Source of the DNA: Psammoneis japonica
Lineage: Eukaryota
Reading direction: 5' to 3'
Length of the DNA: 64,000 nucleotides
Assembly: GCA_008632985.1 (NCBI GenBank)
Contig: QPGO01000055.1
Location: forward strand, 1-64,000
Shown: positions 1-64,000 of the stretch, one piece after another
Numbering within the stretch: position 1 is the stretch's first letter
Layout: every line of letters starts with the position of its first letter
Notes under the pieces: model-generated
Databases searched by the model: none
Seen by the model: the letters and a program-made list of their open reading frames with translations, nothing else
What the model was told of the DNA's origin: nothing
Position numbers and translations under genes: made by a program

Positions 1-60
1 GAGTTGTGACATCTAAAGTCTCTCATACAAAACCGCAACTGAAAAGCAGCAAGAAGAAGA

Positions 61-2187
61 ATGTTTGAAATATTTCCCGGCTACGATGTCGCTCCAATGA
101 CGGAGCTGGCAATGCAGCTCCCAACCTTGGCATATGCTGTCCCATATGCAATAGATTGGAATCATGATGGTGTGCCAGATTTGTGGCACCACAACCACTA
201 CACTTTCACAAAGGCTGAGGACCGATGGTCGGATCCAAGTGTGAAAGTTAAAGGGCCAAAGCGATTTCCTGGAGGATGTATGGTTGATTGGGATGCAGTA
301 ATTCGCGATAACAAAAAAGGAACTTGGTACGCTCCTAATGAGGGCGACGGCTTTATTGATTGGACCGACACAAGCAAAGGATGGTGAGAAATGACTAGCT
401 ACCCCGTACAACCCGCCCTTGCGAATTAACTTAACCCTCGTTTTTCTTCTCGATCGCCAGCTTTGACACGCACTCCACAGCCTTCTTGGATATTGACAAT
501 GATGGTTACAAGGATCTTTTCATTGTTACCGGTGGTGGACGAGGGGTAGGCAATTCCTTTAATTACGACAATGTACTGTTTTGGGGAGAGCCAGCGAACA
601 ACACCCTTGGGTACAAGCTTGTAGGAGGTCGGGGAACAGCAACCTCGGCTATTCTAGAGGGTCGGAAAAAGAACCACAACGAAAGAGGACGCCACCAGCT
701 CTGGTTTGACGTGAATGGAGACGGACTGTTGGATATCATATTTCTTAACAGTGAGAGGAACGACCAGGTCTTCAGACCAGGCCAACTATATCTTAACAAC
801 GGCGATCGTACATTCCAGAAGGTCAAGCCAGGCGACACGGGCTTTGCTGAGTTTAGTAGTATGGCACTGTAAGGATTGATTGACATTTATGTTCTCATGT
901 TGCTCGTTTGGACCTTTCACTCATGAAATCTTTTCTTGGCTTCCATATAGTTTGACGGACATGGATGGCGATGGATATGCTCGTGAACTTGTAGTTCCGA
1001 GTGACTGCGAAGAACGCGACCCGAACAAGGAATATCCGTGGAACTTTGTTTGTGAGCGTTCCCCCAGAGGCAGCATCGGGGTGTACCGTCGTGGCTCAGC
1101 CGAATATTTGACGCGTGAGACCATACATGTATCAGACCAGAGGCGTGAAAACATTGTCTTTGCAATCGGTACCGCTGATTTTGATCTTGATGGCAAGCTA
1201 GATGTGGCAGTATTGTGGGGACGTCATATCAACTTCCATCTCTGGACTTCACGCAAGGAACGGTGTAGGGATATTTTCAAGAAGGAAAAACGTCAAGCAT
1301 GTTTACACACGTTGGGGAAGGCCGATCACCAATTTACCCTAGACCACTGTGGCAAAGAAGGTGCAACGAGTATGCGGTTTGCCGACTTCAACCTTGACGG
1401 TCGTATGGATCTCTTGACCCTTTGTCGAGACCCAGCTAAGCATCGTATCCATGAACTTATGCCCGATGGGAAGACATGGAAGGAAATGAAAGGTCCCGAT
1501 GGAAAGGCTATGCAGTTCGGGGCTCTTGCTGATCCTACCTTGATGCTCGGTGGAGAAGATTTTTGCAAAGGAGTTCCCACCACCTCAACAAAGCAGCTGC
1601 AATGCGAAGTACAATTCGGAGAAAAGGCTTGCCGAAAAGTCAAATACACGAACCAAGTTGTCTTGTGTAGCATGCGAGCTCAGGGAAAAGGTTCACCCCC
1701 TGCAGCTCTTGGTGCCACCGTAGTTGACATCGATAACGACGGATACCTTGACATTATCGTGGGTTACCGGACAGGGTCTTCTGTTATGCTTCGAAATACC
1801 TTCGGAGACATGTTGAAGAAAACAGCACATAAGTTTCTGGCTGTCCGGCTAGACAAGTCAGCGGGTGAAGCTGCGACTATTGGCGCCGTGGTTAAACTGA
1901 AAGCGGTTCGTATGGGCCCCTATTTCAACGAAACAATGACTCAAACCAGAGTCATTAGTTCACTGAGCCATGAAATCGACTCGAGTGGTGGTGCCGAAGA
2001 CCGGTTGATCTTTGGCCTAGGTCAAAGAGGGCGAATCACAAAAGTTATCGTCTTTTGGCCCAACTGTTGCCAAACAACTGTTGTCGACGCAAAAAACACG
2101 CAGCTGTGGAAAAGAACGAACTCTATGGATAATCCCTTTGAGATACCCGCCCCGTCCAATTGTAATCAAAGATGTTTGGCTGACTGA
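61..2187 (+). CDS. FG-GAP/VCBS repeat protein with C-terminal ASPIC/UnbV domain (CRTAC1-like); 3 visible exons, 5' end may lie outside the window
   Basis: Repeated DxDxDGxxD motifs (DIDNDGYKD, DVNGDGLLD, DFDLDGKLD, DFNLDGRMD, DIDNDGYLD) and a C-terminal 'IGAVV...LIFGLG...V.WP'. GT-AG introns at 384-460 and 869-950 join the three ORFs in frame. Confidence 0.85.
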
Positions 2188-2327
2188 TTGCATGAATCGC
2201 AAAGGCAGTGTGTGGCGATGACGAGTGTTTGGCCAAAACTAACAGGTAGTAACGCAATCGCACAAATTTTAGAAAACTAAAAAAGTACAGTTACTCACTG
2301 CATGACTGTGAAAGCACCCCAACACTC

Positions 2328-2497
2328 TACAAACGAAAACCTAGCTACTATCTAGTAGCTAGTAGCTCGCTAGCTAGCTAGAGAGCTATTACCTGCTTAC
2401 AAACGAAAACCTAGCTACTATAGCTAGCTAGCTATCATACTCTCTACTCTACTAGCTAGCTCTAGTTAGCTAGCTAGAGTAGAGAGTAGAGAGTAGT
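2328..2497. repeat. CTAG/AGCT/TAG-rich low-complexity tract containing a 24-bp direct repeat (2328-2351, 2398-2421)
   Basis: 'tacaaacgaaaacctagctactat' occurs twice, followed by runs of ctagctagctag/agagtag. Confidence 0.85.
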
Positions 2498-2750
2498 CCG
2501 CACATCCACTGCACACGGTGATACAGACACACAAGCGAACAGTCATAATGCCACGAAACACACGTAGATTTTCTACGATGGACTTCTGCGTGTTGGGAAT
2601 AAGATGAGGTGCGAAACATTTTGGAGACAGAGTGAATGCATTACACAGCCTACTTCCACGTTGTCATTGTTCTTCTTCCTGAAACTCGTTGTCAACCAAC
2701 TGATCCTCTTTGGTATTTGTTCCCGGACTAGTTTCTGAGAGCAAATTATA

Positions 2751-5131
2751 ATGGGAAATTCAGCTTCAGCATTACCTTACAGCATTGGAGATGAAGTTGT
2801 GAAGCTTCGAGACGGATGGATCTTACACGAGGGTTCCCGGAAGAGCGACGGAGCGACTGTATCGGTCTTTCAAGCGAACAAGCCTACTCTACAAAAGGCT
2901 CCTTTTGATCCGAGGCAATCTCAGTTTACGCAGGCTCCCGTAGCAGCTCATCATTTTCAACAGAGTAAGAAACTGCGGCATCCGCACATTCTCCAAGTTT
3001 ATGCGACTCTTGATACGGACAATCCTACGGACGATGCCAAAGCGAATGCATCAGGCACAGTAAAGCAAACGGGAGACTGGATTATTGTAACAGAACCCTG
3101 CATTCCTTTACAAACGTGGTTGGATGAGAATCCCAAGCCGCACCAAGTAGCTTGGGGATTAGAATGCATGATTAAAGCGGTCTCCTTTCTGCACAATTCG
3201 GCAAATTTGGCGCACGGAAATTTATCGCCCGACTCTTTCTTTGTCACTCTGGGCGGAGATGTAAAGTTATGGAACTTTGGATTGGTCACCACGACGGAAA
3301 GTGGAACGAGTCGGCATTTTCGAGATTATGACGGATTGGTATGTCCGAACGCCTATCGCAGTCCCGAGCGACGAGAGGCACGATGGGATGCTATATCTTC
3401 TTGTGCTATTCACGTTATGGACTCCTATTCTATGGGTATTCTAATTGGACACCTGTACCATGACGCTATTCCTGCACAATTGCAAAAGGCGGTACAACGC
3501 TTGCAAACAGCAAACATTCGTGCACGTCCGAGACTTGCGCCCTTGCTCAAGTGTCCCGTATTCGAGACACCCTATCGACAAGTACAGCAAACCATGGAAG
3601 AATTCACCGTGCAACCTGTGGAAGCCAAGTTAGCCTTTTGGCAAAGTCTTCCCAACCTACTCCAGAATCAAAGATTGGAGGAATCGGTTGCCACGCATAA
3701 GGTTCTGCCTCTCATGAAACAATCGATTCAGACCATTTGTGCCAGTGAATCGATGCTTTCACAAGACATGTACAGACGAGAAGGTATGTGCCGTCTCTTG
3801 CGAAGTATAGTGCTGCTTTTTTGTCCCACCCTGCTCACCATCCAATTCCGCCTCCCTCAGTCCTGGCTATACTTCCACCTCTCTTTTTCATCGCCGAGAC
3901 CTATCTTTCAAAGGAATCGGACTTTTTCTCCAGAGAGTTGTCTCCCATTGTGACACGCTTGTTTGCTGTCAATGACCGTGGCGTCCGCGGAGCACTCTTG
4001 GCGCGCACTTCGTTGTTTGTGTCGCACATGGACAAAAACCAACTGAACTCGGCTGTCTTTGAGCCAATGTGTTCTGGTTTTTCCGATTCAAGCGCCGCAT
4101 TGCGGGAACTGACCCTCAAGGCCACCATTTCCTTGGTCCCGCATTTGACTCCACCCAATCTGGAGAAATTGTCCCGTTATCTTGTTCGGCTCCAAGCCGA
4201 TCCAGAAACATCGATAAGGACCAACACTGTCATCTTCATTTGCAAACTAGCGCCGCACCTGACGGAAATGAATCGACAGAAGATGCTCTTGCCTGCCTAT
4301 ACACGCGCCATGAAGGACGGCTTTGTACCGTGTCGTTTGGCTGCTTTGCAGTCCTTGCAAAAGTCACAAGAGTTTTTTGATGCGCAAGGAATTGCAACTC
4401 GTGTTTTACCTGCTGTAATGCCCCAATTGTTGGATCCAGCTGCCAATGTCCGAAAAGAAGCCTTCGCCGTGGTTGATTCGTGCATGAATGTACTAAAGGA
4501 AGAAGACAAACGATTATCTGCGGTCGAAGCTGAAACCCCTCCTCCTCCCGTTCAAGCAACAAATAATGATCCAACCCAGTCTTCTGCGCAGCAACAAGGT
4601 GTACCTGCGGCACCCTCGAGTGGTAGTTACTTGTCTGGACTGTCCTCGTGGATGTCCAGTTCTGCTAAGCCCGCATACGTACCGACCGCACCAGCAGCTG
4701 CTCAAGCCGGAGCTCCATCGCAAGCCGCAGTGCCAAGACCGGCACCACAGCCGCAGTATCAGCAACCCGTCGCTCCGGTGCCTGCAATGTCCTCCTTATC
4801 ACTGAATCACAACACAACTACTGCGATGGATGACGATTTCGGCGATGGGTGGGATGACGATGATCTGGGGGGTGAATTGTCTACGCCTCCAACCGTATCC
4901 AAGAATTTGGTGTCTGCTGCGCCAGCCTCCTTATTTTCCGCCAATGATCAAGACGACCAAGACTTTTTCTCATCTTTTGATTCCAAACCGAGCAAGCCAG
5001 CAGCGAAATTCAGAAGCAGCGGCGGTAAGTTGAAGGTACCGAAAAAGTCAGCCGCCCAGCCACGAAAGCCCCCAAAGCCCGACATCACTAAGTTAGCCAT
5101 GGACGATACGGATGACTGGGATGATTTCTAG
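2751..5131 (+). CDS. SCY1-like (SCYL1/SCYL3/Cex1-type) pseudokinase with HEAT repeats
   Basis: Myristoylation-type MGNSAS start, kinase-like N-terminus (KKLRHPHIL, HGNLSP), HEAT region (DRGVRGALL, IRTNTVI) and an acidic DDWDDF tail. Intron 3784-3860 joins the ORFs in frame. Confidence 0.9.
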
Positions 5132-5796
5132 AGTCGAAATTTCAGTAGGGAGTCGTTATGAAATAGCGGTGTTTCTATATTACGTATAGTGTCCAACGTT
5201 ACTTCGACTAAATGATTTTTTTGCAGCGGTGTCGAAGAACTCATTCCTTTACGTTCTACTGTAGCTTGCCGCAGTCCCAACTAACGCTCCGAACTATCAC
5301 ACCTGAAAATCACGCTTTGAACTCACTTTCCGATTCACTCTCGCGATCGATCTCGGAACTCACGGAATTCATTCGCTCCCATCATTCGTCAATCTTCGAA
5401 GTAACGCTCCGAATCCCAATCTGGCAACTTATGCTCCTATCTCAATATCGACTCACGCTGAGAACTCGCTTGTCTCACAATTCACACGTCTCGGGATCTA
5501 CTCATTATTGCTCTCCCAAATCAGAGCGGAAAAAGTTATGCGTACCGGTAGTAGTCAAAACGAAACAGCTTTACATTGCCGCTACAGAACAACTAGAGAG
5601 CGCACGCACGTTTGAAAAATGTACACATTACTTATACCCATGAAATTATCAGATGGTGCATCGAAAAGGATGCACTGTGCGTATTCAAAATGAAAAGGCG
5701 ATTCATTGCCGCCACTGATTTCACTACTATAAAAAGTAGAGGGCACACACGCGTGCCAAAAACAGTCCCCCCTCACCCCGTTACACCGACGGGCAC

Positions 5797-6879
5797 TCAC
5801 GGCCTCAGTCTCTTCCTGTTGAAATCCGCTACATCCTTTTGATAACGCTCCATATCCATGGCTGCGACATCTCTGTAAAACTCCTTCTCATAATGAGGTA
5901 ACTCCCTCCATCGCTTCCCCACTTCCTTAGAGAGCGTCGTAAACCCAATCTTGCCGTGCGTCTTGCGATGAGGACGTCGAGTCGTGCGATCCTTGCTCAA
6001 ATGTTGCTGCAGAAGCGTCTTCTTTCGATCTTGTTGGTATCGCTCTTCCTTTTGTTCGGCATTCTCCACCGTATCTCCACTGAGGATTCTCTCTCGCTCG
6101 TCACGAAAGAAAAAGTTATACGCAGAGAGTGGACGAATCGGCGCGTCGGGTGCCTCAGGAGCACCATGATGATGATGCCCGCGTCCTTTGTTCGTCTTTT
6201 CCAATTGCTTGGCGATTTCTGCTTGAGCCTGCATCGCCATAAAGGCTTCATTCGTACCAACCGAAGAAGGCAGAAAGTTATTCGGAGGATTCATACCTGC
6301 AGCCCACGCTTGGGGTGGTTGATGCGGCGGCGGCGGCGGCTGCTGTGGATCTTGAGGAGGAAGAGGCATCCCGGGATGCGGCTGCTGATGCGGGAGCATT
6401 CCTGAATTAGCCAGCATCATAAAGTCTGGATTCATGCCACCACCAGACATGTTGGACATCATCATCATGGCCATCATGGGGTTATTCATGGGATTGTTCA
6501 TTGCAGTGTTTGCGTTGTTCGGGTTGTTCAGGAACATTTGCTGCTGATTCATAATTTGCTGATTTCTGGCTGCGAGTTGCTGCTGAAACGAGGCATGATC
6601 GCCGCCGCCCTGACGCATCATGCTCTGGCGCTGATTCTCCATCATGATGAGTCGCTGCTGTTCGTCCAGGTACTGATTCGAATTCATCATACCGCCGGCC
6701 TGAAAAGGTGTCGGATCCATAGCAGTAGTCGGATTAGAACTACCGGCAGTACCGGTTTGATTCAAAACATCTTCTGAATCATCTTTCTGCTGCGGTTGCT
6801 CTGGCTGAGCCGCACTTGCAAAGCCTGGCTGTGCGTTATCGTCATCGGTTTTATCCGTATCCGACATGGTTCGTGACAT
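5797..6879 (-). CDS. HMG-box transcription factor with Q/N/M/P-rich low-complexity N-terminus
   Basis: PIRPLSAYNFFFRDER...RPHRKTHGKIGFTTLSKEVGKRW...YRDVAAMDMERY, the typical diatom HMG-box form. Confidence 0.9.
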   Translation of the reverse strand: MSRTMSDTDKTDDDNAQPGFASAAQPEQPQQKDDSEDVLNQTGTAGSSNPTTAMDPTPFQAGGMMNSNQYLDEQQRLIMMENQRQSMMRQGGGDHASFQQQLAARNQQIMNQQQMFLNNPNNANTAMNNPMNNPMMAMMMMSNMSGGGMNPDFMMLANSGMLPHQQPHPGMPLPPQDPQQPPPPPHQPPQAWAAGMNPPNNFLPSSVGTNEAFMAMQAQAEIAKQLEKTNKGRGHHHHGAPEAPDAPIRPLSAYNFFFRDERERILSGDTVENAEQKEERYQQDRKKTLLQQHLSKDRTTRRPHRKTHGKIGFTTLSKEVGKRWRELPHYEKEFYRDVAAMDMERYQKDVADFNRKRLRP

Positions 6880-7355
6880 AGCCTAAGTCAGTCTCCAAGC
6901 GATTTGTGCTTCTTTGTGTACAATGAGAAGAGATGTTTCTGATGCGAATACTGTAGAGACCATTGCCGTGACACTGTCCCTATTGCCGCCACAGGCAAAA
7001 GCAAAAGCGGCAGTTGAGCATTTGCGAACACATCCTTTTGCAACGCCTGAAAATGTTTATGATTCAAAGAGGTCATTTCCGCTGATACCAACGTCGAGTA
7101 TTGATTATGTTCAAATCTTTATAGTATTTTGTTTCGCGCAAAGAACACTTCTCAACCAATAAATCATTCAAATGGTATCTTTGGAGTTCGCACGAAGGTG
7201 TCAATCGAAAACAGAATTCGCGACCAACTCATTCTTGCGAGATGCGCGGTCATCGACGAATAAATTCTCATTGCTCATTGCACAGCACAGCGCAAACACA
7301 ACTGCGAGAAGTGTATTATTTTGTGTTTCTTCTCCTTAGCAACCACCAAACCACA

Positions 7356-8500
7356 ATGTATTACAGAACAGTCATCAGTTTCATCCTTGTATCACTGGCT
7401 TATGGTCGATTGATGGAATTTCAGAACAAGACAACAATCGAGAATCAACAGCAACAACAATTCCGTTCTGAGAAGGTTTCTGTCGACGTCGACCACCATG
7501 ACTCGAAGACACGCGGTTTATCACAAACGCATCCGTTCGAAACGAGCGTTTGTTTTGATTTATCCGACAAGCATGTGTGTGTAGGAAGTATTCAGCTGGG
7601 CGACACTGGACAACAAGTGCAAGTGACTACTCAAGCGAATCAAACGTTTCAACCTCACCACCTTGCCTCGTTGTGCAGTGCCACGTACAATCAAGTCCCA
7701 TGCCGCTATTGTAGAACCTGTGGCAATCATATGAACCGAATGACTCTAGACTGTTCCAATGTGATTGCTAATTCATCGTGTTCAAGAATCAATTGTGATG
7801 GGACGTGTCATTCAACATCACGTGGTTCTGTATGGATTTCAGAATTAGCGGCCTTTAAACATGCCATGTTGGCGAGTGCCATGCTTTCTGTAATTGTCAT
7901 GACGTTTGTGCGTTCGATATTTCAAACTTGTTGCAAACATCAACGTCAACAGCATCACCAACAACAATTGTGGCCATGACGGATTTTGAAGAGAGTTATC
8001 CGCCCGAACAGGAACTTACAGCGGAGCGACAAGAATTGATTGAAGCGTCGTTGATTCGAAAGGTAAGATTCTGTTGAGCATGCAGCACGGCTTGCTTTTT
8101 TGTTATTGCTGTGGTTCTTACTCGTATCTTACGTACTTCTCATCAATTATTCTAGTCTGCTACTTTGGATGAAAACGAGAGAATCATTCATAAGGATGAA
8201 TCTGACAAAGCTGGTTTGAACACCTCTAAGACTAACAATAGTCACGAGGAAAATTACACAATGCTTTCCACTAACGATACTGATATTCCAAACGAAACCG
8301 AGAATGATTCAGAAAAGCAACAACATGTTTGTCAAGTATGTTTGGAACCGCTCGCGGACGAAGTTGCAGAGTCGAGGGTGTCGAACTGTCGTCATGCGTT
8401 TCACTATGAATGCATTGTGGCATGGCTGCAGAGTCGCAATGATTGTCCGTGTTGTCGCGCCAACTTTTTGATGGTACAAGGGCCTGGTACACTTGCCTGA
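7356..8500 (+). CDS. Signal peptide + Cys-rich ectodomain + TM + RING-H2 E3 ligase; apparent frameshift near 7940-7975
   Basis: Signal peptide MYYRTVISFILVSLAYG, a TM segment, then ERQELIEASLIRK in another frame. Intron 8063-8155 is followed by CQVC...CRHAFHYEC...CPCCR (RING-H2). Confidence 0.7.
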
Positions 8501-11500
8501 AATACTTTGTTATAGTTTTTGGAACGCCTCATGCTGTACTGGCGGGTACCAACTTTTTCCAGGACAGGAGCAGCGTGGGGCGTCACGTGCAGTTGTGTCA
8601 TTCACTGCTGGATAATGCGATTAAGCTAACGAACTATTTGGATCTAGCTATGTTTCTGTTTACTACTAAAATAGAGTGGGATGAACGGCTCAATTGTAGT
8701 GTGCTACTCTCTTGTAGCTACAGAGATGAAGCGACCGAAGGGTGCGATGCCCAAGACAGGTGTGACCAGTGTCCAACGCAAGACCAGCTCGTTGCAGTCT
8801 AGGGAAAGGAGAAAAGATCGCACACCTTTTATCTCTCTTATCTCTTATCTTTCATGATGACTCTTCCAATTCCTTTTTCATGATTTCTAGCATCCCAGAT
8901 GCCAGTCGTAGATTCCAAACCAAATCGAAAAGCATTGATGATTCCTCTCAGGCAACAACCTTTCACACGAAAATGCACAGAATTGCACACCTTCATTGGC
9001 AAAATGATTTGCTCACCAGGAGGTGACCTGCACCAGTGGGGAAGCCACTTCCTGCCTCCCAACAACATGCATGTGCAATCAACCACACTGCATGAGTTCC
9101 ACATCAAGAAGCCCACCTCTCCTGTCATCTTGTGAAACCAAGATCTGACATCAACTGGTGCTCTGGTTGCAGCCTTGCCAATGGAACACTTCAAGTGCTG
9201 CACAATGTTGTCAAGTCATGGCAAAAGAACACCTTTGTTGAAACAAGAGGATGGCTCTCCAAGCTGTGAGAGTTGTTTTGCTTGTCTTGTGCCTTTCTTG
9301 CATCTTGCACCAGGAATCATGGATTCACCCATGTTTGCTCTGGAGCACTTTTTGATCAAGCCAAAGACTTCATTTGCAACCAGATGGCATCTCCTCAAGT
9401 GCATCAAGTTTGTGAATGCTCTGCTCATGCCAGCACAAGTGTCTGCACATTGTCACCATGATGCAAGAAAGACACCCCTCATTTTCCACCCTCAAGAAAT
9501 TGCACACCACAGTGTGCCCTTTTGGCTTGCCCTGTGAGCGGGGTGGGTCTCAAAAGCTTTTTTTGGAGCATGGAGGCACAACAAAAAGCAGCACTTCCCC
9601 AAACCTGATGCAGACGAAAGGAGGCTGGGTCAGACTGGAGTGTTGCTGATGAGCACAATCAACCTGCAACACACAATGGCCAAGCAGCAAAGTGTTGTGG
9701 AGAGGGTGGGTGGCAGCTGTGTGGTCTTCACAACACAGCTGCTGCTTGTGTCAAATGTGGCGCAAATGAGGACAGCTGACAGCAGCTGTGTTTCTTTGGT
9801 TGCAAAAAAGCTGTAAAAAGCTGTGCTGTCAACAAAGAGTGCCATTGCTGTGCTGCCATTGACTTGTGCACTCAAATGACACTGCACTTGAAAATGGTTG
9901 CCATGTCTCAAGTGGGTCCAAGAGCCACCCTTTAACTTCCAGGTGCCCAAAAGAAAAATGACTTGGCACTGTTGTGAATGACTCTGTCAAATCTGTTGAG
10001 GTTGTGCAGATGGAGCGCTGCTTTTCCAGGTCCAAGCACAGTTGTCACAGCAACTTCTTCTGGCATTTTTTTGGATTGTGCTGCTGTGTCAAAGCTTGAG
10101 TTGACACAGCCAACAAGCAACCTGTGGCAGTTGTGAAAAAAGACAAAGCCATCAAGCATTGAGAACATCATTGCAGACATGACAAAACAAGAAGTTGCAC
10201 ATGGGAAGTCAAAAGCTTGAGCATGTCACACACCCAAAAAAGCAATGTGTGCCAGCAGAGGTCACAGCACATGCATGCATGCCAACAGAGTTCACCACAC
10301 ATGTGAGAAGCAAGCACAGAGAAGAAAATTTCAGATTGAGAGCCAACAGCAACATTGACAAAAACACAGCCCACCTCCTGCAAAAATCATCTCTGACATG
10401 GAGGGCAATGATGGAGACAACAAGGATGGGTGCAGCACAAATGTTGAAGTTGAACAAGCCAGCTGCTCAACCACAAGATGTTGAGCCCAACATGCACCCT
10501 TGGTTTGGCAAGGTTCTTTCACAAAAAGCACATGGTGCATTTGCAGCATTTGTTGTGGCTTGGCTCTCTGTTGTTGTGTCCTTTGTCTCCTCATGCTGCC
10601 ACGCATCAATGTTGAGTTTGTCACAGCAAAATGGCAGAGCCACAATGGAAACAAGATCAATGAGAGCTTCCTCAGGCAGCTTGGAAAATGTGCCCATTGT
10701 GCTGGGCTGGGTGCACAAGAGATGGCAAGGGCACTTGCAAAGCCAACAATTTTTTTGCAGATGTTCTTGATGCAAAGACAAGAAGCCAAAAAACATGGAG
10801 CCAGTGCAAGTCAATTCTTTGTGACAGACAAGAAAAAAAGGTGCCTCCTGAGCAACACCTGTTCCAATCATGTTGCACTGCTCTCAGGTCAGCCCAATGA
10901 CTCACATGCCCCTTTTTTCAAGTGCTTTCATGGAGCCAGCACACTTGAAGGATGACATCAAAATACAGAGCCACTGCTTTGGGAGCCTTCAATTTCTTTT
11001 CCTGGCTTCCTGATGCTTTGTTGCACAAATTTGTTGTTCAAAGCTGGAACCATGACATCAGATTTGTGTTCTTGGCTGCTGCCCACAACATGTCAGCTGC
11101 TTCAATGGCTGGGAACAAATTGGGCATGAGAATTTTAGATGACTGTGTCATGGAAGGAGCTGCTTGAGCTGCCTCATTCAAAGTGTGGGGGATGACTGGG
11201 GATTCAAAAAAAATGCTGGGAAGGAGTGAGTTTAGTTTCCAGGGCACCCTTCTGCAAGACAACAGTCTTGAAAGACAAAACATCAAAGCTGGGTGATGCT
11301 TGTGAAGATGGTTGTTTGGACAAAGATGCGAGCACTGGAAGCTGCCTGTCAAAGTGCCAGCAAAGTGGACAACAAGCAAAAAAGAAGACAAACTTGTGAA
11401 ACCAAGTTGTCAAGGATGAACAAGATGATGCCAAGAAACCCAAATTCTTGACATGATGCACAAAAATGCACCCTCCATTTTGTGGCATGTTGGAAGGAGT

Positions 11501-13849
11501 TCAAGCAAATTGGGGGCACTGCAGCATGGCTGGTCCAGCATTTCTGGCAACAACTTGGTTTGCCACTTTTGTTTTGGGTGTGTCAAAAGAGGAGTTTGTG
11601 GAAAGGTTGTTGTTGTGTGCTGGTGAATTTTGTTCGCTGCCAGAGGCTGGGCCAGCTGCATGCATGAAATCACATTGCTCCTGGCAGCAAAAAAAGCAAA
11701 CCCAGATTCAAAAAAGTTCTGAGAGGCTCAACTGAACAGAGACAATGGTTGGTCACCTTGACAATGACAAGCTGGCAAAACCAGCACATTCAGGCAATCT
11801 GGTGTGTGTCAGAGTCAACATGGAGAACACTCAAAAGTTGTGCTTGACTCTCTTCAACGTGATGGTGAACTTAAACTTCTGCTGCAAGCAACAATTTTCA
11901 CACCAGCTTTGATGACAACAACTCAGTGCCAACTGTTGGGTGTGTCCCCCATTTGGACAGCACTGATGATGTAAGAAAGTCAACCATCCCCAAGATTTGC
12001 TCCAGGTCCAGGAGGTGGGAGGAGCTTGTGCTGCTGGGTTGTGGAGAAATTTTTTTTGACTGCCTGGCACCAAATGCACACATTTCTGTGGTGTGCTCTC
12101 TTTTGCAAAATTGATCTGTGCCCCTGTTTTGTGAAGCCAAAGGTTTTTGTTGCACCCATTTCTGAGGAGGCACAATTTTGGGCTGGGCATTTTTTCATTT
12201 TTTCTGAAGAAAAAACACCTGGGCACACCACAAAGTGTGTGCTTCAACCATGATGGTTCTCTCTGCCATCAAGAAGCATTGTTGAAACACATGCCAACTT
12301 GAGCTGCTCCAACTCAGTGAGCTGTGTGGTCCATGTTGTTGTGACATCGTGACATCTCCAGCAAAAAGCTGGAGCCTGCTCTTGGTTTCACACCCCCCCT
12401 CTTGTGAGCCACCCAGCAATGGCTGCAGTGCCTTGAACTTCCAGCTCATCAGGAGGTGCAGGAAGTGAATTTGGAGATTGACAGCATTGTTTGCCTTGGC
12501 AGCAATGCTCTTCTTGAGCATCTTGCTCATCAGCAAGGCCTGTTGTTCCAGGCATTCAGTGGCAGCAAATCCTTGATGACAAGCAACTTGCAACCTCATC
12601 TGGTTGTTGTTGCACCTGCAATGCCACAGAGCAGCTGCAAGTTTGCATTTCAAACATGAGCTTTCACATGTTTGAGTGGAAAAATGTGTGCTGGTGGCAA
12701 TCAGCTTGCTTCAGCTGCTGGCTCCTCTGCTGGCAAACCTGGATGCCAGGCACTGACATTTTTGTGTCATTGCTTGTTGCTGCATTTGGCACAAAACCAG
12801 CAACAACCAAACAACTGAGTTGCACAAATGTGTCAGTTGACAAATGCTCCCACACATCTTGGCTTTTGCCTGCGTGCTCAAGATCAACAAGCTGCAATTT
12901 AAAGACAAGCTTGATGGACTGCTCACATCTGGCCCCAGCAAACCCAGGTGTTGCACAAGCATTTTTTGACTGACATGATGCACTCAACCAACAACTGCAA
13001 TGACACCGCCATTGTGCCATTCACAACACCTGCTCTGGGCTGCTGTGAATGTCAGAGTGGCTGCTGAGAACCAGGAAAGACAAAACCAAGAGTTGATGTG
13101 GCAATGAACAGATTTGCAAAACATTGCAGAGGGGCTCTCTGAGTCATGCTGCGCACACACACACAGTGGCTGGCAATGACACATGGTCAAGTTCAACTGC
13201 CTGGAGAGACATGGGGTGATCTCATGGGTGCATGACAGGCAATCTGAGGTGTTTTTGTCTTTGTTTCTGTTGCCGCTGCTGCAGCTTTTTAAGTGCTCTC
13301 CTCTTGTCAGTTTGGGTGCTTTTTAAGCTGGACATCTCTTCCAGGAATCTTCACAAACCTTGGTTTTTTGTGCCTGCAGGTGCCAAAATTTCTTTTGTGT
13401 GCCAATCACGCCGCACAAGTTCCCATTGCTCATCCCACATTTTGATTGATTGCATGGAGCATTTTGATTCTCTCTCTCTCTCTCTTTCACATGCAGCCAG
13501 AGAGTGCATTCTGGCAGCCCAAACGTTTTTTCACACAGAGCCACCAACTGGGTTCCTTGCCCACCAAAAAGCACTTTGTGCACTCTCCATTTTTCTGAGC
13601 TTGTGGTTGGCTGGCTCGTGTTCAAAGTCAGCTCTTTCACATCGTTTTGGTGTTGCCTTGCCGGGCTCTATCTCTTTATGATCTTGTGTGGTTTCAACGG
13701 ATGCATGCAGTGCAGTTGTGACCGTCGCCAAAAGGAACACAAAGATTGCACACATTGGAGACAGAACATTGTCATTGATTCAGTCAACGCTCCAATGCTC
13801 ATCGTCAACTGTTGCATCGTGTGAGTGCGCGTTCAACGGTCGAATCCCC

Positions 13850-15985
13850 TCCTCAGTTCCTTTTTGCTTTCACCAGGGCACGCATGTGGAAAAAATGCAG
13901 AATGTCCTTCTCACTCGAGGCAACACAAAAAATGTGATGCCAACTCGCATCCTCACAATTTTCTCGTCTCGCATCTTTTTTTGCGTCCCCCATGAAGCTC
14001 CCTTCAAAGACTCTCCTCGTCTTTGCCTTCCCTGGATTGGTTGCCGTTGCGCAAGCCTCAGGTGTGTTGAATGAAATCGGTTGAAACTTTTGCATTGTTG
14101 AAATTCCAATTGTTTCACTCACTGTCTGTTCCATGCTGCTTCGTGGTGACTGCAGACAGGACCTGTGCCGCTGACATCTCGACAGGCGCTGCGCTCATTG
14201 ATGGCAACAGCATCAACAACAAACCAATGACTCCAGTGAGGAAAATGCTCAGGACTGGCAAGCGCTGCGACAGGCAGATGGAGAAGCAGGAACGAGAGGA
14301 TCCAGACAGAAGGACGAAGGAGGAAGGCAAAAAGGACGAGGAAGAGAGCGAGTCGGAACAAGAAAAGGACAAGGAAGAGCGCGAGGCTGAACGAGAAAAG
14401 GACAAGGAAGAGCGAGAGGCTGAACGAGAAAAGGACAAGGAAGAGCAAGAGGCGGAACGTGAAAAGGACATGGAGGAACACGAGGTGGAACGCAAAAAGG
14501 CCAAGGAAGAGCAAGAGGCAGAACGTGAAAAGGACATTGAGGAACGTGAGTCGGAATGTGAAAAGGACAAGGAAGAGCGTGAGGCGGAACGAGAAAAAGC
14601 CAAGGAAGAGCGTGAGGCTGAACGTGAAAAGGCCAAGGAAGAACGCGATGCGGAAAGCGAAAAGGACAATGCGAGCAGGAAGGGGGGACTTGAGAAGGAC
14701 AAGGAGGAACGTGAAGAGCAAGACAACGAGCCAACTGAGAAACGCGGAAAGCAAAGCAAGCCTGAATGGGGCATGCCCAAAAGCACCAATGCAGAAAAAA
14801 TGATGAAGTGCAAATGCGCAGTTGTGCGAAGGAGGGATGTTTCAATGGAAACGACGAAGGCATGTGCGCAGGTTGCGAGTCATGTCAGTGATGATCTTGC
14901 GCATGTGCACCCACAGGAATTGTTCGGAGTTTTGTTTCCGGATTCGTCGCGTCACTGCACAATTTGTCTGACAACGTGGCTGCAGCAACCCAAAATGCTA
15001 GAGATCTAGTTGCTGCAGTCTGTTGGTTCACCCCTCAGCATGACAAAGATGTTCATTTGTCTTTTGTGCGTGCAACAGTCAGCTGTGTGTTTGTGGCTTC
15101 ATTCTGCATCAAGGAACACATTGTGGCATTGCGCTCCCCACCTCCGTTTCTATCTTCAGCTGTCACAATTCACACCAGCAGCATTGATTGTTGCAGTCAT
15201 CACTTGGAACTCCTGCCGGCATGGTAAAACATGTGTGGCTCGCGCTTTCTTGGGCTACAGTGATTGACAACAGCCTGTGCAGCCAAGACGAGGCTCTTGG
15301 TTTGAGCTGCTGTGATGATCAATTTATGTTGGATGGAGTGGCCAGCCTTCCCGACAGTGTTTGTCCCACTTCCATGTCATGATGTTGTTTGGACTTTTTC
15401 TTTTTCAGCTTGTTGCTGACGACACTTGCTGGTTGTTGCGAGGCAAAGTTGAGAACAAGCAGTCGCACCCAAGAGAAGACGCAAAGATGCAGGCAGCAAC
15501 ACTTGCAGGTCGTGGCAGCACCAAGTTGGCAATGTTTTTTCGGCATGCAACAAGAGGAGCCAAAAAAGAAACGTCCAGTGTTCGACTCTACACCCACATG
15601 ATTCTTCTTGGCAATTTCCTCAGCCTGTGCTTGGCCACCAACATGGCACTTGCCGTCAAGTCATCGAGATTGAAAAGAACTTGATGCGGTGTGATGTGGC
15701 TTGGTTTGAGGTAGACCACATTTTTTCTTTTGCTTCCATCTGAGTGGATTCTTCTTCTTCTGCCCGTTGTAGAACTGGGTGGTGTTGCAACCCACAATTT
15801 GCCACATTCATGAGAGAGTGTGGTTCTCTTGAGGCACGTGGCAGCAACCAAAGAATTGTGTGCTTTGTGCCAAAATGCACACCACCTCATGTCAGCTGCT
15901 GTGGTTTTTGTCTAGAGACCCACTCTCTAGAGTGTTTGCAGCATCCCCCGTGGTGCTTTTAGATGCAAATGTCTCCAAGGGCACA
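13850..15985 (+). repeat. Copy 1 of a ~2.1-kb diverged direct duplication
   Basis: Collinear similarity with ~24150-26295, e.g. ctttgccttc..ggattggttgcc..gcaagcctcaggtg and ggcaatttcctcagcctgtgcttggcc. Confidence 0.85.
13992..14800 (+). pseudogene. Secreted protein with 11-aa charged tandem repeats (EKDKEEREAER), copy 1
   Basis: Signal-like MKLPSKTLLVFAFPGLVAVAQAS and intron 14062-14155 in frame with the E/K repeat ORF; 33-bp tandem repeats at ~14350-14720. Confidence 0.6.
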
Positions 15986-16049
15986 TTGAGAAAGGTTGCT
16001 TGGTTGTTGGATCAATGAGATTGTCAGAGTTTGTCAGTGCAATTGCATG

Positions 16050-16560
16050 ATCCAGCATTGCCTTGGACTCAACAGTCATGTCCACATGAGCAACCTTCCA
16101 GTTGCTTGTCTCTCCTTTGATGGTTGACTGCTTGAGAACTTTCCTGAGTTTGCAATGCTTGAGAACATGGCCACCCTTCACTCAGCAGGATTTCTTTGTT
16201 GTCTGACCACCAATCTGGATGTGGGAAAGAAGGGTCAGAGCAGCCGACAGCTTTTCCTGACAATGTTGTTGGCACAAACCACTTCTGCCAAATGTGGAAC
16301 ATGGTGAAGGCATGGCTTGTGGCAAAGGTCAGGAAGTGCTGTGGACTCCACGGGCAGCTCCCATTTTGTGCACACAAAGAAATTCTTCTTTTTTGCTCAT
16401 GTGGTGGTGACACTCTTCAGCTTTTGACCGACAACTTCCAACCCAAATCTGTCAGCAAAATGTTTGATTGATTCAAAACCAGGACATTGGCCAAAAGAAA
16501 AAGAAGAGGGGTGGGGATCAACTTTGTCTTGGAAAGAGGCACACTGGTTCAGCACCATGG
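16050..16560 (-). pseudogene. Degraded ORF fragment, inverted paralog of 17200-17740
   Basis: MVLNQCASFQDKVDPHPSS..KHFADRFGLEVVGQKLKS and CHKPCLHHVPHLAEVVCANNIVRK align with the + strand copy. Confidence 0.6.
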
Positions 16561-17199
16561 TCAGCCATTGGGGCAGTGGTGTGAAAGACTTGGTCATGCA
16601 GAAATGTGCAGAGCTTGACAGTGTGTCATTGCCAGGCACAAGTTGGTGCACTGCTGTGAACATCAGAGGCCGCAATGTTGTGGTGTTCACTTCTCTTTTT
16701 CTGATTTATGACATTTGACGTAATGCAAGTTTGGCTTTTTTTGTTTTTGCATTTGGGGGTTGTTTGGCCAGTGCATCATTTGAGCGTTTTGCAGCATCCC
16801 TTCTCACCAATGTTTTTCATTCATTTTTCTCAATCAATCCAAGTGTGCCTTTGTTTTGATTTCAAAACTTTTTGCTTTGATGACATTGCTGCATTTCTTT
16901 TGATGCATTGTCTTTGAAAGTGGTTTTCAATGCCTCAACCCCATGCACGTGCCGCTGCAACAGCTGGTGTCCCCTCCACACCAAAGTCACTCCCCATGCA
17001 CACTTGCCTCATTGTTTCCTCCAGCACTTCCAGAACTTCAGTGCATGGCTCTCTTCTTGGTTTTTAGCACATGTTCTGCAGGCACAATTTTCTGCGCATT
17101 TCACAACAGTGCATCCTCTCCCCAAAATGCATTTGACCAGAGCATGCACTGTTGTGATTCACGCGCGTTCTGTGTGAATCAACACATCTGACTTCCAGC

Positions 17200-19400
17200 C
17201 ATGGCGGTCAATGACTTTGCCCCATCCCACAAGGAAGTCGACCCCAACCCTTCCTTCCAATTTCCTGATGAGTGTGATGTTGATGAAACAGAACATTTTG
17301 CCAATGGCTTTGGAGCAGAGTTGTTTGGACCAAAGCCCAAAAGTGCACAACTTCAATGCGTGCATCCAAAAAGCAGTTTTGGAGACAACAAATTGGTCCC
17401 CCTCTCCAGAATTCCTTGCTCTTCCCTTCCTTTGTCACAAGCCAAAGTTGCGTCACATCCCACATGTTGCAGAAGCCATCCGCACCAACAACATTGTCAG
17501 GAAAACTCTTGGATGCTGTGACATTTGGTCCTGCATCATGACTTTTGGTTGGCCCATGAAAAAATCCTGTGTGCTGAAAGGTGAGCATGTTCTTTGTCAT
17601 CAAAATTTGGAGGAACAAGCTCTCTGTTTCTCCAAAGCACCTGGAGAGACAGAAAAAGAAGAGGAGCACCACATGCAACTTCGCCACAATGTCAATGCAA
17701 AGGCAGAATTTGTGCATTGCCGGCAACGACCCAAATGACCCTGCATCTGGCCAGCCTTGTTTCCATTTTTGCAGTGCAAAAGTCTCCAAGATCTGATCAA
17801 TGGCCAAGCACATGACCTTCACGGTGCACACTTTGTCACCAAAATCATCATGCGTTGTGTCCAGCACAAATCCAAGGACATGGACTGTTGGTTCATGCAG
17901 ATTTTTTGCCGTGTCAATGCCCAAAAGGAGTGGCGCATGTTTGTCAATGGCTTTCTTGCAACACGCAATTCCAATGAACCCGGTTCCCAGGAGGATGAGA
18001 TCAAGGGGTTCCCTGGAGACAAAATCAGCAACGTTGAGAACTCTGTGACATTGGCGGGCAATTCCCTTGCCCGTTGTCAGGCTTGTGAAGAAAAAATCAA
18101 TTCCATGTTGAATCATGAATTTGGGAAGTGCTGTCCCAAGGAGCAACCTGACATGCAACCCAGGCACAGCAAGCAGCTCACAATGCTTCATTGCAGAATG
18201 TGTGATCAAAGGGCTGACCACATGGATGACGATGACAAATGAGACCACAAATCCAAAACCAAAACACAAAATCAGGAGGATCCGCAAAGATGGCACCTGC
18301 TTGCATGATGGCAAGTGCCCCCCCCCCTTTGCCTTTGCTGCCTGCATGCATCTGTTGCCTCATGCATCCTTTCCCCCCCTGACTTCACATGCCCCACCAG
18401 AGCCTTCCTTGACCATCCCCAACAAGAAAGCCAAGAGCATCATGCTCTGACCCCGCATCTCCTTCAGCATCTTGTGATGCTGTGATGTCATCTGGGGAGG
18501 CCCGCCACACTCTCACTGCCAATGTTCCCACCTTGTCAGAAATTGCGGATCTGCCAAAAGCTTCTTCTCCTTCCAAAGGTCCTCCCTCCAAATGGCACCC
18601 CTCTTGGGCAGGTGTTTCCACAATTGCCCAGTTGTTTTGTCTCCTGCCCCAGCCAACGACATGTCATGGCTGGACAAGTCCACCATCCACCAGTGCTTTG
18701 ACCCATCCCAGTGTCAATCTGTTGCCTCAGAGGAAGTTGCTGCCCATCTGCCACACCTGCACATCATTGACAAGGCCACTGATGCCGAGCGTGTGCTGCA
18801 TCATTCTGCTGCCAACTTTTACCTTGCAAACAACTTGAGGGAAAACTGGCACATGTTTTCCAACAAAACCAACTCAAGCAATCCCGCCACCGCCTTCCGT
18901 GTCCAAGCTGAGCACCCTCCTCACCTGGATCACTGCCCTGCTCAGATGAACTGTCCGTCACCTGACAAGCAAATGCTCTGTGAGCCCGGCTCTGCCAAAT
19001 CAGCCAAACCCAAGGCCACACATGGTCTTGATGTTTTCAATCCTGGCAAAAACTTCAATGCAAGTGAGTCATCCAAAATCAAGGCCATGATGGCAGACAT
19101 TCTTGACTCAACCCAGCTGTGAAAAAACAAGATCAAGCTGCAAAACTCAGCAATCCGCTGCCATTCAACTGGTCTCTTGGTCATGAGGAGCACTTGAAAG
19201 TTTTGTGCAAGGAATTGGGTTGTCTGTGCCATGAAGCTGGCAGATTCATGTGAGCGCCAAGTCACACACAACACTCCCTGCAGGTTGTGGTGGTGGTGCA
19301 ACAAATTGGAGTTCTTCAAATTGACGCCAAGGATGGCAAGCTGTTGGACATTGGATGTCATCAAGAGAATGAACCTTGGTGAGGATTGCAAGTGTGACTG
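17200..19400 (+). pseudogene. Degraded, frameshifted long ORF of unknown function inside the island
   Basis: Successive protein-like frames (MAVNDFAPSHKEVDPNPS; CHKPKLRHIPHVAEAIRTNNIVRK; LINGQAHDLHGAHFVTK). Confidence 0.45.
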
Positions 19401-20563
19401 AAAAGAAAAGAAGGAGAGATGATGGTGCAGACATGAGCACAAGGAGAGCTTAGAAAGGATCCATCATGAACATGTCGAGCAATTTGTTGGCTGTGTTTGT
19501 GAGGCGACAAATGCGTTTGATTGCGTGACTGATTGCTCTCACAACGGGAGGTGTGCAGCAATTTTGTCGTTGCACATTTGGAGGAAGATGCCATGGAAGA
19601 AGTGGACTGGAATTCGAAGTTGGTGTGCCAAGTCCAGAAACAGGCTTGGAATGACAGTTTGCACCCAAAGTTGAGGATGGATCATCTAGATGAGGCATTT
19701 TTTTAATTAGCTCGTGATTTTGCAATTTCCCCGCACTTCGCCCGTGTTGTTTTGCAATGCCTCTGAGCACCGCCAAACACATGTGACTGTGTCCAGCCCC
19801 CATCAGGGCTGTTAGATCTGTGTGTGAACTACACATTTCAACCTTCAAATGCCAATTGTCGCATTCGGCGCAGTTGTTGCATGTGACAAACTGCCATTTT
19901 TCGCCAAAATCGCACTGCTTGTGGGAGACAAGCCACAATGACTTTCCAGGAAAAGCCGATGATTGGCGTTTGACTGGCTGCAGACACATCTGCAGTCGTT
20001 GAGCTAAAGATCGCGCATGGTCACAACCATCGCAAACACATTCTATGATGTCTTTCGAAGGGACAAAGTTCGACCTGTCGCTGAAAATATTTTGTTGGTG
20101 AGCGCGCGCATCCAGTGCAAGAAATCCGGGTTTTTTCCAAAAAAATGCGAGCTCGCGCGCAAACAGACCTCATCTCGACGATCCATCCTCAAAGCCTTTG
20201 CAGGCACCAATCTTCATGTGTGTGTCTGCATCAGTTATGAAGATGAAAGACAACAACAAAATTCAACATTGACTTCATCATTGATGGTTGCAATGGCTGT
20301 TTAAACTGAACATTTGATCACCAAAATTGTCGCAAACACACTCAAGGATGGGGCGCTCAATGGGGAACTTGCACGTTGCCAATTTTGACCATTCTGAAAA
20401 GGTGTGGTGGTTAAAATGTAGAAGCATTGGGAGGAGTGTCACATGTTGAGTGTCAAGACAGAGGTTTGAAAATTTTGCAACGGCAGTCTTCCTCTGACGA
20501 CCTGTTGCACAGTGTGATCACAACAACTGTGAGCAGCTGCAACAGTGCATTGAGACAAACGCA

Positions 20564-21729
20564 ATGGCAAGGAGGAAGGCAGTGAAGGACAGGATGATGG
20601 CAGAGGCACCACCAAACAGCCTGACAGCAGCCTTGCAGTGGGCGGGTGCAGCAGGAGATCACCAATCTCTAAAGAGAGAGGTGGAAGAGGTGGCACGGAG
20701 AGAGCCATTCCCAAAAACGAAATTCCTTGTGAAGGCAGACATGGCAAGTGGTGGCAAGGTGTCATGGCCAGTGTGGAAAAACACAGTCAATGGCAAGTTC
20801 AGTGAGTGCAAATGGGCAGAGGGTTGTGGGAGGACTGGGCAAACAAATGCGTGCTCAATGCAGTCATTGCAAAAAAGAAATGCCGTGTGTCAGTCAACAA
20901 TGAAGAGTGCGATGAGCAGCAAGTGCTGTGGGGTGCATTTCCAAAGTGGGATTGGGTGTGGTGCTGCTGACAAGATTCTCATTTTGCTGCAGCTGTGATG
21001 ACAAAAGAACAAGCAGGAATCTGCGGAAGCAAGAAACCAGCAAAGAGAGCCAAAAAAGCAAGAAGAGCAAAAAGGCCCAAGCGGACAATGAAGAACAGAT
21101 TCTGGCAACTTGGGAGGATAAGACAGCTGATGCCATTGTGTCTGAGAAGCGGACAAACAAGGAGGCACATGCATGGTTCTGTGACAACATCCTGAAATTC
21201 ACAAAGAGCGCTGCAATGCAGGGAAGGATGGTGGAGTGCAGCAGCACCAAGGCCACAGATCCAGCCGCGGTGAGCAACGAGGCACTGGTGCTGTTGATGT
21301 TGGAAAACTGCTGGAAGGTTTGGGAGCACAAGACCACACAGGAAGGAAAGGACAAAGGGAGCGAAGAGGAGGAAGAGAAAGCAGAACTGGTGCCCTTTGT
21401 GCACAGCCCCAACACAGCATGAATCTTGGAATGACTGAGGTGTGCTGCGATTCAACACCCTCCTTGGGGAGGTCAAGGAGGACAGGGCAAGTGATGCGGG
21501 TGTGCATTTTGACATGTGGCACACCAACGGAAAGAAAAGGGAGAGCAAAGGTGAAGGAAAAAAGGGCAGAACCAGTGAAAAACCAGTGGAGACAGAGATG
21601 AGAACACAAGCAACAACAGAACTTTCCAGTGACAATGAGGAGGACTGTGATGCAATGGACAAACCTGGCAACAGAAAAGATGAGGAGGAAGATGTAGAGA
21701 GCAAAGAAGACAGCAACAACGGCAAATGA
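20564..21729 (+). pseudogene. Degraded ORF with VSNEALVLLMLENCWKVWE motif and acidic tail; probable accessory ORF of a DNA transposon
   Basis: The motif resembles the SDEA(F/L)xLLxLENxW..W motif of diatom repeat-associated ORFs (from memory, not searched); frameshifted. Confidence 0.4.
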
Positions 21730-22849
21730 GGAACAACTCCATCAGCACAGGCCAGTTGAAAATGCAACACGGCTGACACCATGGCATTGGCTTGGAGTTC
21801 ATTTGTCATCCATGTGAAAAAGCAAAAGCAACAAATCATTGTTGATTGAGGAAAGCAGTGCAAATTCATTGCACAGATCACATCAAATGTAAAATCAACA
21901 TGTGACGTGAGACAAACAATTGACATTGATTGTCAGCTTCTGCAGCAAAGGAGAAGTGCACACACACAGATGGGAAAAAGGGGTGCTGTTTGAAAGTCAA
22001 TGTTGATTTCTTGCAGTTAAAAAGAGGGCTCTACAGCAAAAATGATGGACTTTGACAGATGAAGAATTGTTGCCATCTGCACAACTGACAAGGTTTGAAG
22101 CTGCAAAAATGTTGTCCATGAAAGGAACAAAAATCGCTGTGAGAAGGGGGGTGTCAATCACCACACAATGCACGCTCTGATGAAGTGCACTCAAAACCTT
22201 GTGAATGGAAAGAATGTGGTGGGGGGCAGCTCAAACAAAAAAGGATGGAAGATGTGAGGTGGGGCAAAGAGAAAGCAAGGAAACACCATGCGCTGACATG
22301 TTGGATGGCAGGCTGCACAGAAAATGACACTGAGATGTGTGCAACAAGGTGACAGATCACATTGTGACACCAGGTGTGACATGGATTGCATGTGAATGAG
22401 GGCACAGCTCTTGGGCAGAACAACAAAGTGCGCCATCAACACCAAGAAGTTTGTGGTTGTTGAAGCAAAGACATTGCAAGCAACTGGGAAAATTGTGCTC
22501 ATTTGAGCAAAGTTGCAGATCAACACAAATGTGAAAAAAACATTGTGAGAAAAGAAACAAGACAAAGCAGATTTGCACGGAAAGCAGCAGATTGACATGG
22601 CAAGCCACCTGTCTTGTCATCAAAGAGAAAGTTTTAAAAGTTGGCACAGATGTGCAACTCAAAAGAGCTGGTTTAATCTGCTTGAGTTTGGGACAACATG
22701 GGTTGCAATTTCAGCCCCATTGGAGCTGTTTGTTGGAATGTCAGTGTCAAATTCAAAAGTTTCAAAATCAAGAAGCGCTGCATGGTTTCTTGCAAGGAGT
22801 GACAGCACATGATGTGAATGTGTTCACAAAATGACCACATGATGCCAGG

Positions 22850-23980
22850 TGTGAGTTTTGCAAAAATGCGCTGAATCTCGCTCTTTTCACATTCAAAAAT
22901 GCAAGCAACCATGTTTTTTGACAGCAACAGGCAGCCCAAGTGCAGCAAAAAACCCACATCCAAGCACACAGGAGTCAAAAGCAGTTGCTGTTGAGATTGC
23001 CGCAGCAATGCTGGAAACAGCTTCTTTGTCCCTTGTTTTTTCATCACTTGATTCATCGACTCAACGCACGGCTTGGATCAGAGCTCAACTCAGCCACAAG
23101 GACTCAGCTTGGTTTTCTGCTGCTGCTGGCATCATTGCATTTGTTTTTCTGCCATGCTCTCCAGCACCAGCACCAGCACCAGTGCCAGCACCAGCACCAG
23201 CAAAAAATTGAGCTGAGCCCTCATTTTTGCCCCATGTTTAGTGGCCATTTTTCTCATGCTCGCTGAAGTGGTCTCATTGATTTTTTGCTGCCACTTGGTG
23301 ATGGTTGGTTGTCAAGTTGGCTTGGGGTTGGCTTGGCCCAGCTTCAAAAGTTGTGCCTTTTTTGCACAATGCCCCAGTTTGCCCCCCCCCCCCCCCCCCC
23401 TTTGCAGATTTCTGCTTGTCAAGCACCAACAGAAACTCAACACAGCGTCTCAGAGTCCATGACCAATGCACATCAAGCAGCAGCACCACCCGACAAGAAA
23501 GCACCAGCGTGGTTCATAGGATGGCATCTTGTCAGAAGAAGAAAAGTGCCTTTGCTGCAGCACATGATGCATCAGCGCACTTTGCGCCAGATGCGCCGAT
23601 GTGGTTTTTGAGGCCACACACAGCTCTTTTGTTTGGAGGCAATCAGTGCCAAATCATTCAACAAAAGTTTCAAGATCAAGAAGCATCATGCAGTTTTGTG
23701 TGAGGAGCGACAGTGTGCGATGTTTGTGTGTTGACAAAATGATTGCATGCATCTTGCAAGCACGTGCTGAATCTCACTTTCACACTCAAAAATGTTGGCA
23801 ACCATGTTTGACAGCAATGGGTGGCCCGAGCGTGATGTGGCACCCAAGTCCAAGCACACGCCAGTTGCCGTTCTTGAAGATTGTCGCAGCAACAAAAACA
23901 GTTTGATGATCCCTTGGTTTTTTCATCATTTTGTCGATCGACTCAACATGTGTGGGTCAGATGAGGACTCAATTCAGCCA
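22850..23980 (+). repeat. Two diverged ~240-bp direct repeats (~22850-23095 and ~23745-23980)
   Basis: Shared gctgaatctc..ttcaca..tcaaaaatg..gcaaccatgttt..acagcaa..tccaagcacac..tttttcatca..atcgactcaac. Confidence 0.75.
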
Positions 23981-24149
23981 TTTAATGTCCAGTCCCCCCA
24001 AAAATAAAATGATGGAGAGAAATTTGTGTTCAAGCCCTCTTGCTGCCGGCAACAATCTGTCATTTCCATGCAAACAAAGTCAATGCTGTAGATTTTAATT
24101 TGAACATGGTGACTCTGGAGTGGCACTTTGACTCTGCAATGTCCTTCCT

Positions 24150-26295
24150 CATGTCAACAGCAAAAACAATGTTGCCAACTCCACTTGCTTCACTCCTCAC
24201 AATTTGCTCGACTTGTTTTTTTTGCAAGACCCCGAACAACATGAAGCTCTCTTCTCTCCCCCTCTTTGCCTTCCTTGGATTGGTTGCCATTGCGCAAGCC
24301 TCAGGTGTTGATTGCGATCGGTTGACACCTTTGCATGTTTGAAACTCCAATTGCAAATTTCACTCACTGTCTGTTCCTTGCTGCATCGCGTGATGACTGC
24401 AGGCATCTCGACAGGCATTGTCCTCACTGATGACGGCACAGTGAAGGAAAGGGACGTGGTCATGGCAAGCAAGATCGCCCCATCAAGGACAAACCGACGA
24501 CTCCTGCAAAGAAAATGCTCAGGACTGGCAAACCCGACGACCGGCCGGTGGAGAAGGAGGAACGCAAGAAGCCAGACAATGAGCCCACCAGGACCAGGAC
24601 TGGCCATGCGGAAAAGGAGGAATGCAAGTTGGAATGCAAAAAGGACAAGGAAGAGCGCGAGTCGGAACGTGAAAAGGACATTGAGGAACGTGATGCGGAG
24701 CGTGAAAAGGACAAGGAGGAACGCGAGTCGGAACGTGAAAAGGACAAGGAAGAGCACGAGTCGGAACACAAAAAGGACATTGAGGAACACAATGCGGAGT
24801 GTGAAAAGAACAAAGAGGAGTGCGAGGTGGAGCGTGAGAAGGAGAAGGAAGAGCGCGAGTCGGAATGCGAAAAGGATGCAGACGAACGCGATGCGGAGTG
24901 TGCAAAGGACAAGGAGGAGCGCGGTGCGGAGCATGAAAAAAGGAGAAGGAAGAGCGCGAGGCCAAACATGAAAAGACACAGAGGAGCACAGGTCAGAACG
25001 CAAAAAGGACAAAGAGGAACGCAAGGGGGAACTCGAGAAGGACAAAGATGAGCGAGAAAAGTCAGACAATGAGCCCACCAAGAAACGTGCAAGGAAAAAT
25101 GAGCCTGAAGGGGGCAGGCCCACATGCACCAAGGAAGAAAGGATGCAGCGCAAATGTTGCAGATGCAAGAAGGAGGGATGTTTCCATGGAAACACAGATG
25201 ACAAGTGCGCAGCTTGCAAGACATGTTAAAATGACCTTGCGCGTGTGCACCGGCAACAATCATTTGGAGTTTTGTTGCCGGATTCATCGCGTCACTGCAC
25301 ATTTTGTCAACTGACAATGTGGCTGCAGCAACCAACAATGCCAGAGATCTGGTTGCTGTGTTCCATTGGTTGTCCTCTACATGACAAAGATGGCCATGTG
25401 TCTTGTGTGCGTGCCAAAGTCAAGTGCATTGGCAGCATCATTCTGCACTCACACGGTGTTGCGTTCCTCACTTGCACCTCATTTCTGGCTTCAGCTGTCT
25501 CATCATTTCCCCTGGCAGCGTTGATTGTTGCAGTTGTCACTTGGAAAAACTGTGGCAAAACATGCATGGCTCGCGCTTTCTTGGGCTACAGTGTCGACAA
25601 CAGCCTTGCTGTGCAGCCGAGACGAGGCTCTCATTTGAGCTGCTGTTGGCAATCAATTTGCATTGGACAGCAGAGCAGCCGCCCTTCCCGACAGTGCTTG
25701 TCCCACTTCTGTGTCATGATGCCATCTGGACTTTTTCTTTTTCAGCTTGTTGCTGTGCGAGGTAAAGTTGAGAACAAGCAGTGTGCACCCAAGAGAAGGC
25801 ACAAAGACGCAGGCAGCAACGCTTGCAGGTCGTGGCAGCACCAAGTCGGCAACATTTTTTCGGCAAGCAACAAGAGGATCCAAAACGAAACGTCCAGAGT
25901 TCGACTTCCCGCATGATTCTTCTTGGCAATTTCCTCAGCCTGTGCTTGGCCGCCGACACGGCACTTGCCGTCAAGTCATCGAGATTGTAAAGAACTTGAC
26001 ATGACACAGCTTGGGTTGAGGTGGACCGCGTTTTTTCTTTTGCTTCCATCTGAATGGATGATTCTTCTTCTGCGCATCGTAGAACTGGGTGGTGTTGCGA
26101 CCCACAATTTGCCACGTTCATGAGAGAGTGTGGTTCTCTCGAGGCATGTGGCAACCAAAGAATTGTGTGCCGTGTGCTTCGCGCCAAAAAGCACACCTGG
26201 TGTCAGTCGCCGTGGCTTTTGTCGAGAGACCCACCCTTTAGAGTGGTTTCAGCATCCCCTCTAGCACTTAGATGACAAGGACTCCTTGGGTACAA
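24150..26295 (+). repeat. Copy 2 of the ~2.1-kb diverged direct duplication
   Basis: Collinear with 13850-15985 through to gagacccac..tagagtg..cagcatcccc. Confidence 0.85.
24241..25100 (+). pseudogene. Secreted protein with 11-aa E/K repeats, copy 2 (frameshifted)
   Basis: MKLSSLPLFAFLGLVAIAQAS, intron 24305-24402, frameshift before the EKDKEERESER repeats (~24610-24940). Confidence 0.6.
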
Positions 26296-26603
26296 TAAGA
26301 GTACAACAGACGAGTTTCAGCTCAACATCACTGTCGCTTGTTGCCATCATGGCTCGTTTTGTGAAGTTGAACTCCTTCCACCTTACGTAGCGCCAAAAAA
26401 AGAATAAAGACACCGCTGGAACACGGAATCCAACCAGTTTTGGCGCGCTCAGCAACAGATGTCGCAGAATTGTCTGATATACATCCACACATAAATGTAT
26501 TCCTCATCTTTTGCCAACAATGACGAGCGAAGCACACTGAAGTGAAGGATCGCACCCCGTTATTTATCAGTTTGCTGTTTTGCTGTTGAAGAGAAAGTCC
26601 TCT

Positions 26604-28468
26604 ATGGATCATCATCCCGACACTCTCCAAGAGCCTCTTCTCGTTGCTAACAACAGCGCTATGAAGAATCCTCAGCAAGAGAAGAATACCGGTAGTACTA
26701 CTGATTGGAATCAAGAGTATGCGGATCGCGCGTCTGTCTATGCTCCTGCCGATTGGAAGTTGAACAATTCAGAAGCAAAGAAGTGTCACTTGAAATACGA
26801 TGCTACCCGTAACTTGTTGCTAATTGTATCATGCGACGATAACGAGGAGGTATTGGATGCCATGGACGTGCGTGACATTATTGGTGCGGAATTGGAATTG
26901 AGTTTCTCTGGAAATCATCATCAGGAGGAGGAGGAGCGACCCGCTTCATCAGCACCCGAAAACGTTTCTGGAAGTGCTAATTTGCATATTTATGTCTATC
27001 CCCGTCGTGATCCATCGCAAGAGAAATGGTTGTCGCGGTGTGGAATCGCCTCTCACAAGCAGATTCGTACTCCATATTTAGCAACTAGAGAAGAACGGCA
27101 AGACCCTACTCTGCTTGGTCCTCGGTATGCTCATCATCGTCATTTTCAAGTGGTGCCGTGTCTGGACTTTTATGACGTGACACAAGTCGTCAAGGGTATT
27201 CGAAGTGTCGCTCAATTGGGACAATTTGATACAGACGACGACAAGAAGAAAAAGTACCTCGTCTTGGTGAATCCCAAGAGTGGACTCCAAAAGGGCAAAA
27301 CGACGTATGAAACTACAATCAAGCCCATGCTCAATCAAGCGGGTGTGGAGCACGAGGTGATTTTCACGACCCATCAGCATCATGCGACAGAATTCTTGGC
27401 GACAGACAATCGAATCCAGGAGTGTGACGGAGTCATTGCTGTGGGTGGAGATGGGATCTTGAATGAGATGCTCAATGGCATTCAGTCGAGAAGCGATGCC
27501 AAGCAATTGTTGGACCGACTCGGAATTGGAATTGTGGCGTGTGGTACAAGCAACGGGTTGGTCAAGAGCTTGCTTCATGCCTGTCAAGTGAGTTGTGTAT
27601 TTGCGTTGTTACTGGTTGAGGCGTACAGTACTAGTTGTACTCATTCGCAATACACCTCCGTCTCTTCTCGCTGTGTAGGAAACGTATGGCGTTTTGGAAT
27701 CTGTCTTTTTAATTTGCAAAGGCCAGACACAAAAACTGGACTTGTCTTCCTATCAAGTGCAAGACAAGCAGTACACGTCCTTTTTGACCTTTTCGTATGG
27801 ATACATTGCAGACCTTGATATTGAATCGGAATGCATTCGTTTTTGTGGTATATTGAGAAACGATATTTGGGGTGCGTGGAGGATTGCCAAGCTTCGAACC
27901 TATCCTGTGCGATTCTCCTACTTGCCTCCTTCCAGCAACAAAAACAACAAGATTGATATGCCAGCATTGACGGATCCTGTTCCCAGTGATTGGGTCACGA
28001 TAGAAGACGACTTTGTCGTGTTTTGGGCGGCTCACGTTAGTCATGCAGCGTCCAATACACATAACTCGCCCATGTCAACCTTGCAGGATGGCGTCTTTCA
28101 AGTCTTTGTCGTCCGGTGAGTACTACTATACTGTAATTGCTTGTTCTGGTCCATGGTGTCATACTCTTTGCTTCAACTCACTTTGAATACCCAACATTCA
28201 CGACAACAGTGCTCCCATTTCGCGATTGAAACTGGCACAAATCGCCTTGGGATTTGAAGGGGCGACTCATGTGGATTGTCCCGATGCAGAGTTTTATGAA
28301 TGCGTTGCCTATCGTTTGGAACCGCTTTCGGAAGGAAGTTTCAATGATTTGGATGGTGAAGTCATTGAATCGGGGCCAGTGCAAGGCCATGTCGTACCGT
28401 CTGCCATGAATGTGTACTGTGGAAAGCCTACAAGTAGTGCGTATTGTCATGGCAACGGCACGGTGTAG
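26604..28468 (+). CDS. Sphingosine kinase (DAG-kinase catalytic family)
   Basis: LVNPKSG, GGDGILNEMLNG, CGTSNGL, IADLDIESE, LDGE motifs. Introns 27588-27678 and 28116-28209 are in frame. Confidence 0.92.
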
Positions 28469-29122
28469 TAGTATCCTCGTCTTGATGCGAATGAATGCTC
28501 TCAAAAGATTGATTGTAATCCGTGGAACACTAGATCGTACACAACAAATGCAATGAGGAATGAGGACGTTTCCTGAGATGTCGCCTCTAGTATTCGTACT
28601 CTAGAGCATCAAAAGTGAGATTACTTATAGTTCGAAAAAGATGATGTGAATCTGAGTTTCTTGTTGCGTTACAATTTACAATGCGTACAGTAATGTCTAC
28701 CACCAACTGCGACTACTAGAAAGTTGTCATGGCTCGTGATACCGGCACCGAGAATGATACAGTAGTGATAATTCCAAGAGATCCACATATGGTAGCCACG
28801 TTGGCTTGCCTCTAGTAGGCCTAGCAGCGACAAATGCCTGCTCGCTCAGCCGGTGCCGCTCGGCCGGTGCAGCAACGAACTGCTGTTCTGTATTTTACAA
28901 TGATTTTTGCTGCAAAAGTTGCTTGTCGGTATCAAGTTTCAGCAAATTGTGGACAACGAGCGATGCTAGCTGGCTTTGACTTGCCGACGTTCACAAATAA
29001 CAACTGTCACATTACTTTAGGGCTTAGATACCAACTCATTTTTTAAAACCAATTGAGATCATGGGCACACCACGTTACCAAAACACAACAATGAACATCA
29101 GGATCATATTTTCCCCATGTGC

Positions 29123-29928
29123 TTAGGAGCTCTTGTTCTTGTTCTTGGATTTGTCCTTACCACCTTTGCCCTTGCCCTTGGACTTGCTCTTGTTCTTGAT
29201 CTTGGATTTGTCCTTGCCGCCTTTGGACTTGGACTTGTCCTTGCCAGAAGATCCCGAAGAACCCGTGGTACTACTGCTGGGGGGTGGCGGGGAGGGGGGT
29301 GGAACGTCGGGACCCTGGCAATTCGACGGGCAAGAGGTTCCAGCTCCTTGGAATTGTCCTCCGAATTTCCTCTGGCACTGACCTGCGCGACGAGCGGAGG
29401 TGCACGAGCCATCCGCCAAACAGCACGCTCCACGACGAGGGCGAGGACGAGGAGGATTTGGACCACCACCGCACTTGCCGCAGAGGGAACCAGCTCCTTT
29501 AAACACACCCCAGAGCTTGTTCTTGCACCGGTACCTCTTGGTATAGGTACAGCGGCCATCAGGAAGGCAACAGGCTCCCTCTCCCTGGGCAAGGAGAGTC
29601 CTTCCGTTCTCATCCACAGCTTCGTCTAAAGCTTCGTCCATTACAGGCTGAGGGAATTAGAGGTATTTACGGAACGTTCGGATGAGAAGGGAAGAGAACC
29701 AACACAAGGAATACAATTGTTGAAAACAAGCTTAACGCAAACCGTTTCGTTGTACTCACCTCCGCCAAAGATGCGACATTGTCTAAAGATACAACACAAG
29801 AACGAGCGGTGAGATCAAGAAATCAAATTGAATCCACAAGAATGACTAATCCATTCAGTGTCCGTACCGTTCGCATTGCAGAAAGCAAAGGCAAGAAGAA
29901 GAAGGGCTCCCTTGAGAAACAGTTTCAT
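29123..29928 (-). CDS. Small secreted protein: signal peptide, acidic propeptide ending RTL, two GACC..DG.C repeats, Pro/Ser linker, Lys-rich tail
   Basis: Exons 29868-29928, 29760-29782 (23 nt) and 29123-29647 splice in frame at GT-AG sites to MKLFLKGALLLLAFAFCNAN-DNVASLAE-PVMDEALDEAVDENGRTLL... Confidence 0.8.
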
Positions 29929-30376
29929 CTTTCAAATCTTTCTGTCAAGCTTCAGCGGATTTTGTGAAGTGTGTTGAGAAAAAGTGAGAGGAAAAAATGA
30001 GAAAGAGAAACTTGATACTTCTTTTTTTTTTTTTGGTCGCGAATTCGGGAGGCTTTCAGATTTCGTCGGACAAATTTCAACACTTTAAGGGCAATACCCT
30101 TTATATATGCCCGTAATGTTTGTAGGGGATCACACACGTTAAAGACACTTGAGCGAATTTTGGCATCCATGCATTCATTTATTATAGAAGTATCATGGAA
30201 AGTAATAATTAGTGCCAGTATGATCTCTACTATGTACTGCAACACGTAAGTAAATTTTGTCACAATATCTAAATGCCGTAATATAATGACTATGACCGTG
30301 GTCAGACATTTTCAATAATTCTGTCGTCACGATTTGGGGGTGCAAAGCACTCTGGTCTAGAGTAGAGAGAGCATCC

Positions 30377-30620
30377 GCCACTTTCATGGATGACACGTCC
30401 GCCATCAAGATGAGCTCCTACACCATGCGGATCCTACCTACTAACTGAAAGGGTCGCTGCCTCGGTTATCCCTTGTCACCTTGATAGCTTTGCATTGCCT
30501 CATGCGCCACTTTCATGGATGACACGTCCGTCATCAAGATGAGCTCCTACACCATACGAAAGAGTCACTGCCTCGATTATCCCCTGTCACATTCGATAGT
30601 TTTGCGTTGCCTCATGTGCT
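30377..30620. repeat. ~129-bp imperfect tandem duplication
   Basis: gccactttcatggatgacacgtccg.catcaagatgagctcctacaccat at 30377 and 30506, each followed by ctgcctcg.ttatccc.tgtcac. Confidence 0.85.
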
Positions 30621-31604
30621 CGACCTCTCTCTGCTCTCTGCTCTCCACGTCCGCCACTCTTCTTTCGTGTCTTCTATGGATTCTCCAAATTCTTGAGATG
30701 CTGTCTTTTTTCGTCTGTTCTCCAAGTAGCTTTTCCAGCTCTTCACTCATGACAACGTTGCGGTGAGAGGTCTCCAAGTGTCTCCTCCTTTGGCACTTCC
30801 AGAGCCACTGCGCCATTTTACCTTAGCTGTCGGGGCTAACCGCTGAGTCTGCCGCTGGACTTGTCGTGGTTTCACGTTAAGATGAAACAACACGAGTAGC
30901 AGAGTAAGATTTATTAGCTTCATCAGATTAAGGCGCACTCAAAGTATCTGCATTCGGAGTGATGGTGAGAGACGCTAGTGAAAACACGAGTGCCGCAGGT
31001 GTTTTCCTTGATCATGTCGTGACCAAACAGGAGAAACGGCGGAAGTCACCCTGCCATTCTATTTCCTTCATTGGAGTAAGGTGTGGCGGCGGTGCTACAT
31101 TTTCCTAGGGTCCTTTTGGCTATCTTCTTGGTGCACTGGCAAAGGAATTTCTCTTGGCCTGATGGTGACTGACATGCTGAAAAGGTGCGGCTGCTTCCTC
31201 TTCTTCTCGCCCAGGCAATCCAACTTCCAGGGTAAACCAGCCTCATGTCAAAAATGGTATCAGTCGGAAACGGCTAATGTCTACAAGTCCATTCCTCCTG
31301 GTGTCACAATTGGTTCTTTCTCACCGATGCTGCCTCTTTCAGCATGCTTGAGGGAGCAATGGGTCAACTCCGTATTCTCGTTCAAGTTGCCGGCGTAACA
31401 CCAAACTTTTCATAAAATTAGCCGTTTTTCGTCAGCATAAATTGCCGCCATGGATGGAATGACGTGGCAATCGGTGCTTTCTAGCTATCATAGTGTTTTG
31501 CCATGACACTGGGTGTAGCAGCAAACGTTCCATTGCGAGCGTCATCCATAGTGACGAGCGACAGTCTCGCATATGCCGCAGTCAAGGCTGCGGTAATCTC
31601 TTGT

Positions 31605-33530
31605 CTAAATTATATCCCCGTTTGAACGTGGTTCACTATTGTCATTCAATTCATCCAACACATCATCGCTGCGAAAGTGGCCTCCATTGCTCGGATCGTC
31701 ACGATATTCCTTCATTTCCATGTCTCCAGTGGCTGAATACACCTGTGGTGGAGGCGACGAAACATATCTTCTCCTGATAAAGACACACAAGAATAATGCT
31801 ACAGCAAAGATTGCTCCCAACCATGAATGTCGAACGACAAACTCCATTCCACCTTCTCCAGTTTGATTGGCTTGCGTTTCGTTTGTGGCATCGCATTGTT
31901 TTTGTGATGGACAGACGGGACAGAACAAATCTTGTGTCAAGGAGCGATCAATGGCTTGTCGGCTCGAATCAAAGGACTTGCCATACACAAATGTAGAAAT
32001 CATGGCAAACGCAACGTCTGGAACATCGAGCGGAACCATATGGCCACTATTGAGAACTTTTAGAAATAGCAGATTCTCATATTCCTTGACGTAGCCTGAC
32101 GCCATGCCATCGTTTCCTGCAATCCACGCGTATCGATCTGATTTAGTCCATTGGTCCTTATTCTTCCAAGGCAAGTTCTGCAAGAACAGCTCATTCCCGA
32201 CGTGGTTGCAAATCAAGTCCCAAATACCATTGAAGAATAATAAGCGAATGCCATTTTCCAGCACAGTGACAACCTCGGGTACCACACCAAGGCCATCTTG
32301 ATGAGACAAAGCGTCAAAGGGTGGGTCTGTACATTCTTCGTAGACTTGTCCCGCATCGGAAGCGGCTGTGGCGTGAATGGCTTGTAAGACTTGGGCCGTG
32401 ATGGCCTTATCCATTTTGGGTCTATCACTTGTCGTGGGATGTCCACCGAGGTAACTCTCTATGTCCTTGTGCCCCGGTGGAAAGGTGCGTGACTGATGCT
32501 TTGCTTCACGCTGTCTTGCATCGTATTGACTGACTTTATAACTGGAGGAGCCTCCTTCGGATTGACCCACCACTGCATTGAGCAAGCCAAAGCAGTTGGA
32601 TGAAGTGTAGCGTCCTTTGCGCAAATCGGCACGGCACTGATCTTCCTTCTCGTCGAGTGCAGCCTTTTGGGCTAAGTCAATCAAACCGTGCCCATAAGCA
32701 GCTCCGGCCGCAGCGTATTGATAAATCGGATCCGTCCACCCATTGCCGATTGCCGCTCCCGAAAGTGTTATCTCAATGGGAGCATTGCCTTTGGAGTTTT
32801 GTTCGAGGATATATGCCATCATGCTAGGAATGTAATGTCCCGCGTGTGACTCTCCCGACAAGAAAAAGGGACGGTTGAGTTTCTTCTTGTCGGGCGTGAG
32901 GAACGAATCACTGTGCAAGGTCAAGAATTGCATCAAAAAGTAGTAAAAATCTTGATTGACTTGTTCATCGTTCTTTGGGTATTTTCCTGACGTTGTAAAG
33001 CTGAGACCCGTCCCGACGGGCTGGTCAATGTACAACACATATGCCGGAGCCTTGTGCCAGGAATCCTCATGCAATTCCATGGTCCATTTGCCGTCGGCGG
33101 CTTTCAATCGAAAGGGCCCATTCTCTAAAAACAATCCGTCCATACTAGAGCATCCCGGACCGCCGTTTAACCATATTAGCAAAGGCACAATGTCTTGTTT
33201 CTGCATTCTGCTGAAATCCGGTTCGAAGAGCCAATAAAAGAAATAATTGTCGTTGCCGGGTGATGCTGGTAAATGGCCTGCGTAGTGCTTTGTCGGAAAG
33301 GTTCCATCTTTTAGAAAGGGTAGGGATGTTACCATGTGATCATTCGGGTCGGTTGGGATGTCTACATGTACGTTATTGAGGCGTCGGTGCTGGTCATTGG
33401 AAACGTGTTCGTCTTGAACAGCAGTGGGCGGACGGCTCAACGATGCTGACGGTGTGATACGAATCGAAGAAGCATTCTGAAACGCTATGCAGCATAAGGC
33501 TGCCAAGAAGAAGCCTGAATTTGCTCTCAT
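31605..33530 (-). CDS. Serine carboxypeptidase S10 with C-terminal TM (Kex1-like)
   Basis: WLNGGPGCSS, IDQPVGTGLS, GESHAGHYIP, DLICN, SGHMVP motifs, plus a signal peptide and a TM anchor. Confidence 0.95.
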   Translation of the reverse strand: MRANSGFFLAALCCIAFQNASSIRITPSASLSRPPTAVQDEHVSNDQHRRLNNVHVDIPTDPNDHMVTSLPFLKDGTFPTKHYAGHLPASPGNDNYFFYWLFEPDFSRMQKQDIVPLLIWLNGGPGCSSMDGLFLENGPFRLKAADGKWTMELHEDSWHKAPAYVLYIDQPVGTGLSFTTSGKYPKNDEQVNQDFYYFLMQFLTLHSDSFLTPDKKKLNRPFFLSGESHAGHYIPSMMAYILEQNSKGNAPIEITLSGAAIGNGWTDPIYQYAAAGAAYGHGLIDLAQKAALDEKEDQCRADLRKGRYTSSNCFGLLNAVVGQSEGGSSSYKVSQYDARQREAKHQSRTFPPGHKDIESYLGGHPTTSDRPKMDKAITAQVLQAIHATAASDAGQVYEECTDPPFDALSHQDGLGVVPEVVTVLENGIRLLFFNGIWDLICNHVGNELFLQNLPWKNKDQWTKSDRYAWIAGNDGMASGYVKEYENLLFLKVLNSGHMVPLDVPDVAFAMISTFVYGKSFDSSRQAIDRSLTQDLFCPVCPSQKQCDATNETQANQTGEGGMEFVVRHSWLGAIFAVALFLCVFIRRRYVSSPPPQVYSATGDMEMKEYRDDPSNGGHFRSDDVLDELNDNSEPRSNGDII

Positions 33531-34340
33531 CGTGTTCTTCGTTGTTTGTCTGATAGAAATAATCCGGACACTGCGATGTTTTTTCTCTCTCTTACGATCG
33601 TTTGGTTTCGCTCTGGAATGATAAGAAAGTACAATATGTAGTAGGACTGAGAATAGAACAACGAATTGCTCGTGGCCAGGGTTACGGTAGATAAGAGGCA
33701 CTCCCGGTCCCGGCGGCCAAGAGGATGTTGCATGTTGTGGTTGGGTATCCAGGTAGGTGCCCTGCCTTTCATTTTTCACGACGTCGCAGCATGCTGGCAC
33801 TATGCAGCATAGTAGACAGTGCTGCTAGCCCAGCTCGGGCAAAAAATCGAACCACTCACAATGGCTCGCCACTTGTGCAGAGCGTGAAACTCGCCGCTGA
33901 CAAAATGAGGCAGTGCTCGCACATCAATGTCCTGTCAACAGAGGCAAAAAGCCATCATTCTTAAATGTGTTTTATCATGTCGTGTGTGGGGAATGCTCTG
34001 TTGACGCGTTCCAGCCCTAGGTGGGACTCCGTGTGACATTGGGCCCGTAGAATTCTACGTGCGAGCTCCGTAGTATGAGAATTTAATTAATGGATATATT
34101 TATCTTCAACATCAAATAAACGCCCAAGTTTGTGGTACAATTATGCCTCTTACCACTCGACGTTTTTGCAACTTCGCCTGCCCTACGCGATTCTTAAGAC
34201 ATTATAGAATCGCGCTGTAACAAAAAATGTCAAAAGTTGTTGGACGGATCGCTCAATAAGTGTACCGTAAAATGACACAAAATATCGAAAAAATCACGTA
34301 GAAATCTACGTGCGCGACATACGACGAGACTCAAAAAACN

Positions 34341-35810
34341 AGCCACTGCTGGTGGTGCCATGGTTCTTGTTGAAGGCGAGGTGATTTTCTCACCCCACAG
34401 CGCAGAGCAGCACCAGAAAAAAAATGTTGAGCCACTTGTTTTTTGAACCAGCAACTCAATGTCACCACAAGGGAATCCCTGCAAGGCTTCCTGTGCTGCT
34501 CCTCCTCGCGCTTTTTGCCTTGGAGTGAGGCTGATGATGCTTGCAGCGGCTCTGTGGGTTGCGCCAAGAGAAAAGTTTGTTCTTCTTGTTGACACAAACT
34601 TCAAACTCACAGTGAACAGACACCCAGCAGCACCAATTCAACAAAATCACAAGAACCAAATGACTCACTCTAAGAGTGACGTGAGAGCAGAGACATGAGA
34701 GAGATTGGCGAGATGACGAAATTTCAACTGCAAAGAGTTGCCAAATCTTCCGAGTCAGGAGCAACAACAATGTCATCTTTTCAACACATCCTGGCTCTTT
34801 GAATTTCCCATGTGCTGGATGTTCCAACACACTCCTGCCACTCACATCATCAATGTTCTGCTTGTCAGACAAGTTTGCATGGTGTGGAAGGCAGGTTGCT
34901 CCCTCCAGTGTGCACGTGGTGATCGAATTGGCACATCAGGCTTGCCTGTCTCCCCATGTGCAACACACATCCCATGCTCCACAAGGTGCTTTTTGCACAG
35001 TGTTGTGGTGCAAAGCGTGTGTGCAACGTCAACATGCCAGGCCCACAGCTCCAAGCAGCGACCCCTGGCTCATGTGCTGCAGTGCAAATCAAGGTGGGGG
35101 AGCTCTCCCTGAGCAGCAACACATGCACCCACCCTTGTGGTGACAGACTGCAACACTGCTGCACACCACACCACACACAGCCAAGCTGGCAAGTTGGGGC
35201 AGCTGCCTGTTGCCACATCATTGCCCGAAAAATGAGCGGCGCTTCTTGCAGAAAAGTTCAAGCTGCTGGAGGAGTGCGGGGGTTTTCCACAGTGAAATCA
35301 AGGGTGGCCTTGGCAGAAAATGACAGTGATGTGGGTTCTGGCTGGTGCTCTCAGAGTGGCGCATTGGAGAAAAGCTCTCTTCTGTGCGAGTGCAGCTGGC
35401 TTGTGCGACCTCCAAGAATCCTCAAGAGCTTCCCAAAAGAGCTGTTGTTTTGATTCCCAGTTTGTTGTGCATGTTTTGAGACAGTCACATTGGGCTGGTG
35501 CTTGAGTGACTCTTCAACTTGAGAGAGAGAGACAGAGAGAGACAAAGCGAGCACAGGGCCTCAACCACCTTGCAACAGCCAGCAGAAATGTGGGCAACAA
35601 AAGGTTCCAACAGAGGAGTTGCTCAGGAGGGAACCTTGCTCAACCATTTTGCAATGCCCCCCTGTGGTTTGCAGCATCTGCAGTCGCAAATTGGGCCCTT
35701 TTTTCCCATGCAAGTTTAGAACATGACGAAGAGCCGCAGCGGTTGTGTGTGGCATGCCGCGCACCTGTCTGTGTGCCTGATCTCGTGCCCGCTCGACCAC
35801 AAAAAAATGG
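34341..35810. mobile_element. Second TpA-depleted degenerate repeat-like island, starting at an assembly N (34340)
   Basis: Very few TA, excess TG/CA, Tyr-free spurious ORFs; TA returns abruptly after ~35820. Confidence 0.6.
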
Positions 35811-36316
35811 GTGACCCGTTCACGAACACTGTATGGCCTGTGTACTGAACGAGTACGACAAGAGCTGTCTGCAAGACATTTTCAATTTTGCTGACACGTT
35901 GCAACAACTCCAAGTTAACTGTACATACACGGAATAATAATTTTCACGACTACAGTAAGTACGCTGCACAACGCACTCTTAGGTACTAACTGCTGTAGCA
36001 TCTACCAGTGCTTCTCATCTTGTCATTTTTTGTTATCCAGAACCCTAACCTCTTTTTCCTTGCGCGGAAGTGCCTCAACACCTCATAAAGAAGCACAGAA
36101 GTAGTAAACAGGCAAAACGACTACCAGGTACAGCACTTCTTAGAATACACTGTCAATCCCGCTTTTTTCTTTTTGTCTCTTTTACTTTGGACCCGCCACC
36201 GCCTCCTGTCCCACAGCACTGCAACACACTCTCTACTGTAACAGAAGCTTGACGCCTTCGCAAAACTCGTCCATATTTTACGCAGTGCGAAAGAAGACGA
36301 TAGCATCCCGGCGACA

Positions 36317-38258
36317 ATGTCAGCAACTCATCGCCAGCCTGACGAGGACGGCGAGAACAACAAGAACGTAGTGAGTGCTGCTGATGGGAGAGCTGAGAGG
36401 ACGACGAGCCGAAACGCAGTGCTAGACTCGTCATCCTCCTCTTCAGAAGCTGGTCCGACACGTAGACTGTTTTTAAGTGATGACGACACTTCTTCTTTAT
36501 CGCGCCAAAAGTGTCCACCACCAGGAGCAGAGAAGGAAGGAGAACAAGAAGCGCCTGCGGCTTTCGGTTCTTCTGACAACAAGACGGACGACAATTCCTG
36601 GGGCAGCAGTGACGCAGAAACAAGAAATTCCACCACCATCACCAAAGAGTGTCAAGAAGGGCCACCTCCATTTGGCCGTGCAGAGGATGACGAGAGTAAG
36701 AAGCCAAAGGCAGTGACTGCTGAGGGAGAGAATAAGCCTGAGAAAAGAAAGAAACGAAAAGTGGTTCAGCATCCTCTGAATCAGGTCATGGAAGACGGAG
36801 AAGTAAAGGATCGATGGGACATCATGTATGATAGACTAGTCGAGTTCAAGAACAAGCACGGGCACGTGCTTGTTCCAAATCGTTACAAGGAGGACAAATC
36901 CCTCGGCTTTTGGGTTTCTACCCAGAGGAGGCAATACAAGGTGTTTGTAGCTGGTGGTGTAAGTTTCTTCTGCCTCATGTAAGTTGACTTTTCCTCTTGC
37001 TTCTTACTTACAATGAGTTTTTTTCCTTCGCTTGTTTCACATGCAGTCGTCACCAATGACTTATGAACGGGCCGCTCGTCTAGTGGAAATCAATTTCGTC
37101 TGGGAAACACAGGATCCAAGGCGTGTTCCGTGGAACATCCGGCTCAAACAACTTATTGAGTTCAAAAGACTTCACGGCCATTGCTGTGTTCCAGTGGGTT
37201 ATCCTGTAAGGATGCGAGACAAGCTATTGCTATCGTCAGCTCGTCCGCAGTCGCTTTGTTTCCTTGCCTTCGTACGAGTGTCTTACATGTTTCATGTCGT
37301 TTCTCTTTCGATCCCGCTACGCGACTATATATATATTATCGTCAACACCGCGCACGCAGCCAAATCCTAAACTCTTCAAATGGGTATCGATTCAGCGGCA
37401 AGAAAAGAAGGCGTTGGACGAGGGACGTCCATCGAAACTAGATGCAGAGAAGGTCCAAGTTCTAGAAGATCTTGGCTTTGTCTGGGCAGTTCGGCGCGGG
37501 GGTAATAGAAAGCGAAACCCCCTCCTCAGGAAAGCAGCACATCCGGGGTCCTCAGCGGTCAACAAAGTGGAAGTTCCGAGGCGCCATTGGAGCAACAATA
37601 CCGAACTGATGTTGCGCAACCAGCACCAAGTAATGGTCGTGCTACTTCAAGAGAAGGAGTCACGTCATCTTTGTCGCCGTCTGAGCATTCAAGTGCGTTG
37701 GTCGATGGTGGAGTAGCACGGCTTCCGTCGCATTTTCGTAGTTCGCGCATTGTTACGCCAGCTACTAGAGAAGAACGACAACGAAGGTTAATAATGGCGA
37801 TGGGTGTGAGGACCAGGCAGGAATCGTTGCTTCGGGAAATGGAAACAGAAATGATATTGCAACATCAACATGAGCAGGAATCGTTGCTTGCCAGGCAAAT
37901 ACAACAAATGGCTCAACCAGAATATCCTACATATATCGTTTATCCGATCCATTTGTTGCCCCTTGGGCTGCCAACAGCTGCTTCCGTGCTTCCTAGTTCG
38001 GCCCTTACACCGCGACCACGGAATAACATGATGGTGGTGCCGCAGTTATTGCCTGACATGGAAAACTTCCCAACAAGTCATCGTACAGCGCAACCCTTAA
38101 CAGTGACAAGCATGAATCGTTCAGAGCCAGCATCTTTGCTTGGACGTCACTACAGGAACCCTTCGATGCGGCACCTGCTGGGCGAATCATCCTTGCTTGA
38201 TGATGCTCAAATAACGAATCATCATTATGAGCATCCTCCTCCTCCGGAACATTACTAA
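36317..38258 (+). CDS. Helicase-associated (HA) domain protein, two HA repeats; 3' end uncertain (possible frameshift ~37550-37590)
   Basis: WDIMYDRLVEFKNKHGHVLVP..LGFWVSTQRRQY and WNIRLKQLIEFKRLHGHCCVP..KWVSIQR..LEDLGFVW. Introns 36959-37046 and 37206-37359. Confidence 0.8.
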
Positions 38259-38770
38259 GATGAAGAAGCGCTTTTTGGCATACGGGAACTTGGTCGCATC
38301 ACGAAAAGGAGGCGTCGGGGGTAATACGACCGCGTGGCTCGAAGGCGAAAACACTAAACACACGGCAAACTACACAAAGCGAGATGCTAGCTGTCGCATG
38401 TCGTGACTTTCTCCAATCACTCAATCCATTATTTTATAACTTGTATAACAACCAAGCAGTATCTTTCCAACTTAACACAGTTACCGCATTGTACCACGAT
38501 GGTGCATGAGCCAGCAATGATCAATCAAAATTGATAAAATAAAAGTTTCAAGTTGTTATTGGATAAATGCCGTGTACGGTATGGATACCGCCCATAGGAA
38601 ACATGTGCACAGCACTCGCACAGCACGGGCAGAGGCAATGTTTTCCCGCGCTTTTTGAGGTGACGTCAGTTGCTGCATCCGTCGCTAGCTAGCGCTCTCT
38701 CGTCGGAACAGAACAAATCACAACGAAAACGAATGCATCGCTCATGCAAGAGAGATAGAAGGAACTTACC

Positions 38771-40093
38771 ATGTATCTCATCTTTTCAGTCTTTTTTATA
38801 ATAGCAACTACAGTAAGGAATTCAAATGGCTTTGTGGTGACACCGAGAAAAATAGCATTCACAAGAACAACATGTTTATCGGCAGGAGCTGAAGAAGAAA
38901 CAGACCTTTGGGAGTCGCTGAGAGCAAGACAATCTGTTTTTGAGAAGAGAAAATTCGAGCTCAATCAGAAATGGAAAAATGCCGATTGCGACTCCAAGCC
39001 ACGTGTGGCGTTGTCGGATTGGGTTCGTCGTCTCGATGTTTCCGATTACCCCGTGGTGGCATGCGGAAGTGCATCCGGCACAATATTTGTAGCAAACCTG
39101 GAAACGGGTCAAGTCGTTGCACAGAGTGTGCCTAGTGAAAGTGATAATCAAGACGTGGCACAAGAGGATGTTACAGATGAGGATACGCTTCGACTCTTGT
39201 ATGGAAACTACGATGGAGGAGGCATCTTGGCCATAGCAATGCATCGCAACTTGGTTTGTTCGGCTGGACGACAAGGAGGCGTTCAAATATGGCGTCACGA
39301 CGTTGAATCTCCAGTTCTGATTTCTCAAGGAGACTTACAGGCCTTCCCAAAGACCATGGTGACTAGTCTTGAACTTTTGGATGACTTGCTGTGGGTGGCG
39401 GATGCGGAAGGTAATCTTAAGGCTTACTATCATTCGTCTCCAACAACACCATTGCCGCTACAGCGAACTGCCACGTTTTCCTACAAGTTCAATTCTACAA
39501 TAACATCTCTTTATCTACATCCTGAGGAGTCCATTGGTCTTGTAACAACCGCTATGGATGGAGTTCATGTTTTTTCGTTTGACGATGCCAAAGATTCTGA
39601 CCAAGAAGTCCCGTTGAAAGTACTTGCGTCGTGGGAGCCGCGTTTTCGAAAAGATGAGTATGCTCAGAGCGCTGTTCTTGTTCCTCGACATGATAAAGAC
39701 AACAATGAGGATGGTTGCTCTGTTGTGTGTGGAGCTAGTGACGGAACCTTACACATTCAATCCTTGAATTGGAACTGCGAAGCAAGTACTCCGGTCAACC
39801 AGACAGAGCCATTTCTCGAGGACGAGGATCAATGCCGACCAAGTCATTTGGCGGCTGTCAAGTGCATTGCGTGTCCATCACCCGAAGTCATGGTAACGGG
39901 AGGTCAAGACGGAACTCTTCGAGTTTGGGAATTGTCATCGTCAGAACCACCACGATGTCTATACCAGTTCATTGGATACAAGGTGTGGCTCGGGAGTATG
40001 TGGACCGATGGAATTCGATTAGTGTCTGACGGAAATGACAACACGGTTGTAGTTCATGACTTTGGAAAGGACGTTGATACGACTGATTTGTAG
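38771..40093 (+). CDS. WD40-repeat protein with N-terminal signal/plastid-targeting-like presequence
   Basis: SAGRQGGVQIW, TGGQDGTLRVWE, SDGNDNTVVVHDF; a hydrophobic N-terminus followed by NG-FVV and a T/R-rich transit-like segment. Confidence 0.85.
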   Translation: MYLIFSVFFIIATTVRNSNGFVVTPRKIAFTRTTCLSAGAEEETDLWESLRARQSVFEKRKFELNQKWKNADCDSKPRVALSDWVRRLDVSDYPVVACGSASGTIFVANLETGQVVAQSVPSESDNQDVAQEDVTDEDTLRLLYGNYDGGGILAIAMHRNLVCSAGRQGGVQIWRHDVESPVLISQGDLQAFPKTMVTSLELLDDLLWVADAEGNLKAYYHSSPTTPLPLQRTATFSYKFNSTITSLYLHPEESIGLVTTAMDGVHVFSFDDAKDSDQEVPLKVLASWEPRFRKDEYAQSAVLVPRHDKDNNEDGCSVVCGASDGTLHIQSLNWNCEASTPVNQTEPFLEDEDQCRPSHLAAVKCIACPSPEVMVTGGQDGTLRVWELSSSEPPRCLYQFIGYKVWLGSMWTDGIRLVSDGNDNTVVVHDFGKDVDTTDL

Positions 40094-40716
40094 AAAGAAG
40101 AGTTCCATGAAAATGAGCTTTGAGAAGAACTATCACACTGGTAGACAGGCACAATCGTGCATAGTCGGGACAGGCGATTAAGCAAAGCCATTGGACGGCA
40201 TCGATCAGTGTTACTGTCCATTAATATTTTGAGTGGATTAGAACGTGAGTCTTAAGAACCATAATGCACCAGCAATACAGAGTCAGGAGACGAGCGTCGT
40301 CGTCGTCACGATAATTTCGTGTCCTCGTCGTTGTAATGCAGCCTTCAGTTCCAGTATTGACTTAGCTACGATGATTACCCAGCGTACTTTCTTTCATGTG
40401 GTATGGCACCCCTCTAGTGTCAGTAGTTTGTGGCCTTACGATCTAAGCAAGGAAACCAATATCGAAATAAACAGTTCCATGCAAAGAAATTCACTCCTCC
40501 AGTTCGGGGGCTTTGCCAGCCCAATTTTCACGTATGAAAAAGTGGTCGAGAAGTTGGACTTCTTCCATGCATTCAAAACGTCAAAAAGACCTTGATGAAT
40601 TGCTTGGGATGACAAAAGTAGTAAGCTCCGTAGAGCTACCAACTATATAATATCTACAAAAGCGCAACAGACTGTCTAGAGAGAAACCGACCAAACTCCA
40701 TGCTCTATTAACCACA

Positions 40717-42165
40717 CTATGAGTGCATCATCGCAGTAGCAACGATGGAAGAAGTGGCTAGAATCCAGAACGATGGGGTTGCGGCACCAGCTGAGCTTTT
40801 CTGCCCACCTTTGCCGAGACTTGAAGAAAAACCGAGCCCGCCAAGAGACCTACAATAGATTGTCGGAGAAATGCAGTCGGAGGAGGTATATCCATCCCTA
40901 TCGACTTGAATTGTGCATTCATTCGAAATATCAGTTCTTGGGTAGAGAAGCTCTGAAGAATCCGTTTTCGAACAAGTGCGGTCGGAAAATTGCTTGATTC
41001 GAAGAACAGAACCCTCGCAAGCCAAGCTGACTCCTCCTGGAATGCGTTCATCGAACGTGGTTGCAAGAGAGGCACTTAAACACACTGTTGGGTCTACTGG
41101 GTAAAAAAGCTCGGTTGAATTGATTCCATCTTGACAATCTGCCAAGTCTTCGTGGAATCGAGCCCTCACAAGTGGCGCGTTGAATGCTCCTGTCGGCTCG
41201 TTGGACTTGATGCACCAGTTTGAAAGTCGAATCATTTCACGATTCCCCTCGGTGCACTGATTTGGTGGCCATTCATCCATGCATTCCTCTTTGAGTACTG
41301 TGCACGATGAATCCGAATAAGCGTTGACACAAACGGAGTCATCATTCCCGGTATATATGTAAAACGACTCGTCATTTGCAGATTCTACGCATTCGCCTTC
41401 CACATGTATGGATCGAGTTCTGAGGCATCCATTGCTCTCCATACATTCACAAATCTCGCCGCTGTTTGAAGATTCAAAAGCACTCACATAGTTTCTGTAT
41501 GTATGCCTCACATACAAGTCCAAAACTCCACCACCGTCGATCTCGTCGTAGTTCGGGCGGCTCTCACCACCGTTGCCTTCAAAAAACGTGATATCATTTT
41601 CAACCAGAGTACATTGATCCTGCTTATATCCTTCACCTTTAATATTGCTGCAGTCTGCAGTAAACCGAGCCACTGTATCTCTACAAACATCGCATGAGTT
41701 GCAAAGCCGGTCGTCCCATGTTTGCTTGCAACTGCACACATCTGAAGTGCCGTCGTTGCAGTAAAATGATTCATGACAGAGTAAGCCCACTTCGCCAGAC
41801 GTGTAGTCGACACACAGTGAAACAGATTCCAATTCCACAATGGCTTTGGTGTGGAAATCGGCGTGAACAATACCACAATTCGTACCGTCGCAGTACTCGT
41901 TGTCTGCCCGGCATGAACCAGATATACCTTGCTGTTGAAGGGACCCCGAGCATTCACAGGCAAAACTTCCAATCTGGGTGAACCAATTCTCTATGAGGAA
42001 CTTGAAACGATCGCAAACCTGTTGTGAAGTCTGGAGACGACGCTCCGCCATAACAGAGTTGGCTCCATGGAAAAAGGACTTGTCAGTCAGGGGAAATAAT
42101 GACCCGGTTGCCCCTCCTAGAGCAACCACGACGAACGCACTAAAAAGTGAGAGCAACCTCTTCAT
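40717..42165 (-). CDS. Secreted Cys-rich, probably GPI-anchored surface protein
   Basis: Signal peptide MKRLLSLFSAFVVVALGG, RRLQ propeptide site, many Cys, C-terminal SSAG..hydrophobic tail. Confidence 0.8.
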   Translation of the reverse strand: MKRLLSLFSAFVVVALGGATGSLFPLTDKSFFHGANSVMAERRLQTSQQVCDRFKFLIENWFTQIGSFACECSGSLQQQGISGSCRADNEYCDGTNCGIVHADFHTKAIVELESVSLCVDYTSGEVGLLCHESFYCNDGTSDVCSCKQTWDDRLCNSCDVCRDTVARFTADCSNIKGEGYKQDQCTLVENDITFFEGNGGESRPNYDEIDGGGVLDLYVRHTYRNYVSAFESSNSGEICECMESNGCLRTRSIHVEGECVESANDESFYIYTGNDDSVCVNAYSDSSCTVLKEECMDEWPPNQCTEGNREMIRLSNWCIKSNEPTGAFNAPLVRARFHEDLADCQDGINSTELFYPVDPTVCLSASLATTFDERIPGGVSLACEGSVLRIKQFSDRTCSKTDSSELLYPRTDISNECTIQVDRDGYTSSDCISPTIYCRSLGGLGFSSSLGKGGQKSSAGAATPSFWILATSSIVATAMMHS

Positions 42166-42559
42166 TTTTCCAGTCTTGGTCAATGTCAATCGTCCCCCTT
42201 TTCCTACACGAGGTAAACTTGAAAACAGTAGAAAGGAACTTGCGACGACAAGTATGTTCAAGTGCAAACAAAAATGAATGTTATCATCATAACCACTCTG
42301 CGGACTATGTTGTTTCGTTCGAAAACCCAACACAATACAACACAATACAAACAATCCGCGCATCTCCCAATCGTGAGCGAGACTCATGCGTTCACTCGTA
42401 CCACGTCAGCCAATCTCATATATCTCTACGTAGGCTTACAGAGGCCATGACTGAAAATATTTCAGAAACACGATATGACGTCAGGTCGATCCTCGACGGA
42501 CGGACGTGCGACAGAGCGTCAGCTTACTTCGTACTTCATACTTTGAGCTTAAGGCCCTC

Positions 42560-42760
42560 TCTACTCTAGCTAGCTATCGTGCTCTCTCTACTCGAGAGAG
42601 AGCTAGCTAGAGAGAGTAGTATCGGCAATACAAGGCTCTCAGCTCTCTAGCTACAGGTACCTACCTAATCTCTCTCTAGACAAGAGAGGGTAATCTCTAT
42701 CATAGAAGTAGCTACTAGAGTAATAACTATACCTACCGCACTCTCTCTATACTCTAGTCG
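42560..42760. repeat. CTAG/AGCT/AGAG-rich low-complexity tract
   Basis: ctctagctagctatc, gagagagagctagctagagagag, gtagctactagag. Confidence 0.75.
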
Positions 42761-43038
42761 TGTAGTACTTGCACAAGTTAATTACCTGTTAGAGGACAAC
42801 ATTATTTGTCCCTCACTCTGAACTAAAAGGGTTTGTTCTATCTTTAGAAGCCTGGTAACCCTCTGGGATTGAGCTGGCGTTTCAAGCAGTGGGCGCTGCC
42901 ATAAAACTGATTAATATTCGCAATGCCTCGTTTCAGGCCGGAAAGAGAAAACAGTAGTTGGCCTCGCGAAAAGTTGGTCAGGAATAGCGAAAGTAATACT
43001 CGCTACTATACTTAACAACAGCTCACAAGATGATGTCT

Positions 43039-45075
43039 CTAGTTTTTTGTCCACGTCTTCGTGTTGATATCGAATGCAATGTATAAATCCCACAAGGAGC
43101 GCCACAACCACTTTTCGTTGTTTGCGTGAGCGTGTCCGTCTGCATGTATTTCTTGTCCGCCGCCCTTGATCATCCATTTCTCTAAGCAAAAGGCGGCATC
43201 TGATACCATCTGCAAGGTCATGTACCCAATCAGTAGCGGTCTGATTGTGTCATCTCCATGAAACAAGTCCTTTACAAATCGATCCAATGTGACGTCAAAC
43301 GCGTTGTATGACTGCGCCAAGACCTTTTTGGTTTCGTCCGTCAAGGCGAGAAGTGCCTTTTCTTTATTCTCTGGATGCTTGACCGTCTTGAAACGCTTCG
43401 CCCAGCCGCCTTTTGAATCTTCCTCCATTCCAAGTGTATGGAAAAAGCTAAAGAGAAACTTGGTCAAAAATGCCGGTAACGGCTGCAAGGATGGCTCGCC
43501 CAAATCGAAAAACCACAGCTTGCCCCTGTTGAAAAACAAGTTGTGCAACCCCGCATCTGTGAAACCGCAAGTCCACAATCGATTCAATTTGGCATCGGCG
43601 GCAGCCTTGTTTTCTGGAACACTAGTGGCGTCTTCTAGCAGAGTTACCCAGGTATTGATCAAGCCATTGTCAAACAGTGGCGTGTCACGAGCAGGTGCAT
43701 CCAAAAAGACGTGGTTCATCTGAGCATTCCTTTGCAACAAGATGCCCAAAAAGTGCGACGGTTCGACTTCAGCATCCTGCAACACTAACTCATTCGACCT
43801 GAGTTGGATTCCCATTCGCTTGAGCTTAATGAAACGACTTTGTACGGGATGAAAGTTCTTTCGAATAGCGCCACCGACAAAGGCGTTGGCCAAGGATGAC
43901 ACACACGATGCGTCAACGTTTGAATTCGGGTGAACGAGTCGCTTCTGAATGCTCTTTAACTCCTCTGCGACTTGCTTGACACCGAGACGTTCTCGTGGCA
44001 GTGTCAGGCGTTGCAAGTTCGTAACTACCTTGACAAACTCATCGAGGAGTTGCGTCAAGAGGTTGCCCTGTGACAAGTGTCCGTTGACAAGCAAGGACGA
44101 TGCCGTTGGGGGCGATTCTCCCCCAATTCTAGTTTGTGCGCAAGTAAACTTCCACGAGTTCTCTTGTTGCACAATCAAAAGCTGCGACACCAATGCCTTC
44201 AATGCAGCATATCCATTCCCATCGAGCCCATATTGCACTGTATGAGTTATCGTATCCGATGGTTTGCCCTCATCAGGTTCTAGAGCAATGTTTATAAAGC
44301 CTGGCTCAACAGAAACTTCCGGATCGAGCGCATCATTGTCCGAGCTATCGCTGTCCACATGCTCACGACTGTAGATACAAATCGTTCTTTGTCCAAGAGG
44401 GGGTTTCTCATCCACCTTATTTTGAAGAAAGGTCCCAAAACTCTGGCTGGATTCGTTGAACTCCTTGCTCTCACCGTTGGCTTGTTGGACCCCATTTGCC
44501 TCCATAAGCTTCTTTATCATACGTTTTCCATACTTTGCATTTTGAAACTCAAACACTGCCTCTTTAATACGATCCCATAGCTCTCGGTGTCGTTCACTAA
44601 AGTGCTTTGGAGACAAATAGAGGTATTTAAACTGCGGTATGCGGCCCTTCATATCGTTCATAACGGCTTCCGAAACATGACTCTGCTGACAGCGACGTTC
44701 CAATTGATGAGCAATCGTCGCCAAGGCAAACAGCTCCTTTGTATCCTTGTAAGAACCGTGCTTCATAACAACGGTGCAATTGTCTCTGGATTGGAGCATC
44801 TCCTTGTGCTGTTCAAAGGGCAAATCTCCCTCGAACACCGTCACTCCCGACCCCCCACCAGCCAGAGATTGAACCTTCTCGAGGCCGCGAGGTGCGTAAA
44901 TATTGGGGTGCAGCTCGTGGTAGTTGTCATCGGGACAATACGTCATGAGACAACTCGAGGAGGCAGCATCCATCCACAGGAGCAATCCATAGTCGTCTGG
45001 AATACCGTTCAGAAGCAAATCCTTCGGAGCTGCATGTGCTCCTGAATCTTTGCCGTTCAAAGACGTGTAAGTCAT
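43039..45075 (-). CDS. Atypical protein-kinase-like protein
   Basis: Single long ORF with LAGGGSGVTVF, VVMKHG, TDAGLHN and FFDLGE in kinase order. Confidence 0.7.
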   Translation of the reverse strand: MTYTSLNGKDSGAHAAPKDLLLNGIPDDYGLLLWMDAASSSCLMTYCPDDNYHELHPNIYAPRGLEKVQSLAGGGSGVTVFEGDLPFEQHKEMLQSRDNCTVVMKHGSYKDTKELFALATIAHQLERRCQQSHVSEAVMNDMKGRIPQFKYLYLSPKHFSERHRELWDRIKEAVFEFQNAKYGKRMIKKLMEANGVQQANGESKEFNESSQSFGTFLQNKVDEKPPLGQRTICIYSREHVDSDSSDNDALDPEVSVEPGFINIALEPDEGKPSDTITHTVQYGLDGNGYAALKALVSQLLIVQQENSWKFTCAQTRIGGESPPTASSLLVNGHLSQGNLLTQLLDEFVKVVTNLQRLTLPRERLGVKQVAEELKSIQKRLVHPNSNVDASCVSSLANAFVGGAIRKNFHPVQSRFIKLKRMGIQLRSNELVLQDAEVEPSHFLGILLQRNAQMNHVFLDAPARDTPLFDNGLINTWVTLLEDATSVPENKAAADAKLNRLWTCGFTDAGLHNLFFNRGKLWFFDLGEPSLQPLPAFLTKFLFSFFHTLGMEEDSKGGWAKRFKTVKHPENKEKALLALTDETKKVLAQSYNAFDVTLDRFVKDLFHGDDTIRPLLIGYMTLQMVSDAAFCLEKWMIKGGGQEIHADGHAHANNEKWLWRSLWDLYIAFDINTKTWTKN

Positions 45076-45282
45076 GATTAAATTACAGGTAGAGGAACGT
45101 TCTTGGTATGAGAAGCGCAATGGCGAGAATGACTTGTCATCGCAGGAAGGAAACTGTGCGATTTGCGTTCGGTTGCGGTTTGGTCGCCTTCGCGATGACG
45201 TCACGCAGTTCAAATGAATCTTCGGAGAATCAGAACGAACCACCCTCTGCGCCTCACTTTTTACTTTTTATTATTCTTTGCT

Positions 45283-45362
45283 ACTAGGTATATTCTAGCT
45301 AAGAGATAGCTCTCTAGCTAGTAGAGGAACCTAGCTCTAGAGAGGGCCCTATTGCTCTAGCT
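45283..45362. repeat. Short CTAG/AGCT-rich tract
   Basis: ctagctaagagatagctctctagctagtagaggaacctagctctagag. Confidence 0.7.
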
Positions 45363-45455
45363 TGCAACTTGAATGTGGAGGACGCTCCAGTTTCAACACC
45401 CTTTCGATAGCTGCACACATTCAACGCAAATCCCTTAACACTCGTCAGCATTCTC

Positions 45456-48317
45456 TTAGCCGTGAGTTGTGCACTTGTTTGCGCAGCAGTCACAAGAGAC
45501 GCTGCAGTCATAAAGGATCACGGCATTCAGATCGCAAATGTCGGAGGGTATTGTTCCGACTAACTTGTTCCTGTCAATGGAAAACATAGCTAGTGGAACG
45601 ATACAATAATGCGAATGGTAGAATAAGTAAACGAGTGAGTGGTGTCCTTTTGAAAGCAAGTACCATTGCAAACATAAGAACTGACTCGTGTCAATGTTAT
45701 TTGCACACTTACACAGCTTCTTGAGTTTTTGCAAATGCGTAGGTATGGTCCCCTCAATCCGATTAATATGCAACATGAGTGTGTGTAGATTCAAGAGATT
45801 GCCAAGTTCCGTTGGGAGGAATCCAGAAAAGTCGTTGGATGACAAATTGAGAGAATACAGCTTTGTCATCTTGCCCAGCTCCGTGGGAATCGTCCCTCGT
45901 ACATTTACACCAGCAAACGACAGCGCCAAATTGGTCATTTTCAAACAATTACCAATTTCAGATGGAATCGTTCCAACCAAACCGTTCATGTTTTCGCCGG
46001 CGTCAAAGCGTTCTGTACGGTGTGTCGTCAGACGACCGACGACAGAAATCGATGGACTATTTAAGTCTGAACTCATTGAACATCATTGTATGTTGTATCG
46101 GAAGCAACGTTATCAAAAGCGAAACGTACCTAGGTTGCTGAGGAGGCCTATTTCAGTTGGGATTGTACCAACAAGATTTGTTCCGACAATGTTTACCTTG
46201 GCTGACGCGGACACGACGCAACCACGCGCATGCAGATGAGAAACGCTCACTCTGTTAACAAAGCCACAACTTAATCGAAAAACGCAAAACTCACCCAGGT
46301 TTGACAACAAGTAAAGATTGGACGGGAGCGTTCCCGTGAAGTGGTTCCTCCCAGCCATGATTTCGACTGAAATTGAATGAGAATCACGGGTAAAAGAAAG
46401 AGCAGTTACAGTATGGCGCGGAACTTTATCTTTTTCTTACCTGCTTCCTTCCATTCCAAAATAAAATCAAAAAGGGGACCACGCAACTCATTGCTTTCAA
46501 ACGAAACGTACTCTTTGGTTATCAAGGAACGAACGAGGTAAAATACCAGACAAGGTTAGACGCGATTATTAGGTGCACGAAATGTCGGGAGACGAAGAAT
46601 CAACCTACTCAAGCTTGTCAAATCTTTCATCACTTCCGGTAGAGTGCCAGAAACAAGATTGCCGTCCATGTTTAGCGATTCTGTTGGAAGAACGAGGAAG
46701 GGGTTGAGATTGCTACGACTGCCTATGTAAAGTGATCGCAAGGAGAGAAAGCACATGCGAAAATCAAACTTACCCAAGCTTGTCAGATGCCCAATTCGTG
46801 TACTGATTGTAGAAGTAAACTCGTTGAACTGGAAATGAAATGTCCCTGAAATAGACAAGTGGTAAAGGGTGGTTTGAGTAACGGGGACAACGTTAGAATT
46901 TGGTGCGCCCTTTTTCGAAGTCGTGAAACTTACGGAGTTGTGTCAATTGAGAAACGTGAAGAGGTACCGTGCCCTCCAAGCGGTTTTTATCAATGAAGAG
47001 TTGCTCTACGTAGGAATACATATTTTTGAGAACCGAGAGATAACAAGATCATGACGAGAACGAAAAAGATTCTTGGACGTTCACAACTTTAACAGCATAC
47101 GGTAGAACGCGTTACGTACCGAGGTTCGTCATATTTCCAATCTCTTGGGGAACGTAACCAACCATGGAAACAGCGGAGAGGTCCAAAACATTAACTTGTT
47201 TGAATTCGGTACACCGCACTCCTCCCCATTCGCATTCATGAATCGTCTTTAGTGATGTCCAGACCGGGTTGATCCTTCTCCAGTTATCTCCACCGCAGGC
47301 AAAAGAGAGGACCAAGAGGATGTACCTTTGGAGAGGAAATGTGATCTCGTCATCGTAACTATCTCGTAGCATGTCTTCGTAGACAAGCCAATTCAGAGCT
47401 TGCGACTGTGGAGAGGTAGGGTCAAACAGATCTTGGCTACGGGATGTCCCAGTTTCAACCAATGAATTTCTCCATTCGACCTTGAGAGCGTCACGATCGA
47501 TGGAGTGCTTGTCGTCCTGATTCGGACTACTCTTGTCCAATCCGTCATCCTTACTATCTTTGACAAAGACGAATACCACTGCACCTATGGCTCCCAAAAG
47601 AGCTAGGACGCATGCACAAATTATAGCCAAGTGGTGTTTTCTGCGGAATTTCACACCGTCGTTGTGTGATTCTTCTTGCGGCTTTGTTCTTTCTGAGACA
47701 TGCTCTTGTCGATCTTGCTGGGCCTCTTCTTGATCCACGATACTGCCATTATAGCTTGACCGTCCATCTGGCGCATATAATACTTGTTGGGACCGCCAAA
47801 AGGACGACGCGGTTTCAAAAATAGGAAGTCCAGTATCCGCAACAAGCTCAGAGGACGAAGACGCTGAGGATGAGCAGTAATCCTCACTCTCGTGGTCACA
47901 ACCGCCGGGAGAACCATGATCAACATGATCTTCTTGGTCGAAGCTCTCAATCCCGATGTCAACGTCCGCTTCCTCCTCTCGACTCGAAAATGAGCAACTA
48001 CTGTGGACTAACGAGTTCCTTTCGTCGAAACTATTTGTAGCATCATTGTCGTTAACTCCAAGAATTTCCTCTTCCATGTGATCATTACAGCATGATGTTA
48101 CTGTTACAACATCTGGAAGATGAGAATCTATTGGATGAGATCGATGCTGCTGTTTTTCAGATCCTTCGTAAGACGACGAGGAAAAACTGGTATACGTCGA
48201 TAATGCGTTTTCCTCATCACTATCCTCATCTTTTGGGTACGAAGCGGATGCCTTTTCTCCTTCAAGCTCCTGACCCTCATCTTCCTCGAATGTATTTCCA
48301 TTTTGAGCTGTTGACAT
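45456..48317 (-). CDS. Type-II TM leucine-rich-repeat protein (diatom LRR family), many small exons
   Basis: Acidic N-terminus, a TM, SPQSQALNWL..QRYIL..ECEWGGVRC cap, repeated GTIPTELG/GTIPSEIG LRRs split by GT-AG introns, and a terminal CDCC. Confidence 0.88.
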
Positions 48318-48858
48318 TGCGCAAATGTTGATTTTGGCACTCAGTCATTCGATCCCTTGATGGTTGCCTCTGGTATTTCTTTTGTTTCCCATTTTGCTTC
48401 TCCTATCTGCCACTTCGTCCTGTTGTTCCATGCGCCTGCATCCAAGAAGTTAGATTTTGTGGACGATTTTATTGAACTCTGATGAATTGCTCAATAGTTG
48501 CCACCTCTTTGAAGATGCTACATACATTTATGTTAAATTAAACGGTTTTATTTATGGTCAGTCTTATTTTACTTAAGGTCAATATCGAGACTATGTCGCA
48601 GAGATGGCAACTAAAAATATCGCAAACTCTGTCTGCCTGTCACCCGCGCCGCAGCGGTGACGCACGGAACGACACAAAACTCGCAAAACTCCCTCCAACT
48701 TGAACACCAAACCAAAACACCACACATCACCGCCGCGTCGAAGAATAATAGAGTTGTTCTTTGTTCTCTATCTCTCGGTGTTTGTTGTGGGCTATCTTCA
48801 CAAGAAGCAACAGGTCGATTGGCGCATACGGTAAACCAGACTTTCTAATTTTCCCATT

Positions 48859-51800
48859 ATGAAGAGAGAACGGTGTGAAGAATCAAGTGTTTGGCCCAAC
48901 AAGAAAGCGAGTGCTCCTTCAAATACCGGCTTCGCTAACGCACGATGGCCCTTGGTGCCCCCTCAATCGTCATCTCGCCGCCAGAGCCGTTCGTTGCTTG
49001 TTGCCAATGCTCCCCCGGGTCATACAGCTGCGGCTGCTGCTGCTGATGCTGCCATAGGCTCTTCGGCAGCCTCGGCAGCAAGGCCAGCGGGGTCTCCTGA
49101 CGGCAGCATACGGCAGCACATGAGTGACTTGAATACTCTGCAGCAGAAAAGGCCTCCGCAACTGGAGGAAACAGAGAACGAAGAAAAGGATCGGAAACCA
49201 GCTCATATACCTTCGGAAAAGGATAGTTCCAGGATAGCTTCGCTGAGTCCTGCGAGGCTTCAAGCTAAGCACTACATTCCGAGCGCATTATCTGTGATGG
49301 TTGATCAGGAAGATGATTTTTGCGGCTTGAAATTTATGAACAATGCATTTAGGATCGTTTCTGCGGGGGCTTTTACTGTGTGGTTGAGCCTCATAGTCTT
49401 GGCATTTTGGATTACTCCGAGGGAGATGGTGGTGCAGTTGGAAGCGGTGGAGCAACTAGCAGCCACGGTGGCAGCATGCTTAATTGGCCTCGCCATGTGC
49501 ACAAAGATCTTCCCTATCATTATAAAGCGCGGTAGAAGATCTATGAGTGGAATCTTACTAGGGGCAATTACTGTTCAGGCTATTGCTCTTTCCACAAATG
49601 TAATCATGGCATGCTGCCAAGTCCCGATATTGAGAGACCCAGTTACGGGCTCAAAGGTCTTTTTGCTTCGATGGTGTGAATGGGTCCCTCTTGCATTTGC
49701 CATGACGTTCTTTACAGAAGGCATGGGTGTAGTGGGGAAGCATGAATTCCGAAAGCACCCTGACGACAACAGGTCCACGATCTTGTACTATTGGAGCATA
49801 CTGAAAATTCCCATTCTAATGGCCGCAGCTCAAATGGTTTCGACATTTATGGGATACGTATTTCCGTTTTGCCCAGGGATGACTTCCTGGACGATTGCCA
49901 TGGTTTTCTCGTGTGTCCTGTACTTACTAATCTTTCCAAGACTTTACCACAAAAGAAAAGAAGTTCGAGAATCGAGCATGGCTGCAGATGACTCTGAACA
50001 GCATGAACGAGATGTCTTGGCCTATCGATTGCTTTGTACCTGCGTCGTATGTTGGACCCTCTTGGTGGTGTCTTATTTTGTTGGAGCGCTCGCTCATCTT
50101 GTTGCTCCAAAGGATAGCTTTTGGGCAAATCCATCTCTACCGTTTTTCTGCGATGCCACCATCGATGTTGTAGCAAAGGCAGTGTATATGGACATTATAG
50201 TGGATATTCACAGTGTCATGTTTGATGGCCAAGCCCGATCGACCAGACGCTTAGAAGAGCTAAGGCGGATGATGGCTGTGGTTTGGGATTGTTCCTCCGA
50301 TGTTATTGTGCTTTCTGTGAAAGGACTCGACAAAACGGTAACTACGATGATCTCCCCTACTTTCAACAAAATTGAAAATCTGTTGATGAATCATGCTGAT
50401 GATACCGCTCCAATTGTGTTCGAAATGAACGTTGCCGATCTGAAGCAAAATGCTACGAAGAACGTGTTAGAGGCGGCTGATATCTGCTTCTTAGACACTC
50501 GGAAAGCCGATCACGTCTTATCTCGAAAAGAATCGGTCGATCCAGCCTCCCACCCAGCATTTTTGTCCATTCGAAATGTAGTCAGAGAAGGATGGGCAAT
50601 TCCCACTCAAGAGGAAACGATTCTCCACGAAATCGTTTCAACAAATAGAGACGCAATTGCGTGCGAAACCAAGGTAACGCGGCTGGGCTTGCACGCCTTG
50701 GTGCTTGTTCTGCGAGACATTTCGGAACGGCGCATGAGATTCGAAGCCGAGAAAACCGCGATTTCAGAAAGTACCGCCAGAGAAAAGGACGCAGAAGCCA
50801 ATCGCTTTACTCGTCACGAGGTGAAGAATGGACTGTTGGCGTCCATTGGACTATGTGATTCTCTCAGAGAAGCCATTGCTGAGCAGACTGGGCGCCCAAT
50901 CGATAGAACTACTTCAGAGAATTTGAGTAGCCTTCGACTTATGTCTTTGTTGGAATCCAACAAAAAGGAAAAATGGAAGGACCCTCAAGCTTTACAACGG
51001 AATACTTCAGGGCAGGATGGGGGCCAGGCATTGATGACAGATTTGGATTTGACGTTGAGGAATATTCTGGATACTGTTCTCTCGGAAGCCATGGCTAGGG
51101 ATGTCATTCACGAGGTATACAGGCCAAAGTTAGAGAGAGTCAGTCTGCGTTCCGTATTAAGTGGAGGAACCGATAGCTCGGTCACGAACAGATTCCCCTT
51201 TGTGACGGATCCCTCACCCCTCCCTCACTTTATGTTCGACGTGCAACTGCTAAAGTTTATCCACGGCAATGCAGTTTCAAACGCCTGTAAATACGGGAAA
51301 AAAGGTGGGGTGGTTCTGACAGAAGTGCGGCATTTACCTAGAAGCAACGAAATTGTCATGGATGTCATTAATCTTCCCGGAGAAAACCACTCCAGAATTC
51401 TGGCAATGGGAGAAGCAGCGGCAGAAGGTGTCTTTGCGGCTAGCAACAGACTAGAGCTCAACAACCACCTTACCGAGACCACAGCTTCGCATTCCTCAGG
51501 AGACGGTGCTTGGATCTCGCAGAAGTGTGCCAGGACGCTAGGAGGAGCTTGTTCCATTCGATTTGAGCCAAGTAGGACTGTTTTCACTCTTCGTTGTCCG
51601 GCAACGACCTGCGACGCCGCCTTGGGAGTTCCTTCGAACTTCCGACTACCCGATAACACCTGGGGGATAGCTATTGATGATTCAAAAATCCAGCGCAAAA
51701 TGTTACAACGGATTTTCAGTTTGGCTGGGATACCCATGTCACAGCAGGTGCTACTTGGCCAGTCCCTTGAAGAAATCAGAGGCTTTGCCAGAACGGTGGT

Positions 51801-52452
51801 CGACCTTGTGAAGAACCATCCCAATGCTTACTTTCTGGTTATTGTGGACGAAAACCTAGAAATAACAATGGCGAGTCACAAGGAGCAAACGATCTCAGGA
51901 TCTCTTACAATTCAAAAACTACGACAAGAAATGGGCCCCGTTTTAGAAGAACGCATGTTGGCAGTAGTTCGGTCCGCTAACGATTCCTCACACGACATTG
52001 AAGTTTATAATTCTCGCGCACATGGATTTATCCACAAGGCTCCAATAAGCAAGAACAAAGTTATGGAAGTGCTGGCACCTTTGTGGGTCAAGCGATTTGC
52101 TGGAAAATTCCCTGACTCGGTTGATACTGAGGCAGTTGAAGAAGACGACAAGACCGAGCAAGAGGAAACCAAAACAGATCTCGACACGGCCGTTGATACA
52201 GCTTTTGGTGTGATGGAGTCACTAGAAGTAATCGATGCACTTTGTATGGGAGATGAATCCTCTATAGCCCCACGATGGTCTCTGATTAAGGAAAAGCTTC
52301 AAGAGCTAGACGGAGAGCTCCGAACTCTGGAACGAAGCGAAGTCGTTGAAGCCGCCCTTGCTGCTATTTCTTCACTGAACGTGCCTCGCATTCCAATCGA
52401 CTTTCTTTCCCAATGGGCATCTATTCGGGCATTAATCATACGAGTAGTTTAG
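48859..52452 (+). CDS. Rhodopsin-histidine kinase-receiver hybrid (8-TM microbial rhodopsin-like domain, PAS-like linker, HisKA, HATPase, REC, degenerate HPt-like tail)
   Basis: RWCEW (helix C), DVVAK (helix G, K440), RHEVKNGL (H-box, H653), NAVSNACKYG (N-box), GDGAW (G2), IDDSKIQRKML/IVDENL (REC, D997). Single uninterrupted ORF. Confidence 0.85.
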   Translation: MKRERCEESSVWPNKKASAPSNTGFANARWPLVPPQSSSRRQSRSLLVANAPPGHTAAAAAADAAIGSSAASAARPAGSPDGSIRQHMSDLNTLQQKRPPQLEETENEEKDRKPAHIPSEKDSSRIASLSPARLQAKHYIPSALSVMVDQEDDFCGLKFMNNAFRIVSAGAFTVWLSLIVLAFWITPREMVVQLEAVEQLAATVAACLIGLAMCTKIFPIIIKRGRRSMSGILLGAITVQAIALSTNVIMACCQVPILRDPVTGSKVFLLRWCEWVPLAFAMTFFTEGMGVVGKHEFRKHPDDNRSTILYYWSILKIPILMAAAQMVSTFMGYVFPFCPGMTSWTIAMVFSCVLYLLIFPRLYHKRKEVRESSMAADDSEQHERDVLAYRLLCTCVVCWTLLVVSYFVGALAHLVAPKDSFWANPSLPFFCDATIDVVAKAVYMDIIVDIHSVMFDGQARSTRRLEELRRMMAVVWDCSSDVIVLSVKGLDKTVTTMISPTFNKIENLLMNHADDTAPIVFEMNVADLKQNATKNVLEAADICFLDTRKADHVLSRKESVDPASHPAFLSIRNVVREGWAIPTQEETILHEIVSTNRDAIACETKVTRLGLHALVLVLRDISERRMRFEAEKTAISESTAREKDAEANRFTRHEVKNGLLASIGLCDSLREAIAEQTGRPIDRTTSENLSSLRLMSLLESNKKEKWKDPQALQRNTSGQDGGQALMTDLDLTLRNILDTVLSEAMARDVIHEVYRPKLERVSLRSVLSGGTDSSVTNRFPFVTDPSPLPHFMFDVQLLKFIHGNAVSNACKYGKKGGVVLTEVRHLPRSNEIVMDVINLPGENHSRILAMGEAAAEGVFAASNRLELNNHLTETTASHSSGDGAWISQKCARTLGGACSIRFEPSRTVFTLRCPATTCDAALGVPSNFRLPDNTWGIAIDDSKIQRKMLQRIFSLAGIPMSQQVLLGQSLEEIRGFARTVVDLVKNHPNAYFLVIVDENLEITMASHKEQTISGSLTIQKLRQEMGPVLEERMLAVVRSANDSSHDIEVYNSRAHGFIHKAPISKNKVMEVLAPLWVKRFAGKFPDSVDTEAVEEDDKTEQEETKTDLDTAVDTAFGVMESLEVIDALCMGDESSIAPRWSLIKEKLQELDGELRTLERSEVVEAALAAISSLNVPRIPIDFLSQWASIRALIIRVV

Positions 52453-52654
52453 ACTTTGCTATATTTGTTGATTCATAGGGCTCTACTTTTTGTGTTCGAA
52501 TGCTGCCGAATGACGCAGAGACGACATGAATTCGCGCAGACAAGCACACGCAACACGCACTCATCAATAGCACGGCTGTTGCAACGTTCAACGTGCCTCT
52601 TGTGTGTTCATACTGTTTCGCTTGTTGTATCTTGGCTATCTCAAAAGTAACAAC

Positions 52655-53317
52655 ATGTCTCTTCTTTCTGGTGCGTCTAAGGAACAAGCCGTAGCTTCTC
52701 TGGCAGCTTTTGGTATGGTGGTAGTGCTCCAACTAGTTATGGCTCGACGTCAAAACAACTTGACCGCTTCGGCTCGGAGGCAGCTGCAGCATGTCATGAC
52801 GGGACAAGTCTTGATTGGAATTTCCTACATTTTGCCGATCGATATATGCATCAAGCTTCTTGTATTGGGTTGCATCGCAATCGCGGTGGCGAGTCGGACA
52901 CGTTGGTACTTGGAAAACTTTGCACCCCTCCTCCGACCACATGAAAGAGAAAAGGCAGCTCTGCCCGGGGCATTCTATTTTCTTCTTGGAACAATATTGG
53001 TTGCCTACTTTTTTGAACTAGAGATTGCACGATATGCCGTATTGTGCTTATCCTACGCCGACCCATTGGCGTCGTTTGTGGGGCAAAAATACCCACTCGG
53101 AAACATCAATGCGCACACGTCGTTGGGTGGGAGCATCGCTTGCTGGATTACGTCAGCTACGTTGGGAATAATATGCTTTGGCTTTGACTCACTCGCTCAA
53201 GTTATCCTGGGCGCAACAACATGCACTGTGGCGGAAGCAATTCCATTTTTCAATGACAACCTGATGATTCCAATCATGACTGCCGCAAGTATTCATGTAT
53301 ACAATCTGTACTATTGA
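52655..53317 (+). CDS. CTP-dependent polyprenol kinase family membrane protein (phytol/dolichol kinase-like)
   Basis: RRQLQHVMTG, LRPHE, ADPLASFVG, SLGGS, AE..NDNL.IP motifs; multi-TM. Confidence 0.8.
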   Translation: MSLLSGASKEQAVASLAAFGMVVVLQLVMARRQNNLTASARRQLQHVMTGQVLIGISYILPIDICIKLLVLGCIAIAVASRTRWYLENFAPLLRPHEREKAALPGAFYFLLGTILVAYFFELEIARYAVLCLSYADPLASFVGQKYPLGNINAHTSLGGSIACWITSATLGIICFGFDSLAQVILGATTCTVAEAIPFFNDNLMIPIMTAASIHVYNLYY

Positions 53318-53989
53318 AGAGTGCCCTCTGTGTACAAGTATGATCTATTGCTGCACTGCACATGAATTGCAATGATTGCTATTGCTCTCATCAAAGGATT
53401 CATCCACTCTGAGAGTTATCGACGTAACTGCTCTTGATTCTCAATCTAACGCTATTACAGAACGAGGTGGACGCAAAGAACGTTTAGGCTAGGGACCAAG
53501 GATTATTTCACATCTACTCAAGTTTTACTCTTGAGCTCAATTTTGCACTCTGCTCGGTCAATTCATGTCTCTATTAGTGCTATTTCATATAGACACCTCC
53601 TGCGGTGCAAGCTCCGGACACAGGACAGAAGTGATGCGGTCGTAGCCCGCGAAGTGACGAGAGGAGCGAGAGAAACGACTCGGTGCAGAGATGCTTCTCA
53701 GAATTAAAGCGGAGTTGTTACGTTTCATGATGAGGGATTATACTCACGAATCGTGGTATAGAATGTTGGTACACCGAGCAATTCAGATTTCGGAATCAGA
53801 AATAATGTTTGTCACACCTACTTCGTCAAACCGTTTCAAGACATCAGGAGCGTGGTTGTAGCTCCGTTATAAAGTCCGATTTTCGTGCAATCGAAAAGCT
53901 GAGGCAGTCGGCCACCGCATTTCTCCGGCTACAAGCTGCAGTCATCAGACTTGGACTCCACGCCTTGGCATACTTTGAACGATTCACCA

Positions 53990-55790
53990 ATGTTTAGCAA
54001 AGACGAACTGCTATCACACCTTCGACTTGGTCGGTGGGGCAGAGCAAGCGCTGTTCTGAGATCAGAAAGAGGTACAGAACTCGCAAAACAAGTGGACCGT
54101 AACGGAGATTTGCCTCTGCATGTGCTCGTAAGTTGTCTGAATGAGTGGAATGGCGACTTGTTTGATGTTGCCAATCTTTTGATAAAATTGCATCCCGAGG
54201 GTCCGGCAACGAAGAACAACAATGGCGACCTACCGATCCATAGGGCTTCGAAATTTACACATGAAGTTGGTGTGATTACAATGCTTGCAGAGAGTTATCC
54301 CGAGGGTCTCGCGACGCAAAACGAGATGGGAAACCTACCCATTCATGAAGCTGTACAGAAGCCGCGCAACATCAAAGTAGTGAGATGCCTTGTCGAAAGA
54401 TATCAAGAGGGACTAAAGATATCTAACATTAACGGCAACTTGGCGATCCACGAAGCTCTTACCCCCAATGGTTGCGCAGCCGAGATTGTGTCCGAGTTGA
54501 TCACCACGTATCCTCAAGGACTTCAGCAGAAAAATGAGGATGGACGCCTACCGATTCATTTAGCGATCACCATGAGAGATGGTGACGCAGCAATGGCTAT
54601 TGCAAAAGCATTCCCCGAGGGACTAGAGAGACGTGATTATGATGGAAAAGGTTTGCTTCCAATACCCATATATTGCATTCGATCTGGCTGCCCTGCGCAA
54701 AAGGCAGAGGTTGTTTCAGAATTGGTTAAGGTCTACACACGATCGCTTGCAGAAAAGCGGAAGGCGACTAATGAGAAAGCCATGTTGCTGCTCGAAAAAG
54801 AGAACAAGCAGCTCACTGAAGAGCTCGCATTACTCAAATCACAGAAGGTACCGATTGAAGGCGCACTTGACGTAGTGACCAAGGAAAGCTGTGCCAAGAA
54901 GCAGAAAGTGGCAGATGAAACCCGTTCGTTGTTCATGAAGGCGAAAGAGCAGGTCGCCAAGGAGTGCGAGTCACTGAGATCGCAGAAGGCAGCGTTGGAA
55001 GGATCGCTTGCTACTTTAACCAAAAAAAAATGATGTGCTTCAAAATAGAATTTTGGCCATCGAGAAGGAACGAGAAGGAGCGTCTTCTTCGCTTGCCACT
55101 GTGCTAGACGAGAAGGCGACTGTCGAGAGCTCACTTAGTGCAATCACGCAAGAGCGCAATGAACTCCTCGAAGGTCTCGCTTCTGGCAAGGCCGCTCTCG
55201 CTTCTGCTGAGAATGAGAATGTGCAACTTAAAGAAAAGGTTGCATCTCTTCAAGAGGAGAACCTGCGGCTTCGGGACTCGGCGAACTCTGCTAAGTCGTC
55301 GCAACCTCCAGCGAACGAGGAGAAAGATGAGCTCGAAGAGCAGGTAGCTTCTGTCGAGACTGGAGTTGAGGAGTCTCTGTCCATGATTGAAAATTCAGTC
55401 AACGAGGAAGACAGGCAGAATGCTTTTAGCACATTGGGCGAGTTCCTTCTCTCTAGGAAATCAGAACGAGCGGCTATTCACTTGGTAACTGGCGAACTCG
55501 ATGCAGAAGAGTCCCTGGACATGCTCAAAGTCATTGCACGGTCATTGAAGTCTCGAGTCGACTCGTTGAAGAGCAAGGTTTGCCCCGACAGCAAGCCCTC
55601 AGCATTCCATGGAATTCTCGAACACTATCTGAGTTCTCCCGCCGCACGACTGTCGAAAGACTCGCTTCTCCGGGTAGTGGACGAACTGGACAAGGAACTG
55701 TCGGAACTAGAAACCAACCGCATTGAATCAAAGGAAGTTCAGCGCGGTTCTGCTTCAAGTGAAAATATCGGGAGAGGTGATAGTTTGTAG
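53990..55790 (+). CDS. Ankyrin-repeat + coiled-coil protein; frameshift in A9 run at 55022-55030
   Basis: Repeated GDLPLH/GNLPIHEA/YPEGL units. The coiled coil continues in the next frame right after the homopolymer. Confidence 0.8.
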
Positions 55791-55919
55791 CTGTCTCAAC
55801 CACAACCCCTTCCAATGACAGCAGTGTGAGTACGTCTTAAAACGGAGAGCGCTGTAAATTGCCTTTCCGCTGTCTAGATGTGTGACGACGTCTTTTAAAA
55901 AGTAGTTCTATGATCCAGG

Positions 55920-56117
55920 ACCCAGTAGACTCCTCTCCAGAGAGCTCTCCACTCTAGCATAGGGCCTACTCTAGAGCAGAAGGGCCCTATCGTCGCAGTG
56001 AATAATCAGCATGGTAATTGGTAATACAGTAGGTAGGGCTAGCTACTAGTAGTAGCTAGAGCTACTCTAGCTTAGCTACCGGTAGAGTAGAGAGTAGAGT
56101 CGTCTACGGCTGCTACT
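55920..56117. repeat. CTAG/AGCT/AGAGT-rich low-complexity tract
   Basis: gctagctactagtagtagctagagctactctagcttagctacc..agagtagagagtagagt. Confidence 0.75.
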
Positions 56118-56347
56118 AAATTTTTCGCAGGTTGAAGGGTTTCGATCGACCTACAGACGATGGCGGGAAACAAGTCTTATCTCTATCTATTTTAGATACT
56201 CTAGAATTGATGGCAATGGCGCAGCGCCGGCAACTGGCATAGCTTCTAACTGCCACGACATTGAAGAGTACTGGAGCAACGTGTTGGTCTGTATCTTTCT
56301 ACATCGTACGAGTACTGTGCAACCTCTGTGGTGTGTGGTGTGAGGCC

Positions 56348-57526
56348 ATGCGATTTGGAAGACATTCTTTGGCAGCTCTTTGTTGGGCTACTGCAAGTCG
56401 AGGCTTTGCGTCGTCTCAATTCATTTCCGTCGCAGCAGCCAGGAGTACATCTACTCGTACTGCGTTTCTAGCATCTCATCATCGACGTCATTTAGTAAAC
56501 AAAAGCAGATTTGTTGGTAAAAGAAACATGTCATCAGAATCAACAACTGCTGTGACAGAGGCGTCTAAATCCAGAATTGCTCTGTTGCAATTCAAAGTCA
56601 CGTCCGATAAGGAAACCAATCACAAGACGGCTTCATCTTATATCAAACGCGCAGTCGATTCTGGTGCCAAAATGGTGGTACTTCCTGAAATTTGGAATTC
56701 GCCGTATGCCACGAGTGCCTTTGGAGATTACGCCGAAGTTCTCAGTCAAGACTCGCTTGTGGACGCTCCTTCGGCCCAATTGCTTGTCGACTTGGCCATG
56801 CTGCATAATATTTGGATTGTTGGTGGAAGCATACCAGAAATCGATAATGAAAAACTATACAATACCTGTCTTGTCATTTCACCCGAGGGAAGCATTGTAG
56901 CTAAGCATCGCAAAATTCACCTTTTTGATGTCAATGTTCCCGGCGGCATTCAATTTCGTGAATCAGATACGCTAGATGCTGGAAGCTCAGTAACATGTTT
57001 TGACAGTGGAGACGACTTTGGTATGGTGGGCGTCGGCATATGGTAAGCTACATTCGTACAGCTGCATCACCTATGGTTCCTTTTAGTGTTTATGTGGATA
57101 CCTCATGAGCTGATTCCGCTTTGCAGCTACGACATTCGTTTTCCAGAGTATGCCATGATTCTCGCTCAAGAGCACAAGTGCAAGCTACTGATTTACCCTG
57201 GTGCCTTTAACTTGACCACTGGGCCTGCCCATTGGGAGTTGCTGATCCGAGCACGTGCCGTCGACAACCAGTGCTTTGTTGTCATGGCGTCTCCGGCTCG
57301 ATCCGACCCACCAAAGGAGGCCGGGAAGTATCCTCATTATACAGCATGGGGACATTCGACTGTTTGCGCACCATGGGGTGATGTTGTTGCAACGACAGAC
57401 GAGAAGGAAAGTCTGGTGGTAACTGACTTGAACTTTGATCTTGTGGAGGAAATGCGACAGGCTATTCCGTGTGGCAATCAGAAGCGTCATGATTTGTACA
57501 AGGTACAAGAAGTTAAGGAATCGTAG
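56348..57526 (+). CDS. NIT2: Omega-amidase NIT2 (carbon-nitrogen hydrolase) with organellar presequence
   Basis: LPEIWNSPY, HRKIHLFD, GICYDIRFPE (across intron 57043-57126), FNLTTGPAHWELL.RARAVDNQ. Confidence 0.92.
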
Positions 57527-57603
57527 TTAAGATCGCATTAAAAAGGACAATGTCTTGAATATGCTTTTGCGCTTAAGAGGCGCAAGGGTATTATTGCATG
57601 ACC

Positions 57604-58677
57604 CTATAGAGCATCGGCGTCTCCCTGCTGGCGATACCGTTCCACTGCTCGCTCGTAATTTCTTTGCAGTCCATCGCGCAAATGCTTCATAAAGAGTAGT
57701 CCCAGCACCATGTAGATACAACCGACAACAACCATGAGCCACGAGGTCACCTTGATGAAGAGGGGCGCCCATGCGATATGGAATTCATCAAATGCCTCGC
57801 TACCACCAGTCTTGGTAAATGCGTAACAATCACCTCGTAGGCTTCCTCCATCCCGATCAAGCCCACGAACGAATAGATAAATCCACGAGTAAAGAAGTTT
57901 TGAAAGAAATCAGAGTTCTGTATGAATCCCACTTTCACGTCGAATTCAACCAGGAGAAAATCAAACAAAACAGTGACACATAGGCACTGAAAGGGGTTGT
58001 GAGTTTGCGTGCAATGGGAAATGGGTTTGTCAGCGCAAAAAAAAAAAAAGCCGACAAAAATGATTTATAACGCGGAATACCTTACCGTAGAGCCAGTTGA
58101 AGAACACCAATTTGATCCAGAGGTACTAAAAAGAGAGGAAGAAGTTGTGTGGCTAGCAAACCTAGACAGGCAACGATTGCCAGCATTTGAACAAGAGTGA
58201 AGAAATGAAGACAGCAATTCTTTCGTGGGGCACGAGCAACATCTGACTTCTTTTTTCTCTTTGTTTTCTTCTTCTTTTTGGGCTTATCTTGATGCCACTC
58301 TTTGCCATGTTTGACATTTTTGTCGTCCTTGTCGTTGAGGCCATTCTCCTCTTCCTCCTCAGAAACCGCACCATAACTATTTGCTTTCGGCTCGTCATTG
58401 TCCTGATCACCACCGTCTTGCAAGGATACTGCTCCAGTCCCAAATAGAGGTGCCGCTTCGTCGTCCTGGTCGCTGCTACGTGGTTAAAGTGAGAAGCGAA
58501 GGAAATGCAAAAATACTCCGTGAGAAAGATACAAATCGTATACATTTGGATCTTTTGCGTCTTTCTTTATGAGTCAAAAACTAGCAGCTTTAGAAATTTG
58601 AATACTCACGTTGCGACTTTGCCCTCTTCAAGCCATGTAGGCGATGCTTCTTCTTTATCGTCTCCTTTCTTCGCCAT
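57604..58677 (-). CDS. COPI-associated/TVP15-like four-TM membrane protein; apparent single-base frameshifts near 57960 and 57825
   Basis: MAKKGDDKEE start, TM segments, RGFIYSFVGLIG and VVGCIYMVLGLL motifs; GT-AG introns. Confidence 0.7.
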
Positions 58678-59449
58678 TGTTGCCAGCTTTCTTTTTTATT
58701 TCATCGCCGAAAAGAAAAAAAACCAGGCCTGCGGGGAGCATTGACCACTTGTCTTTCTTTGTGGGTGTGGGTGTATGTGTGCCGTTACGTTGCATGCTGT
58801 ATTGCCTGTACGTACTTAGGGCCCTACCGCCGGGCGGGGCCGGTATTGTGGCGGCTGAGTAAGTGGCGTGGCCACCGCACCGGTGACGCGGATGACCGTT
58901 ATATTTGATGTCTCATGCCATTTTTGGGGCTGTAGCGAGGTGCACGGACACTCTTTTTTTCCAATTTATCGCCATAATAGCGCATCGCACAAACTCACTT
59001 ATTGTTCGATATGTTTTCCCCAATATGACTTTTTCGTGTAGAATTCACGATAAATTATCTTTGTTTATAACTGAATACATTTTTGAACATGCCACGCCGG
59101 CAATCCCAATTTTTCAGAACTTTCGAGCTCTCCTGAAAAACCGTGCCACGTACCCGTCGTAGGGAATTTATCGATTTTTTAGGATGTCCCCACAACCTCT
59201 CATGTCCTCAATGATCATTCTACGAATCCGAAGAACTCATCTGCACTAAACAACCCATACCCTTTCAAAATCCAAGGGACACACTTTCAAATTCAGACGG
59301 ACAACCCCACTGCCCGACTGCCCGACTGCCCGACCCCCTGACTGCCGGACCGACACGAAAAAGTCTGCAATCACCAACCACTTTTAGCAGCGCAGGGGGG
59401 AGGACAGACGCACCCACCTCCCAACCCACGCAGCCTTGAACGACCTGAA

Positions 59450-61611
59450 TGCCAACGGCATTCTTTGCAACTTGTCGCCACCTGTCGAGGCCGCAGCAGC
59501 AGTTGCAAACTTTTGACGAAGGGAGCGACATGCACCAACCCTTGTTCGGCTGTGGCTGCCACCCCTCCTGCAGCCGCCGGTGGAGCACCGCCGGCACCCC
59601 CAAAAACATGCCATGACAAGTGGATGAGCCAAGGAGATCAGTTGGGTGGGGAGTGTGCGAATTTATTTCGCCGGTGCGACACCACCGTCGCTGCTCCCGA
59701 GCCGGCCGCCACGCCACTCGAGCACATCATCGACTTGAGCGACTTGGTGCCAAAAGCCTTTTTGGCTCTAGCACGGCAAGGCGCAGGTTGTCGTGTCACC
59801 TGCATCCACCGGCCCTCAGTTTGTGTCAGAGACCCGGTGGAGACCTCGCCGTGGGACGGTCGTGTGTTTTGTTTTCAAGGAGACATCCTCCCCGGTAACT
59901 TCATTGCCATTCTTGAGATGCCCAACACTCCGTTCGACATCGTGGGGCCGCAGGTGGTGCCTGCGGTGGCTGACATGGCCACCCTAGAAGGTGTCTTGGC
60001 GGACGAGAACGATCCAATGCCGCCTCAGACCGACGGCGCCCCGGATGCCAACACGATCTACGTCCGTCATCTCGTGCAAGTGCCCCGCGCATGTCTGCAT
60101 CTTGTGTTGACTCGGGATCTCACCCCGCTGCAAGCATGGCACAAACTGGCCGGAGCGATTCAAAATGACGGATGCGCGGGGGACTTGAGCCCTCTCATCG
60201 ACTGGCTGCGTGCGGCCCTCACTGCCGACACTGCAGCGAATCCCGATCCGGTTCATTGCCTGGGCAACCGTGCCACTGCGTTGCCGCCACTCGCGGTGGA
60301 CGCCAGATTGCAGGAGCATCGTTGGCATGCGTTGTTGCAAGACCTGCCCGCCTTGGACACAATGGCCGTCGACAACACCGACCGGGTGCTCGCCTTTGCC
60401 AACGCAGTGCGTGTCGCGGCCGCGGCCTCAGCTCCAAAAATGCCGGCTGAAGCCTTCCCTCAAACTGCACCCTTGTGGCTCTTGCTCTCAAGCGCACCGG
60501 ATGATGCAGCCCTGCCTGCGCTGCACCACGCTTGGGCCAACAGCACCAAGGCCGAGCGGCGCCTGTGCTTTGCTCACGCCTTGGAAGCCCGTGCCCAAGA
60601 ACCCGATGCTGCGTCTCGCACAGCACCTGCAGTTTCAAAGGAGTTACACGAGATGGTGTTGCAAGGAAAGGCAGCACCCCACGTGCACCAAGTGAACGAC
60701 TTGACCGCCGGCGTCTCCCCGTTTGCTTGTGGTTTCTTTCTCGCCGGCCAAGGCTCTGCCGCACAAGTTCGGGCCGAACGCTGTGACCTGGCATTAGCGG
60801 GCAACTTGACGCCCACCGTTGCAGAGCAAGAAGAGTTCCGGACCAAGGACACACCTCTGCCCTCGTCCACCTGCCATTGTGGGAGCATGCTCCAAGCTGC
60901 CAGCTTGGTCTTGGACGTCATCCAAGGGTCGAATCATCCCCATGCAGTGGCGTTCCTGCAGCTCTGCTTGGAAGACTGGCGGGACATGGTCGACTTGCTC
61001 GAGCAATCAGGAGCGTTGCTGGCTGAAGGAAACGCACTCCCCCGCATTTGTCGTGAGGTGCAGACACTCATGGGGGTTTGTCTCCGCAGGCTCATGCAAG
61101 GCGGCATGCCCCGAGCGCCCGATTACACGGCGGTGGCGTGCAAGGTCTTGCACGGGCAATTCTCCCTGTTGGCACAATTGCCCCATCATTTGCTCGGCCA
61201 GCCAGACCAGGCGACTAACCCCCAGGTGAGCTCGACCAGCGCCAGCAACAGTGGCACCCCTTCCACAGCAGCTGCCGCGGCTGGGCGTCGCGACCCTGGT
61301 GCAGCTGTTGCGAACCCCAACCCGGTGCGATCGTGGCCAACTGCCTTCGCACAGGCCAGGATTGCCTGGCCACGGTGCGACGTTTCGCGCCTCGAACCAC
61401 AGACTCGAGTGGTGCCGCGTGCGAGGTGTGCCTGTCGCACCACCTCAAAGGAACGTGCTTTGCCAACTGTGAGTGCAGTGGTGCGCACCGAAACCTCTCG
61501 CTGCGAGAGAGGACGGCTGTGAGCACCTTCGTTCGCGACCACGTGTCCAACCCCCAGGAAGGTGGCGCCCCAGCGCCGGCACCCACGCCGGCACCGGCGG
61601 CATCCACCTGA
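59450..61611 (+). pseudogene. gag-like ORF1 of the YR retrotransposon (frameshifted)
   Basis: Long Ala/Pro-rich ORF ending, after a frameshift, in CLSHHLKGTCFANCECSGAH. Confidence 0.7.
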
Positions 61612-61662
61612 GGACGGGGGCCGGCTGGCCCCAGAGCCAGCCTGCAGCCCTCCTCTGCTTGC

Positions 61663-63720
61663 TTGCCAGATCCGCATCAGCAGCACCCACGCAGCAACGA
61701 ACTAGGTGAGTTAGCAGAGGAACATGTTAAACTCCTGCACACTTTAGGCTGGAGCCAGTTCGTTGCACACCTGTGCAGGGAGCCGTGTCTGGCTGAGAAT
61801 GTTCAGCAGTTACCCCATCCTGCTGCCAAGCTTCTTTCTAGTCTCCGTAACGACGGAGCTCCGGCACAGTTCTCAACGGAGGACTGGACATCGGACCAGG
61901 TCCGGATGGCCACCGAACGCGGTAGGCCATCCATCCACCAACGAGTGCCTGGGCTTCCTCGAGTCGGACATGGCGGACATGATCCAGAAGCGACACTGGA
62001 CAGTCTTGCCGTACCGCGAAGCCTGCAAGCTGCCCCACCTGCGCGTCTCACCAATGGGCGTGGTGCCGCAACGCGACCGCCGCCCGCACACCATCGTGGA
62101 TTACAGTTTCTACGGTGTCAACGACGAAACCGTGAAACATGCCCCTCCGGAAGCCATGCAATTCGGTCGCGCGCTTGACAGGTTCTTGTGCAATGTCTTC
62201 CGCACCAATCCGAAACACGGCCCAGTGCACATGCTGAAACTCGACCTCTCTGACGGTTTCTATCGCGTGGGGCTTCGCCCCCAGGACATGCCCAAGCTTG
62301 GGGTGGCCTTCCCAGCAGGCCCGGGCGAGGAACGCTCACAGCGCTACCTCTCGTCCTGCCCATGGGCTGGACGGAGAGTCCACCTTTCTTTTGTGTTGGA
62401 ACGGAGACTGCAATCGACTTGGCAAACAACCACGTGCCTGCAGCTTGGGACCCTCCGATTCATCCACTTGAACAAGCGGCAGCCACACCAGCACCCCATG
62501 ACGACACCTTGCGGATCGATGTGCCGCCGCCTTCTAATGCAGCCCCAGCTAGCCGCGTCTCACGCCTTCCTTCGCCCGCCGCTCTTCGTCGCAGACGCCA
62601 ACGCGGCTCCCAGCCATTGGAGTGCTTCGATGTCTACGCAGACGATGAGATGTGCGCGGCACAAGGTTCAAAAGCGCGTCTCAACAAGTTACGTCGTCGC
62701 CTCCTGCATGTCAATGACCAAGTCTTCCGTCCCAACACAACTGCCGATGCACACTGGCGCCGCGAAACTATCTCACTGAAGAAACTCCTCAAAGGAGACG
62801 CGTCGTGGTCAATGGTCAAGGTCATTTTGGGCTGGCTCATTGACACCCCAGCGGGTGCCATGCAATTGCTGCCGCATCGACGACAACGCCTCCTGGACAC
62901 ACTTGCCGACACCATCCCGCACCGCCGCGTGTCAAACAAGCATTGCCATAAACTCATTGGCGAAGCACGCAGCATGTTGTTGGCGGTTTCTGGCGGTGCC
63001 GGCCTGCTCTCCAATCTCCAGCACTCGCCAGCCACCTCAAGTGACTCCCGCACTCGGATCAACCGTCATGCGCGCCGTCAACTCCAAGACTTGCACGCCC
63101 TGGCCGTCGACATTGCTTCTCGTCCCACAAGGCTTGCCGAGCCATTCCCTGCCGCCGACGGGCACCACTGCGGTGCATGCGATGCCGCCAAGCCAGGTTT
63201 TGGTGGCGTGTTGTCACCAGGCCCCAGTGACGACTTCCCTCCTACAGCATGGCAAGTTCCGCTACCACCGGACCTGCAGGCCGCCATTGTTTCGGACGAC
63301 AACCCCGCTGGAACAATGACCAACTCCGATCTCGAGCTAGCCGGCACAGTGCTTCAAGAAGCCGTCGTCGGCATCGCCATCGATGTCAGGGAACGCACGG
63401 TCCACATGTGCTGTGACAACACCCCGGCCATCTCTCGGCGCGGAAAAGGCTCTGTCACCACCGACGGTCCCGGCGCCGACATGTTGCGGACCGGCAGTCT
63501 CCAACAACGAAAACTCCGACACATCTCCCGCTTCCATTGCATGCCTGGTCCAGCCAATCTCCTCGCCGACATGTGCTCCCGGAAATTCACCACACCCTCT
63601 CACCTCCTTGCAACTCTCACTCGCCTTGCTCCACAGACGAAACCTTGGCAAATGCTTCACCCGCGCCCGACATCGTTTCTTCACTGATCTCCGCCTTGCG
63701 ACGGCAAAGGCCCGCGAAGC
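61663..63720 (+). pseudogene. Reverse transcriptase-RNase H (frameshifted)
   Basis: SPMGVVPQRDRRP..IVDYS, KLDLSDGFYR, MGWTESPPFFC, YADD, CDAAKPGFGG, NSDLELAG, CDNTPA, GPANLLAD. Confidence 0.9.
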
Positions 63721-64000
63721 TGTCACTGCTGAGCGAGCCCGTGCCACGGACACCGTCTGGGCCAAGTGCTGGTTGCCTTTCTTGTCCGACATCGGAATCG
63801 ACAACCCTCTCCTCACCAGCGTCCAAGACAAAATCCCAATGCTCTGAGTCTTTGCCCATCGCCTTGGGGATGGATGCCTCAGCCGCAGCGGTGACCCAAT
63901 CTCAGCTCCGCATGTTCGTGACGAAGTCCTTCACGTCGCGGAGACGTTCACCGAACTGGGTGCCCCGGACCCGCGTCCAATGCCACACGGCATGATGGAC
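63660..64000 (+). pseudogene. Tyrosine recombinase N-terminal region (premature TGA at 63845-63847)
   Basis: W..FL..IGIDNPLL...L*VFAHRL.DG.LSRSG.PI...V......VAETFTELGAPDPR, typical of the N-terminal part of YR-element recombinases. Confidence 0.7.

Follow-up and report, generated by a model that had tools for sequence, protein, structure and literature searches.

Fungal RIP acts on duplicated or foreign DNA by changing C to T, mainly at CpA, and therefore creates TpA and lowers GC, while deamination of 5-methylcytosine turns CpG into TpG or CpA and cannot remove TpA. Adenine is edited after U or T by ADAR, by the fungal TAD2-TAD3 system and by TadA/ADAT2, enzymes whose known roles are on RNA; ADAR and fungal editing favour a G on the 3' side, and the natural tRNA context of TadA is U33-A34 followed by C. 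A preference for U 5' of the edited A is described for the known RNA editors in the accessible parts of two sources (PMC11156358; 10.64898/2026.01.13.699255).

The closest described system comes from an unreviewed preprint on the chlorarachniophyte Bigelowiella natans, which belongs to a different supergroup lineage from the diatom considered here (Mettrop et al., 2026; 10.64898/2026.01.13.699255). According to its accessible text, integrated NCLDV and virophage DNA undergoes de novo TpA>TpG/CpA hypermutation in mutation-accumulation lines: of the 231 de novo mutations located in two regions of integrated viral DNA, 230 were A>G or T>C, all 230 of them at TpA, at a rate raised ~1000-fold. Furthermore, the genome contains 124 clusters depleted of TpA and enriched in CpA+TpG, mostly without annotation; Rho is 0.45 in the NCLDV region, and the virophage region is without depletion. 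These data were interpreted there as adenine deamination, with an ADAT2 homologue as the candidate enzyme (Mettrop et al., 2026). The initial annotation of the present locus, which knew of no characterised pathway acting in this manner, has thus become out of date. For diatoms, the open-access literature searched contained no description of TpA depletion or of hypermutation.

Composition, borders and sequence context of the island

The window, i.e. the whole stretch of 64,000 nucleotides from the diatom Psammoneis japonica that was analysed, includes a long island from which TpA is almost erased (Table 1). The whole island holds 62 TA against ~739 expected from flank density (frequency 0.0036 versus 0.0426; binomial P(<=62 TA) = 3e-235), an expectation which, like the expected sequence context, is a proxy taken from the mostly coding flanks of the window. 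Calculated per kb, the observed/expected ratio (o/e) of TA is 0.01-0.17 over 9001-26000 and 0.41-0.97 in the 47%-GC flanks, and the GC of the island (0.46-0.50) is the same as that of the flanks. CA+TG amounts to 0.2143 in the island versus 0.1459 in the flanks, and this gain of 0.068 approximately matches the combined loss of 0.071 from TA (-0.039) and CG (-0.032; 0.0203 in the island versus 0.0519 in the flanks). In six-frame translation, Tyr makes up 0.10% of the island versus 2.34% of the flanks, Cys 6.13% versus 3.73% and His 4.87% versus 3.37%. The near-absence of TA over ~17 kb, the excess of TG/CA and the Tyr-poor, Cys/His-rich translations claimed in the initial annotation are all borne out by these counts.

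Both borders of the island are sharp (<=60 bp), and the positions of TA agree with the earlier placement at ~8910 and ~26270. The left border can be placed between 8909 and ~8940, the final TA of normal density being at 8909 and the next at 9814, which also bears out the claim that TA is missing between ~8911 and 9813. The right border lies between 26269 and 26291; the 62 TA were counted in 8910-26262, and normal TA density is found again from 26291. Confinement to a discrete region beside DNA of normal composition is likewise evident for a second, smaller island, whose 250-bp windows give an o/e of 0.2-0.5 for CG and of 1.4-2.5 for TG/CA.

Table 1. Position of the islands and of their constituent features in the window, with the basis of each assignment.
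Feature	Position	Strand	Basis
TpA-erased, partly CpG-erased island	8910..26270	.	TA count versus flank density; gene-free mosaic between two stretches covered by contigs of run X2
Most decayed segment	8910..13400	.	TA o/e 0.00-0.08, CG o/e 0.04-0.10 (500-bp table); single-copy depth, X1 contig depth ~62, equal to the flank
Duplicate copy A, inside the island	13901..15991	+	blastn, 74% identity over 2236 columns, versus 24138-26300
33-nt purine-rich tandem array in copy A	14330..14711	+	Tandem Repeats Finder
Multi-copy repeat family without recognisable coding homology	16690..22080	.	X1 k-mer depth; TA-depleted; CG o/e 0.17-0.87
Duplicate copy B, its end being the right border of the island	24138..26300	+	blastn and alignment with copy A
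33-nt tandem array in copy B	24610..25054	+	Tandem Repeats Finder
Second island, smaller but alike in signature	34341..35717	.	1 TA in 1377 nt; begins right after a single N at 34340

The loss of TA depends on its neighbours and is symmetric between the strands. The TAs surviving in the island comprise 30 YTAR, 16 RTAR, 14 YTAY and 2 RTAY, compared with 315, 417, 497 and 482, respectively, in the flanks (chi-square p = 3.7e-9), and the resistant context, YTAR, is itself strand-symmetric. Loss thus reaches 92% overall and 99% for RTAY; GTAC and GTAT have 0 survivors in the island, and the best survivor is TTAA. The process acting on TpA prefers a TA that is followed by a pyrimidine (TAY). The context effect can be read equally well as a preference for RTA, and TTAA and TTAG are the best-surviving contexts in the island. 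With respect to the strand outcome, 1843 TG and 1875 CA were counted, i.e. 50:50, and no strand-coordinated clusters of TG or CA were detected in the island by heterogeneity (chi2/df 0.94-1.21) or by a runs test (z = -0.88).

CpG loss, which had been treated as irrelevant in the initial annotation, accompanies the loss of TpA in the island. CG o/e is 0.04-0.10 in 8910-13400, 0.1-0.9 elsewhere in the island and ~1 in the 33-nt tandem arrays (500-bp and 1-kb tables), so that CpG loss varies 20-fold while the loss of TA is uniform. The depletion of CG (o/e 0.04-0.9) is coupled with a matching gain of TG/CA and with 61 one-sided sites between the duplicated copies. Such CpG>TpG/CpA decay would be explained most simply by deamination of 5-methylcytosine in putatively methylated repeats, which accounts for that half of the signature made up of CG>TG/CA changes, and for its patchiness; the difference from that process is that TpA has been lost here too, and uniformly.

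Duplicated copies, copy number and independent runs

Copies A and B, each about 2.1 kb, differ by 29 reciprocal TG/CA adjacent double differences; the next class has 6 members, and the other double-transition classes have at most 5 each. At CG sites, 41 are intact in both copies and 61 show a one-sided CG<>TG/CA difference, counts that predict ~11 reciprocals derived from CpG and therefore leave ~18 of the 29 as derived from TA. Since the TG/CA differences between the copies are reciprocal, the change came after the duplication. Along the copies, the 29 sites form 11 runs versus 13.4 expected, a difference that is not significant in the runs test. The examples given in the initial annotation recur in the alignment, namely the reciprocal TG versus CA at 15234/25565, the tggTG/tagCA pair at 15951-15954/26262-26265 and the gggCAca/gggTAca pair at 15980/26291. 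Furthermore, the homology of copy B extends ~10-30 nt beyond the right border, and there it carries GTAC and ATAA as against CA and TG in the internal copy A. The unit of the 33-nt array of copy A is natively without TA and has kept its CpG (o/e ~1). Beyond copies A and B, no hidden older duplication was found within the window using exact 26-mers and a transition-blind purine/pyrimidine alphabet.

The copy number of the island was estimated from an independent public run (X1), in which the summed k-mer depth is 200-1400 in bins 16632-22607 versus ~60 elsewhere, and ~two thirds of the island stands at single-copy depth. The multi-copy family is represented by many X1 contigs that differ by transitions. 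The earlier claim of TA>TG/CA mutation therefore stands as far as an in-place, post-duplication change in a sharply bounded domain is concerned (29 reciprocals, the mass balance and a border copy that keeps TA), while its restriction to repeats is not supported by k-mer depth: only ~16.7-22.1 kb is multi-copy by this measure, and 8.9-13.4 kb, where depletion is strongest, stands at single-copy depth. The depleted segments of single-copy depth may be relics of old repeats.

Run X1 confirms the island sequence independently, as its contigs contain 0.87 of the sampled 31-mers of the window and one 9.6-kb contig crosses flank and island at an even depth of ~62. Since X1 and the window are not identical, both data sets carry the TA-free sequence. 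In the tabulated pieces, 31 sites differ over 8567 nt of island versus 0 over 1914 nt of flank (P ~0.002); over all places, 153 transitions and 26 transversions separate X1 from the window, and 40 of the 182 differences were itemised. Among 22 itemised single-copy places (9315-17035), 2 are TA<>TG/CA, 2 make up one adjacent TG<>CA change, 7 are of CpG type, 7 are AC/GT<>GC and 5 are transversions, one place falling into two classes. Ongoing TpA mutation in the island is thereby only hinted at, and part of the differences could be assembly errors enriched in the island.

Proposed mechanism and rival explanations

The island shares with the B. natans regions a conversion of TpA whose product, TpG or CpA, depends on the strand, a confinement to discrete stretches adjoining normal DNA and the same long-term footprint; the mass balance, the 29 reciprocals and the context of TA survival point indirectly to changes almost only of the A>G/T>C kind at TpA. 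The differences, as far as the accessible preprint text allows, are that the host there is rhizarian whereas the flank genes here are diatom-like, that the DNA there is viral whereas the island is without a recognisable viral or transposon gene, and that de novo events were seen there, whereas the changes here are read from standing sequence. Moreover, depletion is near-complete in the island (TA o/e 0.01-0.17 versus a Rho of 0.45 in the NCLDV region), and CpG co-depletion, the TAY/YTAR context and a test of strand symmetry, reported here, are absent from that text, in which neither CpG nor trinucleotides nor diatoms are mentioned. The diatom island therefore adds near-saturation, CpG co-decay and TAY preference to hypermutation of the B. 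natans kind.

Resemblance to fungal RIP lies in context-specific transitions that ruin DNA in place, sharp borders, skewed dinucleotide indices and a lack of intact ORFs. Nevertheless, the outcome is opposite, as TpA is 12-fold depleted with GC unchanged instead of TpA being gained and GC falling. RIP acts only on sequences duplicated in the genome, and the most depleted segments here, which are of single-copy depth, may be relics of old repeats. The adenine editors share with the island the edited adenine after U/T. The 3' preference of the island is, however, for a pyrimidine and not for the G of ADAR and fungal editing. The tRNA context of TadA, in which the A is followed by C, offers a lead, as it agrees with the preference for TAY.

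With a probability of roughly 0.6, the island is considered to be silent, degenerate diatom nuclear DNA, derived from repeats or of foreign origin, that two transition processes, each specific to a sequence context, have edited in place. By the first, the A of 5'-TA-3' would be converted to G on either strand, yielding TG or CA at equal odds with TAY preferred, and the process would have run nearly to saturation; it is probably kept to the island by whatever marks silent chromatin. The second would be the CpG>TpG/CpA decay, slower and patchier than the loss of TpA. The first process is most likely of the same kind as that seen de novo in B. natans, by analogy of footprint. The leading candidate for its chemistry would be an enzyme-catalysed deamination of DNA adenine (A>inosine>G), and the enzyme is most likely a DNA adenine deaminase.

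As the signature is strand-symmetric, A>G on one strand is indistinguishable from T>C on the other, and the context effect suits RTA equally; an alternative chemistry could thus start from thymine, with T at TpA sites of silent chromatin being enzymatically modified (e.g. by TET/JBP-type oxidation to 5-hydroxymethyluracil) so that it pairs with G and gives T>C. In dinoflagellates, hydroxymethyluracil replaces thymine preferentially at TpA, which lends this route some appeal. It is nonetheless unlikely, since the data hold no pointer to a modified base, mutagenicity of hmU:A toward T>C on such a scale is to our knowledge not established, and the sole experimental precedent, that of B. natans, was read in the accessible preprint text as adenine deamination. 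Editing might instead have taken place in RNA, through ADAR-like or fungal TAD-like A-to-I hyperediting of retroelement transcripts that was later fixed by reverse transcription and reinsertion. The 5' U preference of known editors (PMC11156358, as far as accessible) and the multi-copy part of the island are in line with such a history, which predicts one-sided, one-stranded A>G with a 3' G on a retroelement substrate; the island shows TG:CA of 1843:1875 without strand runs, a 3' pyrimidine and no recognisable reverse transcriptase, its single-copy-depth DNA is the most depleted and its depletion ends at a border within the homologous copy B, all of which make editing at the RNA level very improbable.

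Equally improbable is an inherited composition, by which an inserted virus or mobile element would already have avoided TA and CG through selection. Borders that are sharp and fall together with a repeat unit's end are consistent with insertion, and the mapped members of the family all appear TA-poor in the itemised differences. Reciprocal TG/CA differences between the copies, however, mark change after duplication; Tyr at 0.10% in six frames together with the absence of any family match argues against a functioning genome, and the segments that make up the mosaic of the island differ greatly in CpG decay but are uniform in their loss of TA. The concentration in the island of the small indels and substitutions that separate X1 from the window could also stem from error-prone reading of modified DNA in one of the data sets, and hence from an artefact of sequencing, base-calling or assembly such as misread modified bases in heterochromatin. 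This is hardly credible, since the separately assembled X1 contains 0.87 of the sampled 31-mers and one of its contigs crosses the border at an even depth of ~62, and the context-dependent survival of TA and the reciprocal sites are not known to us as error patterns.

Returning to in-place editing of TpA in DNA, a broader view is advanced tentatively, at somewhat below even odds: instead of being peculiar to B. natans, TpA-directed DNA editing may be a genome-defence or heterochromatin-linked mutator that a chlorarachniophyte and a diatom, as distant SAR lineages, have in common. It would read the palindromic TpA on double-stranded DNA, act on a random strand with TAY preferred and be aimed at CpG-methylated silent domains, and it could strip invading DNA of >90% of its TpA and thereby of all Tyr codons and of two stop codons out of three. 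If true, this would provide an independent second lineage for the B. natans result, among diatoms, a group both ecologically dominant and genetically tractable, and TpA-destroying hypermutation, as a mirror image of fungal RIP, would become a candidate for a defence widespread among eukaryotes. Any mechanism must explain near-saturation, the random strand, the TAY preference, borders sharp to tens of bases and the co-location of CpG decay. Such islands escape homology-based annotation of repeats and viruses and, TGA being the sole stop codon left, contain long ORFs that are spurious; a simple index of TA versus TG+CA would detect them.

Coding content of the island and its flanks

No Pfam family was found in the island at E<=0.1 among 57 stop-to-stop ORFs or at E<=0.01 among 12 ORFs, the matches being sub-threshold noise only, and no reverse transcriptase was recognisable in these 57 and 12 ORFs by Pfam. 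Rfam and tRNA scans gave 0 matches, and no viral or transposon gene was recognisable in the Pfam, homologue and viral-contig searches. None of 4395 word-sharing candidates matched the ORF at 17208-18359(-) at E<=1e-3, and that at 20979-21932(-) had no relative among viral contigs. One HMMER match (E = 9.9e-4 in 9 short stretches, 1.84 billion representatives) was taken as low-complexity noise. A 31-residue match of the ORF at 19450-20169(-) to a metagenome contig (L001) was rejected as chance (28% GC, normal TA with o/e 0.75).

No RNA run is listed as containing island sequence, which is not to be read as silence. The contigs of a further run, X2, recorded as 'DNA?', cover the island only by short, unlike pieces, which likewise are not to be read as evidence of silence; on the flanks, they skip 93 and 91 nt in a manner resembling spliced introns. 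A flank ORF of 1197 aa has 9 matches, which give no taxonomic placement. Other flank genes assign the window to a diatom and speak against B. natans as its source: for the flank carboxypeptidase, all named matches among the 120 listed are from diatoms (47-58% identity), the best match, outside that named set, has 63% identity, and an atlas neighbour cluster is likewise commonest in Bacillariophyta.

Composition and structure of the TpA-erased island

The window (64 kb, GC ~47%) contains an island, from ~8910 to ~26270, in which TpA is almost erased. Per-kilobase dinucleotide tables place observed/expected (o/e) TA at 0.01-0.17 in 9001-26000 versus 0.41-0.97 in the flanks, and TG and CA at 1.2-2.2 in the island. 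Between 8910 and 26262, 62 TA are seen against ~739 expected at the flank frequency of 0.0426, an expectation drawn from mostly coding DNA (binomial P = 3e-235). The list of TA positions sets the left border between the TA at 8909 and that at 9814, with 25 TA within 8503-8909 directly outside, and the right border between 26269 and 26291. In six-frame translation, Tyr amounts to 0.10% versus 2.34% in the flanks, Cys to 6.13% versus 3.73% and His to 4.87% versus 3.37%. Hence, the loss of TA with a TG/CA excess and the nearly Tyr-free, Cys/His-rich translations described in the initial annotation are both borne out. Of the 909 stop triplets, 819 are TGA; the loss of TAA and TAG accounts for the many long overlapping ORFs.

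CG is also depleted, a point absent from the initial annotation. Its o/e is 0.04-0.10 in 8910-13400 and 0.1-0.9 in the rest of the island, reaching ~1 solely within two 33-nt purine-rich tandem arrays, the unit of which natively lacks TA. Against the flanks, as fractions of all dinucleotides, the rise in CA+TG (+0.068) matches the fall in TA (-0.039) and CG (-0.032). GC content is unchanged. CpG loss is most simply the decay of 5-methylcytosine in methylated repeats; since it is patchy and TA loss uniform, the two processes are separable, and, as they occur together, both may target the same silent chromatin.

The island is built as a mosaic. Another, second island shows this signature too and is not described in the initial annotation; it opens directly after the sole N of the window (position 34340), which may mark an assembly join at the edge of that island.

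Features of the island and of the second island in the window
Feature	Coordinates	Remarks
Most decayed segment of the island	8910-13400	
Direct duplicate, copy A	13901-15991	74% identical to copy B
Direct duplicate, copy B	24138-26300	74% identical to copy A
Multi-copy segment	~16.7-22.1 kb	From k-mer depth
Second island	34341-35717	1 TA in 1377 nt

Summed k-mer depth in X1, an independent public run, is 200-1400 in bins 16632-22607 versus ~60 elsewhere. Inside this multi-copy family, the kilobase 19410-20410 is less edited (11 TA and 39 CG, the latter at o/e 0.6-0.87). One of the two deepest bins (19288-19951, ~1390) overlaps it, a contig of a second run, X2, covers it in part, and it may be the youngest or best conserved portion of the element. 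Each duplicate carries an ORF with a 33-nt (11-residue) EREKDKEE-type charged repeat (14071-15009 and 24434-25051), in which Arg codons appear to decay to Cys/His (ERE to ECE/EHE), as CpG to TpG/CpA change predicts. At ~14818-14885 a Cys-rich CxCx3GCx9CxxCxxC stretch follows; this is possibly a dead gene.

No Pfam family was found in the 12 + 57 island ORFs searched, and neither a word-indexed nor a full HMMER search found a homologue of the longest. No relative of the island was found in viral contigs, nor any RNA family or tRNA within it; a single metagenome match was taken as chance. A purine/pyrimidine-alphabet search, insensitive to transitions, found no further hidden duplication in the window. 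The flank genes are ordinary eukaryotic ones and encode a kinase, an HMG box, a diacylglycerol kinase domain, an S10 carboxypeptidase, WD40 and ankyrin. Among the 120 matches listed for the carboxypeptidase (best 63%), all named ones are from diatoms (47-58% identity), and an atlas neighbour of a second flank protein occurs most often in Bacillariophyta. On such similarity, the DNA is assigned to a diatom or, failing that, to a near relative among the ochrophytes. In two flanking genes, X2 contigs skip 93 nt (8061-8153) and 91 nt (27588-27678) and otherwise show no difference; these skips resemble short spliced introns, so that X2, though recorded as 'DNA?', is probably transcript-derived.

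Evidence for mutation in place

Copies A and B are separated by 236 transitions and 161 transversions, in an alignment that is ambiguous within the tandem arrays and that contains all the details of the two copies quoted in the initial annotation. The reciprocal TG versus CA differences reported there are upheld, as CA/TG accounts for 29 adjacent double differences against 6 in the next class and at most 5 in the other double-transition classes. TG opposite CA is the outcome expected when the two strands of an ancestral TA (or CG) are hit independently. From 41 CG sites intact in both copies and 61 mutated in one, per-copy CpG loss is ~0.43 (own arithmetic); therefore, ~11 of the 29 reciprocal sites would be CpG-derived and ~18 would stem from TA, which implies that sensitive TA was almost all lost while less than half of CpG was. 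Furthermore, the homology of copy B extends slightly beyond the right border, where B retains GTAC and ATAA, and CA and TG stand in the internal copy A. At this border, the process followed the domain rather than the sequence.

Surviving island TA (YTAR 30, RTAR 16, YTAY 14, RTAY 2) differ in context from those of the mostly coding flanks (315, 417, 497 and 482, respectively; chi-square p = 3.7e-9). No GTAC or GTAT is left, and survival is best for TTAA and TTAG. One rule holds on either strand: A after T is struck more readily if a pyrimidine follows (TAY), a preference that would fit a tRNA-adenosine-deaminase-like pocket. Close to the end of each duplicate, three TAs remain, every one in YTAG, a context that accounts for them, and thus an edge effect is not required. 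TG (1843) and CA (1875) are equal and show no local runs; the strand that was hit varied from site to site like independent coin tosses.

The X1 contigs contain 0.87 of sampled 31-mers, and a single contig crosses flank and island at even depth. In the listed pieces, X1 differs from the window 31 times over 8567 nt of island and never over 1914 nt of flank (P ~0.002, own arithmetic), and is therefore not the assembly's own data. Over all places there are 153 transitions and 26 transversions; 40 of 182 differences are visible, 22 of them in single-copy places (8910-17100). These comprise 2 TA<>TG/CA, 2 forming one adjacent TG<>CA change, 7 CpG-type, 7 AC/GT<>GC and 5 transversions (one place falls in two classes). 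The island may thus still be fast-evolving, with TpA mutation possibly continuing, although some differences may be assembly errors. The 7 AC/GT<>GC differences, 21 such sites between the duplicates (own count), and the island's lower AT (o/e 0.79; flanks 0.92) and higher GC dinucleotide (1.27; flanks 1.06) suggest, on thin data, a possible third and weaker flow, from A to G before a pyrimidine without a 5' T.

Mechanism, rival explanations and precedent

Most likely, TpA was lost by a strand-symmetric conversion of TA to TG or CA that acts on DNA and stays within the domain. A sequencing or assembly artefact is contradicted by X1, a second data set bearing the same TA-poor sequence, and a composition inherited by the island is at odds with the reciprocal TG/CA sites and with the lack of any workable proteome. 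RNA editing followed by reverse transcription is likewise contradicted, by the strand symmetry of TG/CA, the single-copy state of the most depleted segments, the behaviour of the depletion at the right border and the 3' pyrimidine preference. For the DNA-level conversion, adenine deamination would be the most likely chemistry, by analogy with Bigelowiella natans; thymine modification and subsequent mispairing is indistinguishable from it by sequence. The 'repeat-restricted' and 'genome defence' aspects of the initially proposed 'reverse-RIP' are hypothetical.

In B. natans mutation-accumulation lines, two integrated viral regions yielded 231 de novo mutations, 230 of them A>G or T>C, every one of these at TpA and at ~1000x the background rate, and 124 genomic clusters combine TpA depletion with CpA+TpG enrichment (Mettrop et al., 2026, bioRxiv 10.64898/2026.01.13.699255; preprint, unreviewed). 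Adenine deamination in DNA is the explanation its authors put forward, with an ADAT2 homologue as their candidate. This system is the closest known counterpart; the island's process would work likewise. The preprint text makes no mention of CpG, trinucleotide context or diatoms, and the features rated as new relative to it are the near-saturation of the loss, the accompanying CpG decay, the TAY/YTAR rule and the random choice of strand. No diatom report of TpA depletion or hypermutation was found in the open-access literature searched. Fungal RIP, of which the process resembles a mirror image, was rejected as its identity since the direction test fails.

GC-rich right end of the window

At 59300-64000, composition shifts abruptly to ~60% GC; TA o/e is 0-0.56 per 250 nt (32 TA in 4.7 kb), CG is intact (~0.9) and TG/CA lie at ~1.2-1.9. 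The long ORFs here have no Pfam match. Among language-model neighbours of the ORF at 61748-62779, RVT_1 occurs in 36-47% of members, which points to a probable GC-rich retroelement. The surviving TA follow a pyrimidine in 27 of 32 cases (YTAR 13, YTAY 14, RTAR 4, RTAY 1), and the same TpA pressure may act here on a younger element with Tyr codons still under selection.

Follow-up and report, generated by a model that had tools for sequence, protein, structure and literature searches.

The DNA analysed here is a stretch of 64,000 nucleotides (the window) from the diatom Psammoneis japonica, comprising positions 1–64,000 of the forward strand of contig QPGO01000055.1 in assembly GCA_008632985.1. 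It contains an island of repeats and gene copies that has lost nearly all of its TpA dinucleotides. The observed/expected ratio (o/e) of TA is about 0.05 inside and 0.59–0.61 in the flanks, with edges placed by change points at 8909 and 26239, and the GC content of the island (0.479) is unchanged relative to its flanks (0.47–0.475). The features are listed below, with bases numbered from the changed A, so that the T of TpA is −1.

8911–26238: TpA-depleted repeat island; TA o/e 0.052, CG o/e 0.35, CA+TG o/e 1.72
9554–11514, forward strand: strongly decayed transposon-like copy; better copies of the family have an ORF of ~1490 aa
9810–19840: range of an earlier, sequence-only reading; 34 TA left (18 YTAR, 15 mixed, i.e. 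YTAY/RTAR, and 1 RTAY)
10963–10966: sole RTAY survivor of that range (ATAC), with the protective +2 A also present
13901–15991, forward strand: copy 1 of a short host-like gene, with a signal-peptide-like start and E/K/R repeats
16660–19230: high-copy repeat family, part 1, without a Pfam match
16719–16724, forward strand: CGTAAT survivor, one of two without T at −3; a CpG immediately precedes its TA
19670–20195: high-copy element of ~520 bp, copies 87–91% identical, TA o/e 0.03–0.45
20300–22180: high-copy repeat, matched at several loci shared with 16660–19230
24138–26300, forward strand: copy 2 of the same host-like gene
60000–64000: the window's second TA-poor block; TA o/e is 0.18 and CG o/e an intact 0.90

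Against a TA-normal paralog of the host-like gene (L026:5270–6570), 18 of 26 aligned TA are now CA or TG in copy 1 (3 kept) and 23 of 26 in copy 2 (1 kept), and the two copies differ from each other by 29 CA<>TG swaps. The TAY side changed at 16 of 19 asymmetric sites in this duplicated gene (p = 0.004), some events perhaps being shared between the copies. All 24 fetched copies of the family at 16660–19230 are TA-poor, with CG o/e spanning about 0.1 to 0.97. The main repeat families carry no Pfam names except PF01612 in one ORF; a TA-normal relative of the family at 9554–11514 contains this 3′–5′ exonuclease domain. Of 13 ORFs within the island or next to it, a single one, the flanking DAGK gene, exceeded the Pfam cut-off, and a homolog search with a piece of that gene gave no matches. 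Contigs from a public run, assembled separately and possibly derived from the source sample, closely match the island (for example, 8000–12170 with 9 other letters).

The range 9810–19840 makes up the left 60% of the island, and its limits are arbitrary. Composition predicts 684 TA there, against the 34 observed (o/e 0.05). The sequence-only reading had described these survivors as mostly TTAA, TTAG or CTAG and purine-TA-pyrimidine as almost absent. The ten sites it cited are correct (TTAA at 9933, 12900, 13290 and 13324; TTAG at 11136 and 11233; CTAG at 15007, 15913 and 19687; ATAC at 10964). Its first description holds as a bare majority (18/34) and its second is borne out, with one RTAY remaining where the local flanks of all TA, CA and TG sites predict 8.5 YTAR, 17.0 mixed and 8.5 RTAY (chi-square p = 1.5e-4). 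The ratio of RTAY to YTAR is 473:307 in TA-normal DNA of the window, as compared with 1:18 in this range (Fisher p = 8e-7), and the 61 TA of the whole island comprise 29 YTAR, 30 mixed and 2 RTAY (p = 1e-6). Depletion is accordingly unequal among the 16 NTAN contexts: retention relative to TA-normal DNA is 0.007 for RTAY, 0.060 for mixed sites and 0.187 for YTAR. The same measure gives 0.008, 0.054 and 0.196 for 490 classified TA in 152 TA-poor 1-kb windows at 44 other loci (L057 and L068 being omitted from survivor counts as near-duplicates). Many of the survivors lie in T/A runs. The block at 60000–64000 retains 27 TA, including 1 RTAY and 10 YTAR.

Restriction to TpA, purity of transitions, action on both strands and after insertion, independent hits in each copy and a dependence on flanking bases characterize the underlying process. 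Polarised rates were obtained from 17 young Copia retrotransposon copies elsewhere in the genome, each compared pairwise with one natural copy. TA>TG (1276) and TA>CA (700) account for 1976 of their 3413 differences, and at TpA there are 1524 A>G changes, 2 A>C and 1 A>T. The rate of A>G per site is 0.36 at TA, as compared with 0.006–0.009 at AA, CA and GA, so that A:T>G:C is 40–60 times commoner at TpA than at other A. Both products occur, in different copies, at 164 of 207 mutated sites. In the LTR pairs of 17 of 18 insertions, 88 of 148 differences are TA<>TG/CA and 29 are CA<>TG; because sister LTRs differ at TA, mutation must have followed insertion. These pairs and copies of 95–99% identity show that the process is recent, and no more than that. 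Targets also include non-retro repeats and host-gene duplicates, and some young repeats remain TA-normal. One young element of 720 bp has too few differences to be of use.

The element body is about 3-fold hotter than the 5′ LTR/UTR regions, which indicates that chromatin matters, and across copies the loss of TA correlates with that of CG (rho 0.74, p = 7e-4). One pair gave the visual impression of strand-coordinated clusters, but the 17 copies show none, nor any strand autocorrelation, and predicted hairpin loops or unpaired probability have no link with site rate (rho −0.06, 142 sites). The residual site rates are explained neither by local GC nor by CpG density, CpG distance or predicted hairpins. 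A slight sense-strand excess remains after correction for context (1.2–1.3, interval 1.0–1.5).

One flanking effect is that of the base at +1. In the young Copia copies, the hazard per A is 2.9 with C at this position (95% site bootstrap 2.1–4.1), 2.1 with T (1.4–3.1), 1.1 with G (0.7–1.6) and 1 with A, giving a pyrimidine/purine ratio of about 3.1 (2.5–4.3); independent families give 4.1, 2.4 and 1.7 for C, T and G. These per-A hazards, together with the unchanged GC content, sustain the proposal that A:T>G:C change at TpA is context-specific and acts on either strand, rather than reflecting GC drift. The proposed target, A in 5′-TAY, stands as a roughly 3-fold preference, and fails as a requirement, as TAA and TAG are also more than 90% lost in old DNA (raw o/e). 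In young Copia copies the fractions kept are 0.42 for RTAY, 0.42–0.44 for mixed sites and 0.71 for YTAR, so that RTAY is lost no faster than mixed sites; young DNA-transposon-like copies keep 0.79, 0.91 and 0.95, respectively, and in old DNA RTAY is lost faster than mixed sites.

A second rule, involving T at −3, A at +2 and CpG at −3/−2, accounts for the survivors better than TAY does. T at −3 slows change to about 0.3–0.5 of the rate (0.45 in other families) and A at +2 to about 0.4–0.55, the latter being partly replicated in other families (1.2–1.9, with 1 inside two of three intervals). The two effects are symmetric across the duplex and represent one base pair viewed from either strand. 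Sites of the form TNTA/TANA, with T at −3 on one strand, make up 32 of the 34 survivors in 9810–19840 (45% expected), and 55/61 and 693/868 in two larger sets of survivors (45–46% expected), as compared with 46% in control DNA (45% expected); in the block at 60000–64000 the −3 rule is weak (13/27, 33% expected, p = 0.15). A model fitted to young copies predicts the old survivors with an AUC of 0.81 in 9810–19840, 0.81 in the island and 0.79 in 201 kb of other loci, versus 0.46 in a TA-normal control and 0.64–0.69 for the +1 base alone. Of the site-level variance, the flank model accounts for about 30% (0.103 to 0.073).

The rate also falls where a CpG stands immediately before the TpA: in the main (Copia) family, CG at −3/−2 changes it by a factor of 0.12 (0.07–0.21), up to about 0.15. 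A lone C at −3 (1.0) or a lone G at −2 (0.9) gives no comparable protection, and CG ranks at the top of the 16 dinucleotides at these positions (dLL 81, next 18). Protection is seen on either strand (8 vs 59; 44 vs 238; site-level p = 7e-6). In other families it is smaller (0.42, 0.15–0.89; raw 5:32 vs 16:45, Fisher p = 0.20). CpG at +1/+2 is not claimed as protective, since its factor, 0.40 among the Copia copies, is 1.34 elsewhere in the other families. The fingerprint spans five positions: strictly TpA, pyrimidine at +1, not A at +2, not T at −3 and no CpG directly 5′. Since a −3 T on one strand is a +2 A on the other, and since a C at −3 is blocking only within CpG, the enzyme is likely to read double-stranded DNA and to be impeded by a putative 5-methyl group at −3, of thymine or of 5-methylcytosine; such a group may be what blocks it. 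Diatom transposable elements are known to form CG-methylated islands (PMC9998398).

On balance we lean, with some reserve, towards a host mutator that converts the A:T pair of TpA to G:C in repeats and duplicates, likely by deaminating adenine. Its substrate would be chromosomal DNA, changed on one strand per event, with TA becoming TG or CA until a region is nearly TA-free and the survivors being those sites that are cold on both strands. The chemistry would most likely be conversion of adenine to inosine by a zinc-dependent deaminase, possibly recruited to silent chromatin, for which nuclear ADAT2/3 (TadA fold) or a diatom ADAR-like editase without dsRNA-binding domains may be candidates. 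The genome codes for ADAT2-like, TadA-like and two A_deamin proteins. These resemble the ordinary housekeeping set, with no expansion or fusion to chromatin domains seen among them. The host ADAT2-like protein has HAE and PCxxC motifs (intron-split) and an N within an "NDRFGG" stretch, which we take to be the equivalent of BjADAT2 N113. The absence of strand clusters and of a hairpin link is contrary to what would be expected of a scanning single-strand deaminase. More tentatively, diatoms could possess a dedicated defence enzyme whose substrate is adenine of duplex DNA in silenced repeats, edited at TpA alone, within a five-base context, and which senses 5-methyl at −3: a possible natural double-strand adenine base editor and A-directed mirror of RIP, perhaps SAR-wide.

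The context specificity proposed from sequence is supported; a lesion on A and membership of the TadA family go beyond what sequence can prove, as 5′-TA*Y on one strand and 5′-RT*A on the other are the same base pair. Nor can sequence separate the specificity of a lesion from that of its repair. An enzyme turning the thymine of 5′-RT*A into a G-pairing base would give the same T>C/A>G outcome and the same counts, the rule then favouring a purine on the 5′ side of T* and leaving T*ACG and T*ANA cold. Oxidised and O4-alkylated thymine are candidates for such a base, and we know of no enzyme that makes it. C5-methyltransferase-domain loci are numerous in the genome (27 PF00145 matches), and diatoms have a RID-related DNMT4 of unknown function (PMC9998398), but adenine deamination is established chemistry with TAY as a known motif, and our literature search found no precedent for a thymine lesion, which we consider unlikely. 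Slightly less probable is a uniform TpA lesion in silent chromatin whose flank rule arises from repair (alkyladenine glycosylase, Endo V or mismatch repair) or from shielding by methyl-CpG readers. The symmetry of −3 T and +2 A and the colder 5′ LTR/UTR would suit such an origin, but a TpA-specific source of lesions would still be required, and the +1 rule is strand-specific by the direction test and resembles a deaminase motif.

Already disfavoured, and improbable, is an error-prone Y-family polymerase (Pol eta/iota-like) that misinserts G opposite T at TA in repair patches of methylated repeats. Six IMS-domain matches, at about five loci, and the parallel loss of TA and CG could be read in its favour, and Pol eta in somatic hypermutation mutates A:T with WA hotspots that include TA (PMC6423074). 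In the diatom, however, AA is not hot (0.009 vs 0.36), only 3 of 1527 changes at TA are transversions, clusters are absent, and TA loss is no higher near CpG (distance and density not significant), an adjacent CpG in fact lowering the rate. ADAR-like editing of retroelement transcripts, fixed through reverse transcription, has in its favour the slight sense-strand excess and an ADAR-like gene present diatom-wide, and ADARs share with the diatom process a 5′ U/T neighbour, a duplex substrate and repeats as target. ADAR1 and ADAR2, however, act on RNA and prefer a 3′ G (UAG; PMC10661471), whereas here chromosomal DNA is altered, on both strands, and +1 G is cold (1.1–1.7, against 2.9–4.1 for C); non-retro repeats and host-gene duplicates are affected as well, and the LTR-pair and antisense counts refute RNA editing as the main route, leaving it very little probability. 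GC-biased drift or conversion, codon selection, new gain of TA in T/A runs and assembly artefact are refuted: the T/A runs might suggest such an origin, but GC is unchanged, A>G outside TA is 40–60 times rarer, the rule appears in polarised losses and at TCTA/TGTA survivors, the Tyr-type TAC and TAT are the hottest contexts, and separately assembled contigs match the island.

Hypermutation of this kind distorts the dating of transposable elements, the content of Tyr and stop codons and gene annotation in diatom genomes. The sole case of TpA hypermutation found in print has no enzyme; by means of the fingerprint, candidates may be accepted or rejected in a simple assay. Should the enzyme indeed deaminate adenine of double-stranded DNA, genome defence would have gained a new form, one that would also interest those who work on base editing. 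Outside this diatom, a single metagenome relative of the Copia element has normal TA (o/e 0.44–0.83), and of the 120 best-matching out of 3284 protein homologs, a set biased to intact copies, only two have at least 2 Tyr>Cys/His changes among 17 conserved Tyr columns (6 in one of them).

RIP in ascomycete fungi is a repeat-directed C>T process on two strands that makes TpA from CpA/TpG, kills transposons and duplicates, and requires a RID-type methyltransferase and a sexual cycle. The diatom process is likewise repeat-directed and dinucleotide-specific, with transitions on both strands, but runs in the opposite direction, removing TpA and gaining CpA/TpG. The sequence-only reading had named a T-A-C type context as favoured by TadA-family deaminases. 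Adenine base editors derived from TadA (ABE7.10 type) work best at TAY; they act on single-stranded DNA and also edit CAT, GAC and GAT well (PMC10879117); the diatom +1 preference is similar. BjADAT2/3 deaminates DNA adenine in the nucleus, and BjADAT2, the one natural ADAT2 reported as tested on DNA, prefers GAA and hairpin loops (PMC10354150). The GAA preference is absent from the diatom rule, which also differs in being strictly TpA, with duplex-symmetric flanks and neither hairpin link nor same-strand clusters.

TpA hypermutation as such is already known from the chlorarachniophyte Bigelowiella natans, where integrated NCLDV and virophage DNA undergoes TpA>TpG/CpA change in only some lines, its de novo rate being raised about 1000-fold and roughly 230 such mutations being tabulated (Table S2), and where an ADAT2-type deaminase is proposed as well (Mettrop et al., bioRxiv 10.64898/2026.01.13.699255). 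No diatom case and no flank rule were found in print, in a search that most subscription papers lay beyond. The two processes share A:T>G:C transitions only at TpA, on both strands, in foreign or repeated DNA only, with clusters poor in TpA and rich in CpA+TpG; genes are spared in the diatom as well, where the TA-normal flanks adjoin the island and a TA-normal paralog accompanies two stripped copies. They differ in lineage, diatoms and chlorarachniophytes belonging to different supergroup branches, in targets (transposons and duplicated host-like genes in the diatom), in extent (near saturation at o/e 0.05, as compared with 0.45 in the Bigelowiella NCLDV region) and in the CpG decay that accompanies TpA loss in the diatom, unlike in Bigelowiella as there described. 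The main text of the preprint has no flanking-base analysis; the rule given here for the diatom enables a direct test of whether the two processes are the same or different.

Survivors of the 9810-19840 range number 34 TA dinucleotides against 684 expected. By flanking bases (R purine, Y pyrimidine), 18 are YTAR, 15 mixed (YTAY or RTAR) and one RTAY, where the local flank mix of TA, CA and TG sites predicts 8.5, 17 and 8.5 (p=1.5e-4); the TA-normal DNA of the window shows the opposite lean, with 473 RTAY versus 307 YTAR sites (Fisher p=8e-7 against the range). Every site listed in the sequence-only reading reads as given there. The surrounding island of TA-poor repeat DNA (8911-26238) has observed/expected ratios of 0.05 for TA, 0.35 for CG and 1.72 for CA+TG, with GC unchanged. 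At 44 other loci, where the TA-poor windows total 152 kb, TA retention is 0.008 for RTAY, 0.054 for mixed and 0.196 for YTAR sites. The island is not an assembly artefact, because it is closely matched by contigs from a separate assembly of a public run, although that run may represent the source sample. Two differences from those contigs suggest haplotypes or isolates that are polymorphic for TA and CA: a T at 10966 within the sole RTAY survivor of the range (10964-10967; TATA, where the window has TACA), and a C at 22032, where the window has TA. A smaller block, at 34000-36000, is partially depleted of both TA (observed/expected 0.33) and CG (0.55) and contains a repeat:

34002-34339, repeat of ~340 bp within the partly depleted block

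The island combines decayed repeats, in mosaic fashion, with a short host-like gene present twice; the TA-normal paralog of this gene lies at a distance of 250 kb. Among the paralog's 26 aligned TA sites, 18 have become CA or TG in one island copy and 23 in the other; at asymmetric sites with conserved flanks the change falls on the A before a pyrimidine in 16 of 19 cases (p=0.004, although the copies may share events). In one repeat family TA is low in every copy while CG varies widely, so that TA loss is separate from, and faster than, CpG decay. The genome spans 91.4 Mb; named matches of a host gene are diatoms (Skeletonema, Thalassiosira, Seminavis, Nitzschia, Fistulifera, Pseudo-nitzschia and others), and both named matches of a Copia element are to Cylindrotheca. 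A 1490-aa open frame at locus L030 (4600-9072, minus strand) carries a gradient of Tyr>Cys/His changes, heavy at the N-terminal and light at the C-terminal end; its family includes a 3'-5' exonuclease domain, and a search found no transposase Pfam. A young element of ~720 bp (loci L106-L112; copies 98-99.6% identical) retains near-normal TA, with some copies in TA-poor surroundings. In a Copia homolog from another assembly (P0089), four Cys and two His stand among the residues at 17 conserved Tyr columns, which may hint at the same process in another organism.

Because survivors alone confound TA loss with TA gain, 17 young Copia copies (95-98% identical) were each compared pairwise with one natural copy. 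Among 3413 differences, 1276 are TA>TG and 700 TA>CA. At TpA, A>G accounts for 1524 changes and transversions for 3, and A>G is 40-60 times rarer at AA, CA and GA. Both products, TG and CA, occur in different copies at 164 of 207 mutated sites, and the hits are therefore largely independent; strand-coordinated clustering was not found in these copies. In 17 of 18 insertions, sister LTRs differ mainly at TA (TA<>TG/CA 88 and CA<>TG 29 of 148 differences), which shows that the changes arose in the chromosome, in elements already inserted. Copies have lost between 17 and 79% of their TA, and this loss correlates with that of CG (2-7%; rho 0.74) but is unrelated to transversions. The mutation level of the 5' LTR and leader (L087:53-900 and the equivalent stretches of the 17 copies) is about a third of that in the body and 3' LTR. 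Between two 98.7% identical copies (L066:3050-3560 and L068), several of the A>G changes at TA are accompanied by an additional G (A to GG) or read TAA>TGG, possibly a homopolymer assembly error or possibly a real by-product.

Each A was given its own hazard in a competing-risk model of the Copia copies (intervals by site bootstrap). Classed by the base that follows the changed A, the hazards are 2.9 for C (2.1-4.1), 2.1 for T (1.4-3.1) and 1.1 for G (0.7-1.6) relative to A, a pyrimidine/purine ratio of ~3.1. Pairs from other families give 4.1, 2.4 and 1.7, and in one 98.7% identical pair 25 of 160 TAY but 2 of 94 TAR sites changed. The proposed targeting of TAY on either strand stands as a rate preference, with hits on both strands, and the trinucleotide signature from transposable-element alignments, suggested earlier as a check, is TpA-specific with C and T above G and A. 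The sparing of YTAR is therefore solid. The loss of RTAY holds in part: it outpaces mixed sites in old DNA and in young DNA-transposon-like copies (0.79, 0.91 and 0.95 of RTAY, mixed and YTAR sites kept) but not in the Copia set (~0.42, 0.43 and 0.71), where other rules intervene.

Two such features were missed by the sequence-only reading. A T at -3 (TNTA) lowers the hazard to 0.3-0.5 and an A at +2 (TANA) to ~0.4-0.55; these are a single base pair viewed from opposite strands. The -3 effect is replicated in other families (0.45, 0.29-0.62), the +2 effect partially. TNTA or TANA marks 32 of the 34 survivors in the range. The island has 55 such survivors among 61, and 201 kb of other old DNA has 693 among 868; the expectation is 45-46%, and control DNA gives 46% against 45%. 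RTAY sites lacking both this feature and an adjacent CpG have no survivors among 5139 TA/CA/TG sites of the class at other loci. Flank hazards fitted on the young Copia copies predict old-DNA survivors with an AUC of ~0.8, versus 0.64-0.69 from the +1 base alone, and poorly in the GC-rich block at 60-64 kb (0.62; 27 TA).

The second feature is a CpG directly 5' of TA, which reduces the hazard of that A to 0.12 (0.07-0.21) and acts on both strands; neither C at -3 alone nor G at -2 alone has an effect. TACG/CGTA survival in old DNA is 3.9 times that of TACY in 1-kb strata (control 0.76), a figure that sub-kb patchiness could inflate, and the effect is weaker in other families (0.42, 0.15-0.89; raw counts p=0.20). 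Thymine and 5-methylcytosine have a 5-methyl group in common. On this basis, and because diatom transposable elements are CG-methylated (PMC9998398), we infer a methyl-sensitive, duplex-reading mutator step, with presumed 5mC at these CpGs.

The most likely mechanism, held at slightly better than even confidence, is a zinc-dependent deaminase that would convert A to inosine in silent repeat DNA, to be fixed as G at replication. A lesion on the T of TpA, which would leave the same sequence record, is unlikely; context-dependent repair or shielding as the source of the flank rule, equally indistinguishable by sequence from a lesion on A, is rated a little lower. Pol eta-like synthesis is improbable given the near absence of transversions, the rarity of AA changes and the lack of clusters. 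RNA editing is very improbable, since sister LTRs differ at TA after insertion, and general drift, as discounted in the earlier reading, or artefact is the least credible of all: A>G is TpA-restricted, GC is unchanged and the public-run contigs match.

Candidates for such a deaminase are nine PF00383 matches in the genome, TadA-like and ADAT2-like proteins among them, and two A_deamin genes. One of these two genes, a candidate mutator, lies beside the presumed ADAT1:

L123:2172-3888, plus strand, second ADAR/ADAT1-like editase gene

It belongs to a diatom-wide family carrying PF02137 only, among the members listed. C5 DNA methyltransferases give 27 genome matches on several contigs, several intact and several broken.

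Comparison with known enzymes is mixed. TadA-derived editors share the TAY preference, their best motif (PMC10879117), whereas the ADAR motif UAG (PMC10661471) does not fit the flank rule and the one natural ADAT2 tested prefers GAA (PMC10354150). The GAA preference, together with the absence of clusters, the duplex-symmetric flanks, a TpA use stricter than that of ABEs and the lack of any link between mutated sites and predicted hairpins, counts against a TadA-like single-strand route.

The finding is real, and its main value is a testable fingerprint for a presumed genome-defence enzyme. A literature search returned no diatom case of TpA hypermutation. The kind of process is already known from a recent preprint on Bigelowiella natans, which describes A:T>G:C hypermutation restricted to TpA and proposes ADAT2 (bioRxiv 10.64898/2026.01.13.699255); its main text contains neither a flank analysis nor a diatom, and the motif in its figure, like its table of mutations, may affect how new the flank rule is. 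With respect to fungal RIP, the process resembles a mirror image while failing RIP's defining chemistry.

What the first reader, a model, noticed from the sequence alone, without database searches (positions are those of the whole stretch)
48859..52452. 8-TM rhodopsin histidine kinase without a cyclase: candidate diatom two-component photoreceptor
Seen: eight hydrophobic segments; helix-C RWCEW (E274 aligning to bacteriorhodopsin D85); helix-G DVVAK (D436/K440, like D212/K216); then H-box H653, an ATPase domain and REC with D997. Established: enzyme-rhodopsins have an extra N-terminal helix, and green-algal HKRs/2c-Cyclops typically end in a guanylyl cyclase. Here there is no cyclase, and helix C lacks the usual T-T-P. 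Inference: a divergent light-regulated phosphorelay sensor, a class little characterised in diatoms.
Basis: partly seen in the sequence, partly recalled or inferred. Interest (0 to 1): 0.75.

Follow-up and report, generated by a model that had tools for sequence, protein, structure and literature searches.

The report
Hidden rhodopsin-kinase light sensor of diatoms
This intact diatom gene joins a very diverged retinal-type light-sensor membrane domain, which keeps its pigment-binding lysine, to a bacterial-style signalling kinase, and it belongs to a large family of diatoms and related algae that standard annotation does not recognise as light sensors.

Summary
Observation confirmed: one stop-free 1197-aa ORF with E274, D436/K440, H653 and D997 where stated. 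Pfam sees no rhodopsin, but the predicted membrane domain (pLDDT 93.6) has eight helices and best matches the 8-helix rhodopsin phosphodiesterase (Z 21.9). K440 is kept in 120 of 120 homologues and aligns with the retinal lysine of prokaryotic rhodopsins. The family spans 454 clusters; named members are diatoms and a pelagophyte. In this copy the bundle's conserved His is Gln (H in 89 of 98 others), while the genome has a separate intact HPt. Most likely a retinal-binding, light-regulated phosphorelay kinase (0.72); retinal binding and expression are untested. Ten literature searches found no description. This scan found the family before in other genomes. New variant of a known kind; interest 0.7.

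The parts
48859..52452 (+). Single-exon ORF, 1197 aa (P0001): rhodopsin - PAS-like - histidine kinase - receiver - HPt-like
   Evidence: stop-free; homologues cover 99-100% of residues 155-660. Start codon M1 is the first ATG of the frame; M88 or M147 are not excluded, no RNA data.
48859..49314 (+). Residues 1-152: hydrophilic low-complexity N-terminal tail, presumably cytosolic
   Evidence: sequence; no hydrophobic segment before residue 160 in the part scanned; location is inference
49315..50223 (+). Residues 153-455: eight-helix type-1 rhodopsin domain (extra helix TM0 at 153-185, then A-G)
   Evidence: AF2 pLDDT 93.6; Foldseek top 7d7q E 1.2e-5; VIA Z 21.9, rmsd 3.6, 263 aligned, model range 10-318 so TM0 included; family profile hits only Rh-PDE in PDB sequences
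49669..49683 (+). Helix C motif R271-W-C-E274-W275 (bacteriorhodopsin R82 / D85 / W86 positions)
   Evidence: R 120, E 109, W 118 of 120; aligns with R-Y-A-E-W of Rh-PDE and R-Y-A-D-W of prokaryotic rhodopsins
50152..50178 (+). Helix G: D432, counterion D436 and predicted Schiff-base lysine K440
   Evidence: K440 120 of 120; position 436 D100/E19; position 432 E115/D4; K in 134 of 134 rows with a residue among 50%-identity representatives; aligned to D-x3-K of type-1 rhodopsins
50227..50292 (+). Residues 457-478: helical linker continuing helix G into the cytoplasm
   Evidence: helix in both models; R-R-L-E-E-L nearly invariant
50296..50721 (+). Residues 480-621: PAS-like domain ending in R-D-I-S-E-R
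   Evidence: beta/alpha pattern in the model; top Foldseek hits are PAS/LOV-kinase structures with 464-476 columns; VicK 4i5s aligns over model 1-457. Not detected by sequence profile against PDB; Pfam PAS only weakly in 1 of 42 members
50722..51108 (+). Residues 622-750: signalling helix and DHp domain with phospho-acceptor H653 (50815-50817)
   Evidence: H-E-V-K-N-G in 117-119 of 120; two long helices; aligns with CusS, HK853, ShkA cores, Z 15.9-16.5
51109..51612 (+). Residues 751-918: ATP-binding (HATPase_c) domain; N box intact, G1 box with Asn as in E. coli CusS, G2 box G-D-G-A
   Evidence: Pfam HATPase_c E 0.007, below cut-off; ETR1 and ThkA catalytic domains Z 14.9-15.1, rmsd 2.8; CusS boxes read from its gene
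51646..52104 (+). Residues 930-1082: receiver domain, D940-D941, phospho-acceptor D997 (51847-51849), S1039, K1060
   Evidence: CheY 6tg7 Z 15.3 rmsd 2.1; SLN1 receiver 1oxb Z 14.3 rmsd 2.1; D11, D12, D68, S110, K131 of alignment A4 invariant in 40 rows
52147..52449 (+). Residues 1097-1197: HPt-like four-helix bundle; family motif H-x-L-K-G-D, here Q1148-E-L-D1151-G-E (His lost)
   Evidence: four helices; H in 89 of 98 other proteins with this domain, K in 93; motif like H-K-I-K-G of ArcB and H-V-I-K-G of the genome's own HPt. Homology to HPt not shown by profile

Best explanation
A membrane-bound, single-chain light sensor of a diatom: an 8-helix (type Ib) microbial rhodopsin that binds retinal at K440, with D436 and E274 at the counterion positions. 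Light-driven retinal isomerisation moves helix G and its cytoplasmic continuation; the change passes through the PAS-like domain and a long signalling helix to a dimeric histidine kinase, altering autophosphorylation of H653 and transfer to D997 of the attached receiver. In most diatom members a C-terminal HPt-like histidine could take the phosphate next; in this copy that His is gone, so the output should leave through a separate HPt protein, which the genome encodes, to other response regulators. Shown here: intact ORF, folds, residue conservation, family range, His loss, presence of a separate HPt and of carotenoid-oxygenase genes. Inferred: retinal binding, kinase activity, dimer, the route of the phosphate. 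By analogy with Cr2c-Cyclop1 light would inhibit the kinase, but the sign is a guess (about 60:40).
For: Fold: the first 36 rows of the wide structural search are microbial rhodopsins (by title; 5jsi and 7ytb by my recall), best Rh-PDE Z 21.9, first non-rhodopsin TMEM87A Z 14.0; Foldseek top four are Rh-PDE chains. Sequence alone: the family profile hits 2 of 177635 PDB sequences at E<=10, both Rh-PDE (E 0.013, 0.017); profile-profile against 63 prokaryotic type-1 rhodopsins E 8.9e-4 local, 8.7e-6 global over 218-220 columns, reversed control 0.19 and 0.39, placing D436/K440, W399, S351, G332 on their canonical partners. K440 120 of 120 and 134 of 134; W399 143 of 144, R271 143 of 145. Kinase, receiver folds and catalytic residues kept; Asn in the G1 box also occurs in CusS. 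This copy deviates from family consensus no more than usual in five of six regions. Own genome: an HPt over the Pfam cut-off with its His motif, 10 receiver matches, 14 RPE65/carotenoid-oxygenase matches. Pelagophyte members have no HPt-like match, so the fused bundle is dispensable. Precedent: 8-helix opsin, His-to-Asp transfer, K298A abolishes light control in Cr2c-Cyclop1 (PMC6284317, passages).
Against: No test of retinal binding, kinase activity or expression. The pocket is unusual: canonical helix-F Tyr-Pro reads L402-V403, the D115 position is Q325, and the helix-C Pro is shifted by three residues with unresolved register. E274 is replaced in 11 of 120 homologues. Pfam Bac_rhodopsin is not reached by this protein and only weakly by 6 of 43 members (best E 0.0066). 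hhalign probabilities are modest (23% and 64%). I had no model coordinates, so K440 facing the pocket rests on alignment, not measurement. No Blh-type dioxygenase found, though that search rang nowhere, and the specificity of the oxygenases is unknown. The HPt label rests on motif, position and helix pattern; three profile tests were negative or weak.
Confidence: 0.72

Rival explanations
1. A rhodopsin-derived membrane sensor that no longer uses retinal or light: the lysine and acidic residues are kept for structure or bind another ligand, and the kinase reports a chemical or membrane signal.
For: Diverged pocket (L402-V403, Q325, shifted P277); counterion variants exist in relatives (P0257 and P0238); no Blh found (uninformative control).
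Against: A charged lysine in mid-helix G is invariant in 120 of 120 and 134 of 134 rows, together with R271, W275, W399 and acid 436, the positions that PMC13739731 (section 10) names as conserved pocket and counterion sites.
Confidence: 0.13
2. A true retinal photoreceptor whose cytoplasmic part works mainly as a phosphatase or as a non-catalytic partner in heterodimers, draining or gating phosphate from other hybrid kinases; the His-less bundle would then act as a pseudo-HPt brake (like plant AHP6, recalled).
For: G2 box departs from G-x-G-L (G-D-G-A); ATPase stays under the Pfam cut-off in most members; His loss in the HPt-like bundle recurs in 9 of 98 others; a supported clade has members without the kinase motif (SH-aLRT 99).
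Against: H653, the following Glu, the N box and all receiver catalytic residues are nearly invariant; the catalytic core superposes on active kinases.
Confidence: 0.09
3. This particular copy is decaying and no longer functional, although the family is a photoreceptor.
For: Three of 7 conserved HPt-like columns changed, more than in any of 65 homologues; GC3 lower in that part (0.40 against 0.47-0.49).
Against: 3.6-kb frame without a stop; deviations in the other five regions are within the family range; three searches of the genome found only this copy (lower bounds).
Confidence: 0.04
4. A heliorhodopsin-like or ion-transporting rhodopsin, with the kinase joined by accident of gene structure.
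For: R-W-x-E resembles the heliorhodopsin helix-C start (recalled); heliorhodopsin 6is6 scores Z 18.0.
Against: Asp/Glu, not Ser, four residues before the lysine (heliorhodopsins have Ser there, PMC13739731); Rh-PDE with TM0 scores higher (Z 21.9); the BR D96 position is hydrophobic in either register (F285 or M282); the fusion is family-wide.
Confidence: 0.02

Closest known systems
Histidine kinase rhodopsins (HKRs): Chlamydomonas Cop5/HKR1, Cop6/Cr2c-Cyclop1, Cop7, Ostreococcus Ot-HKR, Guillardia GtRh4-8, BgRh1/2
   Same: 8-helix opsin followed by DHp, ATPase and receiver; Asp-x3-Lys in helix G; Glu at BR85 as in OtRh1/2, MpuRh1, BgRh1/2; hydrophobic BR96; many lack a cyclase (PMC7693036 tables; PMC6284317 passages).
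   Different: Those have Thr/Ser-Thr/Ala at BR89/90 and are found by rhodopsin profiles; here Pfam does not see the opsin. In 2c-Cyclops the kinase lies directly behind the opsin; here a PAS-like domain intervenes and an HPt-like bundle follows the receiver, neither listed among the modules of PMC7693036. No diatom or pelagophyte member appears in the passages I read. Common ancestry of the fusion with green-algal HKRs was not tested: I held no HKR sequence.
Rhodopsin phosphodiesterase of Salpingoeca rosetta (PDB 7cj3, 7d7q)
   Same: Best structural and only PDB sequence-profile match; TM0 plus helices 1-7, Glu/Asp counterion pair (E164/D292), Trp pair W165/W264, helical linker after helix 7 (bioRxiv 2020.04.14.040642 passages).
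   Different: 13-15% identity; effector is a kinase relay, not a PDE; T168-C169-P170 of helix C and F267 of helix F are not kept; an extra acid at 432. It may rank first only because it is among the few solved 8-helix rhodopsins.
Unorthodox hybrid kinases with attached HPt (E. coli ArcB, BarA) and PAS/LOV kinases (WalK/VicK, YF1)
   Same: PAS - DHp - ATPase - receiver - His-bearing helical bundle order; H-x-x-K-G motif.
   Different: Sensor is a rhodopsin; HPt homology is not significant by profile; His absent in this copy.
Known diatom rhodopsins: proton-pumping xanthorhodopsins and heliorhodopsins
   Same: Retinal-type fold in diatoms (PMC12557545 and PMC8413402 passages).
   Different: Those carry no kinase; this one has TM0, type-1 helix G motif and a phosphorelay.

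Membership tests
Type-1 (microbial) rhodopsin | Seven-helix rhodopsin fold | tested here: met
   AF2 pLDDT 93.6; Z 21.9 to Rh-PDE, 18-20 to pumps, 14.0 to the first non-rhodopsin
Type-1 (microbial) rhodopsin | Lysine in helix G at the retinal-binding position | tested here: met
   K440 invariant and aligned to D-x3-K; orientation in 3D not measured
Type-1 (microbial) rhodopsin | Arg 3.42, counterions 3.45 and 7.46, Trp 3.46 and helix-F Trp | tested here: met
   R271, E274, D436, W275, W399
Type-1 (microbial) rhodopsin | Canonical helix-C T-T/C-P and helix-F W-x-x-Y/F-P | tested here: not met
   V276-P277-L278-A279-F280; W399-T-L-L402-V403. PMC13739731 notes 3.50/3.51 vary between families but 6.53/6.54 are usually conserved
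Type-1 (microbial) rhodopsin | Covalent retinal binding and photocycle | not testable with these tools
   needs expression and spectroscopy
Type-1 (microbial) rhodopsin | Pfam PF01036 over its cut-off | tested here: not met
   no hit for P0001; best member E 0.0012, 18.8 bits against cut-off 24.6; 6 of 43 weak hits
Type Ib enzyme rhodopsin | Extra N-terminal helix TM0, eight helices | tested here: met
   helix 153-185 aligns with 7d7q from model residue 10
Type Ib enzyme rhodopsin | Both termini cytosolic | not testable with these tools
   inferred from even helix number and cytoplasmic-type C-terminal domains
Histidine kinase rhodopsin | DHp with His, ATPase with N/G boxes, receiver with Asp in the same chain | tested here: met
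Histidine kinase rhodopsin | Light-regulated phosphotransfer | not testable with these tools
   needs biochemistry
Histidine kinase rhodopsin | Same clade as canonical (Cop5-like) or Ot-HKR-like opsins | not tested
   no HKR sequence was available among tool outputs; the tree holds family members only
2c-Cyclop | C-terminal guanylyl cyclase | tested here: not met
   none by Pfam in P0001 or 41 full-length relatives; C-terminus is four helices
Heliorhodopsin | Ser four residues before the lysine; seven helices | tested here: not met
   D100/E19 of 120; eight helices
HPt domain (C-terminal bundle, family level) | Four-helix bundle after the receiver with H-x-x-K-G on its second helix | tested here: met
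HPt domain (C-terminal bundle, family level) | Detectable homology to known HPt domains | tested here: inconclusive
   Pfam Hpt in 1 of 17 at E 0.02; Atlas lead 0.89 to a cluster with 24% Hpt; no significant score against ArcB, BarA or the own HPt exon; not covered by the fold search
HPt domain (this copy) | Phospho-accepting His | tested here: not met
   Q1148, with D1151 for Lys and E1153 for Asp

The most novel reading that the evidence does not exclude
A separate, unrecognised lineage of enzyme rhodopsins, formed by its own opsin-kinase fusion in ochrophyte algae and expanded across centric and pennate diatoms, that packs a whole light - His - Asp - His relay into one chain and tunes it with modular paralogues (kinase-less rhodopsin-PAS forms, a PAS-less form, His-less pseudo-HPt forms such as this one). 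With an unusual pocket (shifted helix-C proline, no helix-F Tyr-Pro, a third acid at 432) it may have new photochemistry and could be the missing green-range sensory photoreceptor of diatoms.
Probability: 0.3. Interest if true: 0.88.

Novelty: new variant of a known kind. Interest (0 to 1): 0.7.

Why it matters
Photoreceptor inventories of marine algae are built with rhodopsin profiles (for example the Pfam-based selection in bioRxiv 10.64898/2026.09.29.755320), and this family falls below them. The diatom receptors listed in the passages I read are aureochromes, cryptochromes, phytochromes, heliorhodopsins and GPCR-like proteins (PMC8413402), plus proton pumps; an ocean transcript survey reported no rhodopsin-histidine kinase transcripts (PMC8017926). 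A widespread rhodopsin kinase would add a sensory input for a group central to ocean production and makes the question of how diatoms respond to green-range light directly testable; Seminavis robusta, which shows a green-light mating response, has a member (P0205). It would also be a new scaffold for optogenetic two-component tools.

Tried and rejected
phmmer of the membrane domain against PDB sequences: 0 hits at E<=10. Profiles of the PAS-like and receiver+HPt regions against PDB sequences: 0 hits and one irrelevant hit. HPt profile tests: nothing against the second exon of the own HPt, not above shuffles for ArcB and BarA. Complex prediction of receiver with the HPt-like bundle: no answer, score 0.08, alignments not used; no evidence either way. 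RNA runs: no RNA holder listed, so no reads were laid and the Q1148/D1151 bases were not checked against reads. Viral contigs: 0 of 50 pattern matches confirmed; prokaryotic genome contigs: 0 of 10; both are pattern-limited and do not show absence. Paralogues in the own genome: one match only in three protein searches; PF01036 and PF15461 rang nowhere, controls included. Neighbours: 8 window ORFs gave no hit in 79 related loci, many of them short; no conserved gene neighbourhood. HPt structures were not listed by the fold searches of the 738-residue model, whose rows cover only 179-459 and 473-622. Rejected readings: 'no cyclase' as the novelty; heliorhodopsin; pseudogene. Ten paper searches listed no paper describing a diatom rhodopsin kinase; subscription reviews are outside the library, and the supplement of PMC13739731, which shows 17 uncharacterised rhodopsin clusters, could not be read and may hold this family.
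Full report
1. Observation. Window 48859-52452 (+) is one stop-free frame of 1197 codons. A hydropathy scan shows six clear clusters; helices C and G are less hydrophobic and fall under the cut. Pfam finds no rhodopsin, HisKA, receiver or cyclase, only HATPase_c at E 0.007, under its cut-off, and phmmer against PDB sequences finds nothing. So the claim could not be settled by annotation and needed homologues and structure.

2. Family. Residues 155-660 found 238 proteins among 8000 candidates scored; the best 120 were listed. In an unfiltered alignment of these 120, R271 and K440 are invariant, W275 118, E274 109, P277 116, position 436 D100/E19, position 432 E115/D4, H653 119, and D997 70 of the 73 rows that reach it. 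A membrane-only alignment A2 (43 rows) was built from metagenome loci: of 79 loci I tried 59, kept the 43 that were stop-free and showed the helix-G motif, and dropped one near-duplicate, so lysine conservation within A2 is by construction and is not used as evidence. Its profile found 454 clusters of 50% identity at E<=0.001, 360 at 1e-10 and 208 at 1e-30 among 1.84 billion. In the best 150 (152 domain rows) K440 is kept in 134 of 134 rows with a residue, R271 143 of 145, W399 143 of 144, acid 436 132 of 135. Named members are centric and pennate diatoms (Thalassiosira, Skeletonema, Detonula, Cylindrotheca; Entomoneis, Odontella; Corethron, Seminavis, Rhizosolenia, Proboscia, Licmophora; Cyclostephanos, Ditylum) and four proteins of Pelagophyceae sp. 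CCMP2097 that keep both motifs. That the window is diatom is inferred from these relatives. Pattern-based scans found no viral or prokaryotic relative. Three protein searches of the own genome found only this copy (lower bounds).

3. The membrane domain is a type-1 rhodopsin with an extra helix. AlphaFold2 on residues 150-480 gave pLDDT 93.6, eight membrane helices, a B-C hairpin and a helical continuation after helix G. Foldseek ranks four Rh-PDE chains first (E 1.2e-5 to 3.2e-5), then sensory rhodopsin II and bacteriorhodopsins. The wide search gives Rh-PDE 7d7q Z 21.9 (rmsd 3.6, 263 aligned, including TM0), then other microbial rhodopsins through rank 36 (two of them identified by my recall, not by title); the first non-rhodopsin scores 14.0. 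Two sequence tests agree. The A2 profile hits only the two Rh-PDE sequences among 177635 (E 0.013, 0.017), pairing R-W-C-E-W with R-Y-A-E-W. hhalign of A2 against 63 prokaryotic rhodopsins (63 of 120 loci passed my motif filter) gives E 8.9e-4 local and 8.7e-6 global over helices A-G, against 0.19 and 0.39 for the reversed profile; probabilities are modest (23%, 64%). It places D436/K440 on the D-x3-K motif, W399 on the helix-F Trp, S351, G332, S328 and Q325 on the positions that I number S141, G122, M118 and D115 in bacteriorhodopsin (numbering recalled, except D85, T89, T90, D96, D212, K216). The Atlas gave rhodopsin clusters at 0.82-0.85, a lead only. Departures: helix-F Tyr-Pro is L402-V403; Q for D115; a family acid at 432, one turn from D436; and the helix-C Pro comes three residues early. 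hhalign opens a three-residue gap to match it; without the gap the conserved M282 falls on BR93, where many HKRs have Met. The register is unresolved, and I had no coordinates to check that K440 faces the pocket.

4. The cytoplasmic part. The model of 460-1197 (100 rows, pLDDT 85.9, pTM 0.65) shows a linker helix, a beta/alpha domain (480-621), a 56-residue helix carrying H653, a second DHp helix, an ATPase fold, a five-strand receiver and four final helices. Foldseek's top rows are PAS/LOV-kinase structures (WalK model, LOV-kinase chimeras, 4gcz, 4i5s; E 1e-11 to 1e-9). VIA gives CusS core Z 16.5, CheY Z 15.3 (rmsd 2.1), SLN1 receiver Z 14.3, and 4i5s over model 1-457. The G1 box has Asn, as CusS does; G2 reads G-D-G-A. 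Receiver residues D940, D941, D997, S1039 and K1060 are invariant in A4. The PAS label rests on these whole-chain matches; it was not folded alone and sequence profiles do not see it.

5. What is particular to this copy. The last four helices carry, in the family, W-x(6-8)-H-x-L-K-G-D on the second helix, like H-K-I-K-G of ArcB and H-V-I-K-G of the genome's own HPt. Of 265 proteins then held, 99 match this domain; among the 98 others the His is kept in 89 (Gln 4, Phe 3, Arg 1, Leu 1). P0001 has Q1148, D1151 and E1153: 3 of 7 conserved columns changed, more than any of 65 homologues, while its other five regions are within the usual range. Its tree neighbours P0002, P0004 and P0011 (clade SH-aLRT 96, quick tree, midpoint root) keep the His, so the loss looks recent. 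Several base changes are involved, which makes a single sequencing error unlikely, but no reads were available. HPt homology itself is not proven: Pfam Hpt in 1 of 17 at E 0.02, an Atlas lead at 0.89, and no significant profile score against ArcB, BarA or the own HPt exon. I put it at about 0.75. The pelagophyte members show no match to this bundle. The genome has a stand-alone HPt over the Pfam cut-off with its His, 10 receiver matches, among them five that share a frame with kinase domains of the 9 frames scanned, and 14 carotenoid-oxygenase matches that could include a retinal source (specificity unknown).

6. Mechanism. Best reading (0.72): retinal at K440; light moves helix G and the linker; the PAS-like domain and signalling helix pass this to the kinase; H653 to D997; onward through the free HPt, since the fused His is missing. 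Shown: anatomy, folds, conservation. Inferred: retinal binding, catalysis, dimer, route and sign. In Cr2c-Cyclop1 light inhibits transfer and the Lys mutant loses light control (PMC6284317, passages). Rivals: retinal-free sensor (0.13), photoreceptor acting as phosphatase or pseudo-kinase partner (0.09), decaying copy (0.04), heliorhodopsin or transporter (0.02).

7. Comparison. It works like an HKR and meets the tested features of type-1 and type-Ib rhodopsins except the canonical helix-C and helix-F motifs and the Pfam cut-off. It is not a 2c-Cyclop. Lack of a cyclase is common among published HKRs (PMC7693036, figures-and-tables section and passages; PMC12558739 says only some have one, passages). 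What differs is the lineage, the invisibility to profiles, the PAS-like insert and the HPt-like tail. Whether it shares the fusion with green-algal HKRs was not tested.

8. Literature. Ten searches listed no paper on a diatom rhodopsin kinase. Read as passages: PMC12558739, PMC6324907, PMC8017926, PMC13436692, bioRxiv 10.64898/2026.09.29.755320 (29), bioRxiv 2020.04.14.040642 (77), PMC8413402, PMC6284317, PMC12557545; passages plus one section: PMC13739731, PMC7693036. None in full. The supplement of PMC13739731 (17 uncharacterised clusters) was unreadable, and subscription reviews are not in the library, so prior mention cannot be excluded. This scan noted the same family in other genomes (9 findings in at least 4 genomes; one more); these are unchecked AI notes. 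One of them gave me the PAS and HPt reading, which I then tested; the look-ups for His loss and for pelagophytes returned no note holding all the words.

9. Verdict. Real and intact; a diverged rhodopsin histidine kinase of a large diatom and pelagophyte family. New variant of a known kind; interest 0.7.

Noticed in passing
P0257/P0215, P0225, P0217, P0211, P0210, P0193: A supported clade (SH-aLRT 99) of relatives has rhodopsin plus PAS-like domain but no kinase motif; P0257 (Entomoneis paludosa) continues in low-complexity sequence and has Ala for the helix-C Glu. Possible non-catalytic partners; some may be truncated predictions.
   Followed up: partly
P0238: A relative lacks the PAS-like domain: helix G runs straight into the kinase helix; its helix-C motif is degenerate and its HPt-like His is Phe.
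   Followed up: partly
P0198: A predicted protein with a cyclic-nucleotide phosphodiesterase piece (Pfam PDEase_I E 1.7e-14) upstream of a family rhodopsin domain; may be a gene-calling fusion.
   Followed up: no
L012, L024, L058, L061: Four of 71 related loci with an H-box hit have two hits, suggesting tandem paralogues.
   Followed up: no
G000:C17:137664-137873 (L082): Two-exon stand-alone HPt gene with intact His motif, the only Hpt match in the genome search.
   Followed up: partly
window 59600-64000: GC-rich stretch (0.60-0.62 against about 0.47) with a reverse-transcriptase-like motif read by eye; TA dinucleotide observed/expected 0.19 against 0.44 in the rest of the window. Looks like a mutated retroelement.
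   Followed up: no
window 52655-53317 (+), 53903-55033 (+), 56243-57526 (+), 45456-48344 (-): Neighbours: a small multi-pass membrane protein resembling a phytol/dolichol kinase by eye (no Pfam hit), an ankyrin-repeat protein, a carbon-nitrogen hydrolase and a leucine-rich-repeat-like gene read by eye; none conserved beside relatives.
   Followed up: partly
L095 (G000:C192:1-2301): GAF - HisKA - HATPase - receiver kinase cut by the contig start; could be a phytochrome- or ethylene-receptor-like sensor.
   Followed up: no

Follow-up and report, generated by a model that had tools for sequence, protein, structure and literature searches.

A stretch of 64,000 nucleotides (the window) from a diatom-like genome ends in a retrotransposon that is rich in CG dinucleotides and strongly depleted in TA, which raises the question of what removed its TA steps. 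Between positions 59260 and 64000, the sequence contains 32 TA and 389 CG at 61.1% GC, with observed/expected ratios (O/E) of 0.18–0.20 for TA, 0.89 for CG, 1.49 for TG and 1.33 for CA, in agreement with the original prediction of a CpG-rich yet TA-poor element. The left edge of the stretch had also been placed exactly; the last of the dense TA lies at 59258 and the following ones at 59385 and 59664. The longest TA-free runs in the element are 663, 586 and 487 bases, compared with a maximum of 276 in the host part of the window. TA is the lowest of the dinucleotides in the host sequence as well (O/E ~0.6; 47% GC). Under a null model that preserves base composition at each codon position and covers ORF1 and the three ORF2 pieces, 30 TA were observed against 150.1 expected and 332 CG against 373.1, with a surplus of both TG (317 against 215.5; +101) and CA (362 against 268.2; +94). 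The TA deficit is seen in all three codon phases of the element ORFs. Two host ORFs analyzed with the same null have 35 TA against 58.7 expected and 16 against 26.4. These counts support a loss of about four fifths of the element's TA to TG or CA. The remaining TA mostly lie in CTAG or in CTA/TAG, and ATAY and GTAC are absent.

The region 59260–64000 is probably one dead copy, truncated by the window edge, of a tyrosine-recombinase (DIRS-order-like) retrotransposon that occurs in multiple copies, with the TA deficit as the footprint of a mutational process applied to repeats. The TA-poor, CG-rich body (59260..64000, 61% GC, forward strand, as are all element features given below) ends at the window edge. 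It begins with short tandem repeats (59262..59350), made up of 1.9 units of a 22-mer and 5.8 units of the 8-mer CCCGACTG, where contig joints skip 56–98 bases. These repeats are still at high depth, as is the adjoining sequence (4,460–5,260 at 59339–59480). Immediately upstream lies a high-copy repeat (58800..59258) with normal TA content (29 TA and 30 CG in 460 bases), whose left limit at 58800 marks where the contig comparison began rather than the repeat's own end. Its summed contig depth is ~10,000, versus 350–1100 in the element body. This repeat may belong to the element as its terminal non-coding part, or else may be a separate repeat next to it. DIRS-order elements characteristically end in inverted repeats with an internal complementary region or in split direct repeats; a search of 58500–64000 revealed no pair of terminal repeats, and the 3' end of the element lies beyond the window.

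The main frame of the gag-like ORF1 (59531..61348) lies in an open frame at 59465–61522, with its first in-frame ATG at 59531. The ORF1 proteins of relatives (~700 aa) match positions 59606–61348 with E-values of 2e-95 to 5e-100 (tblastn), and a Pfam scan of ORF1 returned nothing. After a frameshift near 61350, the C-terminal part of ORF1 continues in another frame (61366..61611, within the ORF 61333–61611) and includes a Cys/His knuckle-like motif containing CLSHHLKG (61429–61452). The ORF1 of two relatives, L001 and L017, runs on into this second frame.

ORF2 is broken into several pieces, delimited by tblastn frames with the queries P0001–P0012. Piece 1, the N-terminal region (61687..61923), ends at a frameshift at ~61924–61927, where other copies are one base shorter at 61923 or 61924 (depth 59.4 and 68.7 of 161.5). 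Piece 2 (61928..62335) contains the reverse transcriptase (RT) fingers and motif A, DLSDGFY (62243–62263), and ends at a frameshift at ~62332–62337; four other contigs have a further C inserted after 62332 (depth 200.7 of 264.1). Piece 3 (62338..63687, frame stop at 63685–63687) contains motif B, LPMGWTESPP (62356–62385), motif C, YADD (62635–62646), and two conserved blocks, TNSDLELAG (63319–63345) and PGxAN..AD..SR (63544–63582), which may represent the RNase H domain that follows the RT in this order. A continuation in the third frame (63660..63998), behind a frameshift near 63663 and overlapping ORF3, aligns with residues 656–759 of P0001 at 50% identity, and six other contigs have a further C inserted after 63663 (depth 283.5 of 431.8). 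Of ORF3, the tyrosine recombinase, the window holds the N-terminal third (63644..64000), with an in-frame TGA at 63845–63847; the remainder lies past the window end.

The motifs DLSDGFY, LPMGWTESPP and YADD sit at the D/G/F/Y, LPMGW and Y/F-V-D-D columns of 60 homologues. RVT_1 was found by Pfam in 10 of the 30 members of alignment A1 (best E-value 6.4e-5), and the A1 profile matches HIV-1 RT (E-value 0.0017). The window at 63644–64000 matches the N-terminus of relatives' ORF3 (E-value 9e-31, tblastn, L001). A structure model of the ORF3 of relative L019 (pLDDT 73.7, pTM 0.59) matches Cre recombinase in Foldseek (E-value 7.5e-8), along with Xer and Tn1549 integrases, and a search of the ORF3 sequence profile against solved recombinases gave no match. 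The tyrosine recombinase is identified through the ORF3 of relatives, the catalytic C-terminal half of the window's own ORF3 being beyond the window end. The label of YR retrotransposon given in the original prediction is upheld by the gag-like ORF1, the RT of ORF2 and an ORF3 whose relatives fold like Cre. Relatives' ORFs match the window at 59606–61563 and 61615–64000 only. The DIRS order includes the groups DIRS1, Ngaro, PAT and VIPER. Like its members, the element has three ORFs (gag-like ORF1, RT ORF2, and a tyrosine recombinase ORF3 overlapping the end of ORF2), and neither an integrase nor a protease domain was detected. Unlike them, neither the window's own pieces, in which a Pfam scan found no domain, nor the intact relatives scanned were recognized by Pfam.

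The loss of TA has left its mark on conserved protein positions. TA-type replacements were counted against other replacements at 308 conserved columns, with homologues of 36–56% identity to the window serving as the consensus; they account for 9 of 63 differences in the window, against a homologue mean of 0.73 (n=60; Poisson tail for the window 8e-8). The highest TA-type fraction in any single homologue is 9.1%. Seven of the nine TA-type replacements carry a codon that a TA ancestor would have given, and, sorted by product, 6 scars are TG-type and 8 are CA-type. Several odd residues had been read beforehand as single TA changes. The Ala column of YADD (window codon GCA) has Val in 56 of 60 homologues, and the Met column of MTNSDLELAG (63316) has Ile in 42, Leu in 9 and Val in 9. 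In FHCMPGPAN, the Cys column (63538) has Tyr in 34 homologues and His in 23, and the Met column (63541) has Ile in 40. At all four of these sites, the residue of the window occurs in 0 of the 60 homologues. In KHGPVHM, Tyr is found in 28 of 54 homologues, but His occurs naturally in 9. For MPKLGV the reading is weak, with Ile in 17 homologues but Ala in 23 and Met in 2. The first His of CLSHHLKG (CAC) aligns with Tyr, Trp, Phe and Trp in the four relatives that aligned.

At 0.76%, the Tyr content of ORF2 is lower than in any of the 120 homologues (mean 1.99, minimum 1.02); Cys and Met are elevated and Ile is reduced. Four of ten conserved Tyr codons are intact, including the two most important, at 62261 (Tyr in 56 of 57 homologues) and in YxDD. 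The survival of these key codons would be expected under selection in an active lineage. As to the proposal that elements are inactivated by missense change rather than by stops, TA-type replacements are in excess among the missense changes, and that TA to TG or CA makes no in-frame stop follows from the genetic code; four frameshifts, however, also break this copy. The stop described as CGA to TGA at 63845 is indeed an in-frame TGA in ORF3, but four of the five aligned relatives have Gln, not Arg, at this position.

Changes private to this copy provide an estimate of rates. They were taken as the best-supported 40 of 1105 variable places at which the window differs from nearly all other genomic copies, a sample whose polarity follows majority rule among contigs of one public run, possibly from the window's own source sample. 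These 40 changes comprise 6 TA to TG/CA, 20 CG to TG/CA, 12 other transitions and 2 transversions. Per site, TA losses (6 of ~37) exceed CG losses (20 of ~410; Fisher p 0.014), so that the TA rate is ~3 times the CG rate in this copy. A/T bases were changed in 6 of 74 cases inside TA versus 6 of 1778 elsewhere (odds ratio 26, p 2.5e-6). The private TA losses include four TA to CA and two TA to TG, and affect conserved residues at 62857 (Thr in 56 of 60 homologues) and 62965 (Leu in 57 of 60). C/G bases were changed in 20 of 818 cases inside CG versus 5 of 2077 outside (odds ratio 10, p 1e-7). The claim of TA loss without CpG loss therefore does not stand; 20 of the 40 changes are CG to TG/CA, more than the TA losses, and some of them fall on residues at least 90% conserved (R>H at 62087, A>T at 62204, T>M at 62812, P>L at 62869 and R>Q at 63253). 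Collectively, the original interpretation is partly supported. Of TA conversion acting earlier or faster than CpG decay, the faster rate per site is observed; it may also act earlier and be mechanistically distinct. None of the scars listed beforehand is among these best-supported 40 of 1105 places, and they may have arisen in this copy or sat already in the source copy of the family.

Avoidance of TA (UpA) could also be a selected or inherited trait of the active lineage, related to RNA stability, escape from UA-cutting nucleases or codon usage, with the odd residues as tolerated variants. Such a trait would agree with the retention of the most conserved Tyr codons (62261 and YxDD) and with the natural occurrence of His at three Tyr columns (in 9, 9 and 23 homologues). 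It would also agree with the private changes, since only 6 TA losses are found among the best-supported 40 of 1105 places and the listed scars, absent from these, are perhaps family-wide. Relatives in other hosts, however, are not TA-poor. In 80 metagenome-contig relatives (median GC 55%), most of which have long open ORFs, the median TA O/E is 0.62 (range 0.35–1.02), indicating that the element family is not inherently TA-poor. An exception is L058 from a separate metagenome assembly, with an element of 59% GC, a TA O/E of 0.13–0.38 and flanks of 40–47% GC. The L058 ORF2 (927 residues) contains zero Tyr; of the ten columns in which Tyr is conserved, five have TGC in L058 and two have CAC, and the catalytic Tyr of YVDD is among those replaced. 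Loss of this Tyr cannot be selection for function, and L058 is a second case of the TA-loss signature, in another host. The private losses at conserved Thr 62857 and Leu 62965, the four window residues found in 0 of 60 homologues, and other repeat blocks in the window that relatives' ORFs do not match, that lack Pfam domains and that are even more TA-free also speak against a lineage trait, which is improbable as the explanation.

In these other blocks the deficit extends beyond the element, in line with an effect on repeats across the genome. Positions 9001–26000 and 34671–35717 are nearly TA-free (60 TA in 17 kb; longest run without TA, 1755 bases). Relatives' ORFs gave no match to either block, and neither a recognizable coding remnant nor a Pfam domain was found in them. 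The 9–26 kb block is TA-free at only 45–50% GC, with abundant AA, TT and AT. A 2.1-kb repeat pair (13901–15991 and 24138–26300) has 29 aligned TG-versus-CA positions, compared with 2 to 5 for three analogous double transitions. The CG O/E of TA-poor blocks in the window spans 0 to 1.1, and no CG-poor block with normal TA was found. The TA deficit is confined to repeat blocks and has sharp edges. The upstream repeat at 58800–59258, by comparison, has lost 0 of its 29 TA among the 40 best-supported private changes. Since this ~10-fold deeper repeat has normal TA, the process does not strike all repeated DNA alike, which argues against a simple dependence on copy number.

Changes made on an RNA or cDNA intermediate, by ADAR-like A-to-I editing or by deamination of first-strand cDNA, and fixed in each round of retrotransposition, would suit an element that replicates via RNA, and a 5' T is the neighbour preferred by ADARs for A to G. 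This would give one product on the coding strand, whereas both are found (TG +101 versus CA +94, scars 6 versus 8, private losses 2 versus 4). ADARs favour a 3' G, whereas TA before G is best preserved here. The TA-free blocks at 9–26 kb and 34.7–35.7 kb carry no retroelement coding remnant, and an RNA or cDNA origin is very unlikely. A general weak-to-strong bias, from GC-biased gene conversion or biased repair in repeat-rich DNA with no TA-specific step, would account for the 61% GC of the element against 47% in the host, every TA to TG/CA change being weak-to-strong. It is contradicted by the 26-fold rarity of A/T changes outside TA, by the 9–26 kb block, which is TA-free at 45–50% GC with plentiful AA, TT and AT, and by the simultaneous CG to TG/CA changes in the opposite direction, and can hardly be upheld. 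An artefact, in which modified bases miscalled in sequencing or assembly give false TG/CA, is barely conceivable even though repeats are the likeliest parts of a genome to bear such bases, as public-run contigs are near-identical to the window (4 differences in 544 bases and 1 in 247 bases), the separately assembled L058 has the same signature, and the pattern is context-graded and consistent at the codon level.

The TA deficit is best read as a repeat-restricted, DNA-level conversion of A:T to G:C at TpA. In this process, A:T to G:C transitions at 5'-TA-3' steps on either strand would yield TG or CA, in parallel with ordinary decay of CG to TG/CA. The target would be DNA, not RNA, and the conversion would probably be enzyme-driven and aimed at repeats or silenced chromatin. 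Candidate reactions are the deamination of adenines that follow a 5' T and the oxidation of thymine, which would then pair with G. Source copies under such pressure may have shed most tolerable TA before the present copy arose. We tentatively propose, as a reading that could well prove wrong, that certain diatoms possess a DNA mutator dedicated to repeats, a RIP in reverse, which converts TpA to TpG/CpA in transposon DNA on either strand, faster per site than CpG decay and sparing CTA/TAG contexts. If so, such a mutator would remove Tyr, Ile and Val codons together with TAA and TAG stops, leaving killed elements with long open frames. Because it alters A:T pairs, it could not act by cytosine deamination and would need to deaminate adenine or oxidize thymine in duplex DNA, and the sparing of the promoter-side repeat upstream of 59259 suggests a possible tie to transcription or silencing. 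A literature search for such a TA-specific loss pattern found no description.

Among known systems, RIP in Neurospora and other fungi is similar in making transitions at a fixed dinucleotide, on both strands, with sharp edges and in repeats only, in that it can come near saturation, and in its heavy missense damage. RIP is reported to convert CpA to TpA, leaving DNA rich in AT and in TA (PMC3318451, PMC7296669). It is triggered by duplication and takes place in the sexual cycle. The direction here is reversed, with TpA lost and GC raised, and a very abundant neighbouring repeat (58800–59258) escapes. RIP-type C to T at CpA is contradicted by the TA depletion, the TG/CA surplus and the single TA-creating change among the 40 private ones. 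Decay of 5-methylcytosine at CpG also acts on a pyrimidine-purine step with TG/CA as the sink, and is represented by the 20 private CG changes. At TA, the mutated pair is A:T instead of C:G, so deamination of 5-methylcytosine cannot be the chemistry; CpG decay operates in this copy but leaves the TA loss unexplained. Editing by ADAR or APOBEC resembles the present case in that enzyme-made transitions with a neighbour preference scar retroelement sequences, and ADAR editing changes A to G next to a 5' T. It differs in that here both coding-strand products occur, TAG is spared and blocks without a retroelement remnant are affected. A to G of ADAR type on the transcribed strand only is rejected by the surplus of both products (TG +101, CA +94) and the private changes (two TA to TG, four TA to CA). 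The general under-representation of TA/UpA in genomes and RNA viruses is shared by the host, in which TA is also lowest relative to expectation (~0.6). In the blocks described here, however, the ratio falls to 0.0–0.2, the deficit is restricted to sharp-edged repeats, and conserved and catalytic residues are replaced.

Overall, the window has a GC content of about 47%, and TA occurs at roughly 0.5–0.77 of expectation in its ordinary 2-kb stretches. The sequence changes abruptly at 59259, beyond which the GC content is 61%. The final closely spaced TA lies at 59258, and the 4741 bases of 59260–64000, which hold the YR retrotransposon copy, contain only 32 TA (observed/expected ratio, O/E, 0.18), with O/E values of 0.89 for CG, 1.49 for TG and 1.33 for CA. 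TA-free runs of 663, 586 and 487 bases occur in the element, compared with a maximum of 276 bases in the host parts. A null model preserving base composition at each of the codon positions was computed on the element ORFs. It predicts 150 TA against 30 observed, with depletion in all three phases, which rules out codon-position composition as the source of the deficit. Under the same null, CG is observed 332 times against 373 expected, and surpluses of TG (+101) and CA (+94) offset the TA and CG deficits. Two host ORFs have 35 TA against 58.7 expected and 16 against 26.4. Together, these figures leave the TA deficit unexplained by codon usage or GC content. The TA-poor state of the element, as the original prediction had it, is far beyond chance.

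Of 8000 candidates scored against the 441-residue ORF at 62362–63687, 231 are homologues at E 0.001 or better, with top identities of 54–56%. Among the best 120 of these 231, only the one from the diatom Epithemia clementina has a name, and seven have a precomputed RVT_1 match. An exhaustive search counted 2560 representatives at E 0.001 or better. Pfam gave no match to the window element ORFs at E up to 10, nor, with the limit set at 0.1, to six intact ORFs from relatives. RVT_1 matches 10 of 30 aligned family members, though Pfam is nearly blind to this family, and the family profile matches HIV-1 reverse transcriptase (RT; E 0.0017). The predicted structure of ORF3 from a relative (pLDDT 73.7) matches Cre recombinase in a fold search (E 7.5e-8); an ORF3 sequence profile returned only noise against solved structures (cytochrome P450, E 0.37). 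Positions 63644–64000 align with the ORF3 N-terminus of relatives (E 9e-31). The fold search settles the recombinase question, and the name YR retrotransposon is therefore correct. Beyond the window lie the main part of the recombinase and the element's 3' end. Self-comparison revealed no second copy of the element in the window, and no terminal repeat pair was found within 58500–64000.

Eighty related metagenome loci share a common layout of ORF1 (about 700 residues), ORF2 (about 830–1150) and ORF3 (about 395–400), with ORF3 overlapping the end of ORF2. Two of the related loci, L001 and L002, both match the element ORF2 at 49% identity, lie on one 11,852-base metagenome contig, perhaps as neighbouring or nested copies of a single element. 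In the homologue alignment, the single ORF2 frame of the homologues corresponds to four forward-strand frames in the window (61687–61923, 61928–62335, 62338–63687 and 63660–63998). Comparison with the ORF1 of relatives indicates that the ORF1 frame also shifts near 61350, so the window copy carries four frameshifts. Near the element, a host omega-amidase gene (NIT2-like, CN hydrolase) occupies 56261–57526 in two ORFs, with an intron probably between them. Diatoms supply the top named matches to this gene, at up to 62% identity, so the genome is diatom-like, and the protein collection contains no close named relative of the host.

Low TA is not a trait of the element family: across the 80 related loci, the medians are 0.62 for TA O/E (range 0.35–1.02), 0.91 for CG O/E and 55% for GC content. 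The window pieces were aligned with 60 of the 120 listed homologues, namely the first 60 with a length of at least 550 residues. Conservation reaches 60% or more in 308 columns; the window departs from the conserved residue in 63 of them, and nine of the 63 differences fall in the TA>TG/CA class (Y>H/C, I>M/T, V>A, L>P/S). In a leave-one-out comparison, the homologues have a mean of 0.73 such replacements and a top fraction of 9.1%, against 14.3% in the window (Poisson tail 8e-8). The excess of Y>H/C, I>M and V>A-type replacements was as anticipated. The codon is that expected from a TA ancestor in seven of the nine cases (GCA, ATG three times, ACA, CCA and CAC) and differs from it in two (GCC at 62021 and CCG at 63661). 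The CG-type replacement class is not enriched (4 in the window versus a mean of 3.27). Tyr is retained at four of the ten Tyr columns and replaced by His or Cys at four, by Asp at one and by Ala at one, and the Tyr content of the window ORF2 (0.76%) is below that of all 120 homologues.

The individual motifs proposed as codon scars fared unequally. Those in YADD, MTNSDLELAG and FHCMPGPAN are well supported, the window residue occurring in none of the 60 homologues. The case for KHGPVHM is moderate (His in 9 of 54 homologues) and that for MPKLGV weak, and CLSHHLKG is plausible, with Tyr, Trp, Phe and Trp at its place in four relatives. The stop at 63845 is indeed an in-frame TGA in the ORF3 frame, but its proposed CGA ancestor is unproven, because Gln is aligned there in four of five relatives and fills the column in six of seven rows of the ORF3 alignment.

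One public run contains 64% of the sampled words of the stretch, and 1319 contig pieces from it were placed on the stretch at 80% likeness or better. Two further runs contained almost none of the stretch, which does not speak for its absence. Single near-identical contigs have a depth of about 53–61 and the element body a summed depth of 350–1100, giving a rough estimate of ten to twenty copies, depth being a poor measure of copy number. Private changes, that is, places where nearly all other genomic contigs disagree with the window, were counted among the best 40 of 1105 variable places (12 of 23 for indels). The contig majority was taken as ancestral, and the run is possibly the window's own source. 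Only one of these 40 changes makes a TA and one makes a CG, which supports the polarity. CG>TG/CA accounts for 20 of the 40 and TA>TG/CA for six (60672, 61737, 61865, 62849, 62857 and 62966); the others are T>C or A>G (7), C>T or G>A (5) and transversions (2). Per site, within the same best 40, TA changed more often than CG (6 of about 37 versus 20 of about 410, p 0.014). On this count, 6 of 74 A/T bases in TA changed versus 6 of 1778 other A/T bases (odds ratio 26), and 20 of 818 C/G bases in CG versus 5 of 2077 other C/G bases (odds ratio 10).

On these counts, TA-specific conversion in the window element is real and, as had been proposed, outpaces CG decay per site in the window copy. The accompanying claim that CpG is not lost is wrong in detail: half of the 40 best-ranked private changes are CpG decay. 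Other contigs have an extra base at 62332 and at 63663 and lack one at 61923 or 61924, so that three frameshifts are absent from many copies. The TA-specific conversion acts by missense change, which would make the proposed scars candidate inactivating changes; frameshifts and CpG decay are also at work. None of the proposed scars is among the best 40 of the 1105 places; they may be older than the window copy and common to its family, or lie below the table cut.

A relative on a microbial-mat metagenome contig (L058) lies at 501–6000 within flanks of 40–47% GC. The element itself has 56–61% GC, a TA O/E of 0.13–0.38 and a CG O/E of 0.8–0.96. Its ORF2 of 927 residues is uninterrupted and contains no Tyr; the ten Tyr columns, including the Tyr of YVDD, are occupied by Cys (TGC) five times, His (CAC) twice, Ala, Thr and Phe. 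TA is absent at codon positions 1–2 of this ORF2, against 37.6 expected. Of 127 representative homologues at least 300 residues long, two combine a Tyr content of 0.25% or less with raised Cys and His. Three ORF2 homologues (P0328, P0272 and P0329) have 0–0.7% Tyr with Cys and His raised and, judged by protein composition, are possibly further TA-stripped elements in other hosts.

Other parts of the window are also TA-poor. The block 9001–26000 has 60 TA in 17 kb and stretches of as many as 1755 bases without any; its CG O/E varies from 0 (9–13 kb) to about 1.1 (14.5–15 kb and 24.5–25 kb). Lacking TAA and TAG stops, it contains long spurious ORFs in many frames. The second block, 34671–35717, is a single TA-free run of 1046 bases; the stretch 34320–35717 has a CG O/E of about 0.3, and the window's only N, at 34340, is close to this block. 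No CG-poor block with normal TA is present in the window. Neither TA-free block matches the ORFs of the relatives, Pfam found no domain in 57 of their ORFs (8 + 49), and a word-indexed protein search with a 383-residue ORF of the 17-kb block (17208–18359, reverse strand) found no homologue. A match to TMEM51 was rejected as a sub-threshold chance match (17.2 bits versus a cut-off of 25.5). Self-comparison identified a direct repeat pair of 2.1–2.2 kb, 80% identical, at 13901–15991 and 24138–26300, which could be the long terminal repeats of a 12-kb element. Its members contain internal tandem repeats of about 100–130 bases (14318–14734 and 24610–25057). The pair aligns TG with CA at 29 dinucleotides, compared with 5, 4 and 2 for three analogous double transitions, the pattern that would be left by ancestral CG or TA decaying separately in each copy. 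By our own arithmetic, a simple model of independent decay lets CG loss alone cover about 11 of these 29 dinucleotides.

Immediately upstream of the element, depth in the public run over 58800–59258 is about tenfold that of the element body. This segment has normal TA content; in the wider deep stretch 58800–59490, TA is normal up to 59258 and absent beyond it. Private changes affect none of 29 TA in 58800–59258 versus 6 of 37 in the body (p 0.03, best 40 of 1105 places). This deep, TA-normal segment misfits a simple rule that all repeats are converted. Behind 58959, one loose-end consensus, compared by eye, has 7 mismatches to the window over 29 letters (TA>TG twice, CG>TG three times and two of other kinds), which indicates that converted copies of this repeat are present elsewhere. 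A join from 59382 back to 59093 in one contig is suggestive of tandem copies about 290 bases long, and 56–98 bases around the CCCGACTG repeats are missing from several contigs. Self-comparison found no second copy of the 58.8–59.3 kb repeat in the window. The stretch 58800–59490 may be the terminal repeat of the element or a high-copy repeat distinct from it. As speculation, the edge at 59259 would be explained if conversion were linked to the transcription or silencing of the element body.

The surviving TA follow a context rule. In L058, almost all are within CTA- or TAG-containing contexts, and retention relative to 12 ordinary relatives is 1.47 for CTAG, 1.0 for CTAA/TTAG and 0 for ATAA, ATAC, ATAT and GTAC. 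CTAG likewise has the highest retention in the window element (0.67), where no ATAC or ATAT is left; in the 9–26 kb block, the scarcest TA are those preceding a T. CTA/TAG could be shielded by the neighbouring C or G, and new TA arising by C>T at CAG/CTG could equally account for its retention.

The TA loss is restricted to repeats, has sharp edges, follows a context rule and extends to catalytic residues, all of which argues for enzyme-driven mutation of TA in repeats rather than selection or a general GC bias. Selection on the elements, if it acted instead, would still represent an unusually strong dinucleotide avoidance for a eukaryotic mobile element. Editing of a single RNA or cDNA strand is disfavoured by the strand-balanced products, which point to a process acting on double-stranded DNA. 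For such enzyme-driven mutation, we infer two candidate chemistries: adenine beside a 5' T may be deaminated, or thymine may be oxidized to a base that pairs with G.

Full-text literature searches, which do not extend to subscription journals, yielded no account of TA>TG/CA conversion in diatom or other algal transposons, and none came from PMC9258296 or PMC2806351. If enzyme-driven conversion is true, repeats would become GC-richer rather than AT-richer, and the removal of stop and Tyr codons would make dead elements resemble long intact ORFs and mislead gene callers. Homology would also be blurred, as in the 17-kb TA-free block, which went unrecognised by Pfam and, for one ORF, by word-indexed protein search. 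Diatom biology would gain a new, testable link between silencing and mutation. To our knowledge, the known repeat-mutating genome defences (RIP, APOBEC-type editing and methylated-CpG decay) all act on cytosine. A transposon-confined, TpA-specific A:T>G:C process would, if true, reach the same end as these cytosine-based defences by a different chemistry.
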